DNA from: a virus
Taxonomy: Duplodnaviria; Heunggongvirae; Uroviricota; Caudoviricetes
DNA: 64,000 bases
Virus record (IMG/VR): IMGVR_UViG_3300046096_000179
Coordinates: 63,124 to 127,123 of that record
Reading direction: 5' to 3' (one strand)
Shown here: positions 1 to 64,000 of the stretch, one piece after another
Layout: each line of letters begins with the position of its first letter
How positions within the stretch are numbered: position 1 is the first letter of the stretch
Program-made: the position numbers and the translations under genes
Notes under the pieces: model-generated
Database searches by the model: none
Told to the model about the DNA's origin: nothing
Seen by the model: the letters and a program-made list of their open reading frames with translations, nothing else

Positions 1-29
1 TTGATAATTCTATAATTTCTGCAAACGGA

Positions 30-1262
30 TTGTTGACAACGAAAGATGTATGTGGATTCATCCCCACTCTGATCAACAGAACTTTTGATATGCGAAATAT
101 GTATAAAAAAGAGATGTTGAACTTAGAGAAGCGCAAGCAGGAGATTGAGGGCACACCGGGAAGTGACTTGGAATGCAAAGACTTAACAAGTCGTATTGCA
201 TCGATGAATATTGCCCAAGGCGCTATAAAAATTTTAAATAACTCCTTCTACGGAAACCTTGCTTTGCAATATTTCAGGTATTACGATCCAAGGATGGCTG
301 AAGCTGTTACCGCAACTGGTCAAGTATTCATCAAAAAGACCAATCAATTTGTCGATGAAATTTTGTCAAAAATTCTGGGAACCGCTGGAGAATATGTATA
401 TTACATGGACACTGACAGTTGCTATATAAATTGTCAACTATTGGTTGATCGGCATTGCGTCGGTAAGTCTGACCAAGAGATCGTTACATTCATTGAGAAG
501 TTTGTGTTTGGGGTTATCGCCCCAGAATTAAACAAAAGACTATCCGAATTTGCCAAGACAATGGGTGTTGATGATTGCCGCATCAGCTTCAAACTTGAAT
601 GTATTGGTCCCAGCATGATCATGTCTCAAAAGAAAAAATATTTGTTTGACATTCTCTATTATGAGGGTGTCCGATATAAAGAACCCAAGATGAAAGTCAT
701 GGGAATTGACATTGTTCGCTCATCCACCCCCGGCGTCGTCAAGGATTATCTGACGGATGCAGCAACAATCTGCCTAAGAGGAACCGAATCCGAACTGCAA
801 TCTCATGTTGAATCTGTCAAGAAGCAATTTATGTCCTTGGATTATACCCAAGCATCATTCCCTCGTGGGTGTAATGGTATGAGCGTATATGGAGCAACTT
901 CCGGCAATACCATATCATTGGATGGTGAATCCGTGGCAACTGTTTATGGAGCCAAGACCCCAATTCAAGTCCGTGGAGCATTGGTTTATAATCACCACCT
1001 GAAGAAAATGGGGCTGGACAGCAAATACCCTCTGATTAATGATGGGGAGCGAGTCAAGTTCATTATGATGAACAAACGCAACCCCTTCAGGGAAGATGTT
1101 ATTGCTTTCCCGGATAAGCTGCCTCCTGAGTTTGATCTGGTCAAGTATATTGACTGGAATCTACAATACAAGAAAGCATTTGTTGCTCCATTGGAGAAGA
1201 TCACCAATGCCTTGGGATGGAGCATGGAGAAGCAACCAGACCCGGAGTTTTTGTTCGGTTAA
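30..1262 (+). CDS. 43: DNA polymerase, family B (T4 gp43-like), C-terminal part; 5' end lies outside the window
   Basis: Motif B KILNNSFYG and motif C YYMDTDS; C-terminal clamp-binding-like tail PEFLFG resembling the T4 gp43 tail (recalled from memory). Confidence 0.9.
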   Translation: MLTTKDVCGFIPTLINRTFDMRNMYKKEMLNLEKRKQEIEGTPGSDLECKDLTSRIASMNIAQGAIKILNNSFYGNLALQYFRYYDPRMAEAVTATGQVFIKKTNQFVDEILSKILGTAGEYVYYMDTDSCYINCQLLVDRHCVGKSDQEIVTFIEKFVFGVIAPELNKRLSEFAKTMGVDDCRISFKLECIGPSMIMSQKKKYLFDILYYEGVRYKEPKMKVMGIDIVRSSTPGVVKDYLTDAATICLRGTESELQSHVESVKKQFMSLDYTQASFPRGCNGMSVYGATSGNTISLDGESVATVYGAKTPIQVRGALVYNHHLKKMGLDSKYPLINDGERVKFIMMNKRNPFREDVIAFPDKLPPEFDLVKYIDWNLQYKKAFVAPLEKITNALGWSMEKQPDPEFLFG

Positions 1263-1300
1263 ATATTGAGTAGCATTTTTTAAAGACTGGTTGAATACAG

Positions 1301-1897
1301 GTGGCACGTTTAAATCTGGATCAGATGGCAAAGCGGATTGTCCATGACAAATCCGCCGCCAGAAAGTCCCAAGCATGGTTTGCTGAACAGGTGAAATATC
1401 TGGGGGATATGTCATCGCCAAATGCGGTGATGGCTAACTCTGGGCGCAGACGCAACTTCCTGATTCCCGGCCAGATGACCATGTTCTTCTATTCAGCCAA
1501 GTATAAGGATGAACTGCCCTACTACGACACATTCCCATTGGTGCTTCCTTTTTCTCAGGATGAGGAAACATTCACGGGAATCAACTTTCACTATCTCCCA
1601 GTCAAATTCCGCGTGGTTCTGCTGAAGAATCTGCTGGACTTTTCCACGGATAAGAAACTTGATGAAACCAGCAAGATCAAGATGCAGTGGCGGTTTGTTG
1701 CTGGCGTTGCTCGTTATCAGGGAGTTGAAGCAGCAGTCAAGAAGTATCGCTTTGATCATGTTCAGTCGCAGTTCTTGTTTGTCCCTGCTCCACAATGGTT
1801 CAATGCAGTGATGCTACCGTTTGAGCGCTTTGTTGTTGGCACCAACAACAGTCGTGTTGATAAGAAGTATGTGTGGCGCAACATCTCTGCTACATAA
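1301..1897 (+). CDS. hypothetical protein
   Basis: 198-aa ORF directly downstream of gene 43 on the same strand; no recognisable motif. Confidence 0.5.
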   Translation: MARLNLDQMAKRIVHDKSAARKSQAWFAEQVKYLGDMSSPNAVMANSGRRRNFLIPGQMTMFFYSAKYKDELPYYDTFPLVLPFSQDEETFTGINFHYLPVKFRVVLLKNLLDFSTDKKLDETSKIKMQWRFVAGVARYQGVEAAVKKYRFDHVQSQFLFVPAPQWFNAVMLPFERFVVGTNNSRVDKKYVWRNISAT

Positions 1898-1909
1898 AAG
1901 AGGAACCGA

Positions 1910-3019
1910 ATGTCTGTTCTACAAAAATTAAGCAATAGGTTCCCAACCAACGTAACCATCCCCACCAACAAGGCTGAAGTTGCCGTTGAAGTCTTGAAAC
2001 AGCTTCGACGCCTGACCATTCCGCCCAAGAGGGATGGATTTACTCCAGTCATCCCTCGTGGTGGATACAGCAACAAGCAGCGCAAAGCCGAAAAACTACC
2101 TGAGAAAAAGAGTTTCAATTCTTTTGTATCTGAGGTCAAGTCTCGTGGTGTCGCCAAACAATCGGATTATTTGGTGGAGATAATGCCGCCCCCGTTCTTG
2201 GTTCCCGACCCAACCACTGCCAACCTGATTCGACTCTTCTGTGAGCAGTTTACGTTCCCGGAGTTTGCTTTGGCTACGCAGACTATAAAGGATTATGGTC
2301 TGAATCGGGAGGCTGTATATGATAAGATGTATGGTCAGGTCAATGCCACATTCCTGTGCGATCAGAATATGGTCATCAAGGACTTTTTTGATGCGTGGGC
2401 ATTGGGTACTGTTAGTAGCAACAATGGAGTTTTCCAGTATCCAAACCGCTATATTTCACACCAGATTCGCATACATCAACTGAATGCAGCCAAGCAGATC
2501 GTCTATACAGTGACCTTGAATCGGGTAATGCTGAAGGTAATCAATGATATTGTCCTGTCTCATGCATCCAGAGATGTTACTCGGTTTCAGGTGATGTTTA
2601 CCTACGAAAGCTGGGATTCCAAGCGAGTTCCTGCTGGCTCTGAAATACCAATCAGTAATTCTGTTGATATTGGACAGAAGACCATTCCAGATAACCGCAA
2701 CACAGGTTCGTTGATCGTCATCCCCAAGCTACCAATTATTACCGACCCAACTAAATTAGATGACTGGTATGACTATGCTGGATGGTCTAATGAAGTCAAG
2801 ACGATTCAGCAGACACCAACAACAGTAACCGGTGCAGTGAATGGCGTGATTGATTCTGTCTTGGGAGCAATCACCAATGTTGGTAATGCGGTCAACAATA
2901 CTGTTGGCGGAACAATAAATGCTATTGGGGGAACTGTTGTTGGTGGTTCTGTCAATGGCGTAATCCAAGGGGTGACTGGAGCAATCACATCCGTTGGCAA
3001 CATTTTTAATGGGAATTGA
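1910..3019 (+). CDS. hypothetical protein with Gly/Val/Asn-rich C-terminal repeats
   Basis: 369-aa ORF; C-terminus made of degenerate repeats (VNGVIDSVLGAITNVGNAVNNTVGGTINAIGG...). Confidence 0.5.
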   Translation: MSVLQKLSNRFPTNVTIPTNKAEVAVEVLKQLRRLTIPPKRDGFTPVIPRGGYSNKQRKAEKLPEKKSFNSFVSEVKSRGVAKQSDYLVEIMPPPFLVPDPTTANLIRLFCEQFTFPEFALATQTIKDYGLNREAVYDKMYGQVNATFLCDQNMVIKDFFDAWALGTVSSNNGVFQYPNRYISHQIRIHQLNAAKQIVYTVTLNRVMLKVINDIVLSHASRDVTRFQVMFTYESWDSKRVPAGSEIPISNSVDIGQKTIPDNRNTGSLIVIPKLPIITDPTKLDDWYDYAGWSNEVKTIQQTPTTVTGAVNGVIDSVLGAITNVGNAVNNTVGGTINAIGGTVVGGSVNGVIQGVTGAITSVGNIFNGN

Positions 3020-3522
3020 GTATGGGAAAATATGATGCTGCCATGTCCATGGCCTTGGGTGTTCCTTTGAGTGAGCCTGTAATCTTGCCAAGGAGTGAGA
3101 TTGCAATTGCCGATGAAAATCCAGTCGCTGTCTTGGAACCAAAAAGTGAATCTGGTTCGTCGGAGGATAAAGAATTTGATGATGTCAAGACCAACTTAGA
3201 GGGTATCTTGGGTAAGGCCGAATACGCCTTGGCTACTCTGACCAGCTTGGCTATTTCTGAGGAATCCCCACGAGCCTTTGAGGTCTTGAATACCATGCTA
3301 AACAGTATGGTTGACATCAACATGAAGATGATTGAAATTGAGGAACGCAAGGCAAAACTGAAGAAACTTCGTGCAGCAGATAATGCGGATAAATCCCCAA
3401 CTCCGGGCAGCCTTAACTTGGTTGCCGGGTCTGGGGAGACAACCGTAAATAACAATGTCGTCTTTGTGGGAACCACCAAGGAACTACAAGAGCAACTTCG
3501 TCAACAAATGACTGGAAAGTAA
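3016..3522 (+). CDS. hypothetical protein
   Basis: ATGA start/stop overlap with the upstream gene; acidic, coiled-coil-like. Confidence 0.5.
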   Translation: MSMGKYDAAMSMALGVPLSEPVILPRSEIAIADENPVAVLEPKSESGSSEDKEFDDVKTNLEGILGKAEYALATLTSLAISEESPRAFEVLNTMLNSMVDINMKMIEIEERKAKLKKLRAADNADKSPTPGSLNLVAGSGETTVNNNVVFVGTTKELQEQLRQQMTGK

Positions 3523-3528
3523 TCCACT

Positions 3529-4251
3529 GTGAAAAAACCATTACCTATTGTAAGTTCCCCAAGCATTGTATGCGTTCTGCCTGTTTCTGGGCAGAAGATT
3601 TCCTATCGACCTTTCTTGGTCAAGGAACAGAAGGCTATGTTGCTGGCGCAGAAGTCCGAAGATGAGGCTACAATTGCACAGACTGTGCGGGATGTTGTCA
3701 TCTCCTGCACCAACGGAACCTTGGATTACGACAACACGCCAACTGCAGACATTGCCTACTTCTTCTTGCAGATGCAGATTTCGTCGGTTGGAGCAGAACG
3801 CAAAGTGGCTATCCCCTGTGTCAGTTGCCATGAGCCTATTGGTATGAACATTGACCTGAGCAAGATTGGGATTGATACTTCCAAGGTTCAGACCAAGATC
3901 ATGCTGGATGATAAAATTGGGGTCGTGTTCCGGCTCCCATCCATGACTGATGCCGCCGATACCCTTCAGATTGATGATAAGGTCGAAAGAAACAGCAGCC
4001 TGATTTGCCGCCTGATAGTCAATATTTTTGATGAGGACTCTGTATATCCTCGTTCTGAATACACCGATGAAGAATTGGATACATGGTTGAATGCCTTGTC
4101 CGATGATGCATTGTTGCGGATTCAATCTTTCGTGGATAACATCCCCGAACTTCGCCATGAATTGGTTTATTCATGCCCTAAATGTCAGACAAAACAACGC
4201 AAGCTCTTGGAGGGCTTGCATGGCTTTTTTCGCCTTGGCAATGATAAATGA
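3529..4251 (+). CDS. hypothetical protein with a split zinc-ribbon (CVSC...CPKC)
   Basis: 240-aa ORF containing two CxxC pairs. Confidence 0.5.
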   Translation: MKKPLPIVSSPSIVCVLPVSGQKISYRPFLVKEQKAMLLAQKSEDEATIAQTVRDVVISCTNGTLDYDNTPTADIAYFFLQMQISSVGAERKVAIPCVSCHEPIGMNIDLSKIGIDTSKVQTKIMLDDKIGVVFRLPSMTDAADTLQIDDKVERNSSLICRLIVNIFDEDSVYPRSEYTDEELDTWLNALSDDALLRIQSFVDNIPELRHELVYSCPKCQTKQRKLLEGLHGFFRLGNDK

Positions 4252-4394
4252 TAGTATTGAGAATTACTATCGTCTGAATACCAAGTTGATGATGCGGTTT
4301 GGTATCGACTTTGATACCTTGGAAATGATGTTCCCGTTTGAGCGTGATGTTTACTATCACCTGATCATAGAAGAATTAGAAAAGAAGAAACGAG

Positions 4395-6215
4395 ATGCCG
4401 CTGCCTCCTAATCCATCAACACCTCCCGGTGGTCAACAACCAATCAACCCCGCACTGAATCCAGCAGCATCTCTGAGTCGGGAGGCTCAGGCTCGTTTGG
4501 ATACTCAGATGAGGAAGAATGCTGAGATTCTTTCCAAGATTCAGTCCAGATTGAATGATGTAACATCTGTCGGGCAGACGATGCAGCAGGGAGCATTTAA
4601 TGCATTCGGTAACAACTTTCTGACCCGAGGGGCAATGAGCGCAACTGGTCTGATTGGTGACTTGTTGAATGGCGAGAATGAGCAGAGCCAGACTCCAGAG
4701 GCTCAGATGGTATCTTTGTTCAAGGAGCAGATGCAGATTATGGATGCTGTCTTGTTGGAAAACAAGAAGCATACCGAGGTTCTGACAAATTTCACCGAGA
4801 CTCTACCTTCATTGGTCTATGGTGGTAATGACAGGTCAAGATTGAATGGCGCTCCATTTGACTCCTATGACTATCCTGACCAGAAAGTCATGACCGTTGA
4901 CCAGTGGGAACGGTTCATGAAGCAGATGGAGGATTCTCGTACTCATGAAAATTTCCAAGAGAACAAACCAGAACCAAATCCATTTGCATGGATGACTGAT
5001 CAGGCAATTCGTCACCCGGCATCCAGCCTCCCCCCTGAACAGATAATCAGCGTTGATGAGATAATTGAATCCCCCAACAAGAAGTCCAAGAAAAAGACTC
5101 AGGATGTTGAAGACGTGGAGATTAAGGCTCCGGTGCTTCGGATAGAATATGAGGATGTCAAGAAGTCATTCAAGGCAACTGAGGATAAATCCAAGACTCC
5201 AGATGCATTGCGAGACTCCGATGCTTCTGTCAAGGATAGCCCCAATCCATTTTCGTCAATAGCTAAGGACTTGTATGATCGATCCGACTCCAAGATGGAT
5301 TCTGAGTCTATCACCGAGGATGCTGAAGAAAAGGATAAAGACCGATTCTTCAAGTCTGTCGTTGGGTTGCTGACCAAGATTGACAAGAAACTGGAGCCAA
5401 AACTTTCCGACGCCAAGCTGTCGTCCCAAGAGGATATACTTGAGGCTGGTAAGCACAATCTGGATGCCAAGATCAAGGCGATGATTGACTCTGTCATCAA
5501 GGAATCCACTCAGAATGTGGCCCCAATTGAAGATGCAAATAATGCCGATGATGGATTGGGGTTCCCAGACATTGACATAGACCTACTCGGACGTAAAGGT
5601 CCCCATGGTAAGAAAGGTGGCACTCTGGGTCGCTTGGGTAAAGGTGCCTTGCGAGCAGCCAGATTCATCCCCGCTGCGGGGTTGGCGGTTGGCGTCGGTA
5701 TGGCTGCTTACGAAGGTATCAGCGGGTGGAATGATGCCGAACAGATTCTGGGCATTAAAGATCGAGAGGCAACGACCGGTGAGAAAGCAGCATCTGCTCT
5801 GGCCGGGATTGCAGAGGGAATTACCTTGGGTCTGATTGACAAGCAGGTTGCTGCCAAGTTCTTGACTGATGAATCCAAGATGGCTCCGGGGAAACCAGTC
5901 AATCAGGAACCTATATATGATGCAATGGGCAACTTTGTTGGAATGGAGAACGTGGATGATGTCCCTGCTTCCCCCGATAAGTTGGAGGCCGTAAACGAAA
6001 ATGTTGAAATCTTGGATGATGCATCCGATGCCCTCCGGCGAGTTGAAAATCAGCAGAGGGTACTGGAGAAGGCATCTACGGATGCCTCTGGAACCAATGG
6101 ACCTAGCATCAACACGGTGAATAACGTCACCAATCAGACGTTGTATGCCCCAAGACGGTACCCAAACAATACCGAAGTCTCATTTAATCGCTATATTTCT
6201 TCTGCATTTGCTTGA
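4395..6215 (+). CDS. hypothetical large protein, Pro-rich N-terminus, Lys/Asp-rich, Gly-rich segment
   Basis: 606-aa ORF; antisense ORFs inside it were rejected. Confidence 0.55.
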   Translation: MPLPPNPSTPPGGQQPINPALNPAASLSREAQARLDTQMRKNAEILSKIQSRLNDVTSVGQTMQQGAFNAFGNNFLTRGAMSATGLIGDLLNGENEQSQTPEAQMVSLFKEQMQIMDAVLLENKKHTEVLTNFTETLPSLVYGGNDRSRLNGAPFDSYDYPDQKVMTVDQWERFMKQMEDSRTHENFQENKPEPNPFAWMTDQAIRHPASSLPPEQIISVDEIIESPNKKSKKKTQDVEDVEIKAPVLRIEYEDVKKSFKATEDKSKTPDALRDSDASVKDSPNPFSSIAKDLYDRSDSKMDSESITEDAEEKDKDRFFKSVVGLLTKIDKKLEPKLSDAKLSSQEDILEAGKHNLDAKIKAMIDSVIKESTQNVAPIEDANNADDGLGFPDIDIDLLGRKGPHGKKGGTLGRLGKGALRAARFIPAAGLAVGVGMAAYEGISGWNDAEQILGIKDREATTGEKAASALAGIAEGITLGLIDKQVAAKFLTDESKMAPGKPVNQEPIYDAMGNFVGMENVDDVPASPDKLEAVNENVEILDDASDALRRVENQQRVLEKASTDASGTNGPSINTVNNVTNQTLYAPRRYPNNTEVSFNRYISSAFA

Positions 6216-6277
6216 TTTTGGTCTGGAACTGAGCTACAATTCAGTTTCCAACCAATCTTTACTGAAGGATCTTTATC

Positions 6278-6589
6278 ATGACCGATGCTCTGTTGTTCCC
6301 CAAGCGAATCCACGTGGTTCATCACCAACCAAACTATGATCGCAAGGGAGGTGTCTGCCTGATTGCCTATCATGATCATGGCGACTCCTTCATTCGCATC
6401 TGCTCGTCGTTATGCTCTCCGCTGGATCAGTATGCCAAGAAGACCGGCTATCGAAACGCACATCAGGAGATGGCCGTCGACTCCGGAATTCGTCTTCCTG
6501 TTCCCGCCAGTCTCCGTCGCAAGATGACTTATGGTAACCTGCGTGGTTTCCTGAATCACTTTGCCATCAATGTCAGTGAAACCTTCTAA
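6278..6589 (+). CDS. hypothetical protein
   Basis: Preceded by a promoter-leader cassette variant (gagctacaattcag...aaggatctttatcATG). Confidence 0.5.
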   Translation: MTDALLFPKRIHVVHHQPNYDRKGGVCLIAYHDHGDSFIRICSSLCSPLDQYAKKTGYRNAHQEMAVDSGIRLPVPASLRRKMTYGNLRGFLNHFAINVSETF

Positions 6590-6622
6590 ACCACCACACA
6601 TTCCATCAAAAAAGGAACCATC

Positions 6623-7045
6623 ATGAACCCATTTCTGAAAAAACTTACTGCATTCTTGGAAAAGAGTGCTGCTACCGAGGACACAACAATCCTACCCACG
6701 GCTGGTGCGGGTGAGACCTACGTGGGGATTATTATCCCCTACGATGGCAGTGAACCATATCACCTGATGCTCATGAATAAGGTTGGTCACCCAGCAACTA
6801 CATGGGAAGATGCAGTTGATTTTGCCAACAACCATCCTGCCGATATTGATCTCCCCACTATTCAGGAGGCCAAGTTGCTGCATGCAAACACCAAGACGCT
6901 GACTGGCAAGAAATACTGGACCAGCGAACCGCATGCCGCATATCAGAATTGTGCATGGGTTCTGGATGGCACCACTGGCATTGTTGGATATGGTCAGGCT
7001 GATCGCCCCGGCATTGCTCGCTTGGTTCGTCGCATTTCTATCTAA
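6623..7045 (+). CDS. hypothetical protein
   Basis: RBS aaaaggaacc upstream of the ATG. Confidence 0.5.
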   Translation: MNPFLKKLTAFLEKSAATEDTTILPTAGAGETYVGIIIPYDGSEPYHLMLMNKVGHPATTWEDAVDFANNHPADIDLPTIQEAKLLHANTKTLTGKKYWTSEPHAAYQNCAWVLDGTTGIVGYGQADRPGIARLVRRISI

Positions 7046-7076
7046 CCCCATTTTCTAATACTGAAAGCTCTATATC

Positions 7077-7574
7077 ATGTTCTCAAATATTCTTGAATTC
7101 CTGACTGCATTCTTTAAGCCGCTGATTGCAGTCGTCATGTCCATTATCGGTATGGTGAACCCCGTGCCAGATGCCCCTGTCGTTGATGAACTGGAAAAGG
7201 TCATCATCATGCACCCTGAACAGAAGGAAGAATTGGAAGATAAGAAAGAGCAAATCTTGGCCGAGATTGGAGAGCGAATCATGGCTTCCCCTCCAGAACC
7301 TGACCCAAATCAGGCACTGAATCCTGTGACGTTTGATGCCTTCTGTGGCAAGGATCATCTTCAGATGGCTCGAATGGCAATGAGCATCTACCAGCGCGGT
7401 TTGGGGTGGGCTTATACCAAGTCGCTGATCGAGGAAGCGACCAACCCAGATGTTATGGCGTTGATGTTGAGTATGGCTCGGGAACGTGAGCGCATGGGTG
7501 AAGATAAGCAACATGTGGCAATCATGGCATTTAGCAACGAGATCAACGACATCTGCGTCCGTGGGCACTTCTAA
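7077..7574 (+). CDS. hypothetical protein
   Basis: 165-aa ORF followed by a structured intergenic element. Confidence 0.5.
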   Translation: MFSNILEFLTAFFKPLIAVVMSIIGMVNPVPDAPVVDELEKVIIMHPEQKEELEDKKEQILAEIGERIMASPPEPDPNQALNPVTFDAFCGKDHLQMARMAMSIYQRGLGWAYTKSLIEEATNPDVMALMLSMARERERMGEDKQHVAIMAFSNEINDICVRGHF

Positions 7575-7590
7575 ACGGGCTTAGAAGCCT

Positions 7591-7685
7591 CCAAAACAGA
7601 TTCTGGCTACCAAGGTAGCCATTTTCTTTTGAATGGCCTTGTAGCTCGTTTAAATCTGTTTTGGATATTTTAAATTGTTTTTTGG
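7591..7685 (+). terminator. compound stem-loop terminator: 12-bp outer inverted repeat (ccaaaacagatt/aatctgttttgg) around inner hairpin TGGCTACCAAGGTAGCCA, then a T-rich run
   Basis: Inverted repeats and T-run read directly from the sequence; lies between two plus-strand genes. Confidence 0.45.
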
Positions 7686-7741
7686 AATCTGCCGGAATTC
7701 CGTGCTACAATTCAGTCCACCAACCGAAAGGAACCTATATC

Positions 7742-8086
7742 ATGCCCACCGTTCTGACCAAACTGAATGCATTGATTGACTGGATTGAGGGCAATACCAA
7801 AGCATACGTTGAATCTGAGTTGTCGCTGACCCATGATTCCGAATTCTGCCAGCGACGCATAAATGATGGCAAACATACCATTTGTCCCGGTAAGAAGTTT
7901 TTAAAGGTGGTTTCTGGTGGGTCTGTTCGATTCTTTGTTGATTCCAATACCGGCGACATCTACAAGGCAGCATCTTTCCGCGCTCCAGCAAAGGGCATCC
8001 GTGGAAATCTATTTTCTGACAAGGGTGGGCGTGAAGCATTCCAGTATGCTGGTTTGGGCTTGACTTTTGTAAATTATGCTCGCTAA
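7742..8086 (+). CDS. hypothetical protein (true start after the read-through promoter-leader)
   Basis: Track ORF 7661..8086 translates the cassette as ...GTYIM; real ATG is at 7742, after gtgctacaattcag...aaggaacctatatcATG. Confidence 0.55.
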   Translation: MPTVLTKLNALIDWIEGNTKAYVESELSLTHDSEFCQRRINDGKHTICPGKKFLKVVSGGSVRFFVDSNTGDIYKAASFRAPAKGIRGNLFSDKGGREAFQYAGLGLTFVNYAR

Positions 8087-8113
8087 GAATTATGTGATAC
8101 AATTCATTTCATC

Positions 8114-8329
8114 ATGAAACATCACATCACCCGCGTTCTTAAAGTTTACCCGACATATACTGGAATTGCTCCCCAAGAGCACTCGATTGTGGTCACCTAT
8201 GCCCGCCAGATTCGCCAGTGGGCGGGTAGCTATCATGATCAGGACGGCCACATCGTTGGGCATGCGGTTCTTGCCAAAACAAAAGAACTGGCAGTTGATG
8301 CCATTCGCCAGCAGCACGACATCCAATGA
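8114..8329 (+). CDS. hypothetical protein
   Basis: Short cassette tgtgatacaattcatttcatcATG upstream. Confidence 0.45.
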   Translation: MKHHITRVLKVYPTYTGIAPQEHSIVVTYARQIRQWAGSYHDQDGHIVGHAVLAKTKELAVDAIRQQHDIQ

Positions 8330-8880
8330 CCTACAAATCCCCACCTCGATCAAAACTATACTACATAGCCATTGGCGCAAAGAATTCCATTCGAGCATTC
8401 TTTGCTCGTCTAGAGTATCATTGGAATGGTGGTTACAAATGCCATTGTTGCGGTACGCTGATTCCGATTCACTATCACCATATTGAATCTGAAGTCAACG
8501 GTGAACGTATCATCATCTCCAACAATTCCAAGCATCTTTACTGTGCATATTGTTTGGGTACAAAGATCGAGTCATATTTCCGATACTCTGAACAGTTGGC
8601 TCCACTCCATGTAAATGAATGTGATTGGGTGCATCGACCGGCAAAGACGATTCGCATCATCTGGGGCACCGATCCAATCGCAAAACAACTCGATCTGGAT
8701 GTCAGGTTTGGTGGGCGTTGGTGGAACGGACATAACGCATGTCAAGAAGCATTCGTCAGAGCATTGATTCATTCAGAAGTTTCTTACATGACAATCGTGT
8801 GGGTTCATGATAAAAAGTCAGGCAAAATGAAGATGATTGACCGCAATGGGATAAAGGTGGGTAGTGATGGTAGTTGGTGA
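8326..8880 (+). CDS. hypothetical Cys/His-rich protein
   Basis: 184 aa with several CxxC and HxH clusters; ATGA-coupled to the upstream gene. Confidence 0.5.
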   Translation: MTYKSPPRSKLYYIAIGAKNSIRAFFARLEYHWNGGYKCHCCGTLIPIHYHHIESEVNGERIIISNNSKHLYCAYCLGTKIESYFRYSEQLAPLHVNECDWVHRPAKTIRIIWGTDPIAKQLDLDVRFGGRWWNGHNACQEAFVRALIHSEVSYMTIVWVHDKKSGKMKMIDRNGIKVGSDGSW

Positions 8881-9052
8881 ACTACCAAAGATTGGCGGGT
8901 CAGCGAATTTCGCGTTTGTTGTTGTCACTACACAGAAGTCGGCCGCAATTCTATTCTATCGCAAACCGAAGATACACAATCTCATCTTTGATTTGATCGA
9001 TCGACCAATCACAAGAATAATGTGGATGGTCATTGACAATGCGCGTGTCTGA
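8864..9052 (+). CDS. DLP-leader family small protein (MMVVGELPKI...)
   Basis: N-terminal leader variant; its stop TGA sits inside the TCTGA of the next member's leader. Confidence 0.5.
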   Translation: MMVVGELPKIGGSANFAFVVVTTQKSAAILFYRKPKIHNLIFDLIDRPITRIMWMVIDNARV

Positions 9053-9254
9053 ACTCCCGGTAACTAAGATGCCGTATCGTGCAAAAGAACCGATGCCAAC
9101 ATTTGAACATCGGTTCTTTGTTTATCGCATAGCTTCCATACCCATAAACATTGATTGGATTGGTAATTTGACTATACCAATTGACACTGCTCTTGACATC
9201 CACATTCACGCTTTGATCGAAAGGCTATACAATGAAACCAGCATACTTCGGTGA
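9039..9254 (+). CDS. DLP-leader family small protein (MRVSELPV...)
   Basis: Leader atgcgcgtgtctgaactcccg; TTG-extended in the track as 9033. Confidence 0.5.
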   Translation: MRVSELPVTKMPYRAKEPMPTFEHRFFVYRIASIPINIDWIGNLTIPIDTALDIHIHALIERLYNETSILR

Positions 9255-9450
9255 TTCCAAACATGATGGAATCTCAATCCAGTTCATTCGCAATACCCAG
9301 TCAGTCCACGTTTCTGGTTGGTATGATTCATTTGTTGGTATTGAAGGTGAGTGTATCGACCTGAAAGAGTTTCTGACTCGTATTGGCATCACCCAGAAAG
9401 ATGTTCTGAAAGTTTTTGCAGAAAAATCTACTACAGTGCAGAATCCGTGA
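9232..9450 (+). CDS. hypothetical protein
   Basis: 72-aa ORF. Confidence 0.4.
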   Translation: MKPAYFGDSKHDGISIQFIRNTQSVHVSGWYDSFVGIEGECIDLKEFLTRIGITQKDVLKVFAEKSTTVQNP

Positions 9451-9490
9451 TACAATAGAACCATCAAATCCACTACAAGGAAACTACATC
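9431..9490 (+). promoter_or_regulatory. promoter-leader cassette: extended -10 (TGaTACAAT) plus conserved 5'UTR and RBS
   Basis: ctacagtgcagaatccgtgatacaatagaaccatcaaatccactacaaggaaactacatcATG. Confidence 0.6.
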
Positions 9491-9754
9491 ATGAAATTTA
9501 CAATTACCGAAGCAGCAGCCATCTTGTCAAAGCAAATGGGGTATGACGTTGAAATCGTTTCTGATTCTGAATCAGACGAATGGGATGTCAACACACAGAC
9601 GATTGCAGAGTATCCGTATCCACTCAGCCATTCCGATAAAATCCACGTGATTTTTAGCGACGGGACGTCCGATACTGGCGTGGCAGATTCTTGGTCTTAT
9701 TCATGGGATACTACTGGAACGCTCCACATCGTCAAGTATCGCAAGTTGGATTGA
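9491..9754 (+). CDS. HIVKYRK-family small protein
   Basis: C-terminus SWDTTGTLHIVKYRKLD; one of five paralogues. Confidence 0.6.
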   Translation: MKFTITEAAAILSKQMGYDVEIVSDSESDEWDVNTQTIAEYPYPLSHSDKIHVIFSDGTSDTGVADSWSYSWDTTGTLHIVKYRKLD

Positions 9755-9755
9755 C

Positions 9756-9814
9756 TACAGTTGATTTTCTGTGATACAATAGAACCATCAACTCCAAACC
9801 AAGGAAACTACATC
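9756..9814 (+). promoter_or_regulatory. promoter-leader cassette
   Basis: ctacagttgattttctgtgatacaatagaaccatcaactccaaaccaaggaaactacatcATG. Confidence 0.6.
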
Positions 9815-10369
9815 ATGAAACACCGTGGAAACGCCGCAATACTTGAAACTGTTGATGAAGTAAACGAAGTATTTTGGGGACCTACGAACTGGGATTCTCG
9901 TCGGGGCGGTTTGAAGTGCGGTTACTATGCTGCTTATCATTGCCTTTCTTTACCCGATCATATTGCAGTAAATTTCGGAGTTGATTTTGCGACTAAGGCC
10001 CTTTCAGATTATTGGAATGCCTTGGATGGAGTCGAAGTTGGGTTCGCTCCGTTTGATTTTTATGACGGAGATGAATATACAAGGTACGAGAAAAAGACAC
10101 GCCACCAAGATGACCTCTATCTAAAAGCAGCTAAACACATCGCCAGTAAGGGAGTTGATTCGTTTGACATTCAGATTTCAAACGGGGAAAGTTATCGCGG
10201 TGTTAAATTCACGAACAGAGCTACTGGCAAGTCTTTCACGTTCAAAGATACGGTAGATTATTGTCTAACTACCGACGCAATCAATTTGTTTCGAGAGAAG
10301 GAATCGGCCACCATATCCCGCGAACTGAGTGATGATCTGTTGGACTTCACAACTGAAGAAGAGAGTTGA
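9815..10369 (+). CDS. hypothetical protein
   Basis: True start after the cassette; track ORF 9761 reads the cassette as CDTIEPSTPNQGNYIM. Confidence 0.6.
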   Translation: MKHRGNAAILETVDEVNEVFWGPTNWDSRRGGLKCGYYAAYHCLSLPDHIAVNFGVDFATKALSDYWNALDGVEVGFAPFDFYDGDEYTRYEKKTRHQDDLYLKAAKHIASKGVDSFDIQISNGESYRGVKFTNRATGKSFTFKDTVDYCLTTDAINLFREKESATISRELSDDLLDFTTEEES

Positions 10370-10494
10370 AATGAGCAAGATTAAACACACTTGGAACGCC
10401 TGCAAACCACCAGTTGCTGACGTGTACACAACTCGCCGAGGTTCCAGCGAGTTTTAGGGAGAAACTAGGTTTTTCATGGATTCTGGAATGAATA

Positions 10495-10551
10495 CAGATG
10501 ATGATTTGTGTTACAATCAATCCATCGAAACAAACCAAGGAAAAATACATC
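10495..10551 (+). promoter_or_regulatory. promoter-leader cassette (variant tgtgttacaat)
   Basis: tgtgttacaatcaatccatcgaaacaaaccaaggaaaaatacatcATG. Confidence 0.55.
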
Positions 10552-10962
10552 ATGAAACAAGTTTTTCAAGCTGACGACGGTAAAGTCTTTGAGACTCAAG
10601 CTGAGTGCGAGAAATATGAGTCTAAATCTGAGTTGTTCGACTTTGTTGACAGCAACATCGAGGCATCCTACAATGATGATGCCGGATACCATATCATCGA
10701 GACACAAAACGTAGTTGACTTCATTGAAGCACACTACGAGAAGATCGGTGAACTTCTTGGTAAAGTTAAGGTTGAAGATGATTGTTGGATCATTAACACA
10801 AAAACAACGGATGGTCGTCCAAGTACATTGAAAGTCGACGATTGTATTGAAGTTGAGTATGCCAATGGTGAACGAGTTCGATGCCTCGCTATAGCGTGGA
10901 CTGCTTTGTGGAACACCAAGAATCACATGCGACACATCGCCAAATACCGCAAGGTGAACTGA
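10552..10962 (+). CDS. HIVKYRK-family protein
   Basis: WIINTKTTDGRPSTL...MRHIAKYRKVN. Confidence 0.6.
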   Translation: MKQVFQADDGKVFETQAECEKYESKSELFDFVDSNIEASYNDDAGYHIIETQNVVDFIEAHYEKIGELLGKVKVEDDCWIINTKTTDGRPSTLKVDDCIEVEYANGERVRCLAIAWTALWNTKNHMRHIAKYRKVN

Positions 10963-10963
10963 A

Positions 10964-11206
10964 ATGAACAAGTTTAAAGAATTCGTTGCTTGGCTGATCG
11001 AAACAACAGACAACCACCAAGCTGATACTCTTACAAGAATCCTCTGCATCATACTTGTTTTGGCTACTGGTATGCTTGTGGCAGCGGTCTCACTTGCGTT
11101 ATTGATCAGGTTGATCGGGGTGTACCCAGTCATCATTCCAGTTCTGCTGTTCGTGGTTCTCCCAAGCTATCTTTGGGTCAAATTCTACAAAGGTGAATCA
11201 AAATGA
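10964..11206 (+). CDS. small membrane protein (2 TM)
   Basis: Hydrophobic segments ILCIILVLATGMLVAAVSLALLI and VIIPVLLFVVL. Confidence 0.55.
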   Translation: MNKFKEFVAWLIETTDNHQADTLTRILCIILVLATGMLVAAVSLALLIRLIGVYPVIIPVLLFVVLPSYLWVKFYKGESK

Positions 11207-11553
11207 ATTCAGTCGTCGTTAGTGTGATGTTGCTGATTGTCTGCGTTTCCGTCTTGATCGGAATGCTTGCTCATGTGGAAGACGCCCTATCAGATTCGGT
11301 CGAGATTCTGCTATCCATTGGTGTAGACATGGCATGCGTCTGGTGGTTGTGTGCAGTCATCTTTGACTGGGAACGATTGCTCCCATTGTTCTTTGTCAGT
11401 TCCCTCAGCATCTTCCTTGGCGGATTCTACCTGATCGGTCGGTTCTTCTTTGAGCGCAGTCTGTCTTTGGTACAAATTTTCAGAACCATTGCAGCCACAA
11501 CCATTGCAATTGCCGGGACAATCGGCTTGCTTGCAACAACTTACATCCAATGA
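11203..11553 (+). CDS. membrane protein (multi-TM)
   Basis: ATGA-coupled; several hydrophobic helices. Confidence 0.55.
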   Translation: MNSVVVSVMLLIVCVSVLIGMLAHVEDALSDSVEILLSIGVDMACVWWLCAVIFDWERLLPLFFVSSLSIFLGGFYLIGRFFFERSLSLVQIFRTIAATTIAIAGTIGLLATTYIQ

Positions 11554-11966
11554 AACAACAACTCATCATCGTCCGTGGCATCCCCGGTTCAGGTAAATCC
11601 ACATTCGCTGCTTCTTTGGGGATTCCACACTATGAAGCTGACCAATACTTTGTTGGTGAAGATGGCGTCTATCGGTTTGACTTCTCTAAACTCGGAGAAG
11701 CCCATCGCCAATGTCTTAGTTCGGTTGGTAAGGCGTTGTATTCCGGTAAGTCCGTTGTCGTCAGCAACACATTCACGACACTGAAAGAACTTCGACCATA
11801 TTTTGATGGAGCCAAAGAGTATGGGATTTGCCCCACGGTGGTTACTATGAACGGTAACTTTGGGTCAATTCATGGAGTTCCCGAGGATAAGATGCAGGCA
11901 ATGCGTGACAGATTTTGCCATGACATTGCGCCACTTTTCAAGGAATTTTTCGGAGTCGGGAAATGA
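11550..11966 (+). CDS. P-loop kinase (AAA_33-like ATP-binding protein)
   Basis: Walker A GIPGSGKST at the N-terminus; 138 aa. Confidence 0.6.
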   Translation: MKQQLIIVRGIPGSGKSTFAASLGIPHYEADQYFVGEDGVYRFDFSKLGEAHRQCLSSVGKALYSGKSVVVSNTFTTLKELRPYFDGAKEYGICPTVVTMNGNFGSIHGVPEDKMQAMRDRFCHDIAPLFKEFFGVGK

Positions 11967-12298
11967 AACCCGATGGATTTTTCCTATGCAATGGGATATA
12001 CTACAATTTTGTAGCATTTGCCGTTGCATCTTTTGATGCAATATCGCCAGATACATGGCGATTCATGAATGTTCACTACAGCGAACATTTCTTGGATGAT
12101 TGCTCTATGAATCATGACATATATTCGTTCTTTGATGACAAATACTGTGGATGGTTACTCAAGAGTGGGGTTGATATTGACAACCCGCATACGAATATGC
12201 GTTTGAAAATGTTGTCAAGTGATGATAAAATTACATTCATCCAAGTGTCATCCTTGGGTGAAGTTTTGTTTGAACGGAAAATGAATGAAGACTTATAA
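11963..12298 (+). CDS. hypothetical protein
   Basis: ATGA-coupled 111-aa ORF. Confidence 0.45.
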   Translation: MKPDGFFLCNGIYYNFVAFAVASFDAISPDTWRFMNVHYSEHFLDDCSMNHDIYSFFDDKYCGWLLKSGVDIDNPHTNMRLKMLSSDDKITFIQVSSLGEVLFERKMNEDL

Positions 12299-12388
12299 AG
12301 AATTTTTGAATGAGATGGCTCAGAATATCGGGACTCATCATTCTCTCAACTAACCAGAAACCCCGAAACTCAAGCATCGGAATATGTT

Positions 12389-12886
12389 TTGAGTAGAGAT
12401 TATCCAAAGATTGCTGATATTGAGTCAGGGGTATCGATACATGCCACAACAGAAGGTAACCGGACTAAAATCTATACCAATGACCACAGACATCAGAAAA
12501 CTTTACATCAAGCCACTGTTGTATCTCACCAACCAACTGCTGATTTCCCGCATGCTCACTTGGAGCAGAAATCTGTCGATACCGTAAAGGGTGCTAATCC
12601 AAGGAATCATGCAACCCAGACAATTTACAACTTTTGGAAAGCGCAGAGTCTCCCGCTTCGATCATCAAACATGCAGTTTCGCTTGGGCCACGAAATGTGG
12701 GGTCGGCTGGTTGATATGGCTTTGAATGATGGTAAGTTGGTTTATCGACATGATGGTAAGGAACTGCATAAAGTCACTCAGCAAAATTGCAAGTATCATG
12801 TTGAGTCTTCTTTTGGAACGTCACCCGATAAACGAAAAGACCATCTAATACTGTCGCATGCGCCGCTTGATGGAGTTGGAAAATGA
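12389..12886 (+). CDS. hypothetical protein (start uncertain; track start is TTG)
   Basis: His/Gln-rich; no convincing ATG plus RBS. Confidence 0.35.
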   Translation: MSRDYPKIADIESGVSIHATTEGNRTKIYTNDHRHQKTLHQATVVSHQPTADFPHAHLEQKSVDTVKGANPRNHATQTIYNFWKAQSLPLRSSNMQFRLGHEMWGRLVDMALNDGKLVYRHDGKELHKVTQQNCKYHVESSFGTSPDKRKDHLILSHAPLDGVGK

Positions 12887-13104
12887 CCCACATTACAATT
12901 TACTTTATCGTTTCGTTTGTTGCTCTGGCGTCATCCATCTTTGCTTCTTGGTACGAAGGCGATGACCTGACGATTGGTTTGTTGATCATGTCTGTCTTCC
13001 TTTCGTTGCTGCCTTTTGTCAACATCATTGTCATTATTGCAAGTGTGTTTCAGATGTTGGGTTCCGTTCACGGCACCGTTGTGTTGAAAGGAAAGAAGCG
13101 ATGA
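12883..13104 (+). CDS. small membrane protein
   Basis: Two hydrophobic helices. Confidence 0.45.
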   Translation: MTHITIYFIVSFVALASSIFASWYEGDDLTIGLLIMSVFLSLLPFVNIIVIIASVFQMLGSVHGTVVLKGKKR

Positions 13105-13391
13105 CCTACGATGAACTGATACACAAGATGGCATCTGAAATGCTCGAACGCAAGGCTCATGAGAAACGAATCAACTATGACTTGATTAATGCAGCTAAGT
13201 TCTTGGAGCAATGTCGTGCTATCAGCAAACCATACTATTGGTCTGACGGTCAATTCAGCGGAGGGGTTTCAACAGAGCGTTATGCACATCCAATAGTCCC
13301 AGATCGAAAGATTGCATTTGAGTTTTCAGATGATGAATTGATTATGTGCTATACTTGGATTCCCTATAAGGATTTTCCTTATCCCATCTGA
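13101..13391 (+). CDS. hypothetical protein
   Basis: ATGA-coupled. Confidence 0.45.
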   Translation: MTYDELIHKMASEMLERKAHEKRINYDLINAAKFLEQCRAISKPYYWSDGQFSGGVSTERYAHPIVPDRKIAFEFSDDELIMCYTWIPYKDFPYPI

Positions 13392-13428
13392 TGGGTAAAT
13401 AATCTGACAACAAAAGAAGGAGTTTCTT

Positions 13429-14409
13429 ATGTCAAACAACAAGTTAGGTGTTTTAATCGGAAGGTTCCAGCCTTTCCACGATGGTCACCTCTATGCAGCG
13501 AAGGTTGCTGCAAGTCAGGTAGATCGACTTCTGATTCTCGTTGGTTCAGCTAACGCATGTCGTTCAATCAAGAACCCATGGACATATCAAGAACGAGTCG
13601 ATAACATTCGCAAAATTCTTCGTCAAAATGACGTAAACAACGTCAGCTTCCAACCAATCAACGATCATCCATACAACGATCATCGTTGGATTACTGAAGT
13701 CATCGCAAGCATTGGTTATGTTGACTGCAAAGACGTTATTCTCTTCTCACCTTGGAAAGAAGGTAATGACTACCTGAAGTGGTTCCCCATGATGAAGAAC
13801 AGAAGCATTCCACAAGGCGCAATGGGGATGAATGCAACTGGAATCCGCGAGGCGATGTTTCGCGCCAATGATCCATCAATCCCCAAAACCGTTCAGGCTG
13901 ACTGGGATTACTATCAGAAGGAGGCTGAAAAGTTTTCTTCCTATCCATACCCCGAAACATTGAACTTCAACTGTGCAGATGCAGTTGTCGTATGTCTTGG
14001 TCATGTTCTGTTGATTGAACGCAAGCATGCTCCCGGTATGGGGTCGTGGGCACTGCCCGGTGGATTTAAGAATCGCGCTGAAACATTCCAGCAATGTGCC
14101 ATTCGTGAACTCCGAGAAGAAACAAATCTTCGTGTTCCAGAGAAGGTTCTGTTGGGTTCCATCACTGCTTCAAAAATGTTCGATAGTCCAAATCGCTCAT
14201 TTGGTATCAATCGCAATACAATGGCATTCTGTTTTGAATTAAAGCCAGATTCCGATGGTTCTTTACCACGAGCAAATGGTTCAGATGATGCAAATCAAGC
14301 GAAATGGTTTCTTCTCAGTGAAGTCATGAATGGTCTTATTTTATGGGAAGATCATAAAGCTATCATATCAGAATTAACGGGAATTCATCCAGATTTTGCT
14401 GCACGTTAA
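13429..14409 (+). CDS. natV: bifunctional NMN adenylyltransferase / ADP-ribose (Nudix) pyrophosphatase, NadM-Nudix
   Basis: N-terminal GRFQPFHDGH nucleotidyltransferase motif; C-terminal Nudix box GGFKNRAETFQQCAIRELREETNL; RBS aaggag. Confidence 0.85.
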   Translation: MSNNKLGVLIGRFQPFHDGHLYAAKVAASQVDRLLILVGSANACRSIKNPWTYQERVDNIRKILRQNDVNNVSFQPINDHPYNDHRWITEVIASIGYVDCKDVILFSPWKEGNDYLKWFPMMKNRSIPQGAMGMNATGIREAMFRANDPSIPKTVQADWDYYQKEAEKFSSYPYPETLNFNCADAVVVCLGHVLLIERKHAPGMGSWALPGGFKNRAETFQQCAIRELREETNLRVPEKVLLGSITASKMFDSPNRSFGINRNTMAFCFELKPDSDGSLPRANGSDDANQAKWFLLSEVMNGLILWEDHKAIISELTGIHPDFAAR

Positions 14410-14419
14410 CCCGATTGCA

Positions 14420-14463
14420 CGGCGGTTCCGTGCTACAATGTCATAACGAAGGAGTTTCAAAAC
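14420..14463 (+). promoter_or_regulatory. promoter-leader cassette variant (ccgtgctacaat)
   Basis: ccgtgctacaatgtcataacgaaggagtttcaaaacATG. Confidence 0.5.
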
Positions 14464-15786
14464 ATGACTATTAACCCAAAATCAATCGTATTCAATTGTG
14501 ACTCATATAAGGTTTCTATGTGGAAGCAGTATCCGCCCGGAACCGAGTATGTGTATTCCTATGTCGAGGCGCGTAAGGGCGGCCCCGTTCTGAATTTCGG
14601 TCTTCAGAAGACGATCATTGATCTGATCGACCAGAAGGTCACTACAGAAGATGTTCTTGCGGCAGAGAAGTTTTGGACCGCACATGGAGAACCGTTCAAC
14701 ACCGATGGCTGGCTCTATATCGCCAACGAACTTGGTGGTGTGCTGCCTCTGGAAATCCGTGGAATTGATGAGGGCATCGTTCTTCCATCCGGAACGCCTG
14801 TTGTCACCATCGTGAATACCGACCCAAAATGCTTCTGGCTCACCACATGGGTCGAAACTGCCATTCTGCGGGATGTGTGGTATGCATCTTCAGTTGCCAC
14901 CACATCATATAACATCCGACAAATGATCATGCAGTATCTGGACTACTCCGGCGACCCATCTGGAATTGATTTCAAATTGCATGACTTTGGATTTCGTGGG
15001 TCCAATTCATATGAATCATCGGAGATCGGCGGTGCGGCACACTTGATCAGCTTCATGGGGACCGATACCGTATCTGGTATCTTTGGTGCCGCAAAATATT
15101 ATGGTGCCGATATATATGCCACTGCATACTCTGTACCCGCTGCAGAACACAGCACAATTACGTCATGGGGGCGAGATAAAGAGTGTTTGGCATACGAAAA
15201 CATGATCAATCAGTTCTCCAAACCCGGCGCAATCTATGCCGTGGTTTCTGATTCATATGATATTTACAATGCCGTGGATAATTTGTGGGGTAAAGAACTT
15301 CGAGACCAGATTATCTCCACTGGCGGCACTCTGGTCATCAGGCCTGATTCGGCAGACCCCGTTGTTGTGCTCCCAAAATTGATCGCCTCGCTCGAAAAAT
15401 CATTCGGAGTGACCGTCAACGATAAGGGATACAAAGTGTTGAACAATGTTCGTCTGCTTTGGGGAGATGGCATCAATTTCATGTCCATTTCTTCTATCCT
15501 GCGCATGATCGTTGATGTGCTGGGATATTCTGCAGACAATATTGCTTTCGGTATGGGCGGTGCTCTCCATATGGGGGTTAACCGGGACACATATGGATTT
15601 GCCATGAAGGCATCTGCCGCCTATGTAAATGGGGAATGGGTTGACGTTTTCAAAGAACCTATCACCGATCCCGGAAAAAAGTCTAAGCGTGGTCGTTTTG
15701 ATGACCCTCGACTTAAACTGAGGTATCGCGATGGTGCTTTAGACAATTTGCAAAAATTCGATGAAGTTCGGGCAAATGCAAAATAA
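14464..15786 (+). CDS. nadV: nicotinamide phosphoribosyltransferase
   Basis: 440 aa; NAMPT-family signature (FNCDSYKVSMWKQYPPGTEYVYSY, DFGFRGSNSYESSEIGGAAHL). Confidence 0.9.
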   Translation: MTINPKSIVFNCDSYKVSMWKQYPPGTEYVYSYVEARKGGPVLNFGLQKTIIDLIDQKVTTEDVLAAEKFWTAHGEPFNTDGWLYIANELGGVLPLEIRGIDEGIVLPSGTPVVTIVNTDPKCFWLTTWVETAILRDVWYASSVATTSYNIRQMIMQYLDYSGDPSGIDFKLHDFGFRGSNSYESSEIGGAAHLISFMGTDTVSGIFGAAKYYGADIYATAYSVPAAEHSTITSWGRDKECLAYENMINQFSKPGAIYAVVSDSYDIYNAVDNLWGKELRDQIISTGGTLVIRPDSADPVVVLPKLIASLEKSFGVTVNDKGYKVLNNVRLLWGDGINFMSISSILRMIVDVLGYSADNIAFGMGGALHMGVNRDTYGFAMKASAAYVNGEWVDVFKEPITDPGKKSKRGRFDDPRLKLRYRDGALDNLQKFDEVRANAK

Positions 15787-15789
15787 TTG

Positions 15790-15844
15790 ACTGCAGTTCC
15801 TTGTTTGTGATACAATAGAACCACAAACAAGGAACCTATACAGC
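15790..15844 (+). promoter_or_regulatory. promoter-leader cassette
   Basis: ttgtttgtgatacaatagaaccacaaacaaggaacctatacagcATG. Confidence 0.55.
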
Positions 15845-16108
15845 ATGAAAATCGAATCCAAAATCCAGACCCTTGGCGGCTTCGATGCCAATTGGACAGA
15901 CGAGCAGATCAAGAACGAACCGATGCTGTTCAATTGCAGTCTTGATGGTGCGCTTGCGCTTGGTGGCGACATCACGAAAGAATTTATCAAGTCTCTCTAC
16001 AAAACAGAAGCTGGTAAGAAAATCTTTGATGGCGATGTTGTGATTGATTCTCGCAGTCACATGCTGATGTCCGGTTGGTATTATTCAAATTCCGCAGCGC
16101 TTCCTTGA
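15845..16108 (+). CDS. hypothetical protein
   Basis: 87 aa. Confidence 0.5.
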   Translation: MKIESKIQTLGGFDANWTDEQIKNEPMLFNCSLDGALALGGDITKEFIKSLYKTEAGKKIFDGDVVIDSRSHMLMSGWYYSNSAALP

Positions 16109-16902
16109 ATCAATTCCATTTTCTTTCTGGCTTTTGTTTCTTTCATTTTCCTAGTGGTTTCTGCGGCCCAAACAGGGTCTTTCCATCGGTCTTTATTGGA
16201 TTGTATCATAGTTGCTCTGTATACTGGGTCTTTCCATCTCTCAACATTGCCATCTCGAATTGCCGTCAATATTGTTTCTTTTGATTCTTCGTCTGTCCAT
16301 TGTTTGAGCGCGTTATTAGACTTTTTCTTTTTTGATTCTGGAGTGTTTGCTGCCTGTCGAATGATTGACAACCATCTTTCTTGATATTCTTCGTCTTCAT
16401 GATATTTTTTTGTCAATGTTTCACATTGCTCTCTAGCCTGTTTTAACAAACCTTCTCTGGATTCTGGGTCTTGCCATGCCATCTTTCTGGATTCTGACAT
16501 TTTCTGTCTTGTCTCATCGGATGGTGATGCAGATATTCGTGTGGTTGGGTCTCCCGCACGAAAATTTGTTAGTGGACCGTCAACTATGCCATCAATTGCG
16601 TGTCTTGTCCCTAGTGTACGGATTAGCTGGTCCTCTATGATCAGAGCTTCTTCATGCGTCACATTTTCTATTACTTTAACGATTGCAGGTAAGACTCCTT
16701 TATTCAACAGTTTTCGTATCTTATTTGTTTTCATGCTTTCATCTTGTGTGTCCGACATGGCTACTTTAAGATGATGCATATGTCGATATCGACAACCTTT
16801 ACCAATATAAAACGGTGTCATTTGGTGTGATTTTCCGAGGATACCATGCTCTTTGACATCTGTTGGATCGAAATACACATAAACGAAAAACTTATTTGAC
16901 AT
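16081..16902 (-). CDS. GIY-YIG homing endonuclease (Seg-like) with NUMOD3-like C-terminal repeats
   Basis: VYVYFDP...PFYIGKGCRYR (GIY-YIG); repeats SESRKMAWQDPESRE / WKDPVYRA / WKDPVWAA; on the opposite strand within a plus-strand gene run. Confidence 0.8.
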   Translation of the reverse strand: MSNKFFVYVYFDPTDVKEHGILGKSHQMTPFYIGKGCRYRHMHHLKVAMSDTQDESMKTNKIRKLLNKGVLPAIVKVIENVTHEEALIIEDQLIRTLGTRHAIDGIVDGPLTNFRAGDPTTRISASPSDETRQKMSESRKMAWQDPESREGLLKQAREQCETLTKKYHEDEEYQERWLSIIRQAANTPESKKKKSNNALKQWTDEESKETILTAIRDGNVERWKDPVYRATMIQSNKDRWKDPVWAAETTRKMKETKARKKMELIQGSAAEFE

Positions 16903-16918
16903 CTCATCTCCTTTAATA

Positions 16919-17359
16919 ATGTTTGCTTATATTTACCCGTTTCCCGGTTATCATCACGATTCCGTGCCTCGCTCTGGGTTCAATGGACAACCGAACTACA
17001 TCAATCCAGAATGTCGCCCCAAGCATGTCATGGGCATGGTCAATGCTCACATCTGCCCAACACAGTTTGCATTGGGGGATATTGATCTGGAGGTTCCAAC
17101 TGAGGGAGTCATTTACAAGCAATGGCATCCTGAAGTCAAGATGGCAGTTGATTATGGTTGGATGGATTCCTATTCAGCAGAGTCGGGTAAACTGATTCAC
17201 TTTGATGATCGGACATTCCATCAGGGAACTACTGCTGTTGCTTCTGGATGGAGGTGGTTCATTCGTCTGAGTTACGATGATGACCGAACCAAGAAAGTCA
17301 CCAATGAAGTCCGCCATCAAGTTCAGGTTTATCTTGAGCATCCTATGGAGGGATGGTGA
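16919..17359 (+). CDS. hypothetical protein
   Basis: 146-aa ORF; a tentative HxD..H oxygenase motif was rejected because the spacing is wrong. Confidence 0.4.
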   Translation: MFAYIYPFPGYHHDSVPRSGFNGQPNYINPECRPKHVMGMVNAHICPTQFALGDIDLEVPTEGVIYKQWHPEVKMAVDYGWMDSYSAESGKLIHFDDRTFHQGTTAVASGWRWFIRLSYDDDRTKKVTNEVRHQVQVYLEHPMEGW

Positions 17360-17403
17360 ATTTCTGTGATATAATAGAACCATCCACAAACAACCCCTAC
17401 ATC
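17355..17403 (+). promoter_or_regulatory. promoter-leader cassette (TGTGATATAAT variant)
   Basis: gaatttctgtgatataatagaaccatccacaaacaacccctacatcATG. Confidence 0.55.
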
Positions 17404-17766
17404 ATGACAGAAACATTCTTTGAAAATTCTCACGTCAAGTTTGAAGTCTTGCATCCATACAAAACCGTTGAGTTGACGATGACGATGCAGGACTATTATG
17501 TGCACTATTGCAGAATCTGGGATTACCAACTCCAGCAATTCACTGATTTTGTCAATGGTAGCTCTGACAAGTTTGAGTTCTATGAATGCATTTATGATGC
17601 CACCAACCGTTACATTGATGTAATGTTCACGAGACAGAATGGAAATCTCATGATTGATGTCAAGCAAACAGAAGATTATGCGGAAGATGAATTTTGGACG
17701 TTCGTGGTAGAATCTGAACACGTTCCTGCAATCTTCGACAAAATCCAATCGGCATTGAAAGTTTAA
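17404..17766 (+). CDS. hypothetical protein
   Basis: True start after the cassette. Confidence 0.55.
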   Translation: MTETFFENSHVKFEVLHPYKTVELTMTMQDYYVHYCRIWDYQLQQFTDFVNGSSDKFEFYECIYDATNRYIDVMFTRQNGNLMIDVKQTEDYAEDEFWTFVVESEHVPAIFDKIQSALKV

Positions 17767-17768
17767 CC

Positions 17769-18137
17769 ATGATGACAACCATCGCAAATATTATTCTGGT
17801 CTCCTCTGTCATCTTTTGTCTTTATCTCATTTTGGGATTTGACCTTGCTAGATCAACAGCAATCCCACCAAAATGGAGAATCTGGTTGAATCCAATCAGA
17901 AATTCCAAGACCGACCCTGAATGGGATCGAAAGCTAAATCAATTGTTGAATGAAAACGCACCGATTGAAATCATGGATCAATACCAAGCAATGATTGGCA
18001 ATCAACAAATCTGGATTGAGAACTTCCCCTACGCAACATTCAGTGGACCCGGGCGATGGGTTAGTTCAATTCCATCAAGGAAAACTACCGTTCGCCTGAC
18101 TGAGCGATTGATGCAACATGGATGGACACCAAAATGA
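17769..18137 (+). CDS. hypothetical membrane-anchored protein
   Basis: N-terminal TM IILVSSVIFCLYLILGF. Confidence 0.5.
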   Translation: MMTTIANIILVSSVIFCLYLILGFDLARSTAIPPKWRIWLNPIRNSKTDPEWDRKLNQLLNENAPIEIMDQYQAMIGNQQIWIENFPYATFSGPGRWVSSIPSRKTTVRLTERLMQHGWTPK

Positions 18138-18670
18138 ATACCTACATCATTTCAGATCTACATTTTTCACACTCTAACGCCCTCAAGTTCACACGGGAAG
18201 ACGGTTCTCCATTACGCCCATTTGCTTCCGTAGATGAAATGGATGAGACCATCATTGCTAACTGGAACTCGGTTGTTGGTCATAACGACAAGGTTCTGGT
18301 ATTGGGTGACTTGGTGATCAACAAGAAGTATCTGCCAACCGTTGCTCGATTGAATGGAATCAAGTCTCTAGTCATGGGCAACCATGACGAGGAACCCCCA
18401 TCAGTGTATGAGCAGTGGTTCCGCAAGGTGAAAGCCTACCAGACATTTGATGGATGCATCCTGAGTCATGTCCCGGTTCACCCAAATCAGTTTGGTCGGT
18501 TCAAGTACAATTTGCATGGTCACTTACATGATCGTTATGTCAAACTTCCAAACGGCGAACGAGACTATCGTTACTTCAATGTCAGTGTTGACTGTGATGA
18601 TATGAACTGGTTCCCAAAGCCGTGGGATGAAATCAAAAATTCGTTGAAAGATCGAAATGAACAAGAGTAA
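18134..18670 (+). CDS. calcineurin-like metallophosphoesterase
   Basis: ISDLHF, GDLV, GNHD, GHLH motifs; ATGA-coupled. Confidence 0.7.
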   Translation: MNTYIISDLHFSHSNALKFTREDGSPLRPFASVDEMDETIIANWNSVVGHNDKVLVLGDLVINKKYLPTVARLNGIKSLVMGNHDEEPPSVYEQWFRKVKAYQTFDGCILSHVPVHPNQFGRFKYNLHGHLHDRYVKLPNGERDYRYFNVSVDCDDMNWFPKPWDEIKNSLKDRNEQE

Positions 18671-18959
18671 TGCTGAAATTCTTAACATCAGCCAAGAAGA
18701 ATGTGCTGAGGTTATTGTGGCGATCTCCAAGATTCGCAGGTTTGGTCTGGATAGTGTTGATCCCAGAACAGACACCGGACAGACGAATCAAGATCATCTG
18801 GAGGAAGAAGTTGGAGACCTGATGGCAATGATTCGCCTGATGGAATTATCTGGTCTGATTCGGTTCGATAGGGTCGATACCGCAATGGAAGCCAAACTCA
18901 ACAAACTGAAGCTCTGGTCATCCATTGACAGGGAATTGCTGGATTATGCGAATAGCTGA
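18657..18959 (+). CDS. MazG-like nucleotide pyrophosphohydrolase (tentative)
   Basis: Small all-alpha protein with EExxEV...EEEVGDL acidic motifs. Confidence 0.4.
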   Translation: MNKSNAEILNISQEECAEVIVAISKIRRFGLDSVDPRTDTGQTNQDHLEEEVGDLMAMIRLMELSGLIRFDRVDTAMEAKLNKLKLWSSIDRELLDYANS

Positions 18960-19098
18960 CCTGCCAAAGATAACTAAACCACGGCGAGTGTTCAGTCGAA
19001 CAATATGGTATCCCGATATGCCATTCATCCAGACTTCTTTCATAATTGCTTGGCAAATCTCAGAGGTTCTTTCTGAAATCAACGATGGTTTTGAATGA
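18946..19098 (+). CDS. DLP-leader family small protein (MRIADLPKI...)
   Basis: Leader atgcgaatagctgacctgccaaagata; MazG-like stop TGA sits inside the leader. Confidence 0.45.
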   Translation: MRIADLPKITKPRRVFSRTIWYPDMPFIQTSFIIAWQISEVLSEINDGFE

Positions 19099-19249
19099 CT
19101 TACCGCGCATAAAGACTCCACACAAAAGAGTCTGGGGCGACATACTTTTTCTAACCAAAGGGTTTAGGTCTGAGTGGTACCAAGAAACAGGTGGTATGGT
19201 TTTGGATGTTGCTGAGGTGCTTGCTGAAATTTGCTATGATGTTGTCTGA
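19085..19249 (+). CDS. DLP-leader family small protein (MVLNDLPRI...)
   Basis: Leader variant. Confidence 0.45.
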   Translation: MVLNDLPRIKTPHKRVWGDILFLTKGFRSEWYQETGGMVLDVAEVLAEICYDVV

Positions 19250-19388
19250 CCTACCTAAGTTGAATGATACCAAACCGTTGTCATGCTTTCTTCTGATTAG
19301 ATTTGATCATGGGATTTACACGCATTTGAAGTTTGTTCGACAAGTGACATGGATGGCACGAAACATTGATGCTGCATTTGGATTATGA
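19236..19388 (+). CDS. DLP-leader family small protein (MMLSDLPKL...)
   Basis: Leader variant. Confidence 0.45.
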   Translation: MMLSDLPKLNDTKPLSCFLLIRFDHGIYTHLKFVRQVTWMARNIDAAFGL

Positions 19389-19573
19389 AGACTACTCACC
19401 TACCTAAGATCGACCCTGAGCAGTTTGAGCCACTGAATAAAAGTTGGTGGTCGCATAGATGGAGTGTATCCAACCCCATCATTCGTTTTCCGAGCATACT
19501 TGGGTTCTTCCTTGAACTCGCAAGAATGCGACAAACGATCCAAGACTCTATGGCTACAGTTAGAATTCCGTGA
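19385..19573 (+). CDS. DLP-leader family small protein (MKTTHLPKI...)
   Basis: Leader variant. Confidence 0.5.
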   Translation: MKTTHLPKIDPEQFEPLNKSWWSHRWSVSNPIIRFPSILGFFLELARMRQTIQDSMATVRIP

Positions 19574-19607
19574 TACAATAGAACCATCAACACGAGGAAC
19601 CTTCATC
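19561..19607 (+). promoter_or_regulatory. promoter-leader cassette
   Basis: ccgtgatacaatagaaccatcaacacgaggaaccttcatcATG. Confidence 0.55.
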
Positions 19608-20582
19608 ATGGGTGGAAATGCAATCAAATCAGCCAACCGAATCAACAAGCAGCAGTATGATGTTGCCGTGGATAAGTTGGAATCTATCCTGAATGGTAAT
19701 AGCATCATGAATGCTATCATCCCAGCTTACTTCAACAAGGAAACCTTTGGTGATATTGACGTGGTGATCGTTGAACCATTGACTGTCAATCAAGTCAAGG
19801 AGTTGTTCGGCGCAACAGAAATTGTCAAGAATTCCAATGTCATCTCCTTTGGTTTCAACGTCGAGGGTCTACCAACAATTCAAGTTGACTTGATCTACCA
19901 GTCAGAACAAACCTTTGAGTTTGCGGTTGCGTATTTCAGCTTCAATGACCTTGGCAATCTCATGGGTCGAATTTTTCACAAGATGGGAATGAAGTTCGGT
20001 CATGATGGTCTTTGGCTGCCAATAAGAGATGGTACAAATCAATTCCACGAGGTTCTTCTAACTCAAGACTTTGAGGAAGCACTTACGGTCGTTGGTCTGG
20101 ATTATGACCGCTGGTGTTATGGCTTTGCTGACCTGACCGACATCTTTGAGTTTGTTCGGTCATCCAAGTTCTTCAATTCTGACATCTATCTGCTTGATAA
20201 CCGGAATGCAATATCCAGAGTCCGTGACAGCAAGCGCAAGACTTACATGGAGTTCCTGAATTATAATGAGCAGAATCCATTGTCCCGATACACATTTGTA
20301 AAGGATAAGAGTTTCTATCTGCCGCTGATTTTCTCCTACTTCCCTGAAGCTGGCATGGAATACTTCACTGCCATGGAGGAACATCGAATGAAGATGGCCG
20401 CCAAGTTGATGTTCAACGGCGATCTGGTTCGGGACTGGACTGAACTTGAAGGTAAGTCATTGGGTGAATTTATGCGGGAACTCAAGGCAGCAAATCCCAG
20501 ACTCTGTGACTACAAGCTGGTCTTGGAGATGAGTGACGAGGAAATCAAGACAATGGTAATGACAACTTTTGGAGAGAAATGA
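19608..20582 (+). CDS. putative nucleotidyltransferase-fold protein
   Basis: GNS...(17)...FGDIDVVIVEP resembles the Pol-beta NTase G[GS]x(n)DhDh motif; 324 aa. Confidence 0.45.
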   Translation: MGGNAIKSANRINKQQYDVAVDKLESILNGNSIMNAIIPAYFNKETFGDIDVVIVEPLTVNQVKELFGATEIVKNSNVISFGFNVEGLPTIQVDLIYQSEQTFEFAVAYFSFNDLGNLMGRIFHKMGMKFGHDGLWLPIRDGTNQFHEVLLTQDFEEALTVVGLDYDRWCYGFADLTDIFEFVRSSKFFNSDIYLLDNRNAISRVRDSKRKTYMEFLNYNEQNPLSRYTFVKDKSFYLPLIFSYFPEAGMEYFTAMEEHRMKMAAKLMFNGDLVRDWTELEGKSLGEFMRELKAANPRLCDYKLVLEMSDEEIKTMVMTTFGEK

Positions 20583-21136
20583 TGAACCCATCGAAGGCAT
20601 TTGAATCGGCCAAGACAAACAAAGAGTATCTGGTGACTGCAGAGAAAGCGACGTGGGCATATCATTGGGATCGAAATGATCATCCGCATGCACATACGTT
20701 CCTTACCGGAAAGATTCTTCGGAATGAATTGTTTGATCACGTCACCGGAAAACAAGAACTGTCACCAAAGCGGATGTTTGAGGAACAGTGCACTGTATGT
20801 TGGCGCACTCGTTATGAGATTAGAAACGATTCTCTCGCGGGGCATTGTATTCCAATGGAATCTTTGAAACCAATTGAAGAAGTGATTCTTGCAGAGGAAG
20901 ATAAGTTCCTGTCGCTACTGAACTCCGCTGAGAACAGAATTCCGCAGTTGCTTGCAGAGAAGTTCAATGGAGTTCTTGATGCAGAGGCTCTGTTCTATCT
21001 GCAGTCAACTTCTGGGTTCCCGCCTGATGTGGTTGCGCTGCACTATGATGAGCGGGAGATTGAACGATTGATGCCTGAGTTCGACACACTGATGCAGTCC
21101 CATAAAGGTAAGTCGGGAAACTTCAGAAAGAAGTGA
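20579..21136 (+). CDS. hypothetical protein, ATGA-coupled to the NTase-fold gene
   Basis: 185 aa. Confidence 0.5.
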   Translation: MMNPSKAFESAKTNKEYLVTAEKATWAYHWDRNDHPHAHTFLTGKILRNELFDHVTGKQELSPKRMFEEQCTVCWRTRYEIRNDSLAGHCIPMESLKPIEEVILAEEDKFLSLLNSAENRIPQLLAEKFNGVLDAEALFYLQSTSGFPPDVVALHYDEREIERLMPEFDTLMQSHKGKSGNFRKK

Positions 21137-21204
21137 GACGGCGCTTAGTTGAACCGAGTCACGGTTTGGGCGCCTCGACAACAGTGATGTTTGTCTAAAA
21201 TTGA

Positions 21205-21263
21205 CTACATTCCAGAATATGTGATATAATTCAACCATCAACTCCACTACAAGGAACTACATC
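21205..21263 (+). promoter_or_regulatory. promoter-leader cassette
   Basis: atatgtgatataattcaaccatcaactccactacaaggaactacatcATG. Confidence 0.55.
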
Positions 21264-21605
21264 ATGAAATCCGTCATCAACATCATTCACCAACAAGATG
21301 GCTCCGTCACCTCTGAAATCTGTCAGGTTCCAGATGACTACATCCAATGCTCTGTGTCCGGCACATGGGTTCCAAAATCTGAGATGTGCGATTCCGATGG
21401 GAACATGATTCGCACAAATTCACTCTGTGTATCGAGTTTGTCGTATAATGAAAAGACTCACATTCGTAAAGCAACCGATGAATATAAGGCATCACCTAAG
21501 TATCATGAACAAACAGAAAAAATTAAGGCAATGCCATCATTACAAAACAGTTCATTTCTAAGTCAAGAATTTCTAAACGGACTGTTTTTATTTATATCAA
21601 TTTAA
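21264..21605 (+). CDS. hypothetical Cys-rich protein
   Basis: 113 aa. Confidence 0.5.
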   Translation: MKSVINIIHQQDGSVTSEICQVPDDYIQCSVSGTWVPKSEMCDSDGNMIRTNSLCVSSLSYNEKTHIRKATDEYKASPKYHEQTEKIKAMPSLQNSSFLSQEFLNGLFLFISI

Positions 21606-21707
21606 CAAAACAAATCGGCTATGTTAAATTCAACATAGTTAGGCAAGGAATCATAATCTATCTTTAGTCGTTAAGTAGTTGACGAATTTAAGTTGTATAA
21701 TACTGTT

Positions 21708-21887
21708 ATGAAAAATACTGACTTGCCCACAATACAAGCCCACCATGGTCATGTATATTGGGATGATTTGTGGGTGGTTATTCGGAAAACCGAACGAGTT
21801 TTTGATGGTCAGTTTGGTACCACAATTGGTGCATACGTATATCAACATTTGTTTTTAAACGTCAATAATCAACTATGCGACAGCTAA
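21708..21887 (+). CDS. DLP-leader family (MKNTDLPTI...)
   Basis: First member of the main array; preceded by hairpin ctatgttaaattcaacatag and a TATAAT-like box. Confidence 0.5.
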   Translation: MKNTDLPTIQAHHGHVYWDDLWVVIRKTERVFDGQFGTTIGAYVYQHLFLNVNNQLCDS

Positions 21888-21914
21888 ATATAGTTCGGTG
21901 TTCTTTTTCATACC

Positions 21915-22079
21915 ATGAAAACATCTGACTTCCCAAAAATCATCAAGCCGCCAACGACCCAACGACTTCTATCCGATGTGATGCAATGTGTTTTCACTTG
22001 TCTTAATGGTAAAATGTTCGTCACGGGACAGATGATCAGAGTTCCAATCATGCGTACATTCGATAGCATCAATAAATGA
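21915..22079 (+). CDS. DLP-leader family (MKTSDFPKI...)
   Basis: Below the track threshold; coordinates approximate. Confidence 0.45.
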   Translation: MKTSDFPKIIKPPTTQRLLSDVMQCVFTCLNGKMFVTGQMIRVPIMRTFDSINK

Positions 22080-22273
22080 AACTCAGAGACTTACCGATGG
22101 TTCCCAACACGGTGCATGATGGTCTGAATGGTTATCGAGTCAGCACAGATGTTTCTATTGGTGGTGCATGGAGAGGATATTCTTCTGCTACTATGAGTAA
22201 CGACGGATGTTGTGCTTTCTTAGTTATTGATGAGACATTTGAAATGATTTTTGACGATTATGAAAACTACTGA
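22076..22273 (+). CDS. DLP-leader family (MKLRDLPMV...)
   Basis: aaATGAaac overlap with the upstream stop. Confidence 0.5.
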   Translation: MKLRDLPMVPNTVHDGLNGYRVSTDVSIGGAWRGYSSATMSNDGCCAFLVIDETFEMIFDDYENY

Positions 22274-22463
22274 CCTACCATTAAACAATCACATTGATGT
22301 GTTGAGCACCGATGATTTGTGGGTGGTTGTTGGAATTGTTAAAGGTGCCGTAGGGCTTGCCACCAAAAGGTTTGCCACCAAAAGGTTTTGGTTAGACCCG
22401 GTTTACTTCAAACTGGGATTGCCCGTTAGAAATCAAATTTTTAACTTGGCGTCAAAAGAATGA
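22260..22463 (+). CDS. DLP-leader family (MKTTDLPLN...)
   Basis: Leader atgaaaactactgacctacca. Confidence 0.5.
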   Translation: MKTTDLPLNNHIDVLSTDDLWVVVGIVKGAVGLATKRFATKRFWLDPVYFKLGLPVRNQIFNLASKE

Positions 22464-22639
22464 AGACTACTGACTTACCTTTACAATATCGGATTGATGT
22501 ACGGATTCGGTGGGGTGTTTTTTTGCGTGTTGAATACGCCGCAGAGGATGTCACCCAAACGTCTATGTTTGAGCCGGTTTACTTAAAACTGATATTGCCT
22601 GTTAGAACTCAAATTTTGCAGTTAGCTCCAAAAGAATGA
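22460..22639 (+). CDS. DLP-leader family (MKTTDLPLQ...); body paralogous to the previous member (PVYFKLGLPVRNQIFNLA vs PVYLKLILPVRTQILQLA)
   Basis: ATGA overlap. Confidence 0.45.
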   Translation: MKTTDLPLQYRIDVRIRWGVFLRVEYAAEDVTQTSMFEPVYLKLILPVRTQILQLAPKE

Positions 22640-22800
22640 AGACGAGTGAGCTACCTAAAATCAACAAGTCACCACCGATCTATTATCAGATGGTTGGATT
22701 CATAGTGACTGTTGTTTCGATGAATGAAACAGGCAAACTTCCAATGATTCTTGTTGGCGTCCATGAAAACGATTGGGTGGTGGCTGTCTTGAGTTGTTAA
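22636..22800 (+). CDS. DLP-leader family (MKTSELPKI...), hydrophobic body
   Basis: ATGA overlap; approximate end. Confidence 0.4.
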   Translation: MKTSELPKINKSPPIYYQMVGFIVTVVSMNETGKLPMILVGVHENDWVVAVLSC

Positions 22801-23114
22801 TTTTTCTTTCTGGTGCTATAAGGAACCAAGTTTTCTGGGAGTGGACTGGAGAACCGAGATGGGTTGATTCGGTAGATGATTCCGGTCTTTGTGTCGATAT
22901 ACTTGTTGGCATTATGCGCCCGGATCGTGACATAACGACCTTTAATGACAGCATCCAGAGACTTCAATACGCCAATCAGGAAAACTTCATCGACGGTATC
23001 CCATATGTATTCAAAGCGATTAAAATTTCCTTGGAGAATTTCGTTGGTTATCTTAGTCTTCGCTTCTGCGAGCTTAAACCGACGCATCTTTTCCTTGGCG
23101 GCTTCAGTTTGCAT
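22797..23114 (-). pseudogene. remnant of the C-terminal domain of a GIY-YIG homing endonuclease (paralogue of 25646..26902)
   Basis: ITNEILQGNFNRFEYIWDTVDEVFLIGVLKSL matches ITNEILRGDFGRFEYLWDTVDEVFLIGVMKSL of the full gene; no GIY-YIG domain upstream. Confidence 0.5.
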
Positions 23115-23255
23115 TGGGTGGGATGATGATTCGTGCGTTGGGTAATCTGTGGTATAATGTCTTTACTTCAAAACAACGAGAGTATTTTGGGTATGACTAC
23201 GAGAATTTTAGTAAATCTATTGTAGATTTCAACGCTTAAATATTAGGAGTAAATA

Positions 23256-23441
23256 ATGAAAGAAGTCAGTTTTGATGTAATGTGTATTGACTCAGACGGA
23301 GTAGGATCATGGGAAGAAGTGATTTTAGACTCTGTACATGATGATCTAATGTTTGGCACTATTCGTCGCATTGGGAAACGGGTAAAATTCTGGGATAGTT
23401 CAGATGATTCTGAAGATGACTATACTGGTCTTATAATCTAA
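23256..23441 (+). CDS. hypothetical acidic small protein
   Basis: Good RBS attaggagtaaataATG; preceded by an extended -10 tctgTGgTATAATg near 23145. Confidence 0.45.
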   Translation: MKEVSFDVMCIDSDGVGSWEEVILDSVHDDLMFGTIRRIGKRVKFWDSSDDSEDDYTGLII

Positions 23442-23556
23442 ATTGTTTGAGGTACTATGAAAACAATCAAATTAATCTGGCATTACGTTCAATACTTACT
23501 GCTGCCTGTTGCGTTTATACAGCACTTGATTCCTTCTATGAAACAAGCGTTTAAAA

Positions 23557-24018
23557 ATGTCAGCTAGCTATGTTCTGTATAAGCAAGCAACACCAGAGCA
23601 AGCGCAGGCGTTTACAGCAGGTCAGGGCGTGAGGCTTGGTGCTTATGGTGACCCGGCGGCGATACCTAGGGCAGTGTGGGATAACATGCTATTGACTAAG
23701 GCATCATTCTGGACCGGTTACACGCATAACCTGAAGGTACAGCCCAGCATGGCGGATCTGTGCATGGTATCGGCAGATAGTCAACAGCAAAGCGCATCAG
23801 CCAAAGCACACGGGCGGCGAAGCTTCCGGGTTATACCCTTGACACAATGGCAAGCTAAAGGCAAAGCGTCAGTAGCATCTCACGAAATACTGTGCCCAGC
23901 TTCAGCAGAGGCAGGGGTGAGGGTTACGTGCGATAGTTGTAAGCTATGCAACGGGACGAAATCTAAGGGGAAATCTATTGCAATAATTGTGCATGGTCCG
24001 GGGGCAAAGTATGCATAA
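23557..24018 (+). CDS. hypothetical protein in a GC-rich island (possible foreign cassette)
   Basis: Local GC clearly above the phage average; Ala/Gly-rich; CDSCKLCNG. Confidence 0.5.
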   Translation: MSASYVLYKQATPEQAQAFTAGQGVRLGAYGDPAAIPRAVWDNMLLTKASFWTGYTHNLKVQPSMADLCMVSADSQQQSASAKAHGRRSFRVIPLTQWQAKGKASVASHEILCPASAEAGVRVTCDSCKLCNGTKSKGKSIAIIVHGPGAKYA

Positions 24019-24291
24019 TACATTGTTGCATAAATACAACAGTATAAAGCGGTGGTTACTTGCTGCGTTTATTGTAGCAGCATGCATGGCTTATCCGCTG
24101 GCTTTGCTGAGTGCATGATGCGGGTGCTGGCGTTTGTATAGCAAGACCGTTTGACCTGACGGTCGCACTAGCGTGAGATGATGCAAGGGTATAAAATAGA
24201 ACGATCGCGCTATTATTAGCGCTGGGAATATCTCGAATGGCTCTCTGAGGGTAACTTCAGGGGGCCTTTTCGCATGGACAATGTGCATATA

Positions 24292-24858
24292 TCAACGCAT
24301 AGAAACGCGCTGTGACAAGCGGTAGACCCCAATGCATACCCTAGCATCAACCAATGTTAAACGACGGCCCCTAGGGGCGTTTAAAGCGCTAGAAATGACG
24401 TCTGGGTTCTGTGTAGGATTATCATACCCAGTTTTGTTTCGGTAGTTTTCCGCTTTCTTATCAAGAAGCTCTTGGCTCTTTGATGGATGGTCAACATCAT
24501 AGACGTTGATCATTGCGGCGCGGAATGCATCCGTCCCATATGGCGTTATACTGGTATTGTTGTTCATGTTTAGCCACTCAGATGAAGTGGCGCAATCATT
24601 CTCAACTAAGAACTGGGTTTCGTAGTCATGAACATCACCAACTTCGTCTTTGGTTTTGATACTGATGACTCGGAAAGCAGCAAGACCTTCTTCCTCAATG
24701 ATTTTGTGAACGACCTTGGAACTGGTCTGGTATCCACCCGGTTGCATGAACTCTGATGGGTGACAGCCTTTAGCGTAACGACAACCGGCATATCGTTTGC
24801 CAGAAGCAACATGCTGAATGATGTAAAAATAAGGGACGTAAATAGGTTTGCTGGACAT
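24292..24858 (-). CDS. GIY-YIG homing endonuclease, shortened paralogue
   Basis: PIYVPYFYIIQHVASGKRYAGCRYAKG; after one repeat unit the C-terminus reads into GC-rich non-homologous sequence. Confidence 0.7.
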   Translation of the reverse strand: MSSKPIYVPYFYIIQHVASGKRYAGCRYAKGCHPSEFMQPGGYQTSSKVVHKIIEEEGLAAFRVISIKTKDEVGDVHDYETQFLVENDCATSSEWLNMNNNTSITPYGTDAFRAAMINVYDVDHPSKSQELLDKKAENYRNKTGYDNPTQNPDVISSALNAPRGRRLTLVDARVCIGVYRLSQRVSMR

Positions 24859-25044
24859 GCAGACTCCTTGTTTGTTTTAGAAGATGTTTAGAGGTAGCAG
24901 AGACTGCGAATCTCGTGGCTACCAACTTTATTTAGGGTTTCTTGATTTTGATGATAAAAAGTTGCGTTGTGGCCTAAAAGTTGTGATACAATACAGGCAT
25001 CGGACGTTGATTCGATTCAAACCTAACCATGAAGGACTAACCAA

Positions 25045-25671
25045 ATGTCAAATGAACTCACCCCATCGCAAGCAGCACTCATCCCACAGTACGTTTCGGA
25101 ATATGTGGCACACGGTTTCTACACCAGTTCCGGTACCCGTGAAGATGATGAACACATCGCTCGTGCAACCGAGCGCGCATACAAGAACGCTATTTCCCGC
25201 AAGCGCCACGATTCCATCACTAAGGTTCCGATGGTCGTGGTTGGTTCCATGAAGCAAGTCGTTCACATGATGAAGCAAACCATTCAAGGTGATGCCGACG
25301 CAATCAAATCCACGATTCAATCTGCTCGTCACAATGGTCAATTCCAAGCAGCAACTGATGCTCGATTCATGTTTCACTTGGAAGTTCTTGGGGTGGGTGG
25401 GGACGCGCTTGAATGGCATTGCGTATCTCCTTTGTACCGCAAGAACGGTGGGGTGTTTTTATTTCCTGAAATTTGTTTCTGCGTTCGTCCACCGATCCGT
25501 TTTGATGATGACTCTGACGGCAATCCCGTTCCGATCTGGAATGAAGAATCTGCGCCGACTGTTTATACACCTCAGAATCCAACTGACATCAACGATGTCA
25601 CGAAATACTCCGTTGAAGACATCGAAGACCTCCCCAACACCGTTGTCATTCAGGGAAAGAGCTTCCTTTAA
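25045..25671 (+). CDS. hypothetical protein
   Basis: Driven by ttgtgatacaatacaggca cassette variant between the two GIY-YIG genes. Confidence 0.55.
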   Translation: MSNELTPSQAALIPQYVSEYVAHGFYTSSGTREDDEHIARATERAYKNAISRKRHDSITKVPMVVVGSMKQVVHMMKQTIQGDADAIKSTIQSARHNGQFQAATDARFMFHLEVLGVGGDALEWHCVSPLYRKNGGVFLFPEICFCVRPPIRFDDDSDGNPVPIWNEESAPTVYTPQNPTDINDVTKYSVEDIEDLPNTVVIQGKSFL

Positions 25672-26902
25672 GCACAAAGTTAACGGGAAGGGGTTTGCTA
25701 AACATTGATTGGACTACGTAATACGTTTTGTTAGTCAAAACATCAACATACCCTTCCCTGCCAAGCTTCCCACTCTTGATGCTGATGTATCTCCCTTCCC
25801 CATATGTTCGGTTAAGGGATTTCATCACGCCAATAAGGAATACTTCATCTACGGTATCCCACAGATATTCAAATCGACCAAAATCACCTCGTAATATTTC
25901 GTTGGTGATTTTGTCTTCTGTGTTTTTATGTCTTGATGTCCGTATGCGATCAATGATGATTGGTGAGTGACTGGCGTTTTCTACGCCATATCTTTCTCTC
26001 ATCGTATCTTTGGCCTTCTCTCTAACTATCGGACACAGCAGTGCGGTTTCAACGCCACGGCTTTCCATATTGGTTTGCCTACTCTTGGCTTGAATCTCGG
26101 GAGACTTCATTTGATGATCGACCCCATATCGATCCATCAATGTTGATGTAGCTTTTGCTCTAACCACGGGACATTGTAGTACACTCCCAAATCCTCGTCG
26201 TTCCATGTTGGTCTGTTTGGTCTTTTCCCGGATTTCTTGTGCCTGCTGTGGAAATTCCGTTCCATATCTCTCAGTCATGGTCTGTCGGAATCTATCATGC
26301 GATTCTGGATTATGCATTGGATTTTCGACTCCATATCTATCATTCATGGTCTGTCGAACGGTTGCTTTAACTTCTTTGGCTTGCATTGGGTGGTCAACTC
26401 CCCATCTCTCTTGGCATGTTTTCTTAGCCATTTCCATGACTTCAGGTAACTGCAACGTGCAATCAACTCCATGACGAGCCTGATTTGTCTGTCTGATGGA
26501 TTCTATAAATGCTGGATGATGGGAGACGTTTTCGACGTCATATCGGTCTCTTAGGATGTTCTTAAATTCTTCCGAACCAAATGCGGGGCGTTTGTTGTTG
26601 TGCATATTGAACCACTCTGATGAAGCAGCACAATTATTCTCAACCAAGAAATTTGTCTCGTAGTCATGGACATTGCCAATTTCATCTATGGTCTTAATTT
26701 CGACCACGACAAATGCATCAATGCCTTCTTCCTTGATGATTTTCTTAATCTTCTTGGAACTGGTTTTGTAACCATCTTCGGTCATGAACTCTGATGGATG
26801 ACAGCCTTTGGCAAAGCGACAACCGGCATACTTCTTTCCAGAAGCAACATGCTGAATGACGTAAAAGTAAGGGACGTGCGGATAAATAGGTTTGCTGGAC
26901 AT
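25646..26902 (-). CDS. GIY-YIG homing endonuclease with seven tandem ~33-aa repeats
   Basis: PIYPHVPYFYVIQHVASGKKYAGCRFAKG; repeats of the form ...R(Y/W)GV(E/D)(N/H)PM..PE(V/I)..K... Confidence 0.8.
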   Translation of the reverse strand: MSSKPIYPHVPYFYVIQHVASGKKYAGCRFAKGCHPSEFMTEDGYKTSSKKIKKIIKEEGIDAFVVVEIKTIDEIGNVHDYETNFLVENNCAASSEWFNMHNNKRPAFGSEEFKNILRDRYDVENVSHHPAFIESIRQTNQARHGVDCTLQLPEVMEMAKKTCQERWGVDHPMQAKEVKATVRQTMNDRYGVENPMHNPESHDRFRQTMTERYGTEFPQQAQEIREKTKQTNMERRGFGSVLQCPVVRAKATSTLMDRYGVDHQMKSPEIQAKSRQTNMESRGVETALLCPIVREKAKDTMRERYGVENASHSPIIIDRIRTSRHKNTEDKITNEILRGDFGRFEYLWDTVDEVFLIGVMKSLNRTYGEGRYISIKSGKLGREGYVDVLTNKTYYVVQSMFSKPLPVNFVLKGSSFPE

Positions 26903-27078
26903 GCAGACTCCTTGTTTGTGTTAAGAATGTTTAGAGGTAGTGGGAACGCCAATTCCGCGACTACCAACTTTATTTAGGGGTTCTGGATTTTTGATGATAA
27001 ACTGTGATACAATACATACATGAACAATCAACACTCAACCAACAATACTGGCGTCATCCCCGGTAAGTCTGAACTCTG

Positions 27079-27261
27079 ATGCAAATAGAAAATCTACCCA
27101 CGATCCAAGAATGCTATACATCCGTAAGTGTTGGGTTGTGGGTAGTTCTTCGAGAAACAATTTTCAGCATGTCGGACGCCAACACGGTAGACTCTTTGGA
27201 TGACCCGTTGTATGTTGCGGTTGCTAGTGACGTCGATTGGGTGTTTAATGAAAACTACTGA
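27079..27261 (+). CDS. DLP-leader family (MQIENLPTI...)
   Basis: Downstream of the aactgtgatacaatacatac cassette. Confidence 0.45.
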   Translation: MQIENLPTIQECYTSVSVGLWVVLRETIFSMSDANTVDSLDDPLYVAVASDVDWVFNENY

Positions 27262-27415
27262 CCTTCCTGTTTTGGCACCAATTGTCTCTGGTGTATTGAA
27301 GGCTGATGCGTGGCATCATATCATCTGGGTATCAATGACCTCTACACCATGGGATAATCTTGGGAAGAAGGTGCGCGCTTCTCTGATTAAATTGATGCCG
27401 TATGATATCTTCTAA
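27248..27415 (+). CDS. DLP-leader family (MKTTDLPVL...)
   Basis: Leader. Confidence 0.5.
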   Translation: MKTTDLPVLAPIVSGVLKADAWHHIIWVSMTSTPWDNLGKKVRASLIKLMPYDIF

Positions 27416-27584
27416 TCTTCCACAAATCAAACTGCCACACGCCATGAACTGGTATGTACATCAAATGGATGCCGCAACAAGCGTGATGATGTTGAAATCC
27501 ATCAAGATTTGGGATGCTGTATACCAACAAGTTGATTGGGCTGTCTCTGACCATTTGTGGAGATTGACCGATGAAAACATCTGA
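27402..27584 (+). CDS. DLP-leader family (MISSNLPQI...)
   Basis: Leader variant. Confidence 0.5.
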   Translation: MISSNLPQIKLPHAMNWYVHQMDAATSVMMLKSIKIWDAVYQQVDWAVSDHLWRLTDENI

Positions 27585-27753
27585 CCTGCCACAAATCAGA
27601 TCATCCTACGGTGAAGTCTTTGGCGTTGGATTATGGGCAGTTCTTAGAAAAGTTGCTTCTGAAACTGACCTGTATATTGCAGCAGAAGAACGACCATGTG
27701 TTGTTGATGTAAATGTTGATCGGATTTTGTGGAATATTTACTACTTGTTATGA
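27571..27753 (+). CDS. DLP-leader family (MKTSDLPQI...)
   Basis: Upstream stop lies in accgATGAaaacatcTGA. Confidence 0.5.
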   Translation: MKTSDLPQIRSSYGEVFGVGLWAVLRKVASETDLYIAAEERPCVVDVNVDRILWNIYYLL

Positions 27754-27827
27754 AAACATCTGAATTATCAAAAAATCCAACTAAAACCAAGTCCTCTGAA
27801 CTTGTCATGGAGAGTAATCATTGGTAA
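27750..27827 (+). CDS. DLP-leader family, very short (MKTSELSKNPTKTKSSELVMESNHW)
   Basis: Approximate coordinates; may be a decayed member. Confidence 0.3.
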   Translation: MKTSELSKNPTKTKSSELVMESNHW

Positions 27828-27913
27828 TTCCTTTCCGTGGGGATTGGCTATAATAAAAGGTATTGATGCGGATGACTCGGGGTGGCAAGTTCTGAAACGA
27901 TTGGTTGGTAAAA

Positions 27914-28033
27914 ATGAAAATCTCTGACATACCGAAAATTGACCATGTGTTGTATAATACATGCGCCGCTTCTTGGTATGCCGGTGATATGGACGGCGCA
28001 TCATACGAGATGGTAAAAATAATCAAGATTTGA
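27914..28033 (+). CDS. DLP-leader family (MKISDIPKI...)
   Basis: Approximate coordinates. Confidence 0.35.
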   Translation: MKISDIPKIDHVLYNTCAASWYAGDMDGASYEMVKIIKI

Positions 28034-28101
28034 AATTTTGGTTACCAGCAAGTGGATTGGGCTGTCTCCGAGCATCTGTGGTATATTAGAGTTGATTGAA
28101 T

Positions 28102-28266
28102 ATGAAAACATCTGACCTGCCGAAAATCCAAGTTGAGAGCCAGAGTATTTTGAGCGTGTCGTGGAAAGCAATCATACCATGTCTGCCGTGGTCGAACGAT
28201 CCGTCAAATATGCGGCCGGACGTTCATTGTCACCTACGTTGGTTGATTAAGCATGAAAACCTCTGA
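28102..28266 (+). CDS. DLP-leader family (MKTSDLPKIQVE...)
   Basis: Stops at the TGA inside the next member's TCTGAC. Confidence 0.45.
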   Translation: MKTSDLPKIQVESQSILSVSWKAIIPCLPWSNDPSNMRPDVHCHLRWLIKHENL

Positions 28267-28456
28267 CCTACAATACATACAGAACATAGATAATGGTTAC
28301 TTGGATGACGCACCGTCGGACACTTACTTTGCAGTAGTCGAAGACTCCACATTATTTGGATACCAATCCCCTTACCTATGGGACTTGGTTGACGCAATTG
28401 ACGATCCATTATTTAAAATCGAAATTCACATCTATGACACCTACCATGATCAATAA
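28253..28456 (+). CDS. DLP-leader family (MKTSDLQYI...)
   Basis: Leader. Confidence 0.5.
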   Translation: MKTSDLQYIQNIDNGYLDDAPSDTYFAVVEDSTLFGYQSPYLWDLVDAIDDPLFKIEIHIYDTYHDQ

Positions 28457-28943
28457 ACTGACTCCATATTTCACCCCACTAGGAATTGACGTCTCCAAGG
28501 TTCCATTCCATGACGGTTTTGCTGGCTCGATTTATGTCGGACAGTTTCCCTATGCAGGTAAGAATCGTCAAGGTGAACTGACATTCCTTGACTATCCAGT
28601 AGATGTCTTCTATCAACCGAATCCCAAGGTTGAACTGGGGCATTCCCATTACTTCTCGGTCTATACTCGTCATGGTCATTCCTATGTCAGCGATGCATCC
28701 TATGTCACTGACCTAAGGCTTAATGGCGTTGTTGACTCCACTGGCAATATCCTGTATGCTAGGTTCCAGCATGACTTCCGATATACCAATGACGGTAATG
28801 CCGGGGTTGATGGTGGTGGATGGATGAAAGATGGTGATGTCTGGAGTATGTGGGGTCGCACCATTGGTGATAAGGATGGAAACTTCCCCAAGATGGTTCT
28901 GCTCCGTGTTGTTGATGGAAAGCTGGTGCAGGATGAAACTTAA
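28434..28943 (+). CDS. hypothetical protein (about 169 aa) embedded in the array, without the leader
   Basis: Track ORF 28356..28943; first plausible ATG (MTPTMINKL) lies at the end of the preceding member. Confidence 0.45.
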   Translation: MTPTMINKLTPYFTPLGIDVSKVPFHDGFAGSIYVGQFPYAGKNRQGELTFLDYPVDVFYQPNPKVELGHSHYFSVYTRHGHSYVSDASYVTDLRLNGVVDSTGNILYARFQHDFRYTNDGNAGVDGGGWMKDGDVWSMWGRTIGDKDGNFPKMVLLRVVDGKLVQDET

Positions 28944-29131
28944 ACAGCTATCGGTCATTGAACCATCAATGTCGTTTGTCAACATCAAAAAAAGAGTTGA
29001 CTCCATCTCCGGTAGGAGAGGGTTTGATTATGTTTCAAGGTCTTACCTATGGGTTGACATGATCAACGCGGATTTTGGTAGAGAACTTTTTACGGCGGTT
29101 CATTCGGCATTCAGTGGGTGCGTCCGTGGAA

Positions 29132-29302
29132 TTGAGTGAACTGCCGAAGTCTCATCAGTTAGCGGCGAGATTTGATGTAATTAGTCGCCCACTCGCTGGC
29201 GGCATTTTAAGCGCGATCATGGAGAATGAGCATAATGTATGGCGATGGGTGCGTTATCCGGTGCAGCAAGTTCTTGAACGGGTAAATGATGAAATCTTCT
29301 GA
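29132..29302 (+). CDS. DLP-leader family, TTG-start variant ((M)SELPKSHQ...)
   Basis: ttgagtgaactgccgaag matches the minus-strand TTG variant at 50357. Confidence 0.4.
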   Translation: MSELPKSHQLAARFDVISRPLAGGILSAIMENEHNVWRWVRYPVQQVLERVNDEIF

Positions 29303-29483
29303 CCTACCGAAAATACCAATCCCAAGAACCGGGTGGAATGTCTGTTTTGATGCGCATGTTTCGATGAATGACGCATTGGATGAATCATCTGGGATTGAGG
29401 TGCAGTCCGAAGTGATTAACAAAATCGCGTTTCCGGTCTTGGGTATCATGCGCCGGATTTGTGCCAGTACACCGAGTTCTTGA
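29286..29483 (+). CDS. DLP-leader family (MMKSSDLPKI...)
   Basis: Leader. Confidence 0.5.
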   Translation: MMKSSDLPKIPIPRTGWNVCFDAHVSMNDALDESSGIEVQSEVINKIAFPVLGIMRRICASTPSS

Positions 29484-29491
29484 ACGAGTGA

Positions 29492-29692
29492 ATGATGAAA
29501 TCTTCTGACCTGCCAACCATTGCTGTCCCTATCACGAACTTCCATGTTGTTCATGATGTATCAATCCTGTTTGGTGATTTTCTTGGTTTCGCCGAGTACG
29601 AAACATTTGATAAAATCAGAACGCCTGTGATGAATTCTTTGATTCCAACACTTTTTTCCATGGAACTCGAATTTTTAAGTTATAAAATATAA
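29492..29692 (+). CDS. DLP-leader family (MMKSSDLPTI...)
   Basis: Leader. Confidence 0.5.
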   Translation: MMKSSDLPTIAVPITNFHVVHDVSILFGDFLGFAEYETFDKIRTPVMNSLIPTLFSMELEFLSYKI

Positions 29693-29694
29693 CC

Positions 29695-30129
29695 ATGAAC
29701 CAACCCTACATTCAAAATGTTTCACGTCAGGCTCTTGCAACCGGTCAGCACCTCAGACCCAGTGACAATACAATTCTGATTCAGATTGCCGACTGTATTC
29801 AGGGATGCCCTACTCCAACACCCAACAATACCTTCGTTGAAATCCATCAGTTCAACTTCATGGACTCTGAGGAAGATGACCCAATGTTCCCACCAGAGGC
29901 AAAGATCACCACAGAACAAGCCAAGGAAATTGTTGGCATCCTTCGGAATGCATTGGCTAAAAATCAGAACGTGATTGTCCATTGCAATGCCGGTCTTTGT
30001 CGGTCAGGTGCTGTTGCTGAGGTTGGTGTCATGATGGGATTCACGGATACCTTTGCCACTAGGATTCCAAACCTGATGGTCAAGAAGTATCTGATGCGAG
30101 AACTTGGCTGGCTTTATGAAGATCGATGA
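29695..30129 (+). CDS. Cys-based protein phosphatase (dual-specificity/PTP-like, CX5R)
   Basis: VHCNAGLCRSGAV active-site P-loop. Confidence 0.7.
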   Translation: MNQPYIQNVSRQALATGQHLRPSDNTILIQIADCIQGCPTPTPNNTFVEIHQFNFMDSEEDDPMFPPEAKITTEQAKEIVGILRNALAKNQNVIVHCNAGLCRSGAVAEVGVMMGFTDTFATRIPNLMVKKYLMRELGWLYEDR

Positions 30130-30268
30130 CTTACCAAAGATTCACTTGAGTGAATGCAAAGACCTTGCACATTTGATTCGACTCCCACATGGAACATCTT
30201 CAATTGTGATGACTGTCAGCATGCGATGGTCGTTTAAAATCAATCATGCTCTTGGGTTTCGGTTGTGA
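30116..30268 (+). CDS. DLP-leader family (MKIDDLPKI...)
   Basis: Overlaps the phosphatase stop; approximate. Confidence 0.4.
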   Translation: MKIDDLPKIHLSECKDLAHLIRLPHGTSSIVMTVSMRWSFKINHALGFRL

Positions 30269-30447
30269 AAACCTATGAACTACCAAAAATCAATGCAAAA
30301 GACTGGAGCGTCGTAGAATTCTCCGTTACCTTTCTTGGAGGTCATGTTGGAGTTTCTGACTCTGGAGCGAAGCTAAAGACTTACAAAATCACCAATGAAG
30401 TTCACCAAAATTTCGGCGAAATTGTTAGAAACCTGTGGATTCTGTGA
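30265..30447 (+). CDS. DLP-leader family (GTG start; (M)KTYELPKI...)
   Basis: Leader; last member of the array. Confidence 0.45.
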   Translation: MKTYELPKINAKDWSVVEFSVTFLGGHVGVSDSGAKLKTYKITNEVHQNFGEIVRNLWIL

Positions 30448-30459
30448 TACAATTCAGTC

Positions 30460-30639
30460 ATGTTATCAAATTACCAAGTCCAATACAAAGTCGTTGCCAA
30501 GCCATGCTATGTTGGAGACCAACACCAACGCTTCTCCATCAAGGAAATGATTGTGCATACCAGCAGCAAAGATGCTGCCATGTCATACTTTCTTGACAAG
30601 AAAATCCAGCACATTGAAGCATCCGTCAGAAAAATCTGA
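30460..30639 (+). CDS. hypothetical small protein (59 aa)
   Basis: Immediately after the cassette ctgtgatacaattcagtcATG; below the track threshold. Confidence 0.35.
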   Translation: MLSNYQVQYKVVAKPCYVGDQHQRFSIKEMIVHTSSKDAAMSYFLDKKIQHIEASVRKI

Positions 30640-30726
30640 TACAATCCCCGATGACAAGAAACTGGCTGCGCTCTTGTCATCCATCAACCAGCGCCAAAAT
30701 TAACCCCTTTAAGGAACTTTTAGATC

Positions 30727-31053
30727 ATGGCATACGCAATTCTGACCAACGGCATCGAAACCAAAAAAGCCCCCATTGGTTTCTCTTGGACATCCTTCTT
30801 CTTTGGTGCATTCCCGGCATTGTTCCGTCAGGACTGGAAGTGGGGCATCTGGATGTTCATTGGATGCTTCCTGACATATGGTATTGCTGCCTTTGTTGGC
30901 GCATTCTTCTACAACAAGGTCTATATCAAGGCTCTGCTCCACAAGGGTTGGAAAGTCAAGGCTCTGGCTGGCTCCACGGTGGATGAATTCCGCGCGTATA
31001 CTGAGTTCTTGGAAGTCCCAACCACGGATGACTTTACCGTGGTTCCTGCCTGA
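30727..31053 (+). CDS. small membrane protein (2 TM)
   Basis: Good RBS aaggaacttttagatcATG; overlapping ORF 30651..30986 judged spurious. Confidence 0.6.
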   Translation: MAYAILTNGIETKKAPIGFSWTSFFFGAFPALFRQDWKWGIWMFIGCFLTYGIAAFVGAFFYNKVYIKALLHKGWKVKALAGSTVDEFRAYTEFLEVPTTDDFTVVPA

Positions 31054-31070
31054 TTCATTGGAGAATAATC

Positions 31071-31430
31071 ATGGAGTGGGTAGACCTTTCTGAAAAACAC
31101 AATCTACCGAACTGCATCGGTGCTGGGATTCCTGCTCAATGGGAACCTGTGGTATCGGATGCAATCCTGAAGATTCAGGAACTGATTGATCAAGGGCGAG
31201 ATATTCACATTCGCCAGATCAAGGAGAAGTTCGGTAGCCTGCGACTATATGTTGCCGGTACGGACTGGCATCTGTGTGAATCCATCATTGCTGAAGCAGA
31301 AACCAAGTGTAATGGCATCTGTGTTGAATGTGGAAGCACAGATGATGTCAAGCGAGGAACCAAGAAAGATTCCGGGTGGCTTCAGACTCTTTGCAAAGAA
31401 CATCGTGATTCGGAAGATGGACAACCATGA
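31071..31430 (+). CDS. hypothetical protein with CxxC zinc motif
   Basis: NGICVECGS; RBS ggagaataatcATG. Confidence 0.5.
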   Translation: MEWVDLSEKHNLPNCIGAGIPAQWEPVVSDAILKIQELIDQGRDIHIRQIKEKFGSLRLYVAGTDWHLCESIIAEAETKCNGICVECGSTDDVKRGTKKDSGWLQTLCKEHRDSEDGQP

Positions 31431-31597
31431 TAAAATTCATCCTGCTTGGAATCCTAATCCTGCTCTTAACCGGAGTGGTTCTTGACAAAGACGTGCGGCA
31501 AGAATTTAAATCTTTTAAGTTTTGGTCTATTGCACGTTTCTTTCTTGTGTTATCATTCTTTGTCTTCTTGCTTTTTGTAATCGTTATAATCTTTTAA
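31427..31597 (+). CDS. small hydrophobic membrane protein
   Basis: MIKFILLGILILLLTG...; ATGA-coupled; approximate end. Confidence 0.35.
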   Translation: MIKFILLGILILLLTGVVLDKDVRQEFKSFKFWSIARFFLVLSFFVFLLFVIVIIF

Positions 31598-31607
31598 AGG
31601 AAAATTC

Positions 31608-32414
31608 ATGAACAAACTTTTGAAACTCATCATGGTTGTCGGTGTCATTGTCTCTACGGCTGCATGCACACGCATCGAAACAGGCGAAATTGGCGTAAGG
31701 GTCGATGCCAGCAAACAAGTCCAACAGGGAGAGCTTCAACCAGGAAGTTGGAACCAGACATTGGTTGGTGATGTCCTGACATTCCCTGTCAAGGATATTT
31801 CAATGAGTATGGAGAATAAGACTCCAATGACATCTGAGAATACCGCCTTGGCTGACTTTGACATCACTGTGGTCTATGGCATCAATCCCAACTCGGTGGC
31901 TGAACTATACTCCACCAAGTCCAAGTCATTCCATGCGTATGACGATAAGAGTAAAGATACATTCCTGATGTACAACTACATGGTCACGTTGGTCAACAAT
32001 GCATCCTACAAGGTCGTCCGTGGCTACACAAACTTGTCTGCTGCCGATAACCGTCAGGAATTGGAGCAGAAGATTCGCGACTTGGTGACTGAACAACTCA
32101 AATCCGAGAAGTTGGATACTGCCATCAACATCAGCGTTGTTCAGATTCGCAACATCCTCCCAAATGCAGCCATCTTGGAATCTGCAACTGCGCTTGTTCG
32201 GAGCCAGAATGAACTCAAGGTCAAGGAGAATGAAGTAAAGATCGCGGCGGCTGAAAGTCAACGAATGAAGGCTCTGTCAGAAAATTCCGGTCAGTCGATT
32301 GCATACCTGAATGCTCAATCACTGGCTGCCATTGCAGATGGTGTCAAAAATGGCAAAGTGCAGTCCGTGGTAATCCCCTATGACTTCAAGGGCATTGTGA
32401 ACGTAGGCAAATAA
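31608..32414 (+). CDS. SPFH/band-7 (prohibitin-like) lipoprotein
   Basis: Lipobox LIMVVGVIVSTAAC then TGEIGVRVD band-7 signature; coiled-coil C-terminus. Confidence 0.6.
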   Translation: MNKLLKLIMVVGVIVSTAACTRIETGEIGVRVDASKQVQQGELQPGSWNQTLVGDVLTFPVKDISMSMENKTPMTSENTALADFDITVVYGINPNSVAELYSTKSKSFHAYDDKSKDTFLMYNYMVTLVNNASYKVVRGYTNLSAADNRQELEQKIRDLVTEQLKSEKLDTAINISVVQIRNILPNAAILESATALVRSQNELKVKENEVKIAAAESQRMKALSENSGQSIAYLNAQSLAAIADGVKNGKVQSVVIPYDFKGIVNVGK

Positions 32415-32460
32415 ACTCCGATACAATCAACTTCTCAGCAAACCCTCAAAGGAAACTAAA

Positions 32461-32787
32461 ATGACAATCCAACAAAAAGTAACTGACTTTCTGAAATCAG
32501 ACGAAAACGAAATTCCACAAGAATTCTTCAATGAATGGTTCGAACAAGAAACCAAAGACGCCCTGTTGTATACCAAGCTGGAATGCTCATCCGTCGATGG
32601 TTATGGTGGTGAGGGTCAGGGTGAAGAATACTGGCATGTCTACCAGTTCATTGACAACGAGACCAAAGAATCGTGCTTGGTGAAGTTCGATGGCAGTTAC
32701 TACTCTTACGATGGTTCAACTTTTGATCGCTGGTTCTTTGTAGAACCAAAGGAAGTTGTAGTTACTCGATTCTTTGAGATCAAGTGA
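32461..32787 (+). CDS. hypothetical protein
   Basis: RBS aaaggaaactaaaATG. Confidence 0.5.
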   Translation: MTIQQKVTDFLKSDENEIPQEFFNEWFEQETKDALLYTKLECSSVDGYGGEGQGEEYWHVYQFIDNETKESCLVKFDGSYYSYDGSTFDRWFFVEPKEVVVTRFFEIK

Positions 32788-32938
32788 TTGACTTATTTGG
32801 TGCGATCATTGGGTTACTGATGATCGCCTTCGTTATTCTTATCGCGGCATCTTACTTCACCAACCGTTACATAACACTCCAGAAAATCGTCGGTTGGTCA
32901 ATGTTACTGCTAACGGTTCTTGGTGCAATCTTTCTAAA

Positions 32939-33751
32939 ATGATCATGAACATCCTAATCGGCTCCAGAGCCATGAACTATTGGACTGGCGAACCATCCAA
33001 GGATTCTGCAGATTGGGATGTCATTTCGGTCGATCCAATTGATGGAACCGAACACCATCCGGTTGACTTCCTGAATAACCACAGGTTCGTCGATTACGCA
33101 TCTGAGCATACGGTTGCATTCAATGGTAATATCCTGCACGTATGCAATCCAGTGGGTCTGGCGATTATCAAACGCTCCCATCTGCACCGAGGCCTGAGTT
33201 TCGCCAAGCACATCACCCACTACCACAGGAAGCTGATGCCGCTTGTTGGTAAGTTCAGTCCAGAGGATATGCCGATATTGGGTGAGCGAACTCAGTTGAC
33301 CAAGGAACAGTTCCCATTCAACCACCCAAAGTTGGATGTGACGGTTTCCGAGTTCTTCGACGACTTCGTGATCAAGAAATATGACCATGATGCAATCCAT
33401 CGGGTTGTAGCATTCAATGATGCTCCAATGTACACCAAGATGCAACCCAACCCAGAGATGGCATGGTGTGCCAAGGATATGTGGGATGAGTTCAGCGACA
33501 TGGAGAAACGCCAGTGTGTGGCAGAGGAAGCTCTGGTTATTTCAATTGAGCGATTCTTGGTTCCGAGCAATTGGAAGAAGTCTTATCGACTGTCATACAT
33601 GAAGTCCTTGGAGAAGGTCTGCACGACACTCTGCTCTGGGTGGTTCCGTGATTATGCGATTGACAACTACCCAGCAATCGCTGACTTGTTCGATTCTGCG
33701 GATTTTGGTGAATTTAAAGAAAAGATTTTGACTACAGTTCTGGAACTGTGA
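32939..33751 (+). CDS. hypothetical protein, possible nucleotidyltransferase fold
   Basis: LIGSRAMNYWTGEPSKDSADWDVI fits hG[GS]x(n)DhDh loosely. Confidence 0.35.
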   Translation: MIMNILIGSRAMNYWTGEPSKDSADWDVISVDPIDGTEHHPVDFLNNHRFVDYASEHTVAFNGNILHVCNPVGLAIIKRSHLHRGLSFAKHITHYHRKLMPLVGKFSPEDMPILGERTQLTKEQFPFNHPKLDVTVSEFFDDFVIKKYDHDAIHRVVAFNDAPMYTKMQPNPEMAWCAKDMWDEFSDMEKRQCVAEEALVISIERFLVPSNWKKSYRLSYMKSLEKVCTTLCSGWFRDYAIDNYPAIADLFDSADFGEFKEKILTTVLEL

Positions 33752-33791
33752 TATAATAAGAACCATCAACTCCACTACAAGGAACTACATC
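33731..33791 (+). promoter_or_regulatory. promoter-leader cassette
   Basis: actacagttctggaactgtgatataataagaaccatcaactccactacaaggaactacatcATG. Confidence 0.6.
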
Positions 33792-34250
33792 ATGACCAAC
33801 CGTAACTATGAATTTGTAACAGACGACACCATCGTTATTAATGGGGTGACATTGACTCGTATTCGGGCGATTAAATATATACCCCACCATAGGGCAACAG
33901 ATGGTGAGCTTGGTGGCTATATCGAAAAATATGAAAATTTAACAGAAAACTCATGGGTTTCTGGTAATGCCCGTGTTTCTGGTAATGCATGTGTCTATGG
34001 CGATGCCCGTGTTTCTGGTAATGATAATGTCAAATCGACATCAGATTACATCACCATCGGTCCAGCAAAATCTTCTGGTCGGTACATAACCGCATTTGTT
34101 GATTATAAAATCGGAGTTAAGATTGTGACGGGTGATTTTACTGGTTCTATTAATGAATTCAAGTCAGCTATTGAATCCACACACCAAAACAATGAGCAGA
34201 ATTTGAAACAATATCGCGCATTTGTTTTCTTAATTGAAGCCTCATTCTGA
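33792..34250 (+). CDS. hypothetical protein with tandem SGNARV hexapeptide repeats
   Basis: WVSGNARVSGNACVYGDARVSGND. Confidence 0.55.
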   Translation: MTNRNYEFVTDDTIVINGVTLTRIRAIKYIPHHRATDGELGGYIEKYENLTENSWVSGNARVSGNACVYGDARVSGNDNVKSTSDYITIGPAKSSGRYITAFVDYKIGVKIVTGDFTGSINEFKSAIESTHQNNEQNLKQYRAFVFLIEASF

Positions 34251-34300
34251 TTTTCTGTGATATAATAAGAACCATCAACTCCACTACAAGGAACTACATC
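34247..34300 (+). promoter_or_regulatory. promoter-leader cassette
   Basis: tgattttctgtgatataataagaaccatcaactccactacaaggaactacatcATG. Confidence 0.6.
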
Positions 34301-34663
34301 ATGAAACCGCTCGAACTCCATAGCCAAAATCTGCAGTCCATTACCTCTGCAATTCAAACTGCTGGTGGTTCGGTAAATGCCCTCCTGACAAAGGATGTTC
34401 TGAGCTTCCTCGAAACGCTAGCGCAAAATGGAGTCAGTCTGACTGCAGAATTTCAATCCCAGTCTGGTATGAAGGTGGTTGATGGTTGGGTCATCAATAC
34501 AAAGACGACTTATGGGCACCCAACCACGCTTTCTGAGGAAGATGTAATCGACGTGATTCTTTCCAATGGGCTTACCCACACCTCAAGCCCAGCAGCATGG
34601 GACCAGTCGTGGGACATCAATAACGATTTCCGACACATCGTCAAGTATCGCAAGGTGAAATGA
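34301..34663 (+). CDS. HIVKYRK-family protein
   Basis: WVINTKTTYGHPTTLSEED...SWDINNDFRHIVKYRKVK. Confidence 0.6.
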   Translation: MKPLELHSQNLQSITSAIQTAGGSVNALLTKDVLSFLETLAQNGVSLTAEFQSQSGMKVVDGWVINTKTTYGHPTTLSEEDVIDVILSNGLTHTSSPAAWDQSWDINNDFRHIVKYRKVK

Positions 34664-34709
34664 CTATTCTGTGATACAATATCCCCATTCCAACAAAGGA
34701 ACCTAAATC
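34663..34709 (+). promoter_or_regulatory. promoter-leader cassette
   Basis: ctattctgtgatacaatatccccattccaacaaaggaacctaaatcATG. Confidence 0.55.
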
Positions 34710-35006
34710 ATGAAAATCTCCACCAATCTGGCTGAAATCAAAGAACTCTTTGCCCATCACTTGGGCATCAATGTCTCCGAACTGGAACTGACAATCGAAG
34801 ATGCCCAAGTGGAATCAAATGATGGTTGGATAGTCAACACGCAAACTGATTGGGGGCACCCAGCCACGCTTTCTGAGGAAGATTTAATCGAAGTGATTCT
34901 TTCCGATGGACTCACCGATATTGGAACTGCAGATGCATGGGATAAGTCGTGGGACATCAATAACGATTACAGCCACATCGTCAAGTACCGCAAGGTGAAT
35001 AAATGA
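34710..35006 (+). CDS. HIVKYRK-family protein
   Basis: WIVNTQTDWGHPATLSEED...SWDINNDYSHIVKYRKVNK. Confidence 0.6.
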   Translation: MKISTNLAEIKELFAHHLGINVSELELTIEDAQVESNDGWIVNTQTDWGHPATLSEEDLIEVILSDGLTDIGTADAWDKSWDINNDYSHIVKYRKVNK

Positions 35007-35611
35007 TCACAATTACGCTGACCAATGAACAGGCAAAACAAATTGCCCTGTCCTGTGAGATTGTCGCTCGTCTTGGTATTGGTCAGTTCAGGTATGCCTT
35101 GGAACTATTGCCAACCAAGGAAGTATATCCACCCGGATGGCATGATGACATGGACAAGATTGGTTCAATCCTCAAGCAGCACAACATTGATAATGTGGAT
35201 GGCTGGAACTCCAGTCTTGGTATTCATTCCGAAAAGCTGCGACCAATGACCAAGATCAACTGGGAAATCTACCAGACTCTGCGTCACAAATTGGCATGGG
35301 ATTTAGCCAAGGAACATGGCATGACCGACGGGACAACCCGGGATTGGTCAACAATGAACTCAGTTGACTTTGATGAACCAACAAAGCTGACCGATGAAGG
35401 TCTGCCGGTAATCTTGAATCCTCATGACATTGTTGCAGGCGCAATCTTTGACCTGATGGGTAAGATGACCTCATTGGGGACTCCGGTTACGTTTGGTGCT
35501 TCCCATGGAACTGCGCCCGCCGTTGAAATCATCCGAGATTTTGCCAAGAAACGTGGGCTGGACATCAGTGACCCAGATGTTGAACATTGGCAGGACAAGA
35601 TTCATGATTGA
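35003..35611 (+). CDS. hypothetical protein
   Basis: 202 aa, ATGA-coupled. Confidence 0.55.
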   Translation: MITITLTNEQAKQIALSCEIVARLGIGQFRYALELLPTKEVYPPGWHDDMDKIGSILKQHNIDNVDGWNSSLGIHSEKLRPMTKINWEIYQTLRHKLAWDLAKEHGMTDGTTRDWSTMNSVDFDEPTKLTDEGLPVILNPHDIVAGAIFDLMGKMTSLGTPVTFGASHGTAPAVEIIRDFAKKRGLDISDPDVEHWQDKIHD

Positions 35612-35849
35612 CGAAATCAAGAGACTTGAGGGCATTGTTTTCGATAACGAGAACTCTTTTCTGCAAAACTTCAGTCCTGTTGGGTCAACATCTGATTTGC
35701 TTGGGATCTGGTTCGGTTCATCGTCCGTGAAAATCCACTACGTCGATCTGGATTCTGGGCAACACTATGCAGATGAGATTGAAAATGAAAAATTTTCTGC
35801 ATGGATGAAATCAAGGATTGACTACAGTTCCTATTCTGTGATACAATAG
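35604..35849 (+). CDS. hypothetical protein
   Basis: Start MIDEIKRLEG overlaps the upstream stop (ATGATTGA). Confidence 0.45.
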   Translation: MIDEIKRLEGIVFDNENSFLQNFSPVGSTSDLLGIWFGSSSVKIHYVDLDSGQHYADEIENEKFSAWMKSRIDYSSYSVIQ

Positions 35850-35881
35850 AACCATCGAAACAAACCAAGGAAACCTAGATC
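35821..35881 (+). promoter_or_regulatory. promoter-leader cassette
   Basis: actacagttcctattctgtgatacaatagaaccatcgaaacaaaccaaggaaacctagatcATG. Confidence 0.55.
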
Positions 35882-36058
35882 ATGACACAATTCAAGTTTT
35901 ACGTGCACTTCATTGACAAACATGGCGTTGAAGATGTTGCTGATGTATGGTCAACTGAGACGGAAGAATTGAATATTGCAGCGGATTTTTACTCTGAATA
36001 TGGTGACGATTTGAACATCACACAAATCGAGCCAACCGGCGTAATTTCTCAATTTTAA
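35882..36058 (+). CDS. hypothetical small acidic protein (58 aa)
   Basis: Directly after the cassette; below the track threshold; approximate. Confidence 0.4.
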   Translation: MTQFKFYVHFIDKHGVEDVADVWSTETEELNIAADFYSEYGDDLNITQIEPTGVISQF

Positions 36059-36074
36059 TCAAGGAGCCTACATC

Positions 36075-36368
36075 ATGAAACTAACAATCACCAAAACCGA
36101 AGTTGACGCACTGATTCGTAGCTCATACGATCTTCCACATGACGCTGAAGTTGAGATCGTCAACACTGAAGCCAATCATCATGATTGGATCATCAATACA
36201 CAGACCGACTACGAGTGCCCTTTAGATGTTGATCCCGATGAATTGGTAGATATTGTCTATTCCAACGGCGTTGTTCGTATTGGGCTGAATGCGATATCAT
36301 TGTTCCAAGCTTCTTGGAGCGTGAAGAGTAAGATTCACATCGTCAAGTATCGTAAGCATCGCGGTTAA
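36075..36368 (+). CDS. HIVKYRK-family protein
   Basis: WIINTQTDYECPLDVDPDE...SWSVKSKIHIVKYRKHRG; RBS caaggagcctacatcATG. Confidence 0.6.
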   Translation: MKLTITKTEVDALIRSSYDLPHDAEVEIVNTEANHHDWIINTQTDYECPLDVDPDELVDIVYSNGVVRIGLNAISLFQASWSVKSKIHIVKYRKHRG

Positions 36369-36382
36369 ATCAAAAAATTCAG

Positions 36383-36466
36383 GGCCTTGTCCACGAAATG
36401 GTCTTCTAAGCCATTGGCGTTAACTATCGTGACGGAGCCAAGAGGTTCGATTCCTCCAAGGCCCCC
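36383..36466 (+). tRNA. tRNA-like sequence (possible degenerate tRNA or one with an aberrant insertion)
   Basis: Perfect 7-bp acceptor stem (gggcctt/aaggccc) and canonical T-arm (gaGG-TTCGATT-CCtc), but the 50-nt interior does not fold into standard D and anticodon arms; an internal hairpin atggt-cttctaa-gccat has a TCT anticodon-like loop; 9 nt upstream of tRNA-Met. Confidence 0.3.
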
Positions 36467-36475
36467 AATAAAATT

Positions 36476-36550
36476 CCTGAATAGCATAACGGTAGTGCCG
36501 AGAACTCATAATTCTTAAAGTGCTGGTTCGAACCCAGCTTCAGGAACCAA
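36476..36550 (+). tRNA. tRNA-Met (anticodon CAT; could also be a lysidine-modified tRNA-Ile2)
   Basis: Full cloverleaf by hand: acceptor tcctgaa/ttcagga, D gcat-aacggta-gtgc, anticodon gagaa-ctCATaa-ttctt, T gctgg-ttcgaac-ccagc, discriminator a, encoded CCA. Confidence 0.85.
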
Positions 36551-36569
36551 TCAAAAAGCGAAAGTAAAC

Positions 36570-36821
36570 ATGCCAGCAATTGTCAGAAAAGGTGACAAGG
36601 ATACGGATGACGACGCCATGGTCACCGGCTCTCCAAATGTCTTTGTTAACGGTATCGCTGCAACCAGACATGGCGACAAGGATACGGATGACGACCAGAC
36701 CATCACCAAAAAACCATGGAATGTGTTCATCAATGGAATTCCAGTATCCAAGGTTGGAGACAAGGATACGGACGATGACACGAAAATGCAGGGATCACCC
36801 AATGTTTTTGTCAATGATTGA
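36570..36821 (+). CDS. PAAR-repeat protein (T4 gp5.4-like tail-spike tip)
   Basis: Three repeats GDKDTDDD...GSPNVFVNGIAATRHGD, matching the PAAR consensus GSPxVFINGKPAARxGD. Confidence 0.65.
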   Translation: MPAIVRKGDKDTDDDAMVTGSPNVFVNGIAATRHGDKDTDDDQTITKKPWNVFINGIPVSKVGDKDTDDDTKMQGSPNVFVND

Positions 36822-36844
36822 CCTCTCATGGTATAATTCACGCC

Positions 36845-37051
36845 ATGTCAAAAATCATCACCATCACGATTGATCAGAAACAGGTTCACTTCCAAGATGA
36901 TTCCGTCAAGGGTGCTGTTCTATTGGCATCTGAGTTCTTGGTTGCTAACTATGGAACAACCAGCCTGACCATTGACATCATTCGTCGTTGGAAGAAAAAT
37001 CAGTTCTTCTTCCGCACCAACTTCATTTCCTCCGAGTTGACCATCAATTAA
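36845..37051 (+). CDS. hypothetical protein
   Basis: Start MSKIITI chosen inside track ORF 36818..37051. Confidence 0.4.
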   Translation: MSKIITITIDQKQVHFQDDSVKGAVLLASEFLVANYGTTSLTIDIIRRWKKNQFFFRTNFISSELTIN

Positions 37052-37059
37052 AGGCTCAG

Positions 37060-37150
37060 GAAGGCCATTTAAGGCCCCTCTGAGGCTCTGTAAACAAAAA
37101 TGGCTACCGAGGTAGCCATAATCGTTTCTGTAGGCTTGTAGAGCCTTTTA
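37060..37150 (+). repeat. structured intergenic element containing hairpin TGGCTACCGAGGTAGCCA (copy 2 of 3)
   Basis: At a convergent gene junction; shares TGGCTACC(A/G)AGGTAGCCA and ttgtagNgcc motifs with 7591..7685 and 59990..60085. Confidence 0.5.
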
Positions 37151-37459
37151 GAGCATCTTCTCCAACTCACCAATTCGATGGTTGGCTTCCCTCAATTCTT
37201 CCATCAGTTTCAGGTTCTGCTCATGCATGGCTGATAACTGAGTCCTGGTCTTGGTCAACTCATCAGACAACATGACGATCTGACTCATCAGCGTCTCAAT
37301 CTGCTTGACTTGAAACGAACCAGCGGAAGTCTTTTCTTCCACATTGACGTTCCTCATCTTCAGCCATGTCGCCAAGAGGATTGCCAATACGCTGGATACC
37401 CCACTGACTATGGTTGGGGCGTTATTGATTATCTGGTCAAGCGATAGCGTCATTTCCAT
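37148..37459 (-). CDS. membrane-anchored coiled-coil protein (spanin-like or holin-antiholin-like topology)
   Basis: N-terminal TM APTIVSGVSSVLAILLATWL then a long heptad coiled coil. Confidence 0.45.
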   Translation of the reverse strand: MEMTLSLDQIINNAPTIVSGVSSVLAILLATWLKMRNVNVEEKTSAGSFQVKQIETLMSQIVMLSDELTKTRTQLSAMHEQNLKLMEELREANHRIGELEKML

Positions 37460-37847
37460 GTTGTTCTTCTTTTTCTGTTACAAGCAGCAGGTTGATTACA
37501 AAGGCATACATGCAAGATACCCCCAAGACAATAGATACAGCATCGAAAAAATGTCCCTGAGTTCCCATCAATTGATGAGCACCCGACCAGATCCAATAAG
37601 AGCCAGACAACCATGCCATGATGGCTCTGGCCCTCTCACCATCACTCTGGCTGACTGCGCCAATCTGCGCTGCCCCGAATACACCACTAATGATTCCCCA
37701 AAAGTGCCATCCATGTTCTGATAGCATTGTTGCCGGTAGGTATCGTTCCCCTGTCAGAAATATCAGCAGGGATATAATCATCAGGCTGGCCCCACTGATT
37801 ATCTCAGTTGTGCGGGTATCACTTGGAAGTAAATTTTTGTTGATCAT
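37437..37847 (-). CDS. multi-TM membrane protein
   Basis: Three or four hydrophobic helices. Confidence 0.5.
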   Translation of the reverse strand: MINKNLLPSDTRTTEIISGASLMIISLLIFLTGERYLPATMLSEHGWHFWGIISGVFGAAQIGAVSQSDGERARAIMAWLSGSYWIWSGAHQLMGTQGHFFDAVSIVLGVSCMYAFVINLLLVTEKEEQHGNDAIA

Positions 37848-38115
37848 GGTTGAAAAGTCTCGGGCCGGGGAAAATAATCAGAATCACCATCGTCAACGTC
37901 TGGAAAAGTGTCCAGATATAGCCAAGGAAGGTGAAATCTTCGATAAACGATTCCGAATACCATGCAGGCTGTGCTACAATCAGCAATCCAGCAGCAATAA
38001 CGGAAAGAACCAGTCTTAACTTATCGTTTTGTCGTCGTGCAACCTTAAAAGCCTTCATCGAGACAAAGACCGAGATCAACGCCAAGGATATTGGCAAAAA
38101 TTCAAAGTAAGTCAT
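37819..38115 (-). CDS. membrane protein (2-3 TM)
   Basis: Hydrophobic helices; overlaps upstream and downstream genes. Confidence 0.5.
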   Translation of the reverse strand: MTYFEFLPISLALISVFVSMKAFKVARRQNDKLRLVLSVIAAGLLIVAQPAWYSESFIEDFTFLGYIWTLFQTLTMVILIIFPGPRLFNHDQQKFTSK

Positions 38116-38400
38116 CTTTCCGTTTCTTCTTCTTGTTCAGCAACTCACAAACCAACTCTACTACTTATGCTACTTGCATCCCTATTCCTTGCCTTGGGAA
38201 TCATCTATACCATGTCCGGTCTCTATGCCGCCTACGTAATAACCCGTATGTTGACCAATGGTGGTTACAGCATCAGCCGTAACCGTGGCATGTATGCAAT
38301 CGCTTGTTTCCCAATCGTAAATACTCTGCTGGCCGCCCTGCACATGGCAGGGATGCTTCCCCTTGACAAATCCAACTGACCTTTTGCATGGAACCCGAAC

Positions 38401-38856
38401 ATGATCAATGAAAAAACAATCACCCTGTATGAAATTTTCCAGAAAGCAGCAGAATCTAACGATCCGCTTTCTGTCCTGAAAGCGCATTCTGCCAAAGATG
38501 TTCGGATTATGCAGGTATTGGCCTATGCCATGAATCCCAAATGGAAAATGAACCTGCCGGATGGGACTCCACCATACATCCCAACCGAAATGCCTCTGGG
38601 ATTGGCTGAAGTTGAAATTCTGAACTTGGGGTCAAAGATTTATGTCTTGTATGACCCAAAGATGCCCCAGATCAAGAAAGAGGTCATGCTGATTCAATGG
38701 ATGGAGAAGATGGCTCCGCAGGAAGCAGAGATGATGATTCACATCAAGGATAAGACTCTACATACCATCTATCCAGATAAACTCACCGAGGCTGTCTTGG
38801 TGGCCTTTATGGGGTGGCCTATGGAAGACTACCTGAAGCTGAAGCAAGCAGCCTGA
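38401..38856 (+). CDS. hypothetical protein
   Basis: 151 aa. Confidence 0.5.
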   Translation: MINEKTITLYEIFQKAAESNDPLSVLKAHSAKDVRIMQVLAYAMNPKWKMNLPDGTPPYIPTEMPLGLAEVEILNLGSKIYVLYDPKMPQIKKEVMLIQWMEKMAPQEAEMMIHIKDKTLHTIYPDKLTEAVLVAFMGWPMEDYLKLKQAA

Positions 38857-38939
38857 ATCGGATAGAAACAACCGCCTTAAATGGCGGTTTCTTTTTTCCG
38901 GCTACCGTAAATAGTTACCATGTAAATGGAGAAAATACC

Positions 38940-39155
38940 ATGGTAACCAAAAGAAGTAAAAAAGTCAATTCCTACATAATCCAGAGATTGCAGGAGCCAT
39001 CAACCATTCGTGGTCTGATCTTGGTCGCTACTGTTGCTGGTGCCAAACTTAGTCCCGATATGCAGTCGGCCATCTTGGAGATGGGTCTACTGCTAAGTGG
39101 ACTGTTTGCCGTTGCAACACCAGATAAATACAAAGGTCAACTACCTAACAGCTAA
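38940..39155 (+). CDS. small membrane protein; its last codons and stop (..LPNS-stop) lie inside the MITE terminal hairpin
   Basis: RBS ggagaaaatacc ATG; C-terminus encoded by ctacctaacagcTAA. Confidence 0.45.
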   Translation: MVTKRSKKVNSYIIQRLQEPSTIRGLILVATVAGAKLSPDMQSAILEMGLLLSGLFAVATPDKYKGQLPNS

Positions 39156-39371
39156 CGACTATTAGGCTTGCCCGTTCCTCATTCAAACTAAGGCTCTTAT
39201 GTCCTTAGACCTCTCGGTTTTAATCGAATGTTTCTTCAAGGCCATCGGGGGCATTACCCCCGCTTCCGCTATTGCATCGGAATGTTTTTTTGTTTGGTGT
39301 TGAACTTGGTTTTCGTTCAACTTACTATTTAACCCTTTCACAATTCATCCTAACAGCTAAAGACTGTTAGG
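39144..39371 (-). mobile_element. MITE-like deletion derivative (PATE) of the IS200/IS605-family tnpB element, inverted relative to it
   Basis: Both ends carry the 23-nt palindrome cctaacagcta(a/c)(a/c)gact(g/a)ttagg seen at the tnpB element ends; inner flank gaattgtgaaagggttaaatagtaag matches the tnpB 5' flank ggaattgcgaaagggtaaatagtgac; no ORF. Confidence 0.6.
39246..39292 (+). terminator. tandem hairpins (cgggggcattacccccg; ttccg-ctattgcat-cggaa) then T7 run, inside the MITE
   Basis: GC-rich stem-loops followed by ttttttt. Confidence 0.45.
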
Positions 39372-39390
39372 TCTCCTTGCCTAAACATAT

Positions 39391-40164
39391 ATGAACCATA
39401 ATCCGTTTTATCATGGAATCGTCAGAAAGCTGATTGTTGCAGTGGGGTCTATCTTCACCGGGATCAAGATTGAGCGCCGGAACTCACTGGGTGCTGTTGA
39501 GCAGACGATTGATGTCCCTGTATCATACGGTAACCGCGAGAAGTGGCTCCAGAGGCTTCAAGAGGAACCGGAACTGGATAAACGTGTCTTGGTATCCCTC
39601 CCAAGAATCGGGTTTGAGATGACCGGCCTGTCGTATGATCCGGCTCGGAAACTGAACAAGCTGACCCAACTAAGGACATGCGGAGAGACGACCCCCGGAA
39701 ACATTTCTACGGCATTCTCCCCTGTACCATACAACATTGACTTCACGGTTTATGTGATGACCAAGACTCAAGAGGATGGTCTGCAGATTGTTGAACAGAT
39801 TCTGCCATACTTCTCACCCCAGTATGTCATTTCAGTTAATCTGATTCCTGAGATGGGGGTTGTTCAGGATGTTCCATTTACGCTGAATGGTGTTGTGGTG
39901 GATGATTCCTACGAAGGCCCAATGGAAAACCGCCGGGAGATCATCTATACTCTGAACTTCACGGCCAAGACCGAATTCTTGGGGCCGATCAATACCGGCA
40001 GCAATGGTGTGATTATGCACACCCGAGTCAAGATTGATCCGATGTATGGTGAGATTGCTCGTCAGGTAAATACCGATGCGACCGGAACGCCTGAGAATCA
40101 TGTCATCGTGGATGACTTCTTTGACATTGCCAGACCGATAGTGAATCCACCTCCGGTCTTCTGA
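39391..40164 (+). CDS. hypothetical protein
   Basis: 257 aa; convergent with the MTase. Confidence 0.55.
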   Translation: MNHNPFYHGIVRKLIVAVGSIFTGIKIERRNSLGAVEQTIDVPVSYGNREKWLQRLQEEPELDKRVLVSLPRIGFEMTGLSYDPARKLNKLTQLRTCGETTPGNISTAFSPVPYNIDFTVYVMTKTQEDGLQIVEQILPYFSPQYVISVNLIPEMGVVQDVPFTLNGVVVDDSYEGPMENRREIIYTLNFTAKTEFLGPINTGSNGVIMHTRVKIDPMYGEIARQVNTDATGTPENHVIVDDFFDIARPIVNPPPVF

Positions 40165-40171
40165 AACTAAT

Positions 40172-40200
40172 AATGGACTCCAAGGAGTCCATTATTTTTT
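40172..40200 (+). terminator. rho-independent terminator (aatggactcc/ggagtccatt hairpin then T6)
   Basis: Perfect 10-bp inverted repeat plus tttttt, between convergent genes. Confidence 0.6.
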
Positions 40201-41104
40201 AGGAAAACAGTCCGTCTGGTTCCCGCCTCAAGATTTCATCCGAGTAGGTCACATTGGTTCCGATCCCGTATCGTCCCAATAGAACATCCTCAATCTCCAG
40301 CAGAGTGATGCTACGAACTCCGGCAGTCATGGATGCCAGTCTCCTGATTCCCGGATAGTTGGCAATCAGAGCATCCTTGGTATCCTGCGTTGCTCTGGTC
40401 ATTATGGTTGATGATGGGGTAAATGCATCAACTAGTTTCCCAGCAGATGCCCCTACCCTCCGAATGAACATGGGAACATCTCCGCGATCAAACAGGGTCA
40501 GGTTCTTTGGCAGAGTTGGTCTGGTTCCGGGAACCCAAACCTGAGCCACGCATGGGACATCGTAGGGAATTCCATTAAAATTGAATGAATTTTGATTCAA
40601 TTCATACTGATGCTTCAGAAAATATCCCGGAGCCAGAGTCTCCCAAAACCGAGGCTTCATGAATGTCTTGGGGTGGATCATACAGATGCCAACTGGATTC
40701 TGCCGGACGCAATGATCAAAGAATCTGACTGCCAGTGATGAATTCTTACCAAATGGCGGGTTCCCCACAAACAGTGTCCCTTTGGGAAATGATTTGTAAA
40801 GGAAGTCTGCCTGAGTTACTGATGGATGTTCAGGAGCAACATCCAAGAATTCTGCTGAATTCCATCGCCGTTGAATAGGCGTAACAAATGCGCCGCCGCC
40901 AGCAGATGGCTCAACCACACGAACATCTTTTTCAGGGAAGAATTCTGAGATTTTCTGACAGAATTCTTCAGCAACATCCAAGTTGCTATAGAACTTATCA
41001 AGGCTTCTTGCGGTAGGCTGCAAGGTTGACTTTCTTGTTTTCCATGATGGACTTGACCGTTCCAGAATCCAGAACAGTAGCCAGAAACTTGTTCTTGGAA
41101 ACAT
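40199..41104 (-). CDS. N6-adenine DNA methyltransferase (gamma-class), paralogue 1; N-terminus disrupted or overlapping
   Basis: Motif I VVEPSAGGGAF, motif IV VGNPPFG; the homologous start (MENKKV, cf. MPKQKIKNK of paralogue 2) is in a different frame that terminates at 40998. Confidence 0.6.
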   Translation of the reverse strand: MFPRTSFWLLFWILERSSPSWKTRKSTLQPTARSLDKFYSNLDVAEEFCQKISEFFPEKDVRVVEPSAGGGAFVTPIQRRWNSAEFLDVAPEHPSVTQADFLYKSFPKGTLFVGNPPFGKNSSLAVRFFDHCVRQNPVGICMIHPKTFMKPRFWETLAPGYFLKHQYELNQNSFNFNGIPYDVPCVAQVWVPGTRPTLPKNLTLFDRGDVPMFIRRVGASAGKLVDAFTPSSTIMTRATQDTKDALIANYPGIRRLASMTAGVRSITLLEIEDVLLGRYGIGTNVTYSDEILRREPDGLFS

Positions 41105-41420
41105 GGTTCAGGAACACAAACATGTCCACGGTAAACATGGTCTGACCTGTCTTGGCGCGACCAAATCCCAACTCGTAGGATTTTGCCAAGTCAAATGTCT
41201 TGGTGGAGGAATAGACAAAGCCGTACTTGACCTCGTTGCTGTTCTTCAGATGGTCGGGGTGACTTCCCGACTGGGTATAAACCGGAATCAGCTTCAGGTA
41301 CTTGGCAATCAGATGGGGTGCCATCAGGCCCAGAATCTGGCCTTTCCTGACGCCAGCATAGTAGAAAATCCCAGTGGAATCTTCCGCATCCAGTTCAAAC
41401 TCGATTTCGTTACTCAGCAT
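40998..41420 (-). CDS. hypothetical protein; its 3' end overlaps the MTase start region in another frame
   Basis: 140-aa ORF. Confidence 0.4.
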   Translation of the reverse strand: MLSNEIEFELDAEDSTGIFYYAGVRKGQILGLMAPHLIAKYLKLIPVYTQSGSHPDHLKNSNEVKYGFVYSSTKTFDLAKSYELGFGRAKTGQTMFTVDMFVFLNHVSKNKFLATVLDSGTVKSIMENKKVNLAAYRKKP

Positions 41421-41453
41421 GCAATGCTCCTTTGTTTAGGTTATGATACTGTA

Positions 41454-42350
41454 TCAGAATTCTTCAATCTTGTCAAGAGCCATATCGCAACGATTCTTGA
41501 CCAGATACTGATAAAGAGCCATGCGACTTCCCTGAATCGGTTGGTTATACATCTCAACCACCTCACGCCGAATCTTGGGAGGAATGGCATCAAAGGAAAT
41601 CAGGCGCATATTCAGCAGCATACGCTTCTTGATCTGCTCATCGTCTGTTGCATCCAGCATATTCTTGGATTCGAGAAATGGTTTCATCTTGGCTTCGGTA
41701 GCGGGTTTCTGGCGGGTCTTGGTGACAAAGGAATCTTCGGGACTGAATACATTGGGAACCGAATCGCCAGCATCCCCACAGAGAATCATCCTCCGCAGAA
41801 ATTCCTTGGCAGTTCCCTCCCTCTGGATATACTGATTGGTGTATGGACTGAACATTCTGACATGATTATACTTCAGAAGTTGCTGAATGTCCTTGTCCTT
41901 GTTGACCAGCAGCACCGGTTCATATCCTTCCTCCAAACCATCCATGATGGGGGTCTTGTTGACGACATCCTCAACCAAGATGGCAATGACATCATCAGCT
42001 TCTGCCTTGTCATGGCGAATGAACCTGTAGGGCATCACAGCACTCAATTCATCAATCAGGGTCTCCACACATGGCTTGATCAGTTCCCATGGCATGTCGT
42101 CCTTTTTACGGGCTTCCTTGCGGGATGATTTGTAGTGAGGGAATATGTCATATCGCCAGTAGTGGTTTCCATCACAGGCAACCACCATATTTCCGGATTG
42201 TTCCCGGAACTTCTTTTTGTATGATCTGAGCATCGAAAGAACACCGTTTCGGATGATATGCATGATTTCATCCTCAGAGCCTTTCTTGATGTCATCTTTC
42301 ATTGCATAGACAACAGCATAAGCCAGTTGTGATAGGTCGGCAATCAGCAT
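41454..42350 (-). CDS. rnh: RNase H / 5'-3' exonuclease (FEN family)
   Basis: CDGNHYWRYDIFPHYKSSRKEARKK and YEADDVIAIL match T4 RNase H (recalled); ATG at 42350 (track start is TTG-extended). Confidence 0.85.
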   Translation of the reverse strand: MLIADLSQLAYAVVYAMKDDIKKGSEDEIMHIIRNGVLSMLRSYKKKFREQSGNMVVACDGNHYWRYDIFPHYKSSRKEARKKDDMPWELIKPCVETLIDELSAVMPYRFIRHDKAEADDVIAILVEDVVNKTPIMDGLEEGYEPVLLVNKDKDIQQLLKYNHVRMFSPYTNQYIQREGTAKEFLRRMILCGDAGDSVPNVFSPEDSFVTKTRQKPATEAKMKPFLESKNMLDATDDEQIKKRMLLNMRLISFDAIPPKIRREVVEMYNQPIQGSRMALYQYLVKNRCDMALDKIEEF

Positions 42351-42377
42351 AAAGGAATGACCCTTTCTTTTTAGGAA

Positions 42378-42402
42378 TAAGAAAGGGGCCAATTAAGCCC
42401 CT
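42378..42402 (-). terminator. hairpin aggggc-caattaa-gcccct between the dsbA-like gene and rnh
   Basis: 6-bp GC stem with a T-rich 3' side on the minus strand. Confidence 0.35.
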
Positions 42403-42439
42403 TTCGATGGTGTGGATAAATTCTTATCCCAGTGCAGGA

Positions 42440-42730
42440 TTACTGCTGGGAGGAATCGGAAGGCACCAGCAGAGTCTGCACCAGAGTTTCAAACTCGGAG
42501 TCTGCTCCCAGTTCATCTGTGTAGTTCTGCTTGTGGTAGGTTTTGGCAAACCGATTCAGCAACTTCTTGGGGATGCTGAACTTGTCAGTCAACTCGGAAA
42601 TTGCCTCCTTGATGTATTCCTTTTCGCCTTCCATGCGGGTCATGGATGCGGAAATTTCAACCATGGCATCCATGATGATCTTGCGATCAGCAGGGGAGGA
42701 AGGCATGATAAAGGTCTGAACGACGGTCAT
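42440..42730 (-). CDS. possible dsDNA-binding late-transcription protein DsbA homologue (tentative)
   Basis: LNRFAKTYHKQNYTDELGADSEFETLVQTL resembles T4 DsbA FNRLLALYHKDNRDVFEAETEEVVELYDTV (recalled from memory); gene order relative to rnh differs from T4. Confidence 0.3.
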   Translation of the reverse strand: MTVVQTFIMPSSPADRKIIMDAMVEISASMTRMEGEKEYIKEAISELTDKFSIPKKLLNRFAKTYHKQNYTDELGADSEFETLVQTLLVPSDSSQQ

Positions 42731-42761
42731 GGTAAATTCACTTTCTTTAGTGGTGGTTGGT

Positions 42762-43097
42762 TTAAAAATCTTCAGGTTCGTCAAAGAACGCATCGCATGT
42801 CATCAGGGCAGATTCCAGTGTTGCGTTAAACAGTTCTTCTTTAAAGTCATTGTCCTCAAGGAGCGCATTGACGCAACCGTATTCGCTGGCAATGACTTCT
42901 TCATTGGCATCAACCAAGTCCCATTCCAGAAGTTCCAGATTTCCATCCGCAAAACGGTAGGAAACGGCAACCTGATGCCCAAAAACTTCAACTGTGGCGT
43001 AGTCGGTATCATTCATGGAAATGGCAACCTTACAGGACAAACATGGATGGAACTGAATTGGTTGGGAAAAACTTGGCTGAGTATGCACGGATTCCAT
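42762..43097 (-). CDS. hypothetical acidic protein (C-terminal FFDEPEDF)
   Basis: 111 aa. Confidence 0.5.
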   Translation of the reverse strand: MESVHTQPSFSQPIQFHPCLSCKVAISMNDTDYATVEVFGHQVAVSYRFADGNLELLEWDLVDANEEVIASEYGCVNALLEDNDFKEELFNATLESALMTCDAFFDEPEDF

Positions 43098-43368
43098 TGG
43101 CCGTGATTCGATTTGGAGAATTCATCAAGACCATCTTCTGTTTCGGAACCTGAAAAATCTGGCGGTTGTTGGTGTTGAATGCAATGACATCTGTGCAGTC
43201 CTCATAGAACTGGCGACATTGCATTTCTGAGTGACTTTCGGAGATGCAAAATGCATAGCGATTACCCATGCCATCATCGCAGACATTTCGATTGTCAACT
43301 CGGGTCAGAGTCGGATTCTTTTCCAAGAAGGCCCGAAACAGTTTGCGAGACAAGTTGTTGGAAGTCAT
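43030..43368 (-). CDS. hypothetical protein
   Basis: 112 aa. Confidence 0.45.
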   Translation of the reverse strand: MTSNNLSRKLFRAFLEKNPTLTRVDNRNVCDDGMGNRYAFCISESHSEMQCRQFYEDCTDVIAFNTNNRQIFQVPKQKMVLMNSPNRITANGIRAYSAKFFPTNSVPSMFVL

Positions 43369-43371
43369 AAT

Positions 43372-44181
43372 TTAAACTCCATGTTTAAGAGTGTAGTGTT
43401 TCACAAATTCGCCCTTGGGGAACCAAGAAGCGCCGCCGTTGATTGAACTGCTGGCCGCAGATTTCCAATCAACTGCCAGTATTCTATCATACAACTCAGC
43501 CTCTGGGATATTGGCTTTCAAAAAATATCCACGATTGGTTGGTTGAACATCACCGGGACGTATGATTTTTGTTGGTGCTGCACCAAAGACAAACCAATCC
43601 GACGAAGCCCTATCAACAAAGGAAAAATCTGAGCATATCCATGTCTGTTCTGGCTCTCTGAGATTTGGTCTGTTGGAGCCCTTCTCCCATACCTGAAATA
43701 GACATGGGACATGATAGTCACTTCCATTCAGGGTGAATGAATTTTCCGGCAGATGCATAGAACCAATAAGAGACCAGTCGGTAGGAAATACATTCTGCAT
43801 GGTGAATTTTCGATAAACCATTGGCAGGATGAATGCGATGTATTTGGCACCAATGACATCCATTGAATGCTGAATGAAGGCATTGGTCAGGACATTCCTG
43901 TTGCCGAACGGTGGGTTCCCTATCATGCAGATTGGACCCGAACTCTGAATCTGACTCAACTCCAAGAAATTTGCCTTGGTTATACCAGATGCTTCGGGAG
44001 CAATATCAAATGCCATACAATCGATCTGACTGGAGAAAGAACCAGATCCAGCAGATGGCTCAACAAACAGAACAGGATCTGTGATCAGAGACCTGACAAA
44101 TTGAATACATGCCAGAGATACTTCTGGTTTGGTATAGAACTTGTCGGTTGCTGATTTGTTTTTAATCTTTTGTTTTGGCAT
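43372..44181 (-). CDS. N6-adenine DNA methyltransferase (gamma-class), paralogue 2
   Basis: Motif I FVEPSAGSGSF, motif IV IGNPPFG. Confidence 0.75.
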   Translation of the reverse strand: MPKQKIKNKSATDKFYTKPEVSLACIQFVRSLITDPVLFVEPSAGSGSFSSQIDCMAFDIAPEASGITKANFLELSQIQSSGPICMIGNPPFGNRNVLTNAFIQHSMDVIGAKYIAFILPMVYRKFTMQNVFPTDWSLIGSMHLPENSFTLNGSDYHVPCLFQVWEKGSNRPNLREPEQTWICSDFSFVDRASSDWFVFGAAPTKIIRPGDVQPTNRGYFLKANIPEAELYDRILAVDWKSAASSSINGGASWFPKGEFVKHYTLKHGV

Positions 44182-44391
44182 TCAGAAATAAGGCGTTCCA
44201 TCATCACCAAAATCTTGATGATTCACCACGGGGACAACCGTGGTTTCGGTTCCGATCCAATGAACCAAGTCAAGACAGTAGGTGGTGTTGGTCTCGGAAT
44301 GACGCACCAAGGAGAACTCAACAATTGCTGGGTTGTCCCTGATGTAATCACATACCAATTTCAGGTCGGCGCAATTGAGTTTGATCTGCAT
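44182..44391 (-). CDS. hypothetical protein
   Basis: ATG MQIKLNC chosen; track start is TTG-extended. Confidence 0.45.
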   Translation of the reverse strand: MQIKLNCADLKLVCDYIRDNPAIVEFSLVRHSETNTTYCLDLVHWIGTETTVVPVVNHQDFGDDGTPYF

Positions 44392-44393
44392 TT

Positions 44394-44570
44394 TTACTGG
44401 TTCCAAGTATCTTCTTCGATACCCTCAACGGGCACGATAAAGCATTCAATCAGACCAATGATGTAGGCAATTCCACCAATCATCAGCCACATATAGCTGT
44501 CGGTTGTCTCGGCCACAATACACATCAGCAGAGAGAACATCAACAGAAAGGCGCCAATGAATTGTATCAT
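44394..44570 (-). CDS. small membrane protein (58 aa)
   Basis: MIQFIGAFLLMFSLLMCIVAETTDSYMWLMIGGIAYIIGLI; below the track threshold; approximate. Confidence 0.35.
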   Translation of the reverse strand: MIQFIGAFLLMFSLLMCIVAETTDSYMWLMIGGIAYIIGLIECFIVPVEGIEEDTWNQ

Positions 44571-44574
44571 GGAA

Positions 44575-44889
44575 TCAGACGCCGTTCTTTTTGGGACAAG
44601 GGAACCGATTGTTCAGGGCAGTCAGGACAAATCTGTCGGCAGATTGACTCAGCTTGCTGGGAGCGGCATGCATTGTAGCCAAGGTCAAGTCCATAACCTG
44701 CTTGACGGTTGTTTTGCTGGGGGCGCAGTGGGAAGACCCAATTGCAGCATCAAACACACCAGCAACGTAACCGGCACCCAAGGCTTCATCGGAGATCAGC
44801 CACCCTTGCAGCTTATGACCATCAACAAATTCAGCAGATGCAGAGAATGATGACGCAACGAGAGTCAAGGAAAGGAAAAGTTTTTTCAT
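44575..44889 (-). CDS. signal-peptide-bearing small protein
   Basis: Signal peptide MKKLFLSLTLVASSFSASA; start chosen inside track ORF 44575..45030. Confidence 0.5.
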   Translation of the reverse strand: MKKLFLSLTLVASSFSASAEFVDGHKLQGWLISDEALGAGYVAGVFDAAIGSSHCAPSKTTVKQVMDLTLATMHAAPSKLSQSADRFVLTALNNRFPCPKKNGV

Positions 44890-44902
44890 GGTAGTGGTTC
44901 TT

Positions 44903-45382
44903 TCAGAGGTTTTGAAGTTTAGCAAATGCTTCTTGGAAATAGTCATAGTTCCCATAAATCCATACAAATGGGGGCTCTGTTGTCTGGTGAGTAAGATTGT
45001 TATCCAATTCACCGATCCAGTAGAAACCATCCGGTGATTTCAGAATTGCATATCCCAGTTGTTCAAACATGACTTCTGACACCGTTTGTTTATCTTCGCA
45101 GCAAGCGCCAACATGCTCAGACGTTTCTTCCAGTTGATAAGACTTGACATGGTAGTCAAGGTTTCCCTTGATAGTCAGCAATCCGCGCAGGTATCCCTCA
45201 TTCTCCAAAGAATTGTGAGTCAGTCCCTGTTGAGCATAGTCAGCTTGAATTTCCTTGGCGTCGGCAATCAGCCGGTCCAAGTCAAACTTGATCGCCTCAC
45301 AGACGTTGCGATAGTCATCGTTGACTTTGATTGTTCCTGTGCGTTGGTAGTCAACGCCATTGATCGTGATTGTGTCTTGCAT
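44903..45382 (-). CDS. hypothetical protein
   Basis: 159 aa. Confidence 0.5.
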   Translation of the reverse strand: MQDTITINGVDYQRTGTIKVNDDYRNVCEAIKFDLDRLIADAKEIQADYAQQGLTHNSLENEGYLRGLLTIKGNLDYHVKSYQLEETSEHVGACCEDKQTVSEVMFEQLGYAILKSPDGFYWIGELDNNLTHQTTEPPFVWIYGNYDYFQEAFAKLQNL

Positions 45383-45745
45383 TTATTTTGCCTCAATTGA
45401 AAAATGGTTTTTGTGTTGAACGATTTTCTGACCTTGCTTCTCGATCATCTTTACGACCACTTGAGGAATCGCATAGATACACCACCGGACATGACCGGGA
45501 ATGTTCTGAACAACTGGCAGCTTCTTGCTTGGCTTGCCGGATGCAGTCAACTGTTGAGTGATGATCCGTTTGGCTCGATGCTTCTCCTTGGTGTAAAAGA
45601 GATTAGTATTGTTCTTATAGCTATTAATTGACGCATCAGCAACCGCCATACGAAAATTATGATCGGTCATTGGGCGATTCACGAAGTCAAAACCATCGCT
45701 GGATTTCACTAAGAATTGGCGGAGGTCAAGTTTGATAGAAGCCAT
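45383..45745 (-). CDS. hypothetical protein
   Basis: Start MASIKLDL directly after a minus-strand cassette variant (gagttacaattcagtcacc...aaaggttctactacatcATG). Confidence 0.5.
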   Translation of the reverse strand: MASIKLDLRQFLVKSSDGFDFVNRPMTDHNFRMAVADASINSYKNNTNLFYTKEKHRAKRIITQQLTASGKPSKKLPVVQNIPGHVRWCIYAIPQVVVKMIEKQGQKIVQHKNHFSIEAK

Positions 45746-45916
45746 GATGTAGTAGAACCTTTCGTTGGGTTGGTGACTGAATTGTAACTCAGTTTTCTTC
45801 CCTGTGCAAGTTCTTCTGTTCTTTTTTCTTGTTTTTGTGCTTACCCGCCCCAGTTTTCTTGACAACCAGAGGAACCAAGAAGTTTCTATGGGGCAGTTTC
45901 CTTAGTTTCTTTTGCT

Positions 45917-46576
45917 TCATCGGTGACCTCCAACATAAGACATCCAGTCGAAATAATGGATGATTCCCACCGATGCAAACTCGGAGTTCTCTGCATAGTA
46001 ATATGTCGTTGCCGAACCATCAATGACGATTTTCCAGTATCCAGCCGGAATTGGAATCTTACCGCCCAGCATTGACGGAAACGCCTCATACGCCGGGATC
46101 GTGACGATCCATAGGTCATCCCCTGACTTCTGCCAGCGGGCGCGTATAAGCGATTCTAATGCCTTCCATGAGCCTCTGTTCAACTTTGGGTGCTGAGGCG
46201 TCACGTTGCTCATCCAGTAGGTCTCCAGAGCCTCCTGTGGATCGGATGCATTATCTGCCGCTGCCAAATGTCCCCGGTCGTATCCGCTGTTGGTATACAT
46301 GGATGGGGAATGATTCACCGACAAGCGGCGATCCACTCGGAAGTTTCCATAGCGCATGGTTGAGCCAACAGCAACATCACTCCTGAGCTTTTCGGATGTC
46401 AGGACTGGATGATTGTTCTGCTGGTCATACAGAACCACATAGAACCGATTACAGAGTTCGGTGGTTGATGGGACGGTTACCGGGTGGCTGTTTGGATACA
46501 GGTCAGGACATGATGACGCATGGATCAGTGAAGACGCCAGTCCAATGATTGCCGCAATGATTGATTTCTTTAGCAT
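45917..46576 (-). CDS. signal-peptide-bearing non-specific DNA/RNA endonuclease (Serratia NucA family)
   Basis: Signal peptide MLKKSIIAAIIGLASSLIHA; catalytic motif DRGHLAA. Confidence 0.75.
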   Translation of the reverse strand: MLKKSIIAAIIGLASSLIHASSCPDLYPNSHPVTVPSTTELCNRFYVVLYDQQNNHPVLTSEKLRSDVAVGSTMRYGNFRVDRRLSVNHSPSMYTNSGYDRGHLAAADNASDPQEALETYWMSNVTPQHPKLNRGSWKALESLIRARWQKSGDDLWIVTIPAYEAFPSMLGGKIPIPAGYWKIVIDGSATTYYYAENSEFASVGIIHYFDWMSYVGGHR

Positions 46577-46845
46577 TGAGTCTTTTTCTGTTGCTTCAGT
46601 TTAGTCAGAATGCTGACAATCGTTTTCTTTTCGACTTGGAACTTTCGCAGAACATCGCGCCATTCATTCATGTTCTTGAATGCACCATCGGTGTCATGGT
46701 CACCCTTCTTGGCAACATCGCAATCCATGTTCAGATCCTGAATATGTTCTTTGATGTCATATACACCAACCTCAAGATGCCGCAAGACACCCTTCAGTTG
46801 AGATTCGATAAGAGCAATTTCCTTGCCGTTCAGGTTATGTTTCAT
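46570..46845 (-). CDS. hypothetical protein
   Basis: 91 aa. Confidence 0.45.
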   Translation of the reverse strand: MKHNLNGKEIALIESQLKGVLRHLEVGVYDIKEHIQDLNMDCDVAKKGDHDTDGAFKNMNEWRDVLRKFQVEKKTIVSILTKLKQQKKTQC

Positions 46846-47092
46846 TTGCAGTTTCTAAGTTTGGGTTGATTTTAACCTTTCTAATTTCCATTTTCCCACG
46901 AATTTTCTCATGGAGGAAGAAGAAAATATCATGTGAACCTGATGTTGCATTCGCATGTTGATTTCTTAGATCAGATTCCCTAGAAAATTTGTCAATTGCA
47001 TTTTTACGCCCCGGTGCATATTCTAACCCATCCCAGTAGTTTGCTTTGATGAATTCAATAGCTTCGTCGATGTTTTTAAATTCATGTTTCAT
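46835..47092 (-). CDS. hypothetical protein, paralogue of 47082..47330
   Basis: MKHEFKNIDEAIEFIKANYW vs MKPEFKTIDDAIAYIKKTYW. Confidence 0.5.
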   Translation of the reverse strand: MKHEFKNIDEAIEFIKANYWDGLEYAPGRKNAIDKFSRESDLRNQHANATSGSHDIFFFLHEKIRGKMEIRKVKINPNLETANET

Positions 47093-47330
47093 CTGTGGAC
47101 ACAATGTTTGGGTTGATCTTGGCACTTTTGATAGTCACTGCTAGGGTGATTGCATCACGAACAAGAAAGTGAATGTATGACGAGCCGGATTTATATTGCT
47201 TCGCCAATCCACCAATGCACGAAAACTCGCCATCTGAGTTATGATTACCAAAAGAATGATCATTGCCTCCCCAGTAGGTTTTCTTGATGTAGGCAATGGC
47301 GTCGTCAATGGTTTTGAATTCAGGTTTCAA
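47082..47330 (-). CDS. hypothetical protein, paralogue of 46835..47092
   Basis: See the paralogue. Confidence 0.5.
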   Translation of the reverse strand: MKPEFKTIDDAIAYIKKTYWGGNDHSFGNHNSDGEFSCIGGLAKQYKSGSSYIHFLVRDAITLAVTIKSAKINPNIVSTDET

Positions 47331-47467
47331 TTGTTTGTTTCCATTGCCAAGTCTCTGGCTTCACGTTCTGAATCTGCTTCCACTTCGACTTCTTCCGAGT
47401 AGGTGTAGATTTTCTTTACAATGAAAGTTGGCATAATGTAGTTTCCTTGTTTGATGACTCTATTGTA

Positions 47468-47797
47468 TCACAGAAAATGTCGGCGATTCACCAAGCAAAC
47501 ACTCATCGTTTTCCCGCCATTGACAGAATGGACTTCCCATCCTTCAAATTCAGGGAAGTAGATTTCCGTCCAGTTGGAATCGTCATTGCCATCAGAGATC
47601 AGCATTGATGGGAAGAACGTCAACTTTCCGTCAGTCATCACGGAACGACAAGGAGTTTCGCAGTAGGCGCGTCCAGTATTACCCCATCCATCCAAACAGA
47701 AAGCAACGACGTTATCAGCCCGGATGACCATGTAGCCTTCTTCACCAACAACGGCATCGCCTTGATGATTAACTGTAACTTTGATCGTATTGGACAT
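47468..47797 (-). CDS. hypothetical protein
   Basis: Minus-strand cassette immediately upstream (47798..47850). Confidence 0.5.
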   Translation of the reverse strand: MSNTIKVTVNHQGDAVVGEEGYMVIRADNVVAFCLDGWGNTGRAYCETPCRSVMTDGKLTFFPSMLISDGNDDSNWTEIYFPEFEGWEVHSVNGGKTMSVCLVNRRHFL

Positions 47798-47850
47798 GAT
47801 GTGGTTCCTTGTTTCGATGGTTCTATTGTATCACAGAAAATCAACTGTAG
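47798..47850 (-). promoter_or_regulatory. promoter-leader cassette (minus strand)
   Basis: Reverse complement is ctacagttgattttctgtgatacaatagaaccatcgaaacaaggaaccacatcATG. Confidence 0.6.
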
Positions 47851-47855
47851 TCGAT

Positions 47856-48401
47856 TCAAGTCCACAGACTTCTGTAGTATTTTCCGAACAATCTCAAACC
47901 ATTGGCGATTCGTTTCTGTCGCTGATCATGTTTAACAAACTCTCCATTCAGAATCATCTCAGTTTCTTCATCGTCACAAACAATCTGCTCAAATGTCCAG
48001 ATCATCTCATCAAGAATCCACACCCACCGCGCATGGAAATGCCCATCGGTGTGATAGTCGTCCTCTGCAGGGAGTAGAGTCGAGTGTAGCCAGATTGGTA
48101 CATCAGAGTCCTCTGTGTATGGAGAGCCGTGCTTCTGTTCTTTGAGCTTTTTCAGCATTGGTAAGATGATGAGCGCCAGAGTGTGATCGGTATTCCAAGT
48201 ATCAAAGTCATCGATCCGAACATCAATCTTTCGCTTCTTCTTAGAATGCACCCACTCACAGAAGTCATTGAGCCAAGTCTCGGATAGCCATTCACCAAAC
48301 GCGTAAACACGGTCATCTTCCTTGTCCATCCAGAACAGAAGTATTCCGGCTATCTGGTATGGCCCATACCAAGTGGTGTAGTTTGAGATTTTAACTTTCA
48401 T
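47856..48401 (-). CDS. hypothetical protein
   Basis: 181 aa. Confidence 0.5.
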   Translation of the reverse strand: MKVKISNYTTWYGPYQIAGILLFWMDKEDDRVYAFGEWLSETWLNDFCEWVHSKKKRKIDVRIDDFDTWNTDHTLALIILPMLKKLKEQKHGSPYTEDSDVPIWLHSTLLPAEDDYHTDGHFHARWVWILDEMIWTFEQIVCDDEETEMILNGEFVKHDQRQKRIANGLRLFGKYYRSLWT

Positions 48402-48419
48402 TATATTGTAGTAGGGAAA

Positions 48420-49745
48420 CCTAACCGTCTTTAGCTGTTAGGAGGAATTGCGAAAGGGTAAATAGTGACATGGAACAACTCAAAGCATTCAAATATAGAA
48501 TCTATCCGACAGCAGATCAAATCAATCGGTTGTCACGGTTCTTTGGTGCAAAGCGTTGGGTCTATAATCACTTCTTGAAGTCTAACACTGAACGCTACAA
48601 AAATCAAGAGAAGCATCTATCTAATTTTGATTGTAACAAAGAAATCACATTCCTCAAGAAAAATGCTGATACATCTTGGTTGAAAGATGTTGACGATTGG
48701 GTCTTGAAACATGCTTCAGAGGACTTGGCAACAGCCTACAAAAACTTCTTTGCTTCTATTACTGGTAAGCGCAAGGGACCGAAAGTTGAACTCCCGACGT
48801 TCAAGAAGAAGTCAAACAGACAATCATACCGGACTCGCGGCGTGAAGGTTGATTTTGAAAATGGCACATTCACTGTGCCGAAAATCAAAAACATACCATG
48901 CAAGTTCCATCGACATTTCCTTGGAACTATCAAGAACGCAACCATCTCCAAAACTCCTGATGGGAAGTATTTCGTTTCATTCTTGGTTGATGCCAACGTC
49001 GCATTGCTGCCACAAACAGAGCGCGAAGTTGGCATTGACTTTGGGATTAAATCATTGGCGGTTCTATCCACCGGACATGAAATTCAGCCATTGAACACAC
49101 AGCTTGAGAAAATCAATCGAGCTATCAAACGTGCTCAGAGAATCCTTGCACGAAAAACAAAGGGTTCGACGAACAGAGAGAAGCAACGAGTATTACTGGC
49201 TAAATTATTTGCCCGGAAGACTCGAATACGCGAACACTATTATCACGAGATTTCGAGTTTTTTGGTCAAGAACTTTGATGCAATTTACTTGGAATCACTG
49301 AATATCAAAGGGATGATGAAGAACAGGAAACTGTCCAGAGCAATCCAAGAATGCTCGTGGTTTTCGCTGATCTCAAAAATATCATACAAATCCAACTTCT
49401 ACGGTAAGACCTTTCACCAGATTTCCAGATGGTTCCCATCATCCAAGACTTGTTCTTGTTGTGGGTTCAAACTGGACAAGTTAAGCCTTGACGTTCGTGA
49501 ATGGTCGTGCCAATCTTGTGGAACACATCATGATCGTGACCTAAACGCTGCCGTGAATATCCTATACCAAGGGCAGATGGATTTGTATGAACAAAAACAA
49601 CCGCAGGAAACAGGCGGTTTGGAACTAAAAATTCCATATTCCTTGCAGAAACATACCACTAAAATCGAGAGATCAGCGGAAGAAATTGCCGTTGTTGGTA
49701 TGTGGAGCAGGAAAGCCTAACAGTCTTTAGCTGTTAGGTAGTTTA
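48420..49745 (+). mobile_element. IS200/IS605-family insertion sequence carrying only tnpB (IS1341-like)
   Basis: Terminal palindromes cctaaccgtctttagctgttagg (48420..48442) and cctaacagtctttagctgttagg (49716..49738) flank an intact tnpB; same ends found on the MITE at 39144..39371. Confidence 0.7.
48470..49720 (+). CDS. tnpB: TnpB (OrfB_IS605 RNA-guided RuvC-like nuclease)
   Basis: N-terminal AFKYRIYPT...FG..RWVYN; RuvC-I GIDFGIK; RuvC-II YLESLN; zinc finger CSCCGFK...CQSCG; RuvC-III HHDRDLNAAVNI. Confidence 0.85.
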   Translation: MEQLKAFKYRIYPTADQINRLSRFFGAKRWVYNHFLKSNTERYKNQEKHLSNFDCNKEITFLKKNADTSWLKDVDDWVLKHASEDLATAYKNFFASITGKRKGPKVELPTFKKKSNRQSYRTRGVKVDFENGTFTVPKIKNIPCKFHRHFLGTIKNATISKTPDGKYFVSFLVDANVALLPQTEREVGIDFGIKSLAVLSTGHEIQPLNTQLEKINRAIKRAQRILARKTKGSTNREKQRVLLAKLFARKTRIREHYYHEISSFLVKNFDAIYLESLNIKGMMKNRKLSRAIQECSWFSLISKISYKSNFYGKTFHQISRWFPSSKTCSCCGFKLDKLSLDVREWSCQSCGTHHDRDLNAAVNILYQGQMDLYEQKQPQETGGLELKIPYSLQKHTTKIERSAEEIAVVGMWSRKA

Positions 49746-49897
49746 CTTTTGATGTTGTTTAGAGATTCATAGATGTCATCATACATTTTGCTACATTCTC
49801 GAATGAAGAAGTAGACTGTCGGCGGTGGTCTACCTACACGAAACCCCAATCGGAATGGCTTGACCCATCGACTACCGATTCTTGGTAGATCATTCAC
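49727..49897 (-). CDS. DLP-leader family (GTG start (M)NDLPRI...) ending ...KLPNS-stop inside the IS right-end palindrome
   Basis: Stop TAA lies in ctacctaacagcTAAagactgttagg (reverse complement of 49716..49745). Confidence 0.4.
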   Translation of the reverse strand: MNDLPRIGSRWVKPFRLGFRVGRPPPTVYFFIRECSKMYDDIYESLNNIKSKLPNS

Positions 49898-50043
49898 TCG
49901 CATTTGGTTGACCTTAATATTGACTCGATTTTGTTTTGCATGTCGTGCAAATCCTCACAGTAGCTTGGATAAGCAATCCTGTTGTCTATCTCAACTAGAA
50001 CGTTAACATAAACATGAATCTTAGGTAATTCAGAGGTCTTCAT
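49894..50043 (-). CDS. DLP-leader family (MKTSELPKIHVY...)
   Basis: ATGAAGACCTCTGA overlap with the upstream stop. Confidence 0.45.
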   Translation of the reverse strand: MKTSELPKIHVYVNVLVEIDNRIAYPSYCEDLHDMQNKIESILRSTKCE

Positions 50044-50194
50044 TGATTTTAACCAAGTTGACAGTTGACTCGTTGATACCAGCCCTTGCTACAGCACAAC
50101 CTCCCGGCGGTAACGGATAAGGCCACCACCATTGAATGAACAATAGCAATATACTATCGTGTTCGTGAATCTTTGGAAGGTCAGAAATTCTCAT
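50030..50194 (-). CDS. DLP-leader family (MRISDLPKI...)
   Basis: Internal start at M54 of track ORF 50030..50353. Confidence 0.45.
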   Translation of the reverse strand: MRISDLPKIHEHDSILLLFIQWWWPYPLPPGGCAVARAGINESTVNLVKINEDL

Positions 50195-50204
50195 TCGATT
50201 CGAT

Positions 50205-50357
50205 CTACGTTGAGACTGTATGGTTTGAGCCAACGAAATGTTCCATGATTCCAAAGAAAGTGGCTCGGAAATAAAGAATATTTCCACTACCACATACCTC
50301 TCCCATGACTTTAAATCTTGCCCAACCGGTATGACCGATCTTTGGTAGTTCACTCAA
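50205..50357 (-). CDS. DLP-leader family, TTG-start variant ((M)SELPKIG...)
   Basis: ttgagtgaactaccaaagatcgg, same as the plus-strand variant at 29132. Confidence 0.35.
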   Translation of the reverse strand: MSELPKIGHTGWARFKVMGEVCGSGNILYFRATFFGIMEHFVGSNHTVST

Positions 50358-50517
50358 TTTCACAATGCTTCGTCAAGTTGATTTTGGAATCCATCATCCC
50401 ACCCAATGCAAGTTTAAACATTGATATTCCGCCAATGTAGATGGTATACCCGATTCCGTGCTTTATATCCAAGGAAATACCATCTATGTGAATCTTTGGT
50501 ATTTCAGAAGTCTTCAT
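50350..50517 (-). CDS. DLP-leader family (MKTSEIPKI...)
   Basis: aaaATGAagacttctgaaatacc; ATGA overlap with the cupin gene stop. Confidence 0.45.
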   Translation of the reverse strand: MKTSEIPKIHIDGISLDIKHGIGYTIYIGGISMFKLALGGMMDSKINLTKHCEIE

Positions 50518-51038
50518 TTTTGTTTTGGAACATCAAACACCAGAGTCAGTCTATCCACGTCAGACACATTCTTGGCGCTATGGGGCTTCTTGTTGTCAAA
50601 CCAGAAGAAAGTCCCCGGCCTGATTATACGCGATTCTCCATCCACTGTATATTCATAATCCCCCTGAATGGACAGATGGTATCTATCCCGAGTCAGATAG
50701 TATGCGCCATCATCAATATGGGTAGACACAGCACCGCCGGGAGGCAGACGAAAGAATGCACACCGGGAGATGTTCTTCAGACCATACCGAGCCCAGAATG
50801 CATGCACCGATGGGAACAGTTTATATGCCCGTGTATTGGCCTGAAGTTCAGAGTCCTTGATGTTATCTCCGGGATTCTGGATAGCGCCCATGATCAGAGG
50901 CAGGAAACCGGGTGGGTTCTTATCACCACCAATGTTCTGCATCTGACTGACCATGCTCCACATAGAGGAATTCTGCTCAAGTTGAATCAGGATGTCCTGA
51001 ATCGGCTCTTGCATGGATATGATGCGAAAATTATTCAT
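50514..51038 (-). CDS. cupin-fold protein, possibly an Asp/Asn beta-hydroxylase-like oxygenase (tentative)
   Basis: RLPPGGAVSTHIDDGAYYL...KPHSAKN suggests an HxD...H metal site. Confidence 0.4.
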   Translation of the reverse strand: MNNFRIISMQEPIQDILIQLEQNSSMWSMVSQMQNIGGDKNPPGFLPLIMGAIQNPGDNIKDSELQANTRAYKLFPSVHAFWARYGLKNISRCAFFRLPPGGAVSTHIDDGAYYLTRDRYHLSIQGDYEYTVDGESRIIRPGTFFWFDNKKPHSAKNVSDVDRLTLVFDVPKQK

Positions 51039-51063
51039 TTGATTGGTGGCTTTACTAAGTTTA

Positions 51064-51228
51064 TCACAGAGAATCGCCCAATGCTGCTAACTGAAGCATA
51101 ATTGCTTTACCACCAAGGAGTTCTTTGGCTGCTATGCAATAGATGATGGTATTTTCAGAAAATGTAAACTTACATTCAAAAATGTCTTGGATGTGATAAT
51201 TGTTTGATGGCAGGTCACTCACTCGCAT
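51064..51228 (-). CDS. DLP-leader family (MRVSDLPSN...)
   Basis: Internal start M33 of track ORF 51064..51324. Confidence 0.45.
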   Translation of the reverse strand: MRVSDLPSNNYHIQDIFECKFTFSENTIIYCIAAKELLGGKAIMLQLAALGDSL

Positions 51229-51389
51229 TGGATTCAAGCTCTTCAATTCGATTTGCTGCTTCCTCCAGCAGTGAAGCCAACCGATCCGACTCTCCATTCT
51301 GGACAGACCGGCGACCAACAGCATTCTTACGAATTTCGGCTCGGATTCTTAGCTTCTGAACAAGAGATTGCGTATCAAATGGTGGGTAA

Positions 51390-51671
51390 TCACGACCAAC
51401 CATACTTTGCCTTCAGTTGAACGTAGGTTTTCCGATCAATCACTTCCTGCAAAAGATACCGTTGTGTATACTCAGTCATTTCTTCTGGCGTCATGTCTCG
51501 CTCACCACGAAAAGAAACCAATCCATGTTCAACATCATCAACCAACACGTTAGTCAATCCTTTATAACACATTTCATTCTTCACCGAAATGAAATTGTCA
51601 ATCGTTGCTGAGATGTCAGCACCAATTTCGATGTAGACGGTTTTGTAGTTACTGATTTTTGGATAGTTCAT
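51390..51671 (-). CDS. hypothetical protein
   Basis: 93 aa. Confidence 0.5.
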   Translation of the reverse strand: MNYPKISNYKTVYIEIGADISATIDNFISVKNEMCYKGLTNVLVDDVEHGLVSFRGERDMTPEEMTEYTQRYLLQEVIDRKTYVQLKAKYGWS

Positions 51672-52033
51672 TCAATGTCCCCACGGTTAATGCAGCGCAA
51701 TGCGTTGCGGTGTTGTTCTGCGGCTTCTTTGGTTCGGTGGGCCACGCCTTCGGCTATTACCTTTTCAATCCCTGCTTTAGAACAAAGATACTGAACTCCA
51801 CAATTATCGAATGTCCAAACATCACTCTTGATCGGAACCTCTTTAAGCGGTTCCTGCCATTCATGGCGACCTACGCGAATCATTTTAACTTCTGAGGGCT
51901 TGCTTCGGCATTCAACGTTTTTATGGAATGATGGTGACAGTGTGTCAACCCACCCCCAGTGTTCTTTGATTTGAATTTTAATCGTGCAGTCGTCTGCATA
52001 GGCTTTCATCAATTCGGCATGTGGGTGTTTCAT
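51668..52033 (-). CDS. hypothetical protein
   Basis: Minus-strand cassette variant (ttacaatagaacc) upstream. Confidence 0.5.
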   Translation of the reverse strand: MKHPHAELMKAYADDCTIKIQIKEHWGWVDTLSPSFHKNVECRSKPSEVKMIRVGRHEWQEPLKEVPIKSDVWTFDNCGVQYLCSKAGIEKVIAEGVAHRTKEAAEQHRNALRCINRGDIE

Positions 52034-52092
52034 GATTTAGGTTCCTTTTGTTGGTTTAGATGGTTCTATTGTAACACCAAAATCAACTGTAG

Positions 52093-52551
52093 TCAATCTC
52101 TACACAAAAACTTTTCCATGAACACTCCCTTTATGCTCTTGGAGTCGTCCTCAACTCCAAGTTCCTTGACCACCTTGGACATGACCAACTCGTTTGGCAA
52201 CCGAGATTTCTTTTCCAAGGTGAACCCAATCTTCTCTCCGGCAATAGCAACCGCAGAGCTACGACAGACTCCTGCATAGCAATGGACAACCACATCCCAT
52301 CCATTCCTATAACTGTTCAACAGGATGTTTGCAATTCTCTTGGCATCATCGTTTGTAATGGCGTTGTGATTGTTTTTGTCTTCTGTATCCTCGAAGATGA
52401 ATCGACAGACATATTTGAATTCATCTGGTGGTCGAGGAAACTGTCCTTCATCCTCATCAAGAATCTGGATTAAGACTGTATTCTTTGTGTCAGTGACAAC
52501 ATAATTTCCTTTTTGGATGTCATCCTTGGAATAGTGTTGGATCGTTGGCAT
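52093..52551 (-). CDS. Cys-based protein phosphatase (CX5R), paralogue 2
   Basis: VVHCYAGVCRSSAVA. Confidence 0.7.
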   Translation of the reverse strand: MPTIQHYSKDDIQKGNYVVTDTKNTVLIQILDEDEGQFPRPPDEFKYVCRFIFEDTEDKNNHNAITNDDAKRIANILLNSYRNGWDVVVHCYAGVCRSSAVAIAGEKIGFTLEKKSRLPNELVMSKVVKELGVEDDSKSIKGVFMEKFLCRD

Positions 52552-52867
52552 TATGTTCTTTCAGGAATGTTTCGATGTGGCGTAGCGCGTCTTCAGCTTG
52601 ACATGCCGAACAGTCGCTAACATATTGAGCGTCGCATTGTACTCTGGAAATGATATCACGGATGAACTCAATCGACGTTTGGTTGCTCTGTTGAACAGGA
52701 GCAAGAACAAACCCGCCATTCACGGCAGGGTCTGTTGCAACGTCAATGTGCCAGTTGATCAGTTCATCAAGTTTCTTCTTGGCTTTATCGTAACTGTCAG
52801 AAGAATCAGCAATTCCAAGATGAGCAGAAACGAGTTCTGTGTCAACGGCTCTTTGATATGGGTTCAT
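52520..52867 (-). CDS. hypothetical protein
   Basis: 115 aa. Confidence 0.5.
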   Translation of the reverse strand: MNPYQRAVDTELVSAHLGIADSSDSYDKAKKKLDELINWHIDVATDPAVNGGFVLAPVQQSNQTSIEFIRDIISRVQCDAQYVSDCSACQAEDALRHIETFLKEHNANDPTLFQG

Positions 52868-52944
52868 TTCAATTCTTTCAAGATTTCATTGCACATTTCG
52901 AGACAATAATCGACTTTCCTTCGTGTGGTTTCGATGGCGCGGGA

Positions 52945-53289
52945 TCATCTGGCCGGATACCTTGGCACCATATCCACATAGAAACGTTCGTTCATCGGCT
53001 TGTGCGAATCTGCTACCGGAAGTTGTGACGGCGTTTGTGCTGAAGGTTTGTCAAAGACCATCTTGGTTACAAATTCCAATGAATTATTAGCTGCGGCAAT
53101 TGATTCTTGAATCTGCATATGTCGCTCGATTTCTATAACTACCCGAGACCACACCGGTGAGTGTAATAGAATTGCATGGACGTACCCACGCGAATCTGGT
53201 TCAGCCCCATGTGCTACTTGCTGGTCTGGGTCAATACCGCGCAGCTTACACAGATGACGGGCTGCTTTCTCAAGTTGTTCTGGGGTCAT
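52945..53289 (-). CDS. hypothetical protein in a GC-rich island
   Basis: High GC; shares 16-nt repeat ggtttcgatggcgcgg with the next gene. Confidence 0.45.
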   Translation of the reverse strand: MTPEQLEKAARHLCKLRGIDPDQQVAHGAEPDSRGYVHAILLHSPVWSRVVIEIERHMQIQESIAAANNSLEFVTKMVFDKPSAQTPSQLPVADSHKPMNERFYVDMVPRYPAR

Positions 53290-53807
53290 TCCTGTACTCC
53301 AAACTGTTTGCGTACTGCGGTTTCGATGGCGCGGGCGAACTTTGTTGGGGCATAGGTAAAGTCAACCTGCTCCATGACCTGCGAAAGCTGTTCATCCGTC
53401 AACCGTGGCGGTGTTTGCGCTGGGGGTGCGGGGGTTAACGCTTGACGCACAGCCGCATCCAATTCTTCATGCGCCGTGCGCTTCAGGTTGGTGCTGCCTG
53501 TCAGGTGTGCGTCCCGGAAGTCATAGGCGGCACCCATGATTGAGCCGTACACCGATTCATCATCAGCGTGTGTTTGCGCTGGGGGTGCGGCGGCGTACAG
53601 TTCAGTGCCATTCTTCATCTCGTCGTAAAGCTGCACAAGCGAACCATCCGCACACTCTCCGATGTATTTCGCCGCCGGCTCCCCCGGCTTCAGCGCAGCC
53701 TCAAGGGCTGTACGGAGTTCCGACTCTGCTCTTGTCTTTGCTCCAATGCTGAGAGCGTTAGCCATTGCCCAAGCCAGCACCATCAAATCGTCAATTTGTT
53801 TGGTCAT
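53286..53807 (-). CDS. hypothetical Ala/Pro-rich protein in a GC-rich island
   Basis: High GC; internal nucleotide repeat gtttgcgctgggggtgcgg at about 53418 and 53566; cassette upstream (53808..53868). Confidence 0.5.
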   Translation of the reverse strand: MTKQIDDLMVLAWAMANALSIGAKTRAESELRTALEAALKPGEPAAKYIGECADGSLVQLYDEMKNGTELYAAAPPAQTHADDESVYGSIMGAAYDFRDAHLTGSTNLKRTAHEELDAAVRQALTPAPPAQTPPRLTDEQLSQVMEQVDFTYAPTKFARAIETAVRKQFGVQE

Positions 53808-53868
53808 AATAAAGTTCCCTTTGTTTCGATGGTTCTATTGTATCGCAGAAAAATCAAATGTAGTCAAT
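53808..53868 (-). promoter_or_regulatory. promoter-leader cassette (minus strand)
   Basis: Reverse complement is ctacatttgatttttctgcgatacaatagaaccatcgaaacaaagggaactttattATG. Confidence 0.55.
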
Positions 53869-53973
53869 TGCTTGCAAGAATTTGCGACAAAATCGTCCCC
53901 GTGTTGCGTTTAGCTTTAGGCACAAGGATTGCTAATCGAAACAAATACCGAATCTGGTTGCAATCTAGGTTGT

Positions 53974-54210
53974 CTATATCTTCTTGGGGCATGATTTTAA
54001 GCTCCTAATCGCATCTGCGTGAGTTAGTTCAGGTGAACATTCTTCGGAGAACGCCTCTGTTACTTTTGCAGCTTCTTCCAATGCAAAATTGCGACATTCT
54101 TTGAATGCAGATTCAAGGGGTTCCTTGAACACGGCGATTGCTTTTTCTTGGCTTTCTGTTCCATCATGGAACGCAAGCACCGAATTAAAACTTAGGATCA
54201 GTTCGTTCAT
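53974..54210 (-). CDS. hypothetical protein
   Basis: 78 aa. Confidence 0.45.
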   Translation of the reverse strand: MNELILSFNSVLAFHDGTESQEKAIAVFKEPLESAFKECRNFALEEAAKVTEAFSEECSPELTHADAIRSLKSCPKKI

Positions 54211-54425
54211 TCAGATTCACCTTCTTCTGGAAAGTCATTGCGCTTCCCTGTCCACCCACAGGACTGGCACTTTACAACAGCATCACTGTCCTGAACCTTG
54301 ACGGAGTGGCAGTAGAATTCGTTGGTGTTCATGTCAAACGCAGTTTGCTCGTAAACTAGCAACTCTGTAGAGTCACAGGTTGGGCACTTGTAACGAGCCT
54401 CTGGCGTCTTCTTAGGTTTGCTCAT
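54207..54425 (-). CDS. zinc-ribbon protein
   Basis: CPTCDS...CQSCG. Confidence 0.5.
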   Translation of the reverse strand: MSKPKKTPEARYKCPTCDSTELLVYEQTAFDMNTNEFYCHSVKVQDSDAVVKCQSCGWTGKRNDFPEEGESE

Positions 54426-54511
54426 TTCACAACTTTCTTTGGTTTAGTCATGATCTAGATTTCCTTGGTTTGTTTCGATGGTTCTATTATATCACAACTC
54501 TGGAACTGTAA

Positions 54512-55060
54512 TCAATTAGGTTTCGTGTAGCTGAAAACAACTTTATCATCAACCACACTCAGGTAACCACCATTGTCTTTGTCGTATTGGTATGGCTTTG
54601 TAATCCAAAAATTCAGACAATTTTTATCTTGGACATACCATTCAGCTCGATTCTGACTCTCCAAGTTAAAATCTTCGATGTCAACCAAAGGTTCCGTCAT
54701 CAGAGAAACGCCGGTTGAATAGTAGCCATTGCTGGAGCCATAGAAGCGAACGTCAACCCAACCCTTGATGGTCGCCAGTTTGTAGAACGTCCACTGTTCG
54801 GCATCAAATTCCGATGTGCTATCCTTACTGGATTCTTGTGCAACCAGAATTTCCGAACCAACCAAGTCTTCAAGGTCTCCAACAATGGATTCAATGTGAA
54901 CGTCCTCGCAGCACTCTTGACAATGCATCAGCGTGAATTGAATGCCATCATCACCAACAAAAGTAATAGATGCATCATCGCTGGTTACTGAAGTGAAAGT
55001 CTTGCCCTTCAGGGTTTCAAATGGAACGGATTGTTCGCGGAGTTTGATTTTGATGGTCAT
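54512..55060 (-). CDS. hypothetical protein
   Basis: True start MTIKIKL after the cassette (track reads the cassette as CDTIGHHQQETYIM). Confidence 0.55.
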   Translation of the reverse strand: MTIKIKLREQSVPFETLKGKTFTSVTSDDASITFVGDDGIQFTLMHCQECCEDVHIESIVGDLEDLVGSEILVAQESSKDSTSEFDAEQWTFYKLATIKGWVDVRFYGSSNGYYSTGVSLMTEPLVDIEDFNLESQNRAEWYVQDKNCLNFWITKPYQYDKDNGGYLSVVDDKVVFSYTKPN

Positions 55061-55094
55061 GATGTAAGTTTCCTGTTGATGGTGTCCTATTGTA

Positions 55095-55838
55095 TCACAG
55101 AAGCCCAAGAAGTTCTCGTTCTTCCTTGGTCAGTTTACTCAGTGCAGATTGTTTCTTGGCAATCAGAATCTCTTGTTCCCTGAGTTGCTTAATTGCTTTG
55201 TTGAGTGAACGCCGAACATCTTCCATTGATTCAACAAAATCGACAATCTCGCGGTAAGACATTTCATCAGGAAGCACAACCGGGAATGTCTTAGCCAAAG
55301 CATCAAATTTAAACTCATTGTTGTCGAGCAGAACTCGGCAATTCATGGTCATGTGATCGGCAATCATCGACAACAGATTGTGTTGATAGGTAGAACGGAA
55401 CTCAACAGCTTCTTTTTCTTGTTGTTCTTTGCGGAGTTGTTCGGTAGCGGCTTGCTTCTCTGCCTTTGTGATGCGAGGCTTATTGGTGACTTCTTTTACC
55501 TTGCGACAGAGGTTCCAGTCTGCCTGCATTTTCTCAAACAGGTTCGTAAAATCTTGCATTGCGGTTTCTGTACAGAAACCATCCCTGTCAAGGTGACCGT
55601 GATCGCTCAGCGTATACTCATATTCCCCACCCTTCAATCCTGAGAAAGTCTCCGTAACGGCTTTATTGATAACGGCAATAATTTCGGCGGCAGTCATCAC
55701 TCGCAATGCTGGTTGAAATGCCACGGCATAGAACGCGCCGGGGCGAGGATGCGGATTCTCAAATCCATTGAAAAAGTAATCGGGGTCGATTAGTTGAGTA
55801 TCAGCCAGAAAATGTTTAACTTCGCGCAGGGTGGTCAT
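55095..55838 (-). CDS. hypothetical protein
   Basis: 247 aa; cassette at 55839..55892. Confidence 0.55.
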   Translation of the reverse strand: MTTLREVKHFLADTQLIDPDYFFNGFENPHPRPGAFYAVAFQPALRVMTAAEIIAVINKAVTETFSGLKGGEYEYTLSDHGHLDRDGFCTETAMQDFTNLFEKMQADWNLCRKVKEVTNKPRITKAEKQAATEQLRKEQQEKEAVEFRSTYQHNLLSMIADHMTMNCRVLLDNNEFKFDALAKTFPVVLPDEMSYREIVDFVESMEDVRRSLNKAIKQLREQEILIAKKQSALSKLTKEERELLGLL

Positions 55839-55892
55839 GATGTAGGTTCCTTGGTTTGTTTCGATGGTTCTATTGTATCACAGAAAATCAGT
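55839..55892 (-). promoter_or_regulatory. promoter-leader cassette (minus strand)
   Basis: Reverse complement is ctgattttctgtgatacaatagaaccatcgaaacaaaccaaggaacctacatcATG. Confidence 0.6.
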
Positions 55893-56280
55893 AAGGAGAA
55901 ACACTAACAGTGAAAAGTTTGATGGTTCCGTCTTTGATCATCCGAAGTCCATGATCGTTGAAGTCGTTGAACCGAATAGCATCACCAACCTTGACCTTTC
56001 TGTCTTTCCGTCCATCGCAATAGAACACCCATTCGCCAGTGATTGATACTGGAACTATGTAGCATGTCTTACTAACTCCATCGAAATGCTCTGGGATGCG
56101 GTCACGAATTGTATGGTGGATGATGTCAACTTTCTTATCAGCTAAACCAAGAGCATCCTGAAGTTTCTGAATCACCGGGAAATCAGATTCGTCCATGAAA
56201 TCTTGTGCCCACTGCTTTGATGAAAGTTTGCTCATCCTGCCTGAAACTGCTTTCAGCCCACGTGGAAGAATGAATTTCAT
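55888..56280 (-). CDS. hypothetical protein
   Basis: 130 aa. Confidence 0.5.
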   Translation of the reverse strand: MKFILPRGLKAVSGRMSKLSSKQWAQDFMDESDFPVIQKLQDALGLADKKVDIIHHTIRDRIPEHFDGVSKTCYIVPVSITGEWVFYCDGRKDRKVKVGDAIRFNDFNDHGLRMIKDGTIKLFTVSVSPY

Positions 56281-56492
56281 GATTGGTGACGGAGATGCAA
56301 TGTACGGAAAGGAATCACATCAGAGATTTGATGGGGAACATTTCCGGTTGCTGTTTTGCAGAAACTGTGGACACTTGCCAAATGGCAGAACACCCCAGTC
56401 TCCGATTCAACCCCGACACTGATGATTTTCCAGACAAAACCATCAAACTGAACGATGGTGTTCATGAGGTCGGCTTCTGTGTATTTGGTCAT
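56277..56492 (-). CDS. hypothetical protein
   Basis: Cassette at 56493..56545. Confidence 0.5.
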   Translation of the reverse strand: MTKYTEADLMNTIVQFDGFVWKIISVGVESETGVFCHLASVHSFCKTATGNVPHQISDVIPFRTLHLRHQS

Positions 56493-56545
56493 GATGTAGT
56501 TCCTTGTTTCGATTGTTCTATTGTATCACACAAAATCACCCGTAG

Positions 56546-56758
56546 TCAATTCCAACAAACAAAACATACAGATAACATGACAACCACCCACGCCAACCAA
56601 CGATTCCAATGCTTCTGATAACTGACATGGCTGTAATTGCATGGGTTGTCTCTCCAACGTGGATGGTTCAGAATCCTACGTTTGGTCAGATCGGAAATTT
56701 CGCGGGCAATAACGAAGGCCCGAAGATCAGATGGGATGTAATCTGGGATATACATCAT
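56546..56758 (-). CDS. hypothetical protein with C-terminal TM
   Basis: 70 aa. Confidence 0.4.
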   Translation of the reverse strand: MMYIPDYIPSDLRAFVIAREISDLTKRRILNHPRWRDNPCNYSHVSYQKHWNRWLAWVVVMLSVCFVCWN

Positions 56759-57240
56759 TTAATTTTCTCCACACTAAAAATAATCAGCTTGACGTCACGA
56801 CCATAGTAATCCAGACTATGATTCTTCCTTGGATTAAAGATGATCAGTTCGGATTCATCCATTCGCGTCTGTTTCTTCTTACCATCACCACCGAAGTATG
56901 TCAACTTTGGAGTTTGTGTGAACTTGCTCTTGGAAACCCTATTGACTGCAAAAGGAATCACACAAAAGAAAGTAGGCGCAACCACATCATCACTATGCTC
57001 TTCGACAGAATGATCGTGCCATTGAATCTCAAAGAATCCGCCGGGAATAGCTGCATCGAAGTGCCTTGATTGATTTTGAATCAAATTAAAGCCTTGCTCA
57101 ATAACTGCTTTGCGAATGTTGTTTTCTGTATCATCACCAAGTGAACTGATCGGTAGCATTTGATTCGTAAAGTCACCAACACGAACCGAATGGGAATTCA
57201 GAAATTCCAAAGAATATGAGTCAAAGAGATTTGTTTGCAT
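56755..57240 (-). CDS. hypothetical protein
   Basis: 161 aa. Confidence 0.5.
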   Translation of the reverse strand: MQTNLFDSYSLEFLNSHSVRVGDFTNQMLPISSLGDDTENNIRKAVIEQGFNLIQNQSRHFDAAIPGGFFEIQWHDHSVEEHSDDVVAPTFFCVIPFAVNRVSKSKFTQTPKLTYFGGDGKKKQTRMDESELIIFNPRKNHSLDYYGRDVKLIIFSVEKIK

Positions 57241-57255
57241 GATGTAGAGATTGTA

Positions 57256-57483
57256 TCACGGACTCTTGACTTCAATCAAACAACCAGCAGGAATGACTCG
57301 GTATGGGGCATACTTGGTATTACCCATGAACCAAACAAGGAGCATTCCGTTCTTGGATTCCTTCTGGACAATGCCGGTTATTCCAATGTAGCGCTTCACA
57401 TAATGATGCAGACCACCAGACTTTGACTTGATGGAAACGGGCATGACTGTCTTGCCCTTCCAGATTGTTTCTTGATGTGTCAT
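57256..57483 (-). CDS. hypothetical protein
   Basis: Start MTHQETIW chosen. Confidence 0.45.
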   Translation of the reverse strand: MTHQETIWKGKTVMPVSIKSKSGGLHHYVKRYIGITGIVQKESKNGMLLVWFMGNTKYAPYRVIPAGCLIEVKSP

Positions 57484-57959
57484 TTTGATACGTTCACCAG
57501 AACTCGATTGTGCAAACATTGGATATTGTAGCCACCAGCCAAGATGACTTGAATGGTGACCCAGCGATCATTCACCTTAAAGGTGCCGGTGAACCCATCA
57601 TGACTATAACGAACTTCAGCAGATTCCACAGCGTCGATACCAGCTTTGGCGAGTTTCTTAGCAATCATGATGTTTCGTTTTTCTGCCTTGGACGCAGAAT
57701 TCTTACGGACAATTTCTTCGATGGCTGCGAAAGAACGACCATCGAAAATATGGTACCATGTCTTACCGCCAGAAACAGCAAACAAGGCTGGGTAGTAGCC
57801 ACCAAATGCTCCGCGCTTTTGTAATTCTTTGGCTTCATCCGATGCCTTGAATTCTTTAATTGCCGCAACACGTTCTTTTGCCCACTGAACGCAACGATCA
57901 GCTTCAGCCTTGTCAGACTCAGAGAAGAATGATTCGAGGGATGTGATGAGGTTTTGCAT
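57480..57959 (-). CDS. hypothetical protein
   Basis: 159 aa. Confidence 0.5.
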   Translation of the reverse strand: MQNLITSLESFFSESDKAEADRCVQWAKERVAAIKEFKASDEAKELQKRGAFGGYYPALFAVSGGKTWYHIFDGRSFAAIEEIVRKNSASKAEKRNIMIAKKLAKAGIDAVESAEVRYSHDGFTGTFKVNDRWVTIQVILAGGYNIQCLHNRVLVNVSK

Positions 57960-57967
57960 GGTATGAA

Positions 57968-58357
57968 TTATATCATGCTTTTTCTTTCCGACTCCATCGT
58001 TCTGAGCAAAATTCTTTCCCGATTGATTCTCAGAGCATCTTCTGTTGGTTTGTAATCATGAAACATAAAAGTCTCAATCCCATGATGCAATTCTTCGGCA
58101 GAGATTCGGTTGCATGTATAACCGCGAGCCAGCATTTCCTCACATAGCGCATCATACCTCTGACTGACAAACTTCAGCTTGTCATAGAAGAACAAAACGT
58201 GCCCAGCACCAAGCGTGTATGTGGACGGTTGCTTCTTGTGATGCATCTGATACTGAGCACTTCGAGCCAAGGCAAACACCCTGACAATTTCTCGATACTC
58301 AGCAATCAGATGCTGCCTTGACAATTCTTTAACGGGGACGATGTTGATTCGGGTCAT
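57968..58357 (-). CDS. denV: endonuclease V (pyrimidine-dimer DNA glycosylase)
   Basis: MTRINIVPVKELSRQHLIAEYREIVRVF and LGAGHVLFFYDKLKF match T4 DenV (recalled). Confidence 0.85.
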   Translation of the reverse strand: MTRINIVPVKELSRQHLIAEYREIVRVFALARSAQYQMHHKKQPSTYTLGAGHVLFFYDKLKFVSQRYDALCEEMLARGYTCNRISAEELHHGIETFMFHDYKPTEDALRINRERILLRTMESERKSMI

Positions 58358-58380
58358 GCATGAATTGTATCACACAACCA

Positions 58381-59445
58381 TCAGTAGAATCCAAATTTGT
58401 TCTTGGGGGCAACTTTCATCACTTTCAGATCACTGAACAACTCAGCGATACTGAAGTCCTTACCAGAAGAATCCGGATGATCAACCCCAGCAATATCACA
58501 TACTGCCTTGGACTCTGTATGATCCAATCGCCGGAAGTTCAGGACATCATGGGTTCTCCCCGGACGCAGAATGGCATCGTCAATGGCAGATACCGAGGGT
58601 AGATTGGTCGTGAATATCATCTTCTTGTGTGGCATGGAGATCAGACCATCCCCCAAGTTCAAGAAGCGATGCATCATCGAGTTACCATCAGACCTTGGTG
58701 ACAGAATCGTATCAGCATCCTCCATGATGACAATATCCTCATCCCGAGACCGGAACCACTGCGCAAAGAACTCATCAGACTCCAAGAGCTTGGTATGGTA
58801 TGTCAGAATGGCATTGTTGCATGTATGATGCAGCAGACCACGGACAAAGCTGGTCTTACCTGTCCCCGGAGGCCCAATCAGAATCAGGATGGATGCATCC
58901 GAGGCAATGAATCTGTCATAATATGCTGACAAAGACTCGCCAGCCAGCATAGGGAACATCTGTTCAAATGGCAGGTTCTTTTCTGACACAGGAATATCCA
59001 TGCTCTCCAGATACTGAGCATCATATATCCATCGGATATATGAAGTGCTGCTGTTACCATCACTCAGCAGTGATGTTGCCGCATCCAGCATCTTTTGGGG
59101 TCCCCTCAATTGGATTCGGCTGACCTGACCGTCTTGTCCAATCTGTGCAAACAGTTCATTCCCAACAAATACATCGGTATCATCATGCAGAGTTCGCATG
59201 AATATCTGCCCATTGGGGTCCAGATGCTGTTGCAACAGACCAATAATCTTCTCTGACGTGTCTGCGCTGGTCAGCTTGGTAAAGAGGACATCCTTACCAG
59301 CATCCAACATTCGCAAGGTGAAGTCACTCAGAAGGAACTTGTAGATGTTCTCGGTCTGGAATACGTGCTTGCTCTGGTGGTGTTGCTGCTGCATTTTCGG
59401 AAACTTCTCCAAAGAGTTGGGAATAGATTTTGTAGGATGGATCAA
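58381..59445 (-). CDS. AAA+ ATPase (start uncertain; may begin near 59310)
   Basis: Walker A ILILIGPPGTGKTSF; Walker B DEDIVIMEDAD; the track start overlaps the upstream ORF by about 120 nt. Confidence 0.65.
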   Translation of the reverse strand: MIHPTKSIPNSLEKFPKMQQQHHQSKHVFQTENIYKFLLSDFTLRMLDAGKDVLFTKLTSADTSEKIIGLLQQHLDPNGQIFMRTLHDDTDVFVGNELFAQIGQDGQVSRIQLRGPQKMLDAATSLLSDGNSSTSYIRWIYDAQYLESMDIPVSEKNLPFEQMFPMLAGESLSAYYDRFIASDASILILIGPPGTGKTSFVRGLLHHTCNNAILTYHTKLLESDEFFAQWFRSRDEDIVIMEDADTILSPRSDGNSMMHRFLNLGDGLISMPHKKMIFTTNLPSVSAIDDAILRPGRTHDVLNFRRLDHTESKAVCDIAGVDHPDSSGKDFSIAELFSDLKVMKVAPKNKFGFY

Positions 59446-59761
59446 ATTCAGCCTTGGTTACAAATGGGTGGGTATCAGGACACTTGATGTGCAAGTCGCC
59501 GTCCTGAATGCGTTTCATGCATAACATAACCTCATTGGCGTGCATATCAACGAAATGCTTGATTGAAGCAGTTGCCACGGCCACATCAGAGATCATCTTC
59601 TTGTTCAGGAATCGGAACCAGAACGATTGACTGGCCTTCTGTGAAATCGTAGCCGTTGAAATGGTAGCCATCTGGAATACCCCATATGCGCGTTCCCAGT
59701 TAGAGAAGTGCCATGCACAGTAGTCTTGGATGGATACGAAACTGGATTTTGGTTCGCTCAT
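59324..59761 (-). CDS. hypothetical protein
   Basis: 145 aa. Confidence 0.45.
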   Translation of the reverse strand: MSEPKSSFVSIQDYCAWHFSNWERAYGVFQMATISTATISQKASQSFWFRFLNKKMISDVAVATASIKHFVDMHANEVMLCMKRIQDGDLHIKCPDTHPFVTKAEFDPSYKIYSQLFGEVSENAAATPPEQARIPDREHLQVPSE

Positions 59762-59958
59762 TGTTTGGTGATTCCCATGTTTTGCATCATTGTCATAACT
59801 GAACTATCATCCTTGCGATCAATCTTGTTGTCGGGATGCAGGAGCCACTTGGAACCAAGACGATCAATGGCTTCCTTTCGGCGAGTATCATTTCGAGCCT
59901 GCAGTTCCTTGAGTTCGTTGGTCAGGTCACGGGCTGCGTTAAATTCGGTAGACATCAT
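59758..59958 (-). CDS. hypothetical protein
   Basis: Start MMSTEFNAARDL chosen because the upstream part of the track ORF lies in the structured repeat element. Confidence 0.4.
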   Translation of the reverse strand: MMSTEFNAARDLTNELKELQARNDTRRKEAIDRLGSKWLLHPDNKIDRKDDSSVMTMMQNMGITKQ

Positions 59959-59989
59959 GATAAAGGAATCCTGTTTAAAGGGGTTTAAT

Positions 59990-60085
59990 GACCTCTTAGA
60001 GCCTTCGTAATCGCTTGGGAATACCAAGGTAGCCAAGGCATGCTACAAAGCCTCTAAGAGAGTTTAGATGGCCTACAAAAGATCC
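59990..60085 (+). repeat. structured intergenic element (copy 3) with taccaaggtagcca core and a long inverted repeat ctcttagagcc / ggcctctaagag
   Basis: Motif sharing with 7591..7685 and 37060..37150. Confidence 0.45.
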
Positions 60086-60103
60086 ATCATAAAATGGATT
60101 GTA

Positions 60104-60289
60104 TCACAGAAATGGACTGGGAGTAAACTTCTTCAGGGAATCTTTCCTGATCCAGAAGTAACGCTGCGTCCCCGGTTTCCGAACCCATAGAAACTCAATA
60201 CCATCAATATGCTTGGTATGCATATCATCAGAAGTCTCCCACTTGTCATCCGGATCAATGATGTTGACATAGTTAATCAGCTTAGTCAT
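60104..60289 (-). CDS. hypothetical protein
   Basis: 61 aa. Confidence 0.4.
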   Translation of the reverse strand: MTKLINYVNIIDPDDKWETSDDMHTKHIDGIEFLWVRKPGTQRYFWIRKDSLKKFTPSPFL

Positions 60290-60812
60290 CCGGGAACAAC
60301 TCCTTCAAGGCGGCAATCTGAGTCAGACAGTCATCCAGCGCATTGTGATGATTTCCTACTCGGGGGTAGTTGGTAAAGTCCAGCTTGCATAGCTTGAATA
60401 CCGTTCGGGTATCCGAGATTTGGTAATACTTCCATGGATGCTTCAGATCAAAGGCTTCCAGTGCAGTCTGCAGGTTACCAAAATCAAATACCGTCCCCTG
60501 CGCCCAGTAGGTTGCATGCTTGTTCATTGGGGCCAAGAACATGCTCAGTTGGAGCAAGGCATCTTTCAGATGGATCTGGTCATGCATCAACGCAGCCCTT
60601 GCTTCCTTGGGCTGTGATGCCCACCAATCAAGAGTGTCTTTCCCGACAGTCAATCCAGCTTCTTTTCCGCTGACCGGGGAAACATTTCGATAGAATGTCT
60701 CCATATTGGCGTCGGTGAAGTTGAATTTGACGGCAGCAATCGACGCAATAACAGAGTGCAGGGTATTGTCGTAGGTTTCAATGTCAATCATGACATGGGA
60801 AAATTGACTCAT
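60282..60812 (-). CDS. DEDDh 3'-5' exonuclease (DnaQ-like; DexA/oligoribonuclease-like)
   Basis: Exo I VMIDIETYD; Exo III HNALDDC. Confidence 0.7.
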   Translation of the reverse strand: MSQFSHVMIDIETYDNTLHSVIASIAAVKFNFTDANMETFYRNVSPVSGKEAGLTVGKDTLDWWASQPKEARAALMHDQIHLKDALLQLSMFLAPMNKHATYWAQGTVFDFGNLQTALEAFDLKHPWKYYQISDTRTVFKLCKLDFTNYPRVGNHHNALDDCLTQIAALKELFPDD

Positions 60813-61078
60813 TCTGTCACCACTTTCTTTGGTGGGCGACCGGGTTTACGTCGAACCTTGATTTTTGTGTCCAAGTCCTTGATGGCAACCAGCAGTTCCC
60901 CGGTGGTGGCATCTGCCCATCCTTGCTTCGTTGCCACAGATTCGGTATATGTTGGCTTTGTTCTGAGCAAGGCATCAATCAAAGTCGAATTCTTGACCGG
61001 CTCCTTTTGCTGAACCGGAAGTTCCCCATTGCTTGGTACCGTTGCCTCTGCGACCGGTTGTTTCTTTTTCATTCTCAA
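60809..61078 (-). CDS. hypothetical basic protein (AT-hook-like RRKPGRPPKK)
   Basis: 89 aa. Confidence 0.45.
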   Translation of the reverse strand: MRMKKKQPVAEATVPSNGELPVQQKEPVKNSTLIDALLRTKPTYTESVATKQGWADATTGELLVAIKDLDTKIKVRRKPGRPPKKVVTE

Positions 61079-62186
61079 TTTCCTTGGTTGTCTCTGCCAA
61101 GTGAGCAGAGTTTTCTACGTTAAACATTTTCATTCTGGCAAAGTCCATCCCGACAATAAACTTCCGAAAGTAATTCAGGTCACCAAAACGATTCTTTAGC
61201 TGCTTCAGGATCATCTGATTCATGGCATTCAGGTCATCGGTTCGGATAATTGCCAGCAGGGAATCGCATGTCTTATATGGACCAGTTGAATCTGCAATTG
61301 CCTCAATGTCGTAATCGGAAGCATTCATACCAGCCCGATTTGTCTGAACAGATGACCACAATAGAATATCCATCTCAACCGCCAGTGCCCTTAGTTCCTC
61401 AGCAACGGATGTCTGGTAGGTATAGGTGTTGACTGTGGATGAATTCCTATATCTTGCTGATGCACAGATGCCCAAGTAATCAACAAAAATGACGTCGGGA
61501 ACAAATCCCTTCTTGTTCTTGAGTTCATCCAAGAGAATGCGAATAGTTGCCGCACTGGCAGTTCCTGTTGGATATTCCTTGATGACCAGCTTCCCATGCG
61601 TCTTCTCATTCAGCTTAGAAATCTTGTTCATGAACACCGCCTTGGGGATGTTCTTGATCTCGGATACGTTCTGGTTGAACATATTGGCATCAATTCTCTC
61701 GGCCACCCGCTTCTCGGCCAGTTCCAAGGTCACATACAGAACATTATACCCCTGCTGGAGATAGTCTGCGGCCAAGGAGCATTTAACGGCAGATTTTCCA
61801 ACGCCGCTATTGTGACTTGATATTCCGTTTGTGTAATACCGATGATTTGGATGGTTGACATGAATGTCAACAATTGGTATTTTATTTCCGGTTTTCCTGA
61901 TTACTCCGCTGCAGAATCCAGTTTTACATAAGTAGTCAGTGCGACCAAAAAGATGACGATCATGTGCCTTAACCCACCCATCGCGAGTCTCAAACAGGTG
62001 ATTTGCGTTGCAATTCACTGTAACCCCATCATCGGTCTCCAATACATATTCGTCATACATCCCCTTATGAAAAAAATCAGTAACCGATACCCACCCATCT
62101 GGAGATTCGATTTCAACATCATAGTCCCCCAAAAGGGACTCTATGTCCCCAATTTTAATTGTCATTACAGAAGAAAAATCGATCAT
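60975..62186 (-). CDS. 41: C-terminal split-intein fragment (IntC, 126 aa) fused to the C-terminal extein of the DnaB-family replicative helicase (T4 gp41-like)
   Basis: Intein blocks TVNCNANHLF (B) and VDIHVNHPNHRYYTNGISSHN (F/G) then Ser+1; extein SGVGKSAVKCSLAADYLQQGYNVLYV...IFVDYLGI...LRALAVE matches T4 gp41 (recalled). Confidence 0.8.
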   Translation of the reverse strand: MIDFSSVMTIKIGDIESLLGDYDVEIESPDGWVSVTDFFHKGMYDEYVLETDDGVTVNCNANHLFETRDGWVKAHDRHLFGRTDYLCKTGFCSGVIRKTGNKIPIVDIHVNHPNHRYYTNGISSHNSGVGKSAVKCSLAADYLQQGYNVLYVTLELAEKRVAERIDANMFNQNVSEIKNIPKAVFMNKISKLNEKTHGKLVIKEYPTGTASAATIRILLDELKNKKGFVPDVIFVDYLGICASARYRNSSTVNTYTYQTSVAEELRALAVEMDILLWSSVQTNRAGMNASDYDIEAIADSTGPYKTCDSLLAIIRTDDLNAMNQMILKQLKNRFGDLNYFRKFIVGMDFARMKMFNVENSAHLAETTKEIENEKETTGRRGNGTKQWGTSGSAKGAGQEFDFD

Positions 62187-63492
62187 GTTTAAAGAAATAT
62201 ATAATAAGTTATGCGAACGAGGTAAGAGTCGTCGAGAATTGTGGAGCGTCGGTAGCGGATTTCATCGACACCATGTAATCCCAAGACATGCGGGTGGGGT
62301 GGACTCCGAAGATAACTATACATACCTAACGGTTAGAGAACATATTATAGCACACTTTCTGTTGTGGAAGGTCAACAAAACACCAAACGATTTGCGGTCA
62401 ATGAGGATGTTGGGCGCAAGCCTGACACCAAATCAACGGAGAGAGACTGGGATTTTCTGTCGAGATAACAAAATAGGGATTTTCTCTGATGATTGGAATG
62501 GACTTTCGGAGGCCGGGAAGCGCGGAGGTAGCGCATGTCGAGATAACAAAATAGGGATACATGCACAAACTCCAGAAGAAAGACGAGAACTGGCATCCAT
62601 TGGCGGGAAAATTGGCGGAGCCCGTTGCTACTCTATTGGCGTTGGATTGTTTGGGATGTCTCGGGAAAAATTATTGGCAGCATGTAAATTGGGAGGAGAA
62701 GTTGGTGGTCGGGCAGGGAAGGGTATGGTTTTTTGGACAAACGGGCGCGATCAAACGCGAGCATTTGAATGTCCCGGCGATGGTTGGGTAAATGAGCAAT
62801 TGCCAACGGAGAAGCAACTAATCACCAGAGAAGAAAGAAAGACATCAATAAAATTTAGAATAAAAAATAAAAGAACTGGGGAAATGGGGGAATTTCTTCC
62901 GACCCCAAATTATTCAATCGAAGATTTTATTTTAAACGAACAGGATTGGGAACTTACAAGAAAATATCAGCGAGTAATGAAGCATAATGTTTACTTAAAA
63001 ATTTCCAATGAACTGTTGTCTGAATTCATCAATATGAATTGGAAGATTTTAGCAAACGTCAACAAAACACATCGCGATATAAAAGAGTTTCATTCGGAAA
63101 AGTCAACAGGCATATTCTATAAAAATAAAATAGAAACGAAAATACCTCTGAGGTTAGTTGACATCTTCGTATCGGAGGGCTGGTCTCTATATAAAGACAC
63201 TCTAACTAAAGTCGTATCTTTTGGGAAATATAAGATACAAATAAACCCAGAGCATCTAAGTCACTTCTTAAAGTTAGGGTGGACACAACAACGCTCAACG
63301 ACTCGTTCCCAGAAAACAAACCCAGGATGTATGATGAGATGCAAAACAACACACATACAAATAAAGGTTGAATTTCAAGACGTTGCGCTCATGCAACAAC
63401 ATGGGTTCTTTGTTTCTTCAACAAATGAACATGAGCGAAGGAGAATCAAAAGAATGTTACACAATCTTTCTCTTGATTCTAACATTGACTAA
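62185..63492 (+). CDS. free-standing HNH homing endonuclease with repeated C-terminal modules
   Basis: HNH motif GFHRHHVIPRHAGGVDSEDNYTYLTVREHIIAH; repeats CRDNKIGI...; ATG overlaps the IntC ATG on the opposite strand (CATG); alternative start 62143. Confidence 0.8.
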   Translation: MFKEIYNKLCERGKSRRELWSVGSGFHRHHVIPRHAGGVDSEDNYTYLTVREHIIAHFLLWKVNKTPNDLRSMRMLGASLTPNQRRETGIFCRDNKIGIFSDDWNGLSEAGKRGGSACRDNKIGIHAQTPEERRELASIGGKIGGARCYSIGVGLFGMSREKLLAACKLGGEVGGRAGKGMVFWTNGRDQTRAFECPGDGWVNEQLPTEKQLITREERKTSIKFRIKNKRTGEMGEFLPTPNYSIEDFILNEQDWELTRKYQRVMKHNVYLKISNELLSEFINMNWKILANVNKTHRDIKEFHSEKSTGIFYKNKIETKIPLRLVDIFVSEGWSLYKDTLTKVVSFGKYKIQINPEHLSHFLKLGWTQQRSTTRSQKTNPGCMMRCKTTHIQIKVEFQDVALMQQHGFFVSSTNEHERRRIKRMLHNLSLDSNID

Positions 63493-64000
63493 GGTGTCTG
63501 GATGGACACATGCTCCCATAAGGAGAGCTAGTGTTCTGCGAGTCAATCCCCCGGAGTATATCTTATTCAACAGGTCAATGGATGTTGCCAGCTTGGTCTC
63601 AGATGCATGGTAGAAATCATACCGTTGCTCTGCGTTCTCAAAGTAATCATGTCCAACGTCCTTGTCAAAGGACACCGACAGAGCCTCCTGCATCATGGAT
63701 GGAATCTGATTCTCGGACAGCTTGTCATCTTCCCCGTTGATGATCTTGACCGCCTTCATGATGGCGTTATAGACCGATTTGTCCCGACAGAAGGATTCCG
63801 TCTCGGTCATCAGCCACTCCATATCATAACGATACTCGTCATCATAGGAATCGGTCAGGATTTTCTTGGTGGATGAGTGGTCATCGGCGGATAAACCAGA
63901 CATGGCATCCAGCTTGACATTCAGGACATCCTTGGGAGGCAGTCGGTTGTATTGCTCATAGAAGCCACATACCAACTGATAGAACGTCTTTTCCGCTCGA
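63457..64000 (-). CDS. 41: N-terminal extein of the gp41-like helicase fused to a 17-aa N-terminal split-intein fragment (IntN); 5' end outside the window
   Basis: PSMMQEALSVSFDKDVGHDY and IYSGGLTRRTLALLMGA match the T4 gp41 N-domain up to the P-loop, then CVHPDTLVNVRIKRKIV and stop. Confidence 0.75.
   Translation of the reverse strand, partial: RAEKTFYQLVCGFYEQYNRLPPKDVLNVKLDAMSGLSADDHSSTKKILTDSYDDEYRYDMEWLMTETESFCRDKSVYNAIMKAVKIINGEDDKLSENQIPSMMQEALSVSFDKDVGHDYFENAEQRYDFYHASETKLATSIDLLNKIYSGGLTRRTLALLMGACVHPDTLVNVRIKRKIV

Follow-up and report, generated by a model that had tools for sequence, protein, structure and literature searches.

Two small genes that overlap by 14 nt lie at 8.9-9.3 kb of the 64,000-nt stretch of viral DNA analyzed here (the window), behind an ORF rich in cysteine and histidine (Table 1). 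Each opens with a copy of a 26-nt leader, and the two junctions are built alike: the first gene (8867-9052) stops at positions +12 to +14 of the leader of the second (starting at 9039), just as the Cys/His-rich ORF stops within the leader of the first. An earlier note on this DNA had described two leader-family genes here, and both ORFs are indeed present and are true members of the family, with scores of 13.4 and 10.3 bits against a position matrix that was built without these two copies and then used to score them. The note began the first gene at GTG 8864 (MMVVGELPKI). The ORF is real, but the start is better placed at ATG 8867 (MVVGELPKI), because the spacing in the family is fixed as a start codon, three residues and then [DE]-L-P. 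Similarly, the coupling to the Cys/His-rich gene that the note pointed out stands insofar as the TGA of that gene lies inside the leader, but this is an ordinary junction of the family and no special functional link between the two genes is indicated. The Cys/His-rich ORF (8326-8880) has no significant match in Pfam, PHROG, NCBIfam or PDB sequences, and a protein identical to that of the second small gene is found in JGI metagenomes (entry P0007). Further upstream, an extended -10 promoter-like box (TGTGATACAAT) has the same core as a promoter cassette that is repeated 18 times in the window; judged by its sequence, this putative promoter is probably the start of a transcription unit at 8114-9450 that holds both genes.

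The resemblance between the two leaders and the rest of the family is well beyond chance. A shuffled-sequence control, named beforehand in the earlier note as grounds for refutation, left the leader similarity at 8.9 kb significant: shuffled 64-kb windows yielded 0.027 matches per window at 13.4 bits and 0.13 at 10.3 bits, and with the added requirement of a 45-75-aa ORF and a stop at +12 the rate dropped to 0.007. Moreover, a six-frame search of the window for [DE]LP[KR][ILVM] gave 13 matches, each of them exactly four codons past an ATG or GTG, and the nucleotide pattern ATG-N8-TGA-N-YTN-CCN-N4-T occurs 17 times, as against 0.15 expected from shuffles.

Table 1. Positions of the leader-family genes and of associated features in the 64-kb window.
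Feature	Position	Strand	Details
Extended -10 promoter-like box TGTGATACAAT	8093..8103	+	10 nt 5' of ATG 8114; putative, read from sequence
Upstream Cys/His-rich ORF, 184 aa	8326..8880	+	TGA stop 8878-8880 at +12..14 of first leader
Family member, 61 aa, MVVGELPKIGG...	8867..9052	+	13.4 bits, matrix without the 8.9-kb pair
Family member, 71 aa, MRVSELPVTKM...	9039..9254	+	10.3 bits, matrix without the 8.9-kb pair
Cluster of the two genes above	starts 8867, 9039	+
4-member array	18946..19573	+	starts 18946, 19085, 19236, 19385
6-member array	21708..22800	+	starts 21708, 21915 (DFPKI variant), 22076, 22260, 22460, 22636
8-member array	27079..28456	+	starts 27079, 27248, 27402, 27571, 27750, 27914, 28102, 28253
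3-member array	29126..29692	+	starts 29126 (GTG), 29289, 29495
2-member array	30116..30447	+	starts 30116, 30265 (GTG)
5-member array	49727..50517	-	starts 50517, 50363 (GTG), 50194, 50043, 49903
Single member, 54 aa, MRVSDLPSNNY...	51064..51228	-	matrix scan
Candidate divergent member, 62 aa, MVGRDYPPF...	51215..51403	-	ATG-N8-TGA geometry with upstream ORF

By sequence, the pair is part of a previously undescribed family of tiny genes with at least 31 members in the window, all opening with variants of the nine residues M-[KR]-x-[ST]-[DE]-L-P-K-I with a constant spacing from the start. The count comes from a matrix scan over all start codons of the window on both strands, for which shuffled windows gave 0.05 matches per 64 kb scoring 12 bits or more. 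The members lie in seven clusters on both strands and together encode about 1,745 residues, or roughly 8% of the window. All but two are 49-72 aa long, the exceptions being the truncated members 27750 (25 aa, shortened relative to the related contig L056) and 27914 (39 aa). An ORF would stay open for 49 codons by chance with a probability of only about 0.064 at this base composition, so the reading frames of these 29 of 31 genes must be maintained. A divergent candidate at 51215..51403 ends inside the leader of member 51228 and is counted apart from the 31. The earlier note had counted two copies at 8.9 kb and four at 18.9 kb, a large underestimate, and had contrasted a "satellite" pair with a "main array". 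These terms are misnomers, as the 18.9-kb cluster is not the main one and the largest are those at 27.1-28.5 kb (eight members) and 21.7-22.8 kb (six members). It had proposed a scan of the whole genome for the 26-nt leader on both strands; within the 64-kb window, a scan of both strands gave the 31 copies. One of its two explanations for the scattered copies, that the family is genome-wide, agrees with these 31 copies in seven clusters and with the further copies on each contig that is closely enough related (L030, L037, L039, L042 and L050).

The geometry at 8.9 kb recurs throughout the family. Among 27 members, the stop codon of the preceding ORF falls within the first 14 nt of the gene in 21, comprising 15 at +12 to +14, five ATGA overlaps and one TGA at +8. 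The preceding ORF may be another member or an unrelated gene, such as the Cys/His-rich ORF at 8.9 kb, a MazG-like gene (18657-18959) before the array 18946..19573, a 102-aa ORF (28831-29139) before 29126..29692 and a phosphatase-like gene (29695-30129) before 30116..30447. Most members lack a Shine-Dalgarno sequence of their own: the anti-Shine-Dalgarno pairing energy at family starts has a median of -3.1 kcal/mol, as against -2.2 at random positions, and genes that stand alone after the promoter cassette have an AAGGA motif, with energies of -5.4 to -8.7 kcal/mol. Folding of the region from -40 to +70 of the 31 members revealed no common hairpin and only flat pairing probabilities. A terminator scan picked up a few hairpins at leaders, each of them idiosyncratic. 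Given the general lack of Shine-Dalgarno sequences, the missing conserved fold and the upstream stop within the leader, the most economical reading is that the members are translated by termination-reinitiation coupling. A prfB-like +1 frameshift at UGA-C, by which successive ORFs would be fused, was rejected because the P-site bases 9-11 are unconserved and offer no re-pairing, and because the ATG or GTG start is invariant. The use of TGA as a sense codon was ruled out in turn, since reading with table 11 leaves long conserved genes intact.

With respect to transcription, the sigma-70-like promoter cassette, (C/T)GTGATACAATAGAACCATCAA...AAGGAA(A/C)CTACATC-ATG, is present in 18 copies in the window at no more than three mismatches. 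These cassettes flank the arrays, which lie inside or at the end of cassette-headed transcription units, and some last members stop at a TGA inside the next cassette, as does that of the array 18946..19573 (TGA at 19571-19573). The T4 late-promoter consensus TATAAATA is not found near the arrays, and its one match in the 64 kb (minus strand, 21589-21596) is at chance level. The arrays would appear to be expressed early or midway through infection.

A comparison of 56 leaders in all, those of relatives included, exposes two constraints on the 26-nt leader, one at the level of protein and the other at the level of nucleotides. Codon 8 is AAR (Lys) in 27 cases and AAY (Asn) in none, codon 9 is ATH (Ile) in 30 and ATG in one, and the leader leucine and proline make use of all six and all four of their codons, respectively. 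This discrimination of Lys over Asn and Ile over Met implies selection on the leader peptide. At the nucleotide level, T occupies base 12, the wobble position of codon 4 (itself variable), in 25 of 27 members from the window, where phage codon usage would predict 9.3, and in 49 of 56 leaders when relatives are included; wobble bases 9 and 27 are random. Together with G13 and A14, this T forms a TGA (twice a TAA) in the +2 frame at +12 to +14. The T is also retained in nine of the 12 leaders whose stop is used by no long upstream ORF, and the stop codon may therefore be an incomplete explanation for it. Moreover, CTA and TTA, the rarest leucine codons of the phage, encode the invariant leucine in 62% of leaders versus 11% genome-wide, which hints at a further constraint on the RNA or DNA. 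The leader is thus more than repeated DNA, as it also serves as start codon, selected N-terminal peptide and upstream stop. Immediately behind the motif, proline makes up 8.9% of residues 10-14 as against 3.9% further on, and this stretch is probably extended.

The bodies that follow the leader are much less conserved. Mean column identity past the leader is 11-17%, leaving the sequences almost unalignable, and the features that recur are a middle part that is hydrophobic and an amphipathic helix at the C-terminus. That the genes code for protein is borne out by eight pairs of orthologs from the window and related contigs, with dN/dS values of 0.10-0.78 (pooled 0.46), of which those near 0.8 indicate weak constraint on the bodies in question. 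AlphaFold2 models of two members, both of low confidence (pLDDT about 66, pTM about 0.3), place a helix at the C-terminus of each and a beta-hairpin before it in one; for member 8867-9052 the predicted helix is long (residues 34-60), with a pLDDT of 78-90 there and a mean of 65 overall. A fold search with a model of this low confidence found no match in the PDB, and no family member has a match in Pfam, PHROGs or NCBIfam. Profile searches returned only seven proteins from 5.8 billion clusters (E up to 10), all of the same lineage, and 12 when 1.84 billion representatives were searched exhaustively (E up to 0.001), most of them again from the lineage. The other matches in the latter search include two proteins whose internal repeats hold a similar peptide. 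A protein of the type found in Pelagibacter phage HTVC027P, 63-68 aa long and starting MKMDDLPKINCT, was set aside as a coincidence, since no link between it and the family emerged from the profile search. Literature searches likewise yielded nothing relevant on the motif or on comparable families.

Judged by its genes, the source of the window is a distant T4-like phage, with a GC content of 44.5%. The window encodes a T4-type DNA polymerase whose best tblastn identity is about 40%, to cyanomyophages, as well as a tail tube protein and a DnaB-like helicase that point in the same direction, and gp2-like and baseplate genes further mark the T4-like lineage. Other contigs of the lineage carry an ADP-ribosyltransferase-like gene and one for a UvsX recombinase. 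Genes for NAD salvage, a TnpB-type transposase and homing-endonuclease-like genes are found as well. The 4 kb around the 8.9-kb pair (8000-12000) have no nucleotide match in 50,697 GenBank phage records. Essentially the same DNA is present in JGI metagenomes, for example on a 90.6-kb contig with 99.99% identity across 15 kb, and the Logan assemblies contain DNA essentially identical to the window. IMG/VR yielded no match to a strict leader pattern and 33 single matches to a looser one, with several members only on L030, and multi-copy loci in these scans were confined to a handful of contigs that share the promoter cassette (L030 and L042, L037 and L039, and L050). A metagenome scan with a promoter 21-mer of the lineage returned only four short contigs. 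By these searches, the family counts as an orphan and its lineage as rare.

Comparison of the window with its relatives shows that variation is frequently bounded by leaders. Contig L056 is 99.6% identical to the window across 6.6 kb, but has unrelated or strongly diverged sequence in place of the block 27934-28251; identity stops just past the conserved part of leader 27914 and is back one base before the leader of member 28253. On L037, identity is 87% up to and across the leader of member 50043 and breaks down directly after the proline codon of that leader, and the array orthologous to 49727..50517 has one extra member at this breakpoint. L042 carries different members between conserved flanks at 21.4-22.3 kb, with one endpoint at a leader. 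Altogether, four of six mapped breakpoints fall at leaders, which make up about 15% of array sequence. Entire arrays are also present or absent at the same locus among relatives, as on L039, where a five-member array follows the ortholog of gene 45383-45865 and the window has other genes. Differences between near-identical population variants in blocks that end exactly at leaders support leader-mediated exchange of cassettes, and the suggestion in the earlier note that the leader module spreads by recombination is supported by the block ends on L056, the collapse on L037 and the gain or loss of arrays between relatives. Individual members seem to be dispensable, since in otherwise near-identical genomes member 22076 has lost 29 nt within its ORF (L058) and the copy at 27750 is truncated.

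The reading that we favor, and consider reasonably probable, is that of a rapidly diversifying, lineage-specific family of small proteins in accessory (hyperplastic) regions, host-interaction effectors that share an N-terminal motif and whose leader does three jobs. The leader first supplies the start codon and the selected peptide, behind which comes a rapidly evolving body, most often with an amphipathic helix at its end. It also contains the out-of-frame stop of the preceding ORF, mostly as a TGA at +12 to +14 or as ATGA, through which the downstream gene is probably translated by termination and reinitiation, and expression of entire arrays would start at the sigma-70-like cassettes upstream of them, probably in the early phase of infection. 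Lastly, the leader could act as a patch of homology for the duplication, deletion and exchange of cassettes, driven by the homologous recombination of the phage itself, for which the lineage has a UvsX gene. The proteins would most likely be dispensable and individually variable effectors, involved in host takeover or anti-defence, with a single short linear motif at the N-terminus by which they dock on a common partner or are delivered to it. The fixed distance of the motif from the N-terminus and the proline-enriched stretch behind it fit such a motif. A bolder form of this reading, which we hold to be unlikely, is a recombinase-free cassette system set in coding sequence, in which a dual-coded module of 26 nt provides the start, the upstream stop, the homology for exchange and an N-terminal address tag that sends more than 30 interchangeable mini-effectors to one destination, be it the capsid (for injection) or a single host hub.

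That the destination is specifically the capsid, with the nonapeptide as a targeting signal like that of the T4 internal proteins and the products loaded into proheads and, as a varied arsenal against defences, injected along with the DNA, is in our judgment rather unlikely. The phage is T4-like, member sizes resemble that of IPI, and many members start with MKT, one of them with MKTYE, the T4 capsid signal being MKTYQEFIAE. Yet no conserved prohead-protease site is apparent ([LIVM]-x-E occurs in residues 6-20 of nine of 54 members, compared with 9.2 expected from shuffling), none of the arrays has a T4-type late promoter nearby, the proteins are fairly hydrophobic, rich in Trp and on average close to neutral rather than highly charged, and more than 30 copies in 64 kb is far above known internal-protein loci. 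The N-terminal peptide might instead be a tag for degradation or for a host hub, for instance an N-terminal degron of ClpXP, giving the proteins a short half-life or recruiting them to one host machine. ClpX does recognize three classes of N-terminal degron, the lambda O tag among them (PMC12723719). Such a tag would suit a motif whose spacing from the free N-terminus is the same in all members and which is followed by a proline-enriched and probably extended stretch. The N-motif-1 class follows the pattern polar, T or hydrophobic, hydrophobic, basic, hydrophobic, to which D-L-P-K-I may bear a loose resemblance. The proline at the third position, however, falls outside this pattern; the nucleotide constraint ATG-N8-TGA accounts equally well for the fixed spacing, and we regard a degron or hub tag as quite improbable.

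Alternatively, the leader could be purely an element of nucleic acid, such as a recombination site, a coupling junction or an operator, with the ORFs as near-neutral selfish or junk passengers. The T at base 12 and the CTA/TTA bias do amount to conservation of nucleotides beyond what the protein needs, the varying segments end at leaders, copies with frameshifts or deletions are found among near-identical genomes, and the bodies have diverged almost past alignment with some dN/dS values near 0.8. Against these observations stand the Lys/Asn and Ile/Met discrimination, which signals selection on the peptide, the ORF length held at 49-72 codons, the pooled dN/dS of 0.46 with values down to 0.10, the recurrence of the C-terminal helix and the lack of a conserved RNA fold around the leader; accordingly, we give this explanation a low probability. 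It is very improbable indeed that the genes are RiPP precursors, in which a modifying enzyme reads a conserved leader attached to a hypervariable core. A conserved N-terminus, a variable remainder and many tandem paralogs are what multi-precursor RiPP loci generally display, but here the conserved part is just nine residues, the C-terminal part is a predicted helix and not a core rich in Cys, Ser or Thr, and the arrays are scattered over unrelated operons. The neighbors examined, which are MazG-like, phosphoesterase-like, phosphatase-like, NAD-salvage and homing-endonuclease-like genes, include no modifying enzyme family.

Several known systems resemble the family, which is a member of none of them; the closest in design is that of the T4 internal proteins with their capsid targeting sequence. 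IPI, IPII and IPIII of T4 and their T-even variants are small unrelated proteins with an N-terminal tag of about 10 residues, whose genes lie in variable regions and turn over between relatives (PMC3012670). Both are sets of otherwise unrelated small proteins of T4-type phages that share a short N-terminal tag and are encoded in variable regions. The motifs differ, as the invariant [DE]-L-P core is absent from the T4 tag and the sharing is limited to an MKT or MKTY start in some members. The family is further set apart by its lack of a protease cleavage site or late promoter, by about ten times more copies and by tag DNA that also encodes an upstream stop codon. In bacterial and phage operons, overlaps of the ATGA or TAATG type couple translation by placing the upstream stop across the downstream start region. 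Family starts likewise overlap an upstream stop and mostly have no Shine-Dalgarno sequence of their own, but their dominant overlap is 14 nt (ATG-N8-TGA), it is conserved in a repeated module, and leaders retain the out-of-frame stop even if it is not in use at present. Integron arrays consist of small, promoterless, interchangeable cassettes with a short conserved site and an upstream promoter. The arrays described here are, by analogy only, also made of small promoterless cassettes delimited by a short conserved site; unlike integrons, they show no integrase or attC-like folded site, the site is coding, and exchange would proceed via general homologous recombination. If the tag and cassettes do work together as a delivery system, the phage would reshuffle its anti-host arsenal much as integrons reshuffle resistance genes.

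About 8% of a stretch of T4-like genome is thus devoted to one family of mini-proteins that is absent from database families. As the nonapeptide is under clear selection, something must read it, and naming that reader, whether a scaffold, a protease or a host hub, would give a role to dozens of ORFans at once. The nonapeptide could also become a portable tag for phage engineering, as the capsid-targeting sequence of T4 did. Even if the proteins prove to be near-neutral passengers, the family would be a useful natural model of the birth and death of cassettes. The dual-coded junction, which combines a start, an out-of-frame stop and homology for recombination, illustrates how phages may keep accessory genes modular with no intergenic space.

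In this respect the family extends into coding sequence an idea of modular shuffling that was developed for PeSL (promoter-early stem-loop) cassettes, short repeats in the hyperplastic regions of T4-type phages that lie at the endpoints of indels and replacements between close relatives (PMC2839356, PMC4122927). The leader, too, is a short repeat that coincides with replacement endpoints (both ends on L056 and one each on L037 and L042). In contrast to PeSLs, it is translated and lies inside coding sequence, links genes translationally and not transcriptionally, and is devoid of promoter hexamers, a terminator or a conserved stem-loop. The phage additionally possesses an intergenic element comparable to a PeSL, namely the promoter cassette with its 18 copies in the window.

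A cassette combining a promoter with a 5'UTR (GTGATACAATAGAACCATCAA...AAGGAA(A/C)CTACATC-ATG) recurs 18 times in the window at three or fewer mismatches, where 0.08 copies would be expected; copies on both strands are listed in the table. The same cassette is common to the window and related contigs, a conserved CTACAGT box lies upstream of it, and the TGA within its GTGATACAAT portion is the stop codon of some ORFs (9450, 19573). It looks like the counterpart, in this phage lineage, of the PeSL (promoter-early stem-loop) cassettes that mediate module shuffling in the hyperplastic regions of T4-type phages.

Coordinates of cassette copies, start-proximal -10 boxes and two coding regions in the window
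Feature	Position (nt)	Strand	Basis
Promoter-plus-5'UTR cassette, among the 18 copies	9447, 9771, 15807, 17366, 19570, 35838	+	
Promoter-plus-5'UTR cassette, among the 18 copies	47817, 52060, 53829, 54478, 55864, 56512	-	
-10 box close to ATG, no SD	8098-8116; 21693-21710		sequence
-10 box close to ATG, no SD	starts 57240, 57959, 58357	-	sequence
62-aa ORF, begins MVGRDYPPF	51215-51403	-	
TnpB-type transposase gene, 416 aa	48470-49720	+	

Several window genes, among them the one that opens the 21.7-kb array of leader-bearing ORFs, carry a -10 box (TACAAT or TATAAT) just 6-10 nt 5' of the ATG and have no SD, an arrangement that suggests leaderless or near-leaderless mRNAs.

The geometry that typifies the leader family also occurs beyond its established members. 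At 18657-18670, a phosphoesterase-like gene overlaps a downstream MazG-like gene by 14 nt, placing a TAA at +12..14 of the latter's start, and the ATG-N8-stop arrangement is therefore present at a non-family junction too. The ORF beginning MVGRDYPPF, which has the same 14-nt overlap with the ORF upstream of it and a 3' end inside the leader of the single member at 51228, is possibly a degenerate family member. Within the leader itself, the invariant Leu (leader base 18) is encoded by CTA or TTA in 33 of the 53 Leu-bearing leaders across all members. No Leu codons are rarer in this phage, whose long genes use the two for ~11% of their Leu residues, and neither protein selection nor the out-of-frame stop accounts for the excess.

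The N-terminal motif of the family is also found in an unrelated phage group. Seven IMG/VR contigs of 34-37% GC (L010, L011, L014, L015, L026, L032 and L033) encode a conserved single-copy protein of 63-68 aa beginning MKMDDLPKINCT or MKMVDLPKINCT, which shares 68% identity with a hypothetical protein encoded by Pelagibacter phage HTVC027P. Because a profile search gave no link between this protein and the leader family, the match is probably coincidental.

Comparison with related contigs that hold family copies identified an insertion and a probable exchange. In L037, the minus-strand array directly adjoins the ortholog of window gene 47856-48401, which in the window is separated from the array by the TnpB-type gene; this element is thus an insertion in the window's genome, and a 68%-identical copy occupies another location in L030. 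Positions 2611-2777 of L042 are 100% identical over 167 nt to window positions 21261-21427 (the 5' part of gene 21264-21605, including its SD) inside non-alignable flanks, a pattern that points to a recent mosaic exchange between relatives that have diverged elsewhere.

The window also holds an internal duplication of ~415 nt (24523-24958 vs 26593-27001, ~79.5% identity). Its two copies take in the 5' end of one minus-strand gene each (24292-24858 and 25646-26902), together with the sequence upstream of that gene. Precomputed Pfam annotation lists DUF7487 for both, and the longer, 25646-26902, matches homing endonucleases in PHROGs. A GIY-YIG endonuclease gene (16081-16902) lies close to, and on the opposite strand from, an NAD-salvage pair within 13429-15786, whose products are a 326-aa NMNAT/Nudix fusion and a 440-aa nicotinamide phosphoribosyltransferase.

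Follow-up and report, generated by a model that had tools for sequence, protein, structure and literature searches.

Positions 9431-9814 of the viral DNA analysed here hold two copies of a promoter-like unit, which flank an 87-aa gene (9491-9754). An earlier note, made from the sequence alone, had described the unit as a promoter plus 5'UTR/RBS cassette recurring before many unrelated small genes, as indeed it does, and this raises the question of what kind of element is repeated so often, and whether it serves expression, a shared control or the shuffling of genes. We consider it likely that the units are standardised sigma-70 early-gene expression cassettes that double as recombination junctions, resembling the promoter-early stem-loop (PeSL) cassettes discussed below but without the stem-loop.

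The window, by which we mean the whole stretch of 64,000 nt, comes from an uncultured, deep-branching T4-like phage. Its DNA polymerase is of the gp43 type and 40 % identical to cyanomyovirus gp43, and other T4-type genes are present (a gp15 homologue, a T4 baseplate protein, T4 RNase H, DenV and Seg-like GIY-YIG genes). A megablast search with 5 kb of the window against 50,697 phage records gave zero matches, no close relative of the AAA ATPase of the window was found in IMG/VR, and an exact-protein look-up of nadV returned only a single 3-kb Logan contig.

A profile HMM (nhmmer) built from 18 seed copies was run on the window and found 20 copies at E≤1.2e-6, 19 of those at E≤6e-11. The match extends from the promoter to the ATG in 19 of the 20, and copy 55893-55833 is matched from just 5' of the -10 to the ATG. 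There is also a weaker partial variant at 45792-45741, and about eight more partial matches are mostly to the promoter portion of the model. Full promoter+leader+RBS copies number 21, with 12 on the plus strand (7.7-35.9 kb) and nine on the minus strand (45.7-56.6 kb), and there are about 10 promoter-only sites in addition. The earlier count of about 30 therefore holds if promoter-only variants are included, but not for the full cassette; the strand layout given with it (plus at 7.7-36 kb, minus at 45.7-58.4 kb) was correct. Chance does not account for these numbers, as TGTGATACAATAGAACCATC occurs 15 times with up to three mismatches (0.02 expected) and TGNTAYAAT occurs 37 times (4.6 expected), with the large majority of the latter sites 5' of an ORF and co-oriented with it. 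The 21 copies are as follows.

7680..7747, plus strand: variant cassette of family 2 (TGCTACAAT-TCAGTCCACCAACC...AAGGAACCTATATCATG; nhmmer E=1.2e-6), gene 7742-8086 (DUF7717).
9414..9496, plus strand: full cassette with leader type A, 87-aa gene 9491-9754 (HIVKYRK family); the preceding gene ends at the TGA of cGTGATACAAT.
9741..9820, plus strand: full cassette and best match, with TTGACT and a hybrid A/B leader, gene 9815-10369; the preceding gene ends at the TGA within TTGACT.
10477..10557, plus strand: full cassette with TGTTACAAT and leader type B, gene 10552-10962 (HIVKYRK family).
15780..15850, plus strand: full cassette with TTGACT and a short leader, directly 3' of nadV, gene 15845-16108.
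17342..17409, plus strand: cassette with TATAAT and an A/C leader without SD, ORF 17404-17766.
19542..19611, plus strand: full cassette, 324-aa gene 19608-20582.
21194..21269, plus strand: full cassette with TTGACT, TATAAT and leader type A, gene 21264-21605.
33724..33797, plus strand: full cassette with leader type A, gene 33792-34250; it has a 50-nt exact repeat in common with the next copy.
34231..34306, plus strand: full cassette without -35, leader type A, gene 34301-34663.
34649..34715, plus strand: cassette with the divergent discriminator ATCCCC, gene 34710-35006.
35812..35887, plus strand: full cassette with TTGACT and leader type B, gene 35882-36058; the preceding gene ends at the TAG of ACAATAGAA.
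45741..45792, minus strand: variant cassette of family 2 (GAGTTACAAT-TCAGTCACCAACC), gene 45383-45745.
47428..47501, minus strand: full cassette, 35-aa ORF 47327-47434; the preceding gene ends at the TGA of TGTGATACAAT.
47792..47866, minus strand: full cassette with a short B leader, gene 47468-47797.
52028..52108, minus strand: full cassette with TTGACT and a 17-nt spacer, gene 51668-52033.
53802..53871, minus strand: full cassette with TGCGATACAAT, gene 53286-53807.
54446..54521, minus strand: full cassette of type B, 9-aa mini-ORF overlapping the start of a 72-aa ORF.
55054..55112, minus strand: cassette without -35, gene 54512-55060 (DUF7448).
55833..55893, minus strand: full cassette of type B without -35, gene 55095-55838.
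56486..56558, minus strand: full cassette with TTGACT and a short B leader, ORF 56277-56492.

The cassette was also said to drive the HIVKYRK family, nadV and many unknown genes. It does stand before the HIVKYRK family and many small genes, but nadV is preceded only by a different element, as follows.

14431..14466, plus strand: TGCTACAAT, a variant of the extended -10, followed by a GGAG-type leader unrelated to that of the cassette, 5' of nadV.

The unit is approximately 75 nt long and is made up of a promoter, a short unstructured leader and an RBS. From the 5' end, the -35 TTGACT(ACAGTT) is followed by a spacer of about 18 nt, the extended -10 TGTGATACAAT and AGAACCATC, and then by a linker, rich in A and C, that varies in length and has two main haplotypes; AAGGAAC, about 8-9 nt and ATCATG complete the unit. 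Every one of the 21 copies is co-oriented with the gene 3' of it and reaches to the ATG of that gene. In an alignment of 41 copies from the window and its relatives, information is high in TTGACTACAGTT, TTTCTGTGATACAAT, AGAACCATC, AAGGAAC and ATCATG and nearly absent beyond the unit, and AGAACCATC is nearly invariant and about as informative as the -10. The extended -10 noted earlier is present (TGn + TAYAAT in 19 of 21 copies), and the listed variants and the AAGGA spacing were confirmed. However, the statement that there is no -35 box has to be withdrawn. TTGACT sits 17-19 nt (mostly 18) 5' of TAYAAT, matches at four or more of six positions in 15 of 21 copies and is the majority state in the 41-copy alignment, though it is exact in just eight of the 21, which is a point against the reading as expression cassettes. 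The composition suggests activity as a host sigma-70-type promoter and early timing, and the T4 late promoter TATAAATA is not enriched in the window (one match, 0.96 expected). The host sigma-70 consensus is an assumption here. A TnpB search for the host in 185,579 genomes did not identify one; the best matches were at most 38 % identical and were scattered across cyanobacteria, methanogens and Firmicutes, giving no host signal.

Stop codons are found in all three frames of the cassette consensus, so any upstream ORF would end inside the promoter, and the upstream gene ends on a cassette-embedded stop in 12 of the 21 copies. The automatic ORF track had been noted to read through the cassette often, and the resulting peptide CDTIEPSTPNQGNYIM is an artefact of longest-ORF calling from a TTG start.

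The conservation around the -10 (TTTCTGTG...AGAACCATC) could also mark a DNA operator for a phage-encoded regulator of early promoters, with an imperfect dyad, TTCTGT/A.AGAA, centred on the hexamer. Such a regulator would shut off or boost all the early promoters; AsiA-type factors inhibit recognition of the -35, an inhibition that extended -10 promoters evade, so that a switch of this kind would be required. For a sigma-70 promoter, information is indeed high both in the spacer TTTCTGTG and in the discriminator (AGAACC, 1.45 bits per position), and TTCTGTGAT|ACAATAGAA are, by eye, complementary at 6/9 positions. In addition, promoter-only and leaderless variants carry other discriminators (TCAGTC etc.), so AGAACC is not required for the promoter itself. 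However, the dyad is weak and post hoc, and where TCAACC replaces AGAACC the left arm has not changed to match. Extended -10 promoters commonly have TRTGn and T-rich sequence around -17, no candidate for the regulator was identified, and identity by descent via copying accounts for the same pattern. We regard a DNA operator as distinctly improbable.

Returning to the expression cassette, its 5'UTR is 21-28 nt long. The conserved leader of the earlier description is conserved in its fixed blocks (AGAACCATC, AAGGAAC and ATCATG), but the linker between them varies in length. About 80 % of the leader is A+C, with essentially no G outside the SD, and it therefore cannot fold. RNAalifold predicted 0 pairs in a consensus structure, single-sequence folds of the leaders had no excess stability (mean z +0.2 relative to shuffles), and a search of Rfam gave no leader match (a tRNA alone reached the gathering threshold, and nothing relevant was found at E≤1). 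Predicted folding of the initiation region is -3.2 kcal/mol for cassette genes and -6.3 kcal/mol for other genes (p=1.5e-4), and the leader may benefit translation.

AAGGAA is found in 16 of 21 cassette copies and ATC-ATG in 18, and GGAG is part of the SD in 0/21 cassette leaders compared with 20/103 other genes, so the two gene classes differ in their SD. The RBS block AAGGAAC-N-TA-N-ATCATG is nearly invariant over 41 copies from several phages, and the block also occurs without a promoter (36061-36077 in the window and 6494-6513 in the relative L001). All three observations on the block and SD would suit the proposal, also made earlier, that conservation of the leader reflects a shared repressor or RNase target. 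The transcribed blocks (5' AUC... and AAGGAAC-N-UA-N-AUCAUG) would then be an operator for a common post-transcriptional regulator, possibly a translational repressor resembling RegA or an RNase encoded by phage or host, allowing joint shut-off or stabilisation of early cassette mRNAs. Near-invariance of AGAACCATC and the RBS block does exceed what a promoter and SD alone need, and in this respect it counts against the expression cassette as a complete account.

However, RNA structure is absent, the distance from the 5' block to the RBS block varies by at least 7 nt, and the linker has two unrelated haplotypes. The linker at orthologous positions is approximately as diverged as the flanking genes, which argues against selection on the entire leader sequence. 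GGAG, the cleavage motif of T4 RegB, is missing from the leaders, and no RegA, RegB, MotA or AsiA domain was found with Pfam among the 115 predicted proteins of the 64-kb window. ATC-ATG and AAGGAA are also found at other independently translated genes, as expected of a generic preferred RBS. No positive evidence for a shared repressor or RNase target was found, and we consider such a regulator unlikely, though it could coexist with the expression cassette.

The cassettes are dense amid ORFans and DUF proteins, their downstream genes are ORFans or DUF proteins, and the blocks with the baseplate protein, gp15 and RNase H genes contain zero cassettes. Judged by gene content, the T4-like genome is hyperplastic where they lie, among small ORFs with no annotated function. 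In such regions, repeats might simply be remnants of tandem duplication, with no independent cassette. Four of the cassette-associated genes are indeed paralogues of one family, sharing the C-terminal motif ...HIVKYRK, and one cassette pair has 21 nt of upstream coding sequence in common. However, 17 of the 21 downstream proteins are mutually unrelated, the exact matches between copies (20-50 nt) end at the cassette edges and do not continue into the flanks, and copies lie on both strands, in two separate regions and before different genes in relatives. Paralogue expansion is largely refuted, and we find this origin hardly credible.

Relatives are few, and the comparisons rest on roughly five related contigs. 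The related records are IMG/VR 3300046096_000140, 3300046313_000351 and _000210, and sample Ga0213919. A metagenome scan with TGATAYAATAGAACCATC gave mostly lone chance matches, with genuine cassettes in six short contigs, all from sample Ga0213919. A blastn search of the phage collection of 50,697 records with the cassette found just two matches, both at chance level, and nothing relevant was found in the literature on the motif strings. The metagenomic relatives bear the same cassette, and their synteny with the window breaks at cassette edges. Four aligned junctions start or end at a cassette edge or ATG. A block that is 100 % identical to the relative L003 starts at the ATG of the 21194..21269 cassette, homology to contig A starts at the -10 of the 45741..45792 cassette and exactly at the 5' edge of the 52028..52108 cassette, and the 47792..47866 cassette is a junction with contig A. 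Module 51668-52033 is displaced and found at another location in contig A, and comparison with relatives also revealed an extra 76-aa ORF between duplicated AGGAAC..ATG blocks. Each of the two leader haplotypes is present in several phages.

HSP endpoints coincided with 7/21 cassette starts and 3/73 other gene starts (Fisher p=8.6e-4), in a small sample. The comparison is also biased because conserved cassettes carry BLAST matches up to the cassette edge, and gene boundaries are, in any case, natural mosaic boundaries. Ten pairs of neighbouring cassettes are 324-783 nt apart, one of them with a 50-nt exact repeat, and such pairs would be a substrate for recombination into mini-circles. Cassette-mediated gene shuffling, which the earlier note had offered as an alternative, fits these homology edges, moved modules and the ORF between duplicated RBS blocks.

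PeSL cassettes have been described in the T4-like phages RB49/phi1, T4/PST and KVP40/nt-1 (Arbiol et al. 2010, PMC2839356; Comeau et al. 2014, PMC4122927), and crossovers in PeSL mini-circles map between the -10 and the ATG (PMC2839356). The units described here are likewise repeated, conserved composite elements in hyperplastic regions of a T4-like genome, with a predicted sigma-70-like early promoter and, at the 3' end, the SD and ATG of the next small ORF(an). As with PeSLs, single ORFs are flanked by direct repeats, and the units adjoin indels, replacements and displaced ORFs between related phages. However, there is no consistent stem-loop or terminator just 5' of the promoter. Hairpins in the 70 nt upstream are not stronger than those at 600 random transcribed positions (Mann-Whitney p=0.09), a hairpin of -10 kcal/mol or below is found upstream of 6/21 cassettes compared with 21 % of random positions, and terminator scans gave a candidate 5' of just 1-2 copies. 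In 15 of the 21 copies, the upstream stop is no more than 25 nt 5' of the start of the -10 hexamer (in copy 35842, it is within or just after the hexamer), leaving no room for a stem-loop, and here the upstream gene usually terminates within the promoter. There are further differences. The spacer is 18 nt and is combined with an extended -10 (N17 in PeSLs), the discriminator, first transcribed bases and leader are conserved, with two discrete leader haplotypes, and none of the 50,697 phage records contains a related cassette sequence.

Two other systems are comparable in part. T4 early promoters depend on host sigma-70, occur in many tandem copies and are conserved beyond the two hexamers; their consensus has a -35 GTTTAC and A-rich UP elements. 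Here too there are dozens of promoters, predicted to be strong and of the host RNA polymerase type, in co-oriented blocks before small non-essential genes, with conservation outside the -35 and -10. However, the consensus is another one, and upstream A/T enrichment is weak, with 64 % A+T in the 22 nt 5' of the unit compared with 56 % for the whole window and an information content of 0.14 bits per position; PeSL cassettes have an AT-rich stretch at this place, 5' of the -35. A/C-rich (CAA-type) leaders act as translational enhancers in TMV omega and as CA-repeat enhancers in E. coli. The cassette leader is a G-poor, A/C-rich, structureless 5'UTR of this sort, but it is only 21-28 nt long and has a canonical SD too, and an enhancer effect is putative.

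In the expression cassette as we envisage it, the unit would supply a promoter (TTGACT, usually an 18-nt spacer and the extended -10 TGTGATACAAT) and an unfoldable leader with the SD AAGGAA(C) about 8-9 nt before ATCATG. Each of some 20 otherwise unrelated small accessory genes in two hyperplastic regions would have its own unit, and the outcome would be strong, terminator-free transcription by the host RNA polymerase and efficient translation immediately after infection. The exact matches of 20-50 nt among units would provide portable homology for the phage recombination system, such that genes may be gained, lost or moved as cassette+ORF modules, with crossovers within the cassette or at its edges.

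The plasticity of T4-like genomes has been explained by a 'mobile regulatory cassette' model, which would now also cover an uncultured lineage that branches deeply and has a cassette sequence unrelated to those known; this suggests a general design principle rather than a quirk of a few coliphages and vibriophages. The version found here is more compact than those known, as it combines a three-frame stop, promoter, unstructured leader, RBS and ATG without a terminator, which would allow expression of any ORF that enters either neighbourhood. The consensus is an immediate aid for annotation of early genes and correction of start codons in this phage group, and the cassette is a candidate short, strong and structure-free expression element.

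The promoter is also found close to a start codon without the cassette leader, at the following sites.

8095..8116, plus strand: promoter-only, TGATACAAT, 10 nt (ending ATC), then ATG, without SD and near-leaderless, gene 8114-8329.
30445..30462, plus strand: promoter-only, TGATACAAT-TCAGTC-ATG, leaderless geometry, 59-aa ORF.
36829..36847, plus strand: promoter-only, TTGTCA-18-TGGTATAAT, 7 nt, then ATG, without SD, gene 36845-37051.
57238..57258, minus strand: promoter-only, TGATACAAT-CTCTAC-ATCATG, gene 56755-57240.
57957..57975, minus strand: promoter-only, TGATATAAT, 7 nt, then ATG, without SD, gene 57480-57959.
58355..58372, minus strand: promoter-only, TGATACAAT, 6 nt, then ATG, without SD, denV (endonuclease V) homologue 57968-58357.

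In these six genes, which include the denV homologue, the ATG is 6-10 nt 3' of the -10 hexamer and there is no SD; the denV start is backed by a profile match from residue 1. Transcripts probably start at the A seven nt past the hexamer (AGAACC|AUC), and with this start the leader at 57238..57258 would be 3 nt. In a test with an offset-based internal control, TAYAAT-to-ATG distances for real ORFs formed two peaks, at 5-10 nt and 27-35 nt, and relatives also have the cassette promoter joined straight to a start codon (TACAAT-AGAACA-ATG), which places the A of this codon at +7. The arrangement of the six genes suggests leaderless or near-leaderless mRNAs. The lambda cI transcript from PRM is a leaderless mRNA, and the six genes resemble cI in the distance of the ATG from the -10 and in the absence of an SD. 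They would differ in being a whole class of lytic-phage genes and not one repressor gene. Leaderless phage transcripts were not found by dRNA-seq of phiKZ (PMC8244752), and such expression would be unusual in a lytic myovirus if the class proves real.

A wider reading, which we consider doubtful, would take the near-invariant AGAACC|AUC (-6..+3) and AAGGAAC-N-UA-N-AUCAUG as sites for a phage-encoded factor that shuts off or stabilises about 20 early cassettes together, acting on DNA or RNA; leaderless use of the promoter, for denV among others, would be part of this reading, with recombination inside the cassette toggling genes between the leadered and leaderless states.

Both copies of the repeated promoter, leader and RBS cassette (~75 nt) at 9431-9814 are present, with an 87-aa gene between them. 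The core 20-mer, TGTGATACAATAGAACCATC, was found by pattern scan at 15 sites in the window (≤3 mismatches; 0.02 expected), and the extended -10, TGNTAYAAT, was observed 37 times there, against 4.6 expected. A profile HMM seeded with 18 cassette copies recovered 20 copies in the window at E≤1.2e-6, with the span from promoter to ATG covered in 19 of the 20. Addition of a weaker variant found with the same HMM brought the number of full cassettes to 21. One of the 20 copies and the added variant are:

55893-55833, - strand, cassette copy, HMM match from just 5' of the -10 to the ATG
45792-45741, - strand, weaker, partial cassette variant

The full cassettes comprise 12 on the + strand (7.7-35.9 kb) and nine on the - strand (45.7-56.6 kb). 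About eight additional HMM matches are incomplete and for the most part confined to the promoter portion of the model. Recurrence of the unit, reported in an earlier note, was therefore confirmed, but the count of about 30 given there is reached only if promoter-only variants are included.

Alignment of 41 copies, taken both from the window and from related contigs, gave the consensus aTTGACTACAGTTga-nTTTCTGTGATACAAT-AGAACCATC-[linker]-AAGGAAC(C)TA-cATCATG, and information beyond the unit is near nil (0.14 bits/position upstream and 0.33 downstream). The promoter had been described as having no -35 box. However, TTGACT is found 17-19 nt (mostly 18) 5' of TAYAAT. Of the 21 window copies, 8 have an exact match and 15 match at four or more of the six positions, and TTGACT is the majority state in copies from the relatives. 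With a transcript start at the usual 7 nt past the hexamer, the RNA would begin AUC and the 5'UTR would be 21-28 nt. Conservation of the leader holds for AGAACCATC, AAGGAAC and ATCATG, which are nearly fixed, but not for the linker between them. The linker is variable in length and its main haplotypes are A (AACTCCACTAC) and B (GAAACAAACC), with shortened and hybrid forms also found. Haplotypes A and B are both present in the window, in the related metagenome-derived contig B and in the JGI metagenome sample Ga0213919. The original observation is real once corrected for copy number (21 full cassettes), presence of a -35 box and modularity of the leader.

Conservation of AGAACCATC and of the RBS block exceeds what promoter and SD function obviously demand, as might be expected if a shared post-transcriptional regulator acted on the leaders, which the earlier note had proposed. 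However, this proposal is unsupported, as the leader is without predicted structure, the distance between the conserved blocks varies, GGAG is missing and RegA/RegB domains were not found in a search covering this 64 kb. RNAalifold predicted zero base pairs for 12 leaders, and single-sequence leader folds were not stabler than shuffles (mean z +0.2). The leaders are ~80 % A+C with nearly all G in the SD. The SD differs between gene classes: 16 of the 21 cassette genes have AAGGAA and none has GGAG, a motif present in 20 of 103 other genes. The initiation regions (-25 to +30) of cassette genes are also less structured than those of other predicted genes (-3.2 versus -6.3 kcal/mol, p=1.5e-4). 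In an Rfam search of the window, tRNA-Met was the sole match and a permissive threshold added nothing relevant. This single tRNA gene (CAT; 36475-36549) lies where the + strand early block ends. A DNA operator overlapping the -10 would rest on a weak dyad spotted there post hoc, and the dyad shows no covariation.

We infer promoter activity, a transcript start, early timing and a recombination mechanism, and the most likely reading is that the cassette combines a host sigma-70 early promoter with a standard unstructured leader and RBS. Each small accessory gene would thereby own a strong, portable expression signal, and the shared sequence would serve as a substrate for homologous recombination that moves modules of cassette and ORF. 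Origin of the repeats by gene duplication was rejected, as exact matches between copies end at the cassette edges (the longest, 50 nt, is between the adjacent copies 33749 and 34258) and 17 of the 21 downstream proteins are mutually unrelated. Paralogy is limited to the other four, which form the HIVKYRK family. The small proteins of this family share a C-terminal domain of ~60 aa that ends in HIVKYRK(V/L), and the family has no PHROG match. Its members, each cassette-driven in the window, and those in related contigs are:

9491-9754, window
10552-10962, window
34301-34663, window
34710-35006, window
5328-5612, contig L003
963-1739, contig L035
123-437, contig L091

Exact-pattern scans for the cassette turned up a few IMG/VR contigs, together with six short contigs that all come from a single JGI sample. 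Similarity between these relatives and the window is limited to patches in a different order, with nucleotide identities of 68-100 % (mostly 70-88 %). Homology to contig A, one of the relatives, starts precisely at the 5' boundary of the 52108 cassette and extends into the gene 51668-52033, a module that is located elsewhere in contig A. At the 45792 cassette, the aligned junction places the start of homology at the -10, and a further homologous stretch spans the gene 48329-47856 and the 47866 cassette and ends at the ATG. In contig A, the cassette ATG is followed by an additional 76-aa ORF and then by a second AAGGAAC..ATG block, which precedes the orthologue of 47468-47797. Window positions 21261-21427 are 100 % identical over 167 nt to L003 2611-2777 from the ATG of 21264. 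The upstream cassette differs and the surrounding gene shares only 61 % protein identity with L003, and the block looks like a very recent exchange. When the 37 internal endpoints of BLAST alignments within the hyperplastic regions were compared with 93-nt intervals upstream of gene starts, 11 fell in the intervals of the 21 cassette starts and three in those of 73 other starts (by gene, 7/21 versus 3/73; Fisher p=8.6e-4), an enrichment that is consistent with crossovers in cassettes but is no proof, because conserved cassettes extend alignments to their edge and gene boundaries are natural mosaic boundaries anyway. Together, the junctions at cassette edges, the displaced module and the endpoint enrichment support the cassette-mediated gene shuffling that had been suggested.

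Promoter-early stem-loop (PeSL) cassettes have been described in the T4-like phages RB49/phi1, T4/PST and KVP40/nt-1 (Arbiol et al. 2010, PMC2839356; Comeau et al. 2014, PMC4122927). As in the window, the 3' end of each PeSL unit contains the SD and ATG, and the experimentally mapped PeSL crossovers fall between the -10 and the ATG (PMC2839356). However, the defining stem-loop is absent from the window cassettes, which therefore work like a PeSL but are not strict members of the group. The kind of element is known, but the sequence of this variant is new, as is the T4-like lineage that carries it.

For real ORFs, the TAYAAT-to-ATG distance is bimodal, with peaks at 27-35 nt (cassettes) and 5-10 nt. 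Six genes have an extended -10, no SD and an ATG 6-10 nt past the hexamer (6-7 nt in four, 9-10 nt in two), and in two relatives a cassette promoter with an AGAAC discriminator is joined directly to an ATG at +7:

8095-8116, + strand, near-leaderless candidate, start 8114
30445-30462, + strand, leaderless or near-leaderless candidate, start 30460
36829-36847, + strand, leaderless or near-leaderless candidate, start 36845
57238-57258, - strand, near-leaderless candidate, start 57240
57957-57975, - strand, leaderless or near-leaderless candidate, start 57959
58355-58372, - strand, leaderless or near-leaderless candidate, start 58357
~1650-1680, contig L002 (contig A 9270), promoter-ATG fusion
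~6485-6505, contig L128, promoter-ATG fusion

The short-distance class and the fusions support the assumed transcript start. Start 58357 is that of the denV homologue, to which the family profile aligned from residue 1. The sequences suggest a class of leaderless or near-leaderless mRNAs that includes this gene. Such a class would be unusual in a lytic myovirus. In phiKZ, dRNA-seq did not find leaderless phage transcripts (PMC8244752).

For 15 of the 21 copies, the stop codon of the upstream gene is at most 25 nt 5' of the first base of the -10 hexamer, and for one of these, 35842, within or just past the hexamer. The consensus contains stops in all three frames (TGA in TTGACT, GTTGATT and TGTGATA; TAG in AATAGAA), and 12 upstream genes terminate on stop codons embedded in the cassette. 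There is therefore no room for a terminator. A consensus scan found a candidate terminator 5' of only 1-2 of 21 copies, and upstream hairpins were not enriched relative to 600 random transcribed positions (p=0.09), the few individual ones present being non-significant. Three very short ORFs, 54425-54451 (9 aa, overlapping the start of the next ORF as ATGA), 47327-47434 (35 aa) and 27020-27079 (19 aa), follow intact promoters or cassettes, and may be deletion remnants at cassettes or upstream mini-ORFs.

The window is from a distant T4-like phage. The best match to its gp43-type DNA polymerase is in cyanomyoviruses, at only 40 % identity, and no phage in the reference collection shows DNA-level similarity or a similar cassette. 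Other genes encode the gp15 tail-sheath stabiliser, a T4 baseplate protein, T4 RNase H, DenV and a gp41-like helicase, and the window also has genes for a DsbA-like protein, Seg-like GIY-YIG proteins and TnpB, and nadV with a NUDIX/cytidylyltransferase gene. Blocks with the baseplate protein (3637-4251), gp15 (39391-40164) and RNase H (41454-42350) contain no cassettes. The cassettes are crowded among small ORFs with only DUF matches or no family, and such cassette-dense zones set against core blocks follow the 'hyperplastic regions' pattern of T4-like genomes. The T4 late-promoter motif TATAAATA was not enriched in the whole window (one match, 0.96 expected).

The 324-aa product of the cassette-driven gene 19608-20582 gave a match (E=1.7e-49) to a PHROG with the annotation 'DNA polymerase'. 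This gene is 18 kb from the gp43-type polymerase fragment (30-1262) at the window start, and could be either a second polymerase-related gene or part of a split one. The IS200/605-type tnpB (48470-49720) is in an element with hairpin ends (CCTAACAGCTAAAGACTGTTAGG-like; 48402-49747) that splits a region contiguous in the related contig L001 (5664/5666). Other TnpB copies in relatives are 41-64 % identical, and a ~235-bp element without tnpB, bounded by the same hairpins (39139-39372), adjoins the gp15 gene. Two GIY-YIG/DUF7487 homing-endonuclease-like genes (24292-24858 and 25646-26902) are encoded on the - strand, against the direction of the neighbouring genes, and their 5' regions and upstream sequences are near-identical, a repeat common to the related contigs L004-L006.

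Follow-up and report, generated by a model that had tools for sequence, protein, structure and literature searches.

Small genes sharing one leader

Why should a series of small genes in one phage genome open with the same few codons, and what could those codons be for? In the window (the whole 64,000-nt stretch of viral DNA that was analysed), the consensus M-[K/R]-x-[S/T]-[D/E]-L-P-[K]-I opens 30 ORFs of 25-72 aa, intact copies having 49-72 aa. Nineteen of them lie at 21708-30447, as an earlier note on this DNA had estimated, and 11 others at about 8.9, 19 and 50 kb; its total was about 31, and its observation is real. Allowing up to three mismatches, the exact leader consensus has 4 matches versus 0 in shuffles, a loose codon pattern occurs at 33 sites versus 6.1 +/- 2.3 expected from Markov-1 simulations, and a repeat finder independently returned a 28-nt family with 14 copies. 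The members are as follows.

8867..9052, + strand: member, 61 aa, MVVGELPKI; upstream 184-aa ORF stops at leader nt 12-14
9039..9254, + strand: member, 71 aa, MRVSELPVT
18946..19098, + strand: member, 50 aa, MRIADLPKI
19085..19249, + strand: member, 54 aa, MVLNDLPRI (P0014)
19236..19388, + strand: member, 50 aa, MMLSDLPKL
21708..21887, + strand: member, 59 aa, MKNTDLPTI (P0008); first of the array
21915..22079, + strand: member, 54 aa, MKTSDFPKI
22076..22273, + strand: member, 65 aa, MKLRDLPMV; overlaps preceding member by ATGA
22260..22463, + strand: member, 67 aa, MKTTDLPLN; P0005 paralog
22460..22639, + strand: member, 59 aa, MKTTDLPLQ
22636..22800, + strand: member, 54 aa, MKTSELPKI (P0016)
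27079..27261, + strand: member, 60 aa, MQIENLPTI; L148 ortholog frameshifted
27248..27415, + strand: member, 55 aa, MKTTDLPVL; L148 homology stops just past leader
27402..27584, + strand: member, 60 aa, MISSNLPQI (P0001); nt 12-14 are TAA
27571..27753, + strand: member, 60 aa, MKTSDLPQI
27750..27827, + strand: frameshifted member, 25 aa; intact 61-aa version at L135:6397
27914..28033, + strand: truncated or frameshifted member, 39 aa, MKISDIPKI; 27402 paralog (repeat D5)
28102..28266, + strand: member, 54 aa, MKTSDLPKI, the exact consensus
28253..28456, + strand: member, 67 aa, MKTSDLQYI; P7 in orthologs; recombination breakpoints at ATG
29126..29302, + strand: member, 58 aa, GTG start, (M)ELSELPKS
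29289..29483, + strand: member, 64 aa, MKSSDLPKI (repeat D6)
29495..29692, + strand: member, 65 aa, MKSSDLPTI (P0018)
30116..30268, + strand: member, 50 aa, MKIDDLPKI; phosphatase gene stops at leader nt 12-14
30265..30447, + strand: member, 60 aa, GTG start, (M)KTYELPKI
51064..51228, - strand: member, 54 aa, MRVSDLPSN (P0006)
50350..50517, - strand: member, 55 aa, MKTSEIPKI; ATGA overlap with Asp/Arg-hydroxylase-like gene
50205..50363, - strand: member, 52 aa, GTG start, (M)KLSELPKI
50030..50194, - strand: member, 54 aa, MRISDLPKI
49894..50043, - strand: member, 49 aa, MKTSELPKI
49727..49903, - strand: member, 58 aa, MRVNDLPRI

The reading that we prefer, with a probability of roughly 0.5 as a whole, is that these ORFs are real genes for proteins of about 57 aa, members of a fast-turnover family confined to a single lineage of a very divergent T4-like phage, that they would mostly be translationally chained, and that their 26-nt leader would have three simultaneous roles, namely gene junction, peptide tag and recombination joint.

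The array is interrupted, as had been noticed before, but by more than the homing-endonuclease genes, single GC-rich cassette and two larger genes then listed: the - strand carries three ORFs or remnants of GIY-YIG type, and the other insertions are a 153-aa DUF7227-like gene, two genes of 208 and 165 aa, a 144-aa gene for a dual-specificity phosphatase and a few small ORFs outside the family. The DUF7227-like gene is GC-richer, though only modestly (0.45-0.49).

The leader ORFs show codon periodicity, their start codon (ATG/GTG) is invariant across copies, and their codon-position and amino-acid composition resembles that of other small phage genes, unlike random sequence. The ortholog pair 28253 and L148:1178 has a dN/dS of 0.24 at a dS of 0.68, flanking genes showing 0.08-0.10 at similar dS. 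Individual copies are dispensable, since several are frameshifted, a point against the preferred reading. Behind the leader, the bodies are essentially unrelated, in agreement with the earlier description: mean pairwise identity is 20.5% versus 19.1% in shuffled controls, with only 2.9% of pairs above the control's 99th percentile, pointing to a few subfamilies, while pairwise leader identity is 46%. The pI of the proteins spans 4.1 to 10.4, and no charge character is common to the set.

Peptide-level conservation of the leader

Conservation begins exactly at the ATG (nt 1) and ends at nt 26, with nothing conserved upstream. More than 90% of the copies keep L6 and P7, although L6 is written with six Leu codons and P7 with four; I9 uses three, Ser4 is coded by two unconnected codon families (TCT and AGT), and the third positions 9, 15, 18, 21 and 27 hold little information. 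The retention of the same residues through many codons is the signature of amino-acid rather than RNA selection, and on sequence grounds S/T4, L6, P7, K8 and I9 are shown to be kept through protein-level selection. The earlier proposal of conservation at the DNA level, not merely the peptide level, holds for nt 12 and for a general avoidance of G, but not for most third positions, which are free; its observation that the leader is not hydrophobic was borne out, and the leader is a real, selected N-terminal tag on otherwise unrelated small proteins. D, E or N at position 5 may largely be a by-product of an embedded stop codon. The preference for GAC over GAT at codon 5 (22/25) is left unexplained by the model of junction, tag and joint and counts against it.

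In an N-anchored profile, residues 10-15 form a polar, proline-rich linker, followed by a hydrophobic, Trp-rich stretch at residues 16-24. The leader peptide may be an exposed N-terminal arm, a picture drawn from the sequence profiles because the AlphaFold model is of low confidence (pLDDT 51), and such an arm may dock all these mini-proteins, different as their bodies are, onto a single shared partner of host or phage.

The leader as a stop-restart junction

The strongest nucleotide signal, overlooked in the earlier reading, is T at nt 12, which belongs to the stop codon of the upstream gene. It is present in 89% of the copies though residue 4 varies, and codon choice follows it (Ser TCT or AGT in 25/26, Thr ACT in 6/6; p<1e-3). 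T12 creates TGA or TAA in the +2 frame, and the +1 frame is closed by ATGA. Leader nt 2-14 contain the end of the longest upstream open frame in 37 of 44 copies, 34 of these frames having at least 40 codons; the stop lies at nt 12-14 in 23 copies and at ATGA in 9. With upstream ORFs stopping within its first 14 nt, the leader doubles as a stop-restart junction. Among the other genes of the window 13 of 50 overlap an upstream ORF, only one of them at nt 12-14. SD-like (Shine-Dalgarno) motifs precede 12/44 leader copies versus 28/50 other genes, with no significant difference in SD-duplex energies (p=0.23); folding is weaker in start windows than in windows of the body (-4.4 versus -7.2 kcal/mol, p=2e-6), and the G content of the leader is only 13%.

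As the sequence itself shows, the leader provides the AUG and, for each of the two remaining frames, a stop (UGA at nt 2-4, UGA/UAA at nt 12-14), so that an upstream gene of any frame terminates no more than 14 nt from the next start and any cassette can follow any other. The region is A-rich, G-poor, weakly structured and usually without SD. Ribosomes finishing one ORF may re-initiate at the next. Translationally coupled overlapping genes (ATGA-type, termination-reinitiation) likewise have the upstream stop within or beside the downstream start and often lack an SD, whereas the leader differs in that an unusual overlap, fixed at 14 nt and placing the stop at nt 12-14, dominates, and in that it carries stops for both alternative frames. 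Overlap coupling is common throughout this phage generally, which tempers the junction argument.

Alternative explanations

The junction could be all there is, the leader having no peptide function and being kept only as an optimal stop-restart and early-elongation module on functionally unrelated proteins. T12 with G avoidance at synonymous sites, the AAA at codon 2 (77% of copies versus 37% in large genes), the weak RNA structure near the start and a position 5 forced to [D/E/N] by TGA or TAA all fit this explanation, but it does not account for L6, P7 and I9 being kept via many synonymous codons and Ser4 via two families, and other coupled genes of the window manage without a leader peptide. 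N-terminal 'ramp' effects are known for codons 3-5 and not known to involve an invariant Leu-Pro at positions 6-7. We regard this alternative as rather doubtful. In the manner of RiPP precursors, the leader could also label the proteins on which a phage enzyme acts, one candidate being an Asp/Arg-hydroxylase-like cupin acting on D/N5 or P7. Its gene (50514-51038, PF05118) lies between members 51228 and 50517, with an ATGA overlap with the latter, and a conserved leader with hypervariable bodies looks like a precursor library, of which prochlorosins, with conserved leader and hypervariable core, are an example; many paralogs with a conserved N-terminus and unrelated C-terminal parts are found in both. 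The phage leader, however, is far shorter (merely 9 aa), the bodies of about 50 aa resemble folded mini-proteins, neither a dedicated maturation enzyme nor a recognition-domain protein was identified, the hydroxylase is near only one of the four arrays, and position 5 is E in 15/44 copies, while this enzyme family is known for Asp and Asn substrates and not for Glu. We consider such a role very improbable. That the leader is an unselected relic of recent tandem duplication is hardly credible: clear recent duplicates do exist as neighbours (22260/22460, 27402/27914, 29289/29495), but most body pairs are at shuffled-control identity while L6 and P7 persist, synonymous sites within the leader are largely randomised (e.g., nt 9 and nt 27), and the copies occupy four separate loci on both strands. 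The leader conservation profile and the comparison of body with leader identity contradict such an origin.

The earlier note had likened the leader to the capsid-targeting sequence (CTS) of T4, making it a targeting or processing tag by which some 30 mini-proteins would be packed into proheads and then injected along with the DNA as anti-defence effectors. T-even internal proteins are known to combine diverse small bodies with a shared N-terminal tag (PMC3012670), as the leader family does. Like the members, IPI, IPII, IPIII and their replacements (CTS MKTYQEFIAE) are diverse, fast-evolving small proteins from variable regions of T4-type genomes with only a tag of about 10 aa in common; both tags open with M-K-T, and the first 10 nt of the leader equal those of T4 ipII/ipIII (ATGAAAACAT). 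The narrow range of 49-72 aa would be small enough for passage through the tail. One further ORF, not a member, serves as an internal control.

12285..12353, + strand: 22-codon ORF with canonical T4-type CTS MKTYKEFLNE; 14-nt stop/start overlap

Its overlap geometry is the same as that of the leader and hints at a common origin. In Klebsiella phage Metamorpho, however, a gene of the internal-protein locus has an identical CTS, and with a canonical CTS in the same genome the T4-type address label is conserved here in a sequence different from the leader, which diverges from it after residue 3. Prohead-protease sites ([L/I]-x-E) after the leader are not enriched (10/44 versus 11.5 +/- 2.3 expected), members have no common charge, and about 30 copies are present instead of 3-5. 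Members lack a dedicated promoter and SD, both of which T4 ip genes possess, and overlapping stop and start codons chain them together instead. With only M-K-T in common, a separate CTS and no protease site, the analogy and the packaged or injected effectors built on it are not supported, and we judge them unlikely.

Cassette exchange and lineage

Returning to the leader as junction, tag and joint, its proposed third role is supported by comparisons between genomes. Homology to L148 breaks off just past the leader of 27248 and picks up again precisely at the 28253 ATG, where identity to L135 falls from 99.6% to 95.8%; three such clean homology boundaries at leaders are counted, and duplicated units extend from leader to leader. 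In these few cases, near-identical leaders may mark where related genomes swapped, gained or lost cassettes. Breakpoints at leaders would also arise if gain and loss simply left whole genes as the units that survive. The leader family is restricted to this phage lineage.

In T4-type hyperplastic regions, modular shuffling is mediated by PeSL (promoter-early stem-loop) cassettes (PMC2839356, PMC4122927). As in the leader family, short conserved sequences are repeated there among small variable ORFs, and insertions, deletions and replacements between genomes start and finish at them; PeSLs, however, are intergenic promoter/terminator elements, whereas the leader lies within coding sequence from the ATG on and has no conserved upstream part. 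A promoter/5'UTR cassette of about 70 nt occurs in 12 copies in the window, one of which heads the operon running into the array.

21197..21267, + strand: promoter/5'UTR/RBS cassette, TTGACT-18-TATAAT ... AAGGAACTACATC-ATG; heads operon running into 21708 array

This cassette of the phage's own is a better PeSL analogue than the leader.

A lineage-specific family of small genes

Six-frame scans of the window revealed 30 ORFs of 25-72 aa starting with M-[K/R]-x-[S/T]-[D/E]-L-P-[K]-I, of which 19 lie in the main plus-strand array (21708-30447), five at 8.9 and 19 kb on the same strand and six at 49.7-51.2 kb on the minus strand, in agreement with the counts and coordinates of the earlier note. 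A loose codon pattern of this leader (consensus MKTSDLPKI) matched 33 times compared with 6.1 +/- 2.3 in simulations, the strict consensus four times compared with 0 in controls, and a repeat finder independently returned a 28-nt family with 14 copies. With the related contigs included, the non-redundant set comprises 44 members, which are named here by their start coordinates. The best-supported reading is that these are mini-protein genes chained in translation, a family specific to this lineage and with a composite leader.

Among 1.84 billion representative proteins, a profile search found this lineage's own proteins and three repeat artefacts, nothing else, and a word-indexed protein search likewise led to this lineage only; profile searches of Pfam, PHROG, PADLOC and PDB with the family displayed no relatives. 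The search of related phages for the leader, suggested earlier, was successful in one case: scans of IMG/VR with degenerate leader DNA detected multiple leaders in a related 34-kb contig, and elsewhere the exact and degenerate forms gave chance single matches only. The tandem-leader pattern matched only 21-nt satellite repeats in the metagenome collection. Judged from these searches and within their detection limits, the family is lineage-specific as far as members with matching bodies or in arrays are concerned.

A non-coding tandem repeat or CRISPR-like array was rejected, since conservation shows three-base periodicity and the ORFs of the family tile the region. Rfam identified only a tRNA in the window, a single tRNA-Met (CAT) gene at 36475-36549 on the plus strand. 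Leader-like N-termini on larger proteins (12389, 51671 and 56196) were also dismissed, their match count being that of chance. The first two carry D/N-Y-P-K-I motifs that are leader-like yet out of register, again at chance expectation. Three ORFs with such beginnings are the following:

12389-12886, plus strand: 165-aa ORF with a TTG start, beginning MSRDYPKIADIE
51671, minus strand: 93-aa ORF beginning MNYPKI
28933-29139, plus strand: 68-aa ORF beginning MKLKQLSVIEP and overlapping the end of a 165-aa gene; by its leader-like spacing M-K-x-x-x-L-x-x-I it may be a degenerate member

Anatomy of the leader

In the nucleotide logo of the 44 sequences, conservation starts exactly at the A of the ATG and reaches to nt 26, with <0.3 bit per position in the 30 nt upstream. 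Within the leader, third codon positions 9, 15, 18, 21 and 27 are weakly conserved; L6 is encoded by six codons, P7 by four and I9 by three, and Ser4 by TCT as well as AGT, a variety that is the signature of amino-acid selection. Among the synonymous positions, nt 12 stands apart: it is T in 89% of the copies, with residue 4 being S, T, N, Y, D, A or G (TCT or AGT encodes 25 of 26 Ser4, and ACT 6 of 6 Thr4). This T12 together with G13-A14 (or A13-A14) forms a TGA or TAA in the +2 frame, and ATGA provides a +1-frame TGA in 70% of the copies. Other synonymous biases amount to avoidance of G (AAA over AAG, CTA/TTA over CTG/TTG, GAA over GAG), the leader containing 38% A and 13% G, and predicted RNA folding is weaker at starts than in bodies (-4.4 versus -7.2 kcal/mol, p=2e-6).

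At codon 5, Asp is written GAC in 22 of 25 cases against the phage's preference for GAT (64%), a bias accounted for by neither the stop codon nor G avoidance. GAC places a C right after the embedded UGA. RF2-like +1 frameshifting at xxU-GAC was rejected, as the codon before the stop is neither slippery nor conserved and the ATG is invariant. The view that the leader is no signal peptide was borne out: the stretch at 10-15 is polar and rich in Pro (hydrophobic fraction 0.12-0.33), leaving no hydrophobic core of a Sec, Tat or lipoprotein signal behind the N-terminus.

The leader as a gene junction

The longest upstream open frame stops within leader nt 2-14 in 37 of the 44 members (at nt 12-14 in 23 members, at ATGA in nine and at another +1-frame stop in five) and is at least 40 codons long in 34 of these 37, so that the members overlap in the manner of translationally coupled genes. 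Upstream stands either a further member or an ordinary gene, for example a phosphatase before 30116, a hydroxylase before 50517 and a 184-aa gene before 8867. Among the other window genes, 13 of 50 overlap an upstream ORF, one of them at nt 12-14. A motif resembling a Shine-Dalgarno sequence precedes 12 of 44 members versus 28 of 50 other genes, without significant difference in duplex energies.

T12 is kept in eight of the nine members with an upstream stop at ATGA, where the +2 stop is idle; hence the leader seems built to end either alternative frame. The C-termini ...ENI, ...ENY and ...ENL recur upstream because they are the stop-bearing leader, ATGAAAACNTCTGA, read in the +2 frame. The embedded stop may also dictate, in part, the D/E/N at position 5. 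Ribosomes ending at nt 12-14 would re-initiate at the AUG 11 nt upstream.

Leaderless transcription of 21708 was rejected (TTGACG and TATAAT are spaced by 11 nt, a pair not called by the promoter scan). So was the use of the missing T4 late promoter TATAAATA as a sign of early-only expression, as tail and baseplate genes of the window are also devoid of this motif.

Bodies and interrupting genes

Behind the leader, members are 20.5% identical on average compared with 19.1% in shuffled controls, and 2.9% of the pairs stand out, including 22260/22460 with P0005, a paralog of 22260, 27079/27571/21708 (with LWVV in common) and 27402/27914. These values, together with amino-acid selection on the leader, exclude that the leader is a relic of recent tandem duplication alone, the outcome that the earlier note had set against its proposal. 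An N-anchored profile shows the leader at 1-9, a polar, Pro-rich segment at 10-15 and a hydrophobic one at 16-24, which holds 15 of the tryptophans; Trp is enriched 2.8-fold over large proteins, and the pI of the members ranges from 4.1 to 10.4. AlphaFold with a 14-sequence subfamily alignment was uninformative (pLDDT 51). Other genes stand within or beside the arrays:

29695-30129, plus strand: dual-specificity phosphatase-like gene (144 aa) within the main array, terminated by TGA at nt 12-14 of the leader of 30116
50514-51038, minus strand: Asp/Arg beta-hydroxylase-like cupin (PF05118, phrog_32420) inside the minus-strand array, with an ATGA overlap with member 50517
24292-24858 (188 aa) and 25646-26902 (418 aa), minus strand: SegE-like GIY-YIG/DUF7487 homing-endonuclease genes with ~78% identical segments in common
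22797-23114, minus strand: third homing-endonuclease ORF, a C-terminal remnant
48470-49720, plus strand: complete TnpB / IS605 OrfB-type gene (HTH, OrfB and Cas12f-like TNB domains) adjoining the minus-strand array, in opposite orientation to the genes around it

The 418-aa endonuclease gene is missing from the diverged related contig L148, where a 208-aa gene directly abuts the array. The closest bacterial or archaeal relatives of TnpB are just 32-38% identical, and host inference failed at this top identity of 38%.

Coding evidence, decay and turnover

All 44 members retain the initiation codon (41 ATG, 3 GTG). Their codon-position base composition resembles that of other phage genes, with a purine-rich first position (G1 = 0.30), and their amino-acid composition is closer to the window's other small genes (distance 0.077) than to random translation (0.118). 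For 28253 and its ortholog L148:1178, the one clear pair at a useful distance, dS is 0.68 and dN/dS 0.24, compared with 0.10 and 0.08 for the flanking 208-aa and 165-aa genes at similar dS; three near-identical strain pairs, pooled, gave a pN/pS of ~0.5 from very few changes. Member 27750 is frameshifted in the window and intact (61 aa) in the related contig L135, 27914 is truncated, and the L148 ortholog of 27079 carries a frameshift found in two independent assemblies. Overall, these sequences argue for real, individually dispensable genes under relaxed purifying selection, subject to birth and death of copies.

Compared with L148 (dS ~0.7), homology runs through the 27079 ortholog, ends just past the 27248 leader and is back exactly at the ATG of 28253; the interval spans five and a half members in the window and two unrelated ones in L148. 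Compared with L135, the window is 99.6% identical up to the 27914 leader, the following body is diverged, and identity is 95.8% from the ATG of 28253 on, which indicates a population-level recombination junction at this leader. Duplicated units include the junction (22373-22480/22549-22656 and 29258-29323/29464-29529).

The leaders thus resemble the PeSL of T4-type phages in shuffling at repeats (PMC4122927), with breaks at the 27248 and 28253 leaders, although these are few cases and the leader repeat, as a difference, is coding. The promoter or terminator of a PeSL was not seen, the sequence upstream of the leader ATG holding <0.3 bit per position. Promoter-like sites are not enriched at 18-32 kb either (17 versus 28 expected). 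Separate from the leader, a cassette of ~70 nt occurs in 12 copies in the window:

Copies of the ~70-nt cassette in the window
Plus strand: 21197-21267, 9414-9494, 9749-9818, 10486-10559, 19551-19610, 33723-33795, 35816-35895
Minus strand: 47790-47863, 52030-52107, 53799-53871, 54448-54516, 56480-56555

Its layout, ATTGACTACAGTT...TGTGATACAAT-AGAACCATCGAAACAA...AAGGAAACTACATC-ATG, is that of a promoter, a conserved 5'UTR and a ribosome site. The cassette stands before stand-alone genes, one copy heads the operon with the 21708 array, and its 3' end coincides with one homology breakpoint (related contigs L004 and L001 versus the window). It is likely the counterpart of T4 early promoters or PeSLs.

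Capsid targeting and other roles of the leader

The internal proteins of T4 are diverse and defence-related, with only the capsid-targeting sequence (CTS) MKTYQEFIAE in common, which the prohead protease cuts off (PMC3012670, PMC8442874). The earlier note had proposed, by analogy, that the leader tags injected or packaged effectors. The T4 genes ipII and ipIII start ATGAAAACATATCAAGAATTTATTGCCGAA and ipI encodes MKTFKEF...; M-K-T and the first 10 nt are alike in the leader, nothing more. T4 ip genes have their own GTTTAC...TATAAT-like promoters and an AAAGGAAA ribosome site before the ATG, whereas the family members are without conserved upstream sequence and overlap the upstream ORF. A protease site [L/I]-x-E lies within the first 30 aa in 10 of 44 members, at scattered positions (11.5 +/- 2.3 in shuffled bodies). 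The CTS form M-K-T-[Y/F]-[Q/K]-E-F-[I/L/T]-x-E is found in 0 family members and once in the window, in a separate ORF:

12285-12353, plus strand: 22-codon ORF MKTYKEFLNEMAQNIGTHHSLN, whose first 10 aa (MKTYKEFLNE) are a Tevenvirinae capsid-targeting sequence

With only M-K-T shared, protease sites at chance level and a canonical CTS elsewhere, the analogy was not supported. The first ten residues of the 12285 ORF equal the CTS of an 82-aa gene of Klebsiella phage Metamorpho, located directly after the endolysin and NudE genes as are T4 ipIII and ipII; a neighbouring gene there starts MKTYQEFLAE. As the ORF is a canonical CTS and unchanged in ten strain contigs, this address label is conserved in the lineage and distinct from the MKTSDLPKI leader. 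The ORF itself would be an internal-protein gene in decay or else a mini 'internal peptide'. Its overlap with the gene upstream also measures 14 nt (TAA at nt 12-14), so the 5' ends of leader and ORF may have a common origin.

We favor a composite leader. Read directly from the sequence, it is a frame-independent stop-restart junction; it is further an N-terminal peptide motif under amino-acid selection (the selection is shown, the partner putative) and, from few supporting cases, probably a joint for cassette exchange. A packaging role remains a rival to this composite reading, to be weighed against the failed match with the CTS, as does a purely translational role, which the junction overlaps would fit and the codon variety at L6, P7, I9 and Ser4 would not. 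The third rival, a RiPP-type or other enzyme substrate, draws on the hydroxylase-like gene embedded in one of four arrays; however, other maturation genes were not recognised, and the leader has just 9 aa. Beyond the composite leader, it is conceivable, though we consider it unlikely, that the nonapeptide is a new addressing tag apart from the phage's canonical CTS, by which dozens of exchangeable modules of 50 aa would enter a single pathway (for instance loading of the virion, a hub protein of the host, a protease or a hydroxylase); its coding sequence would also serve as a frame-independent joint for stop-restart and recombination and thus let any module follow any other.

Variable regions of phages hold many tiny orphan genes of obscure logic, and here ~8% of a 64-kb stretch is one family of readable design. 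The same 26 bases start a gene, can stop its predecessor whichever of the two other frames it uses, carry a peptide motif under selection and fall at recombination breakpoints. Should the motif be a docking tag, one pull-down could lead to the pathway that ~30 orphan proteins serve, and the junction would be a natural frame-independent 'plug' for polycistronic cassettes. That a relative this distant retains the canonical T4 capsid tag without change is informative on head assembly as well.

The phage and its relatives

The phage behind the window is of T4 type and very divergent. Among the window's genes are those for a DNA polymerase of family B, a T4-type RNase H, a DnaB-like helicase, a gp2-like protector of DNA ends, proteins of the tail tube and baseplate, and NAMPT paired with NMNAT/Nudix. 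The best match of its RNase H among 50,697 phage records is 34% identical, with ~32-34% identity to T4-like phages. Megablast with the window gave no match and thus no near-identical phage record, an RNase H-based search of IMG/VR found no related loci, and the right-end gene of the window is absent from the records searched. Near-identical and moderately diverged relatives are contigs of one JGI metagenome group and a few SRA runs only.

The DNA polymerase ends in ...EKQPDPEFLFG (1100-1262, plus strand), which resembles the clamp-binding tail of T4 gp43 (SLDFLFG). A clamp-binding role of the leader was rejected, the tail ...PEFLFG being unlike it. A 185-aa ORF at 20579-21136 (plus strand) weakly matches the middle of class II alanyl-tRNA synthetase (PF01411, positions 344-428), as a homolog of fragment size. 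The NAD salvage pair at 13429-15786 (plus strand) consists of a bifunctional NMNAT/Nudix protein of 326 aa and a NAMPT of 440 aa, with its best phage match, at 58% identity, in Acidovorax phage ACP17.
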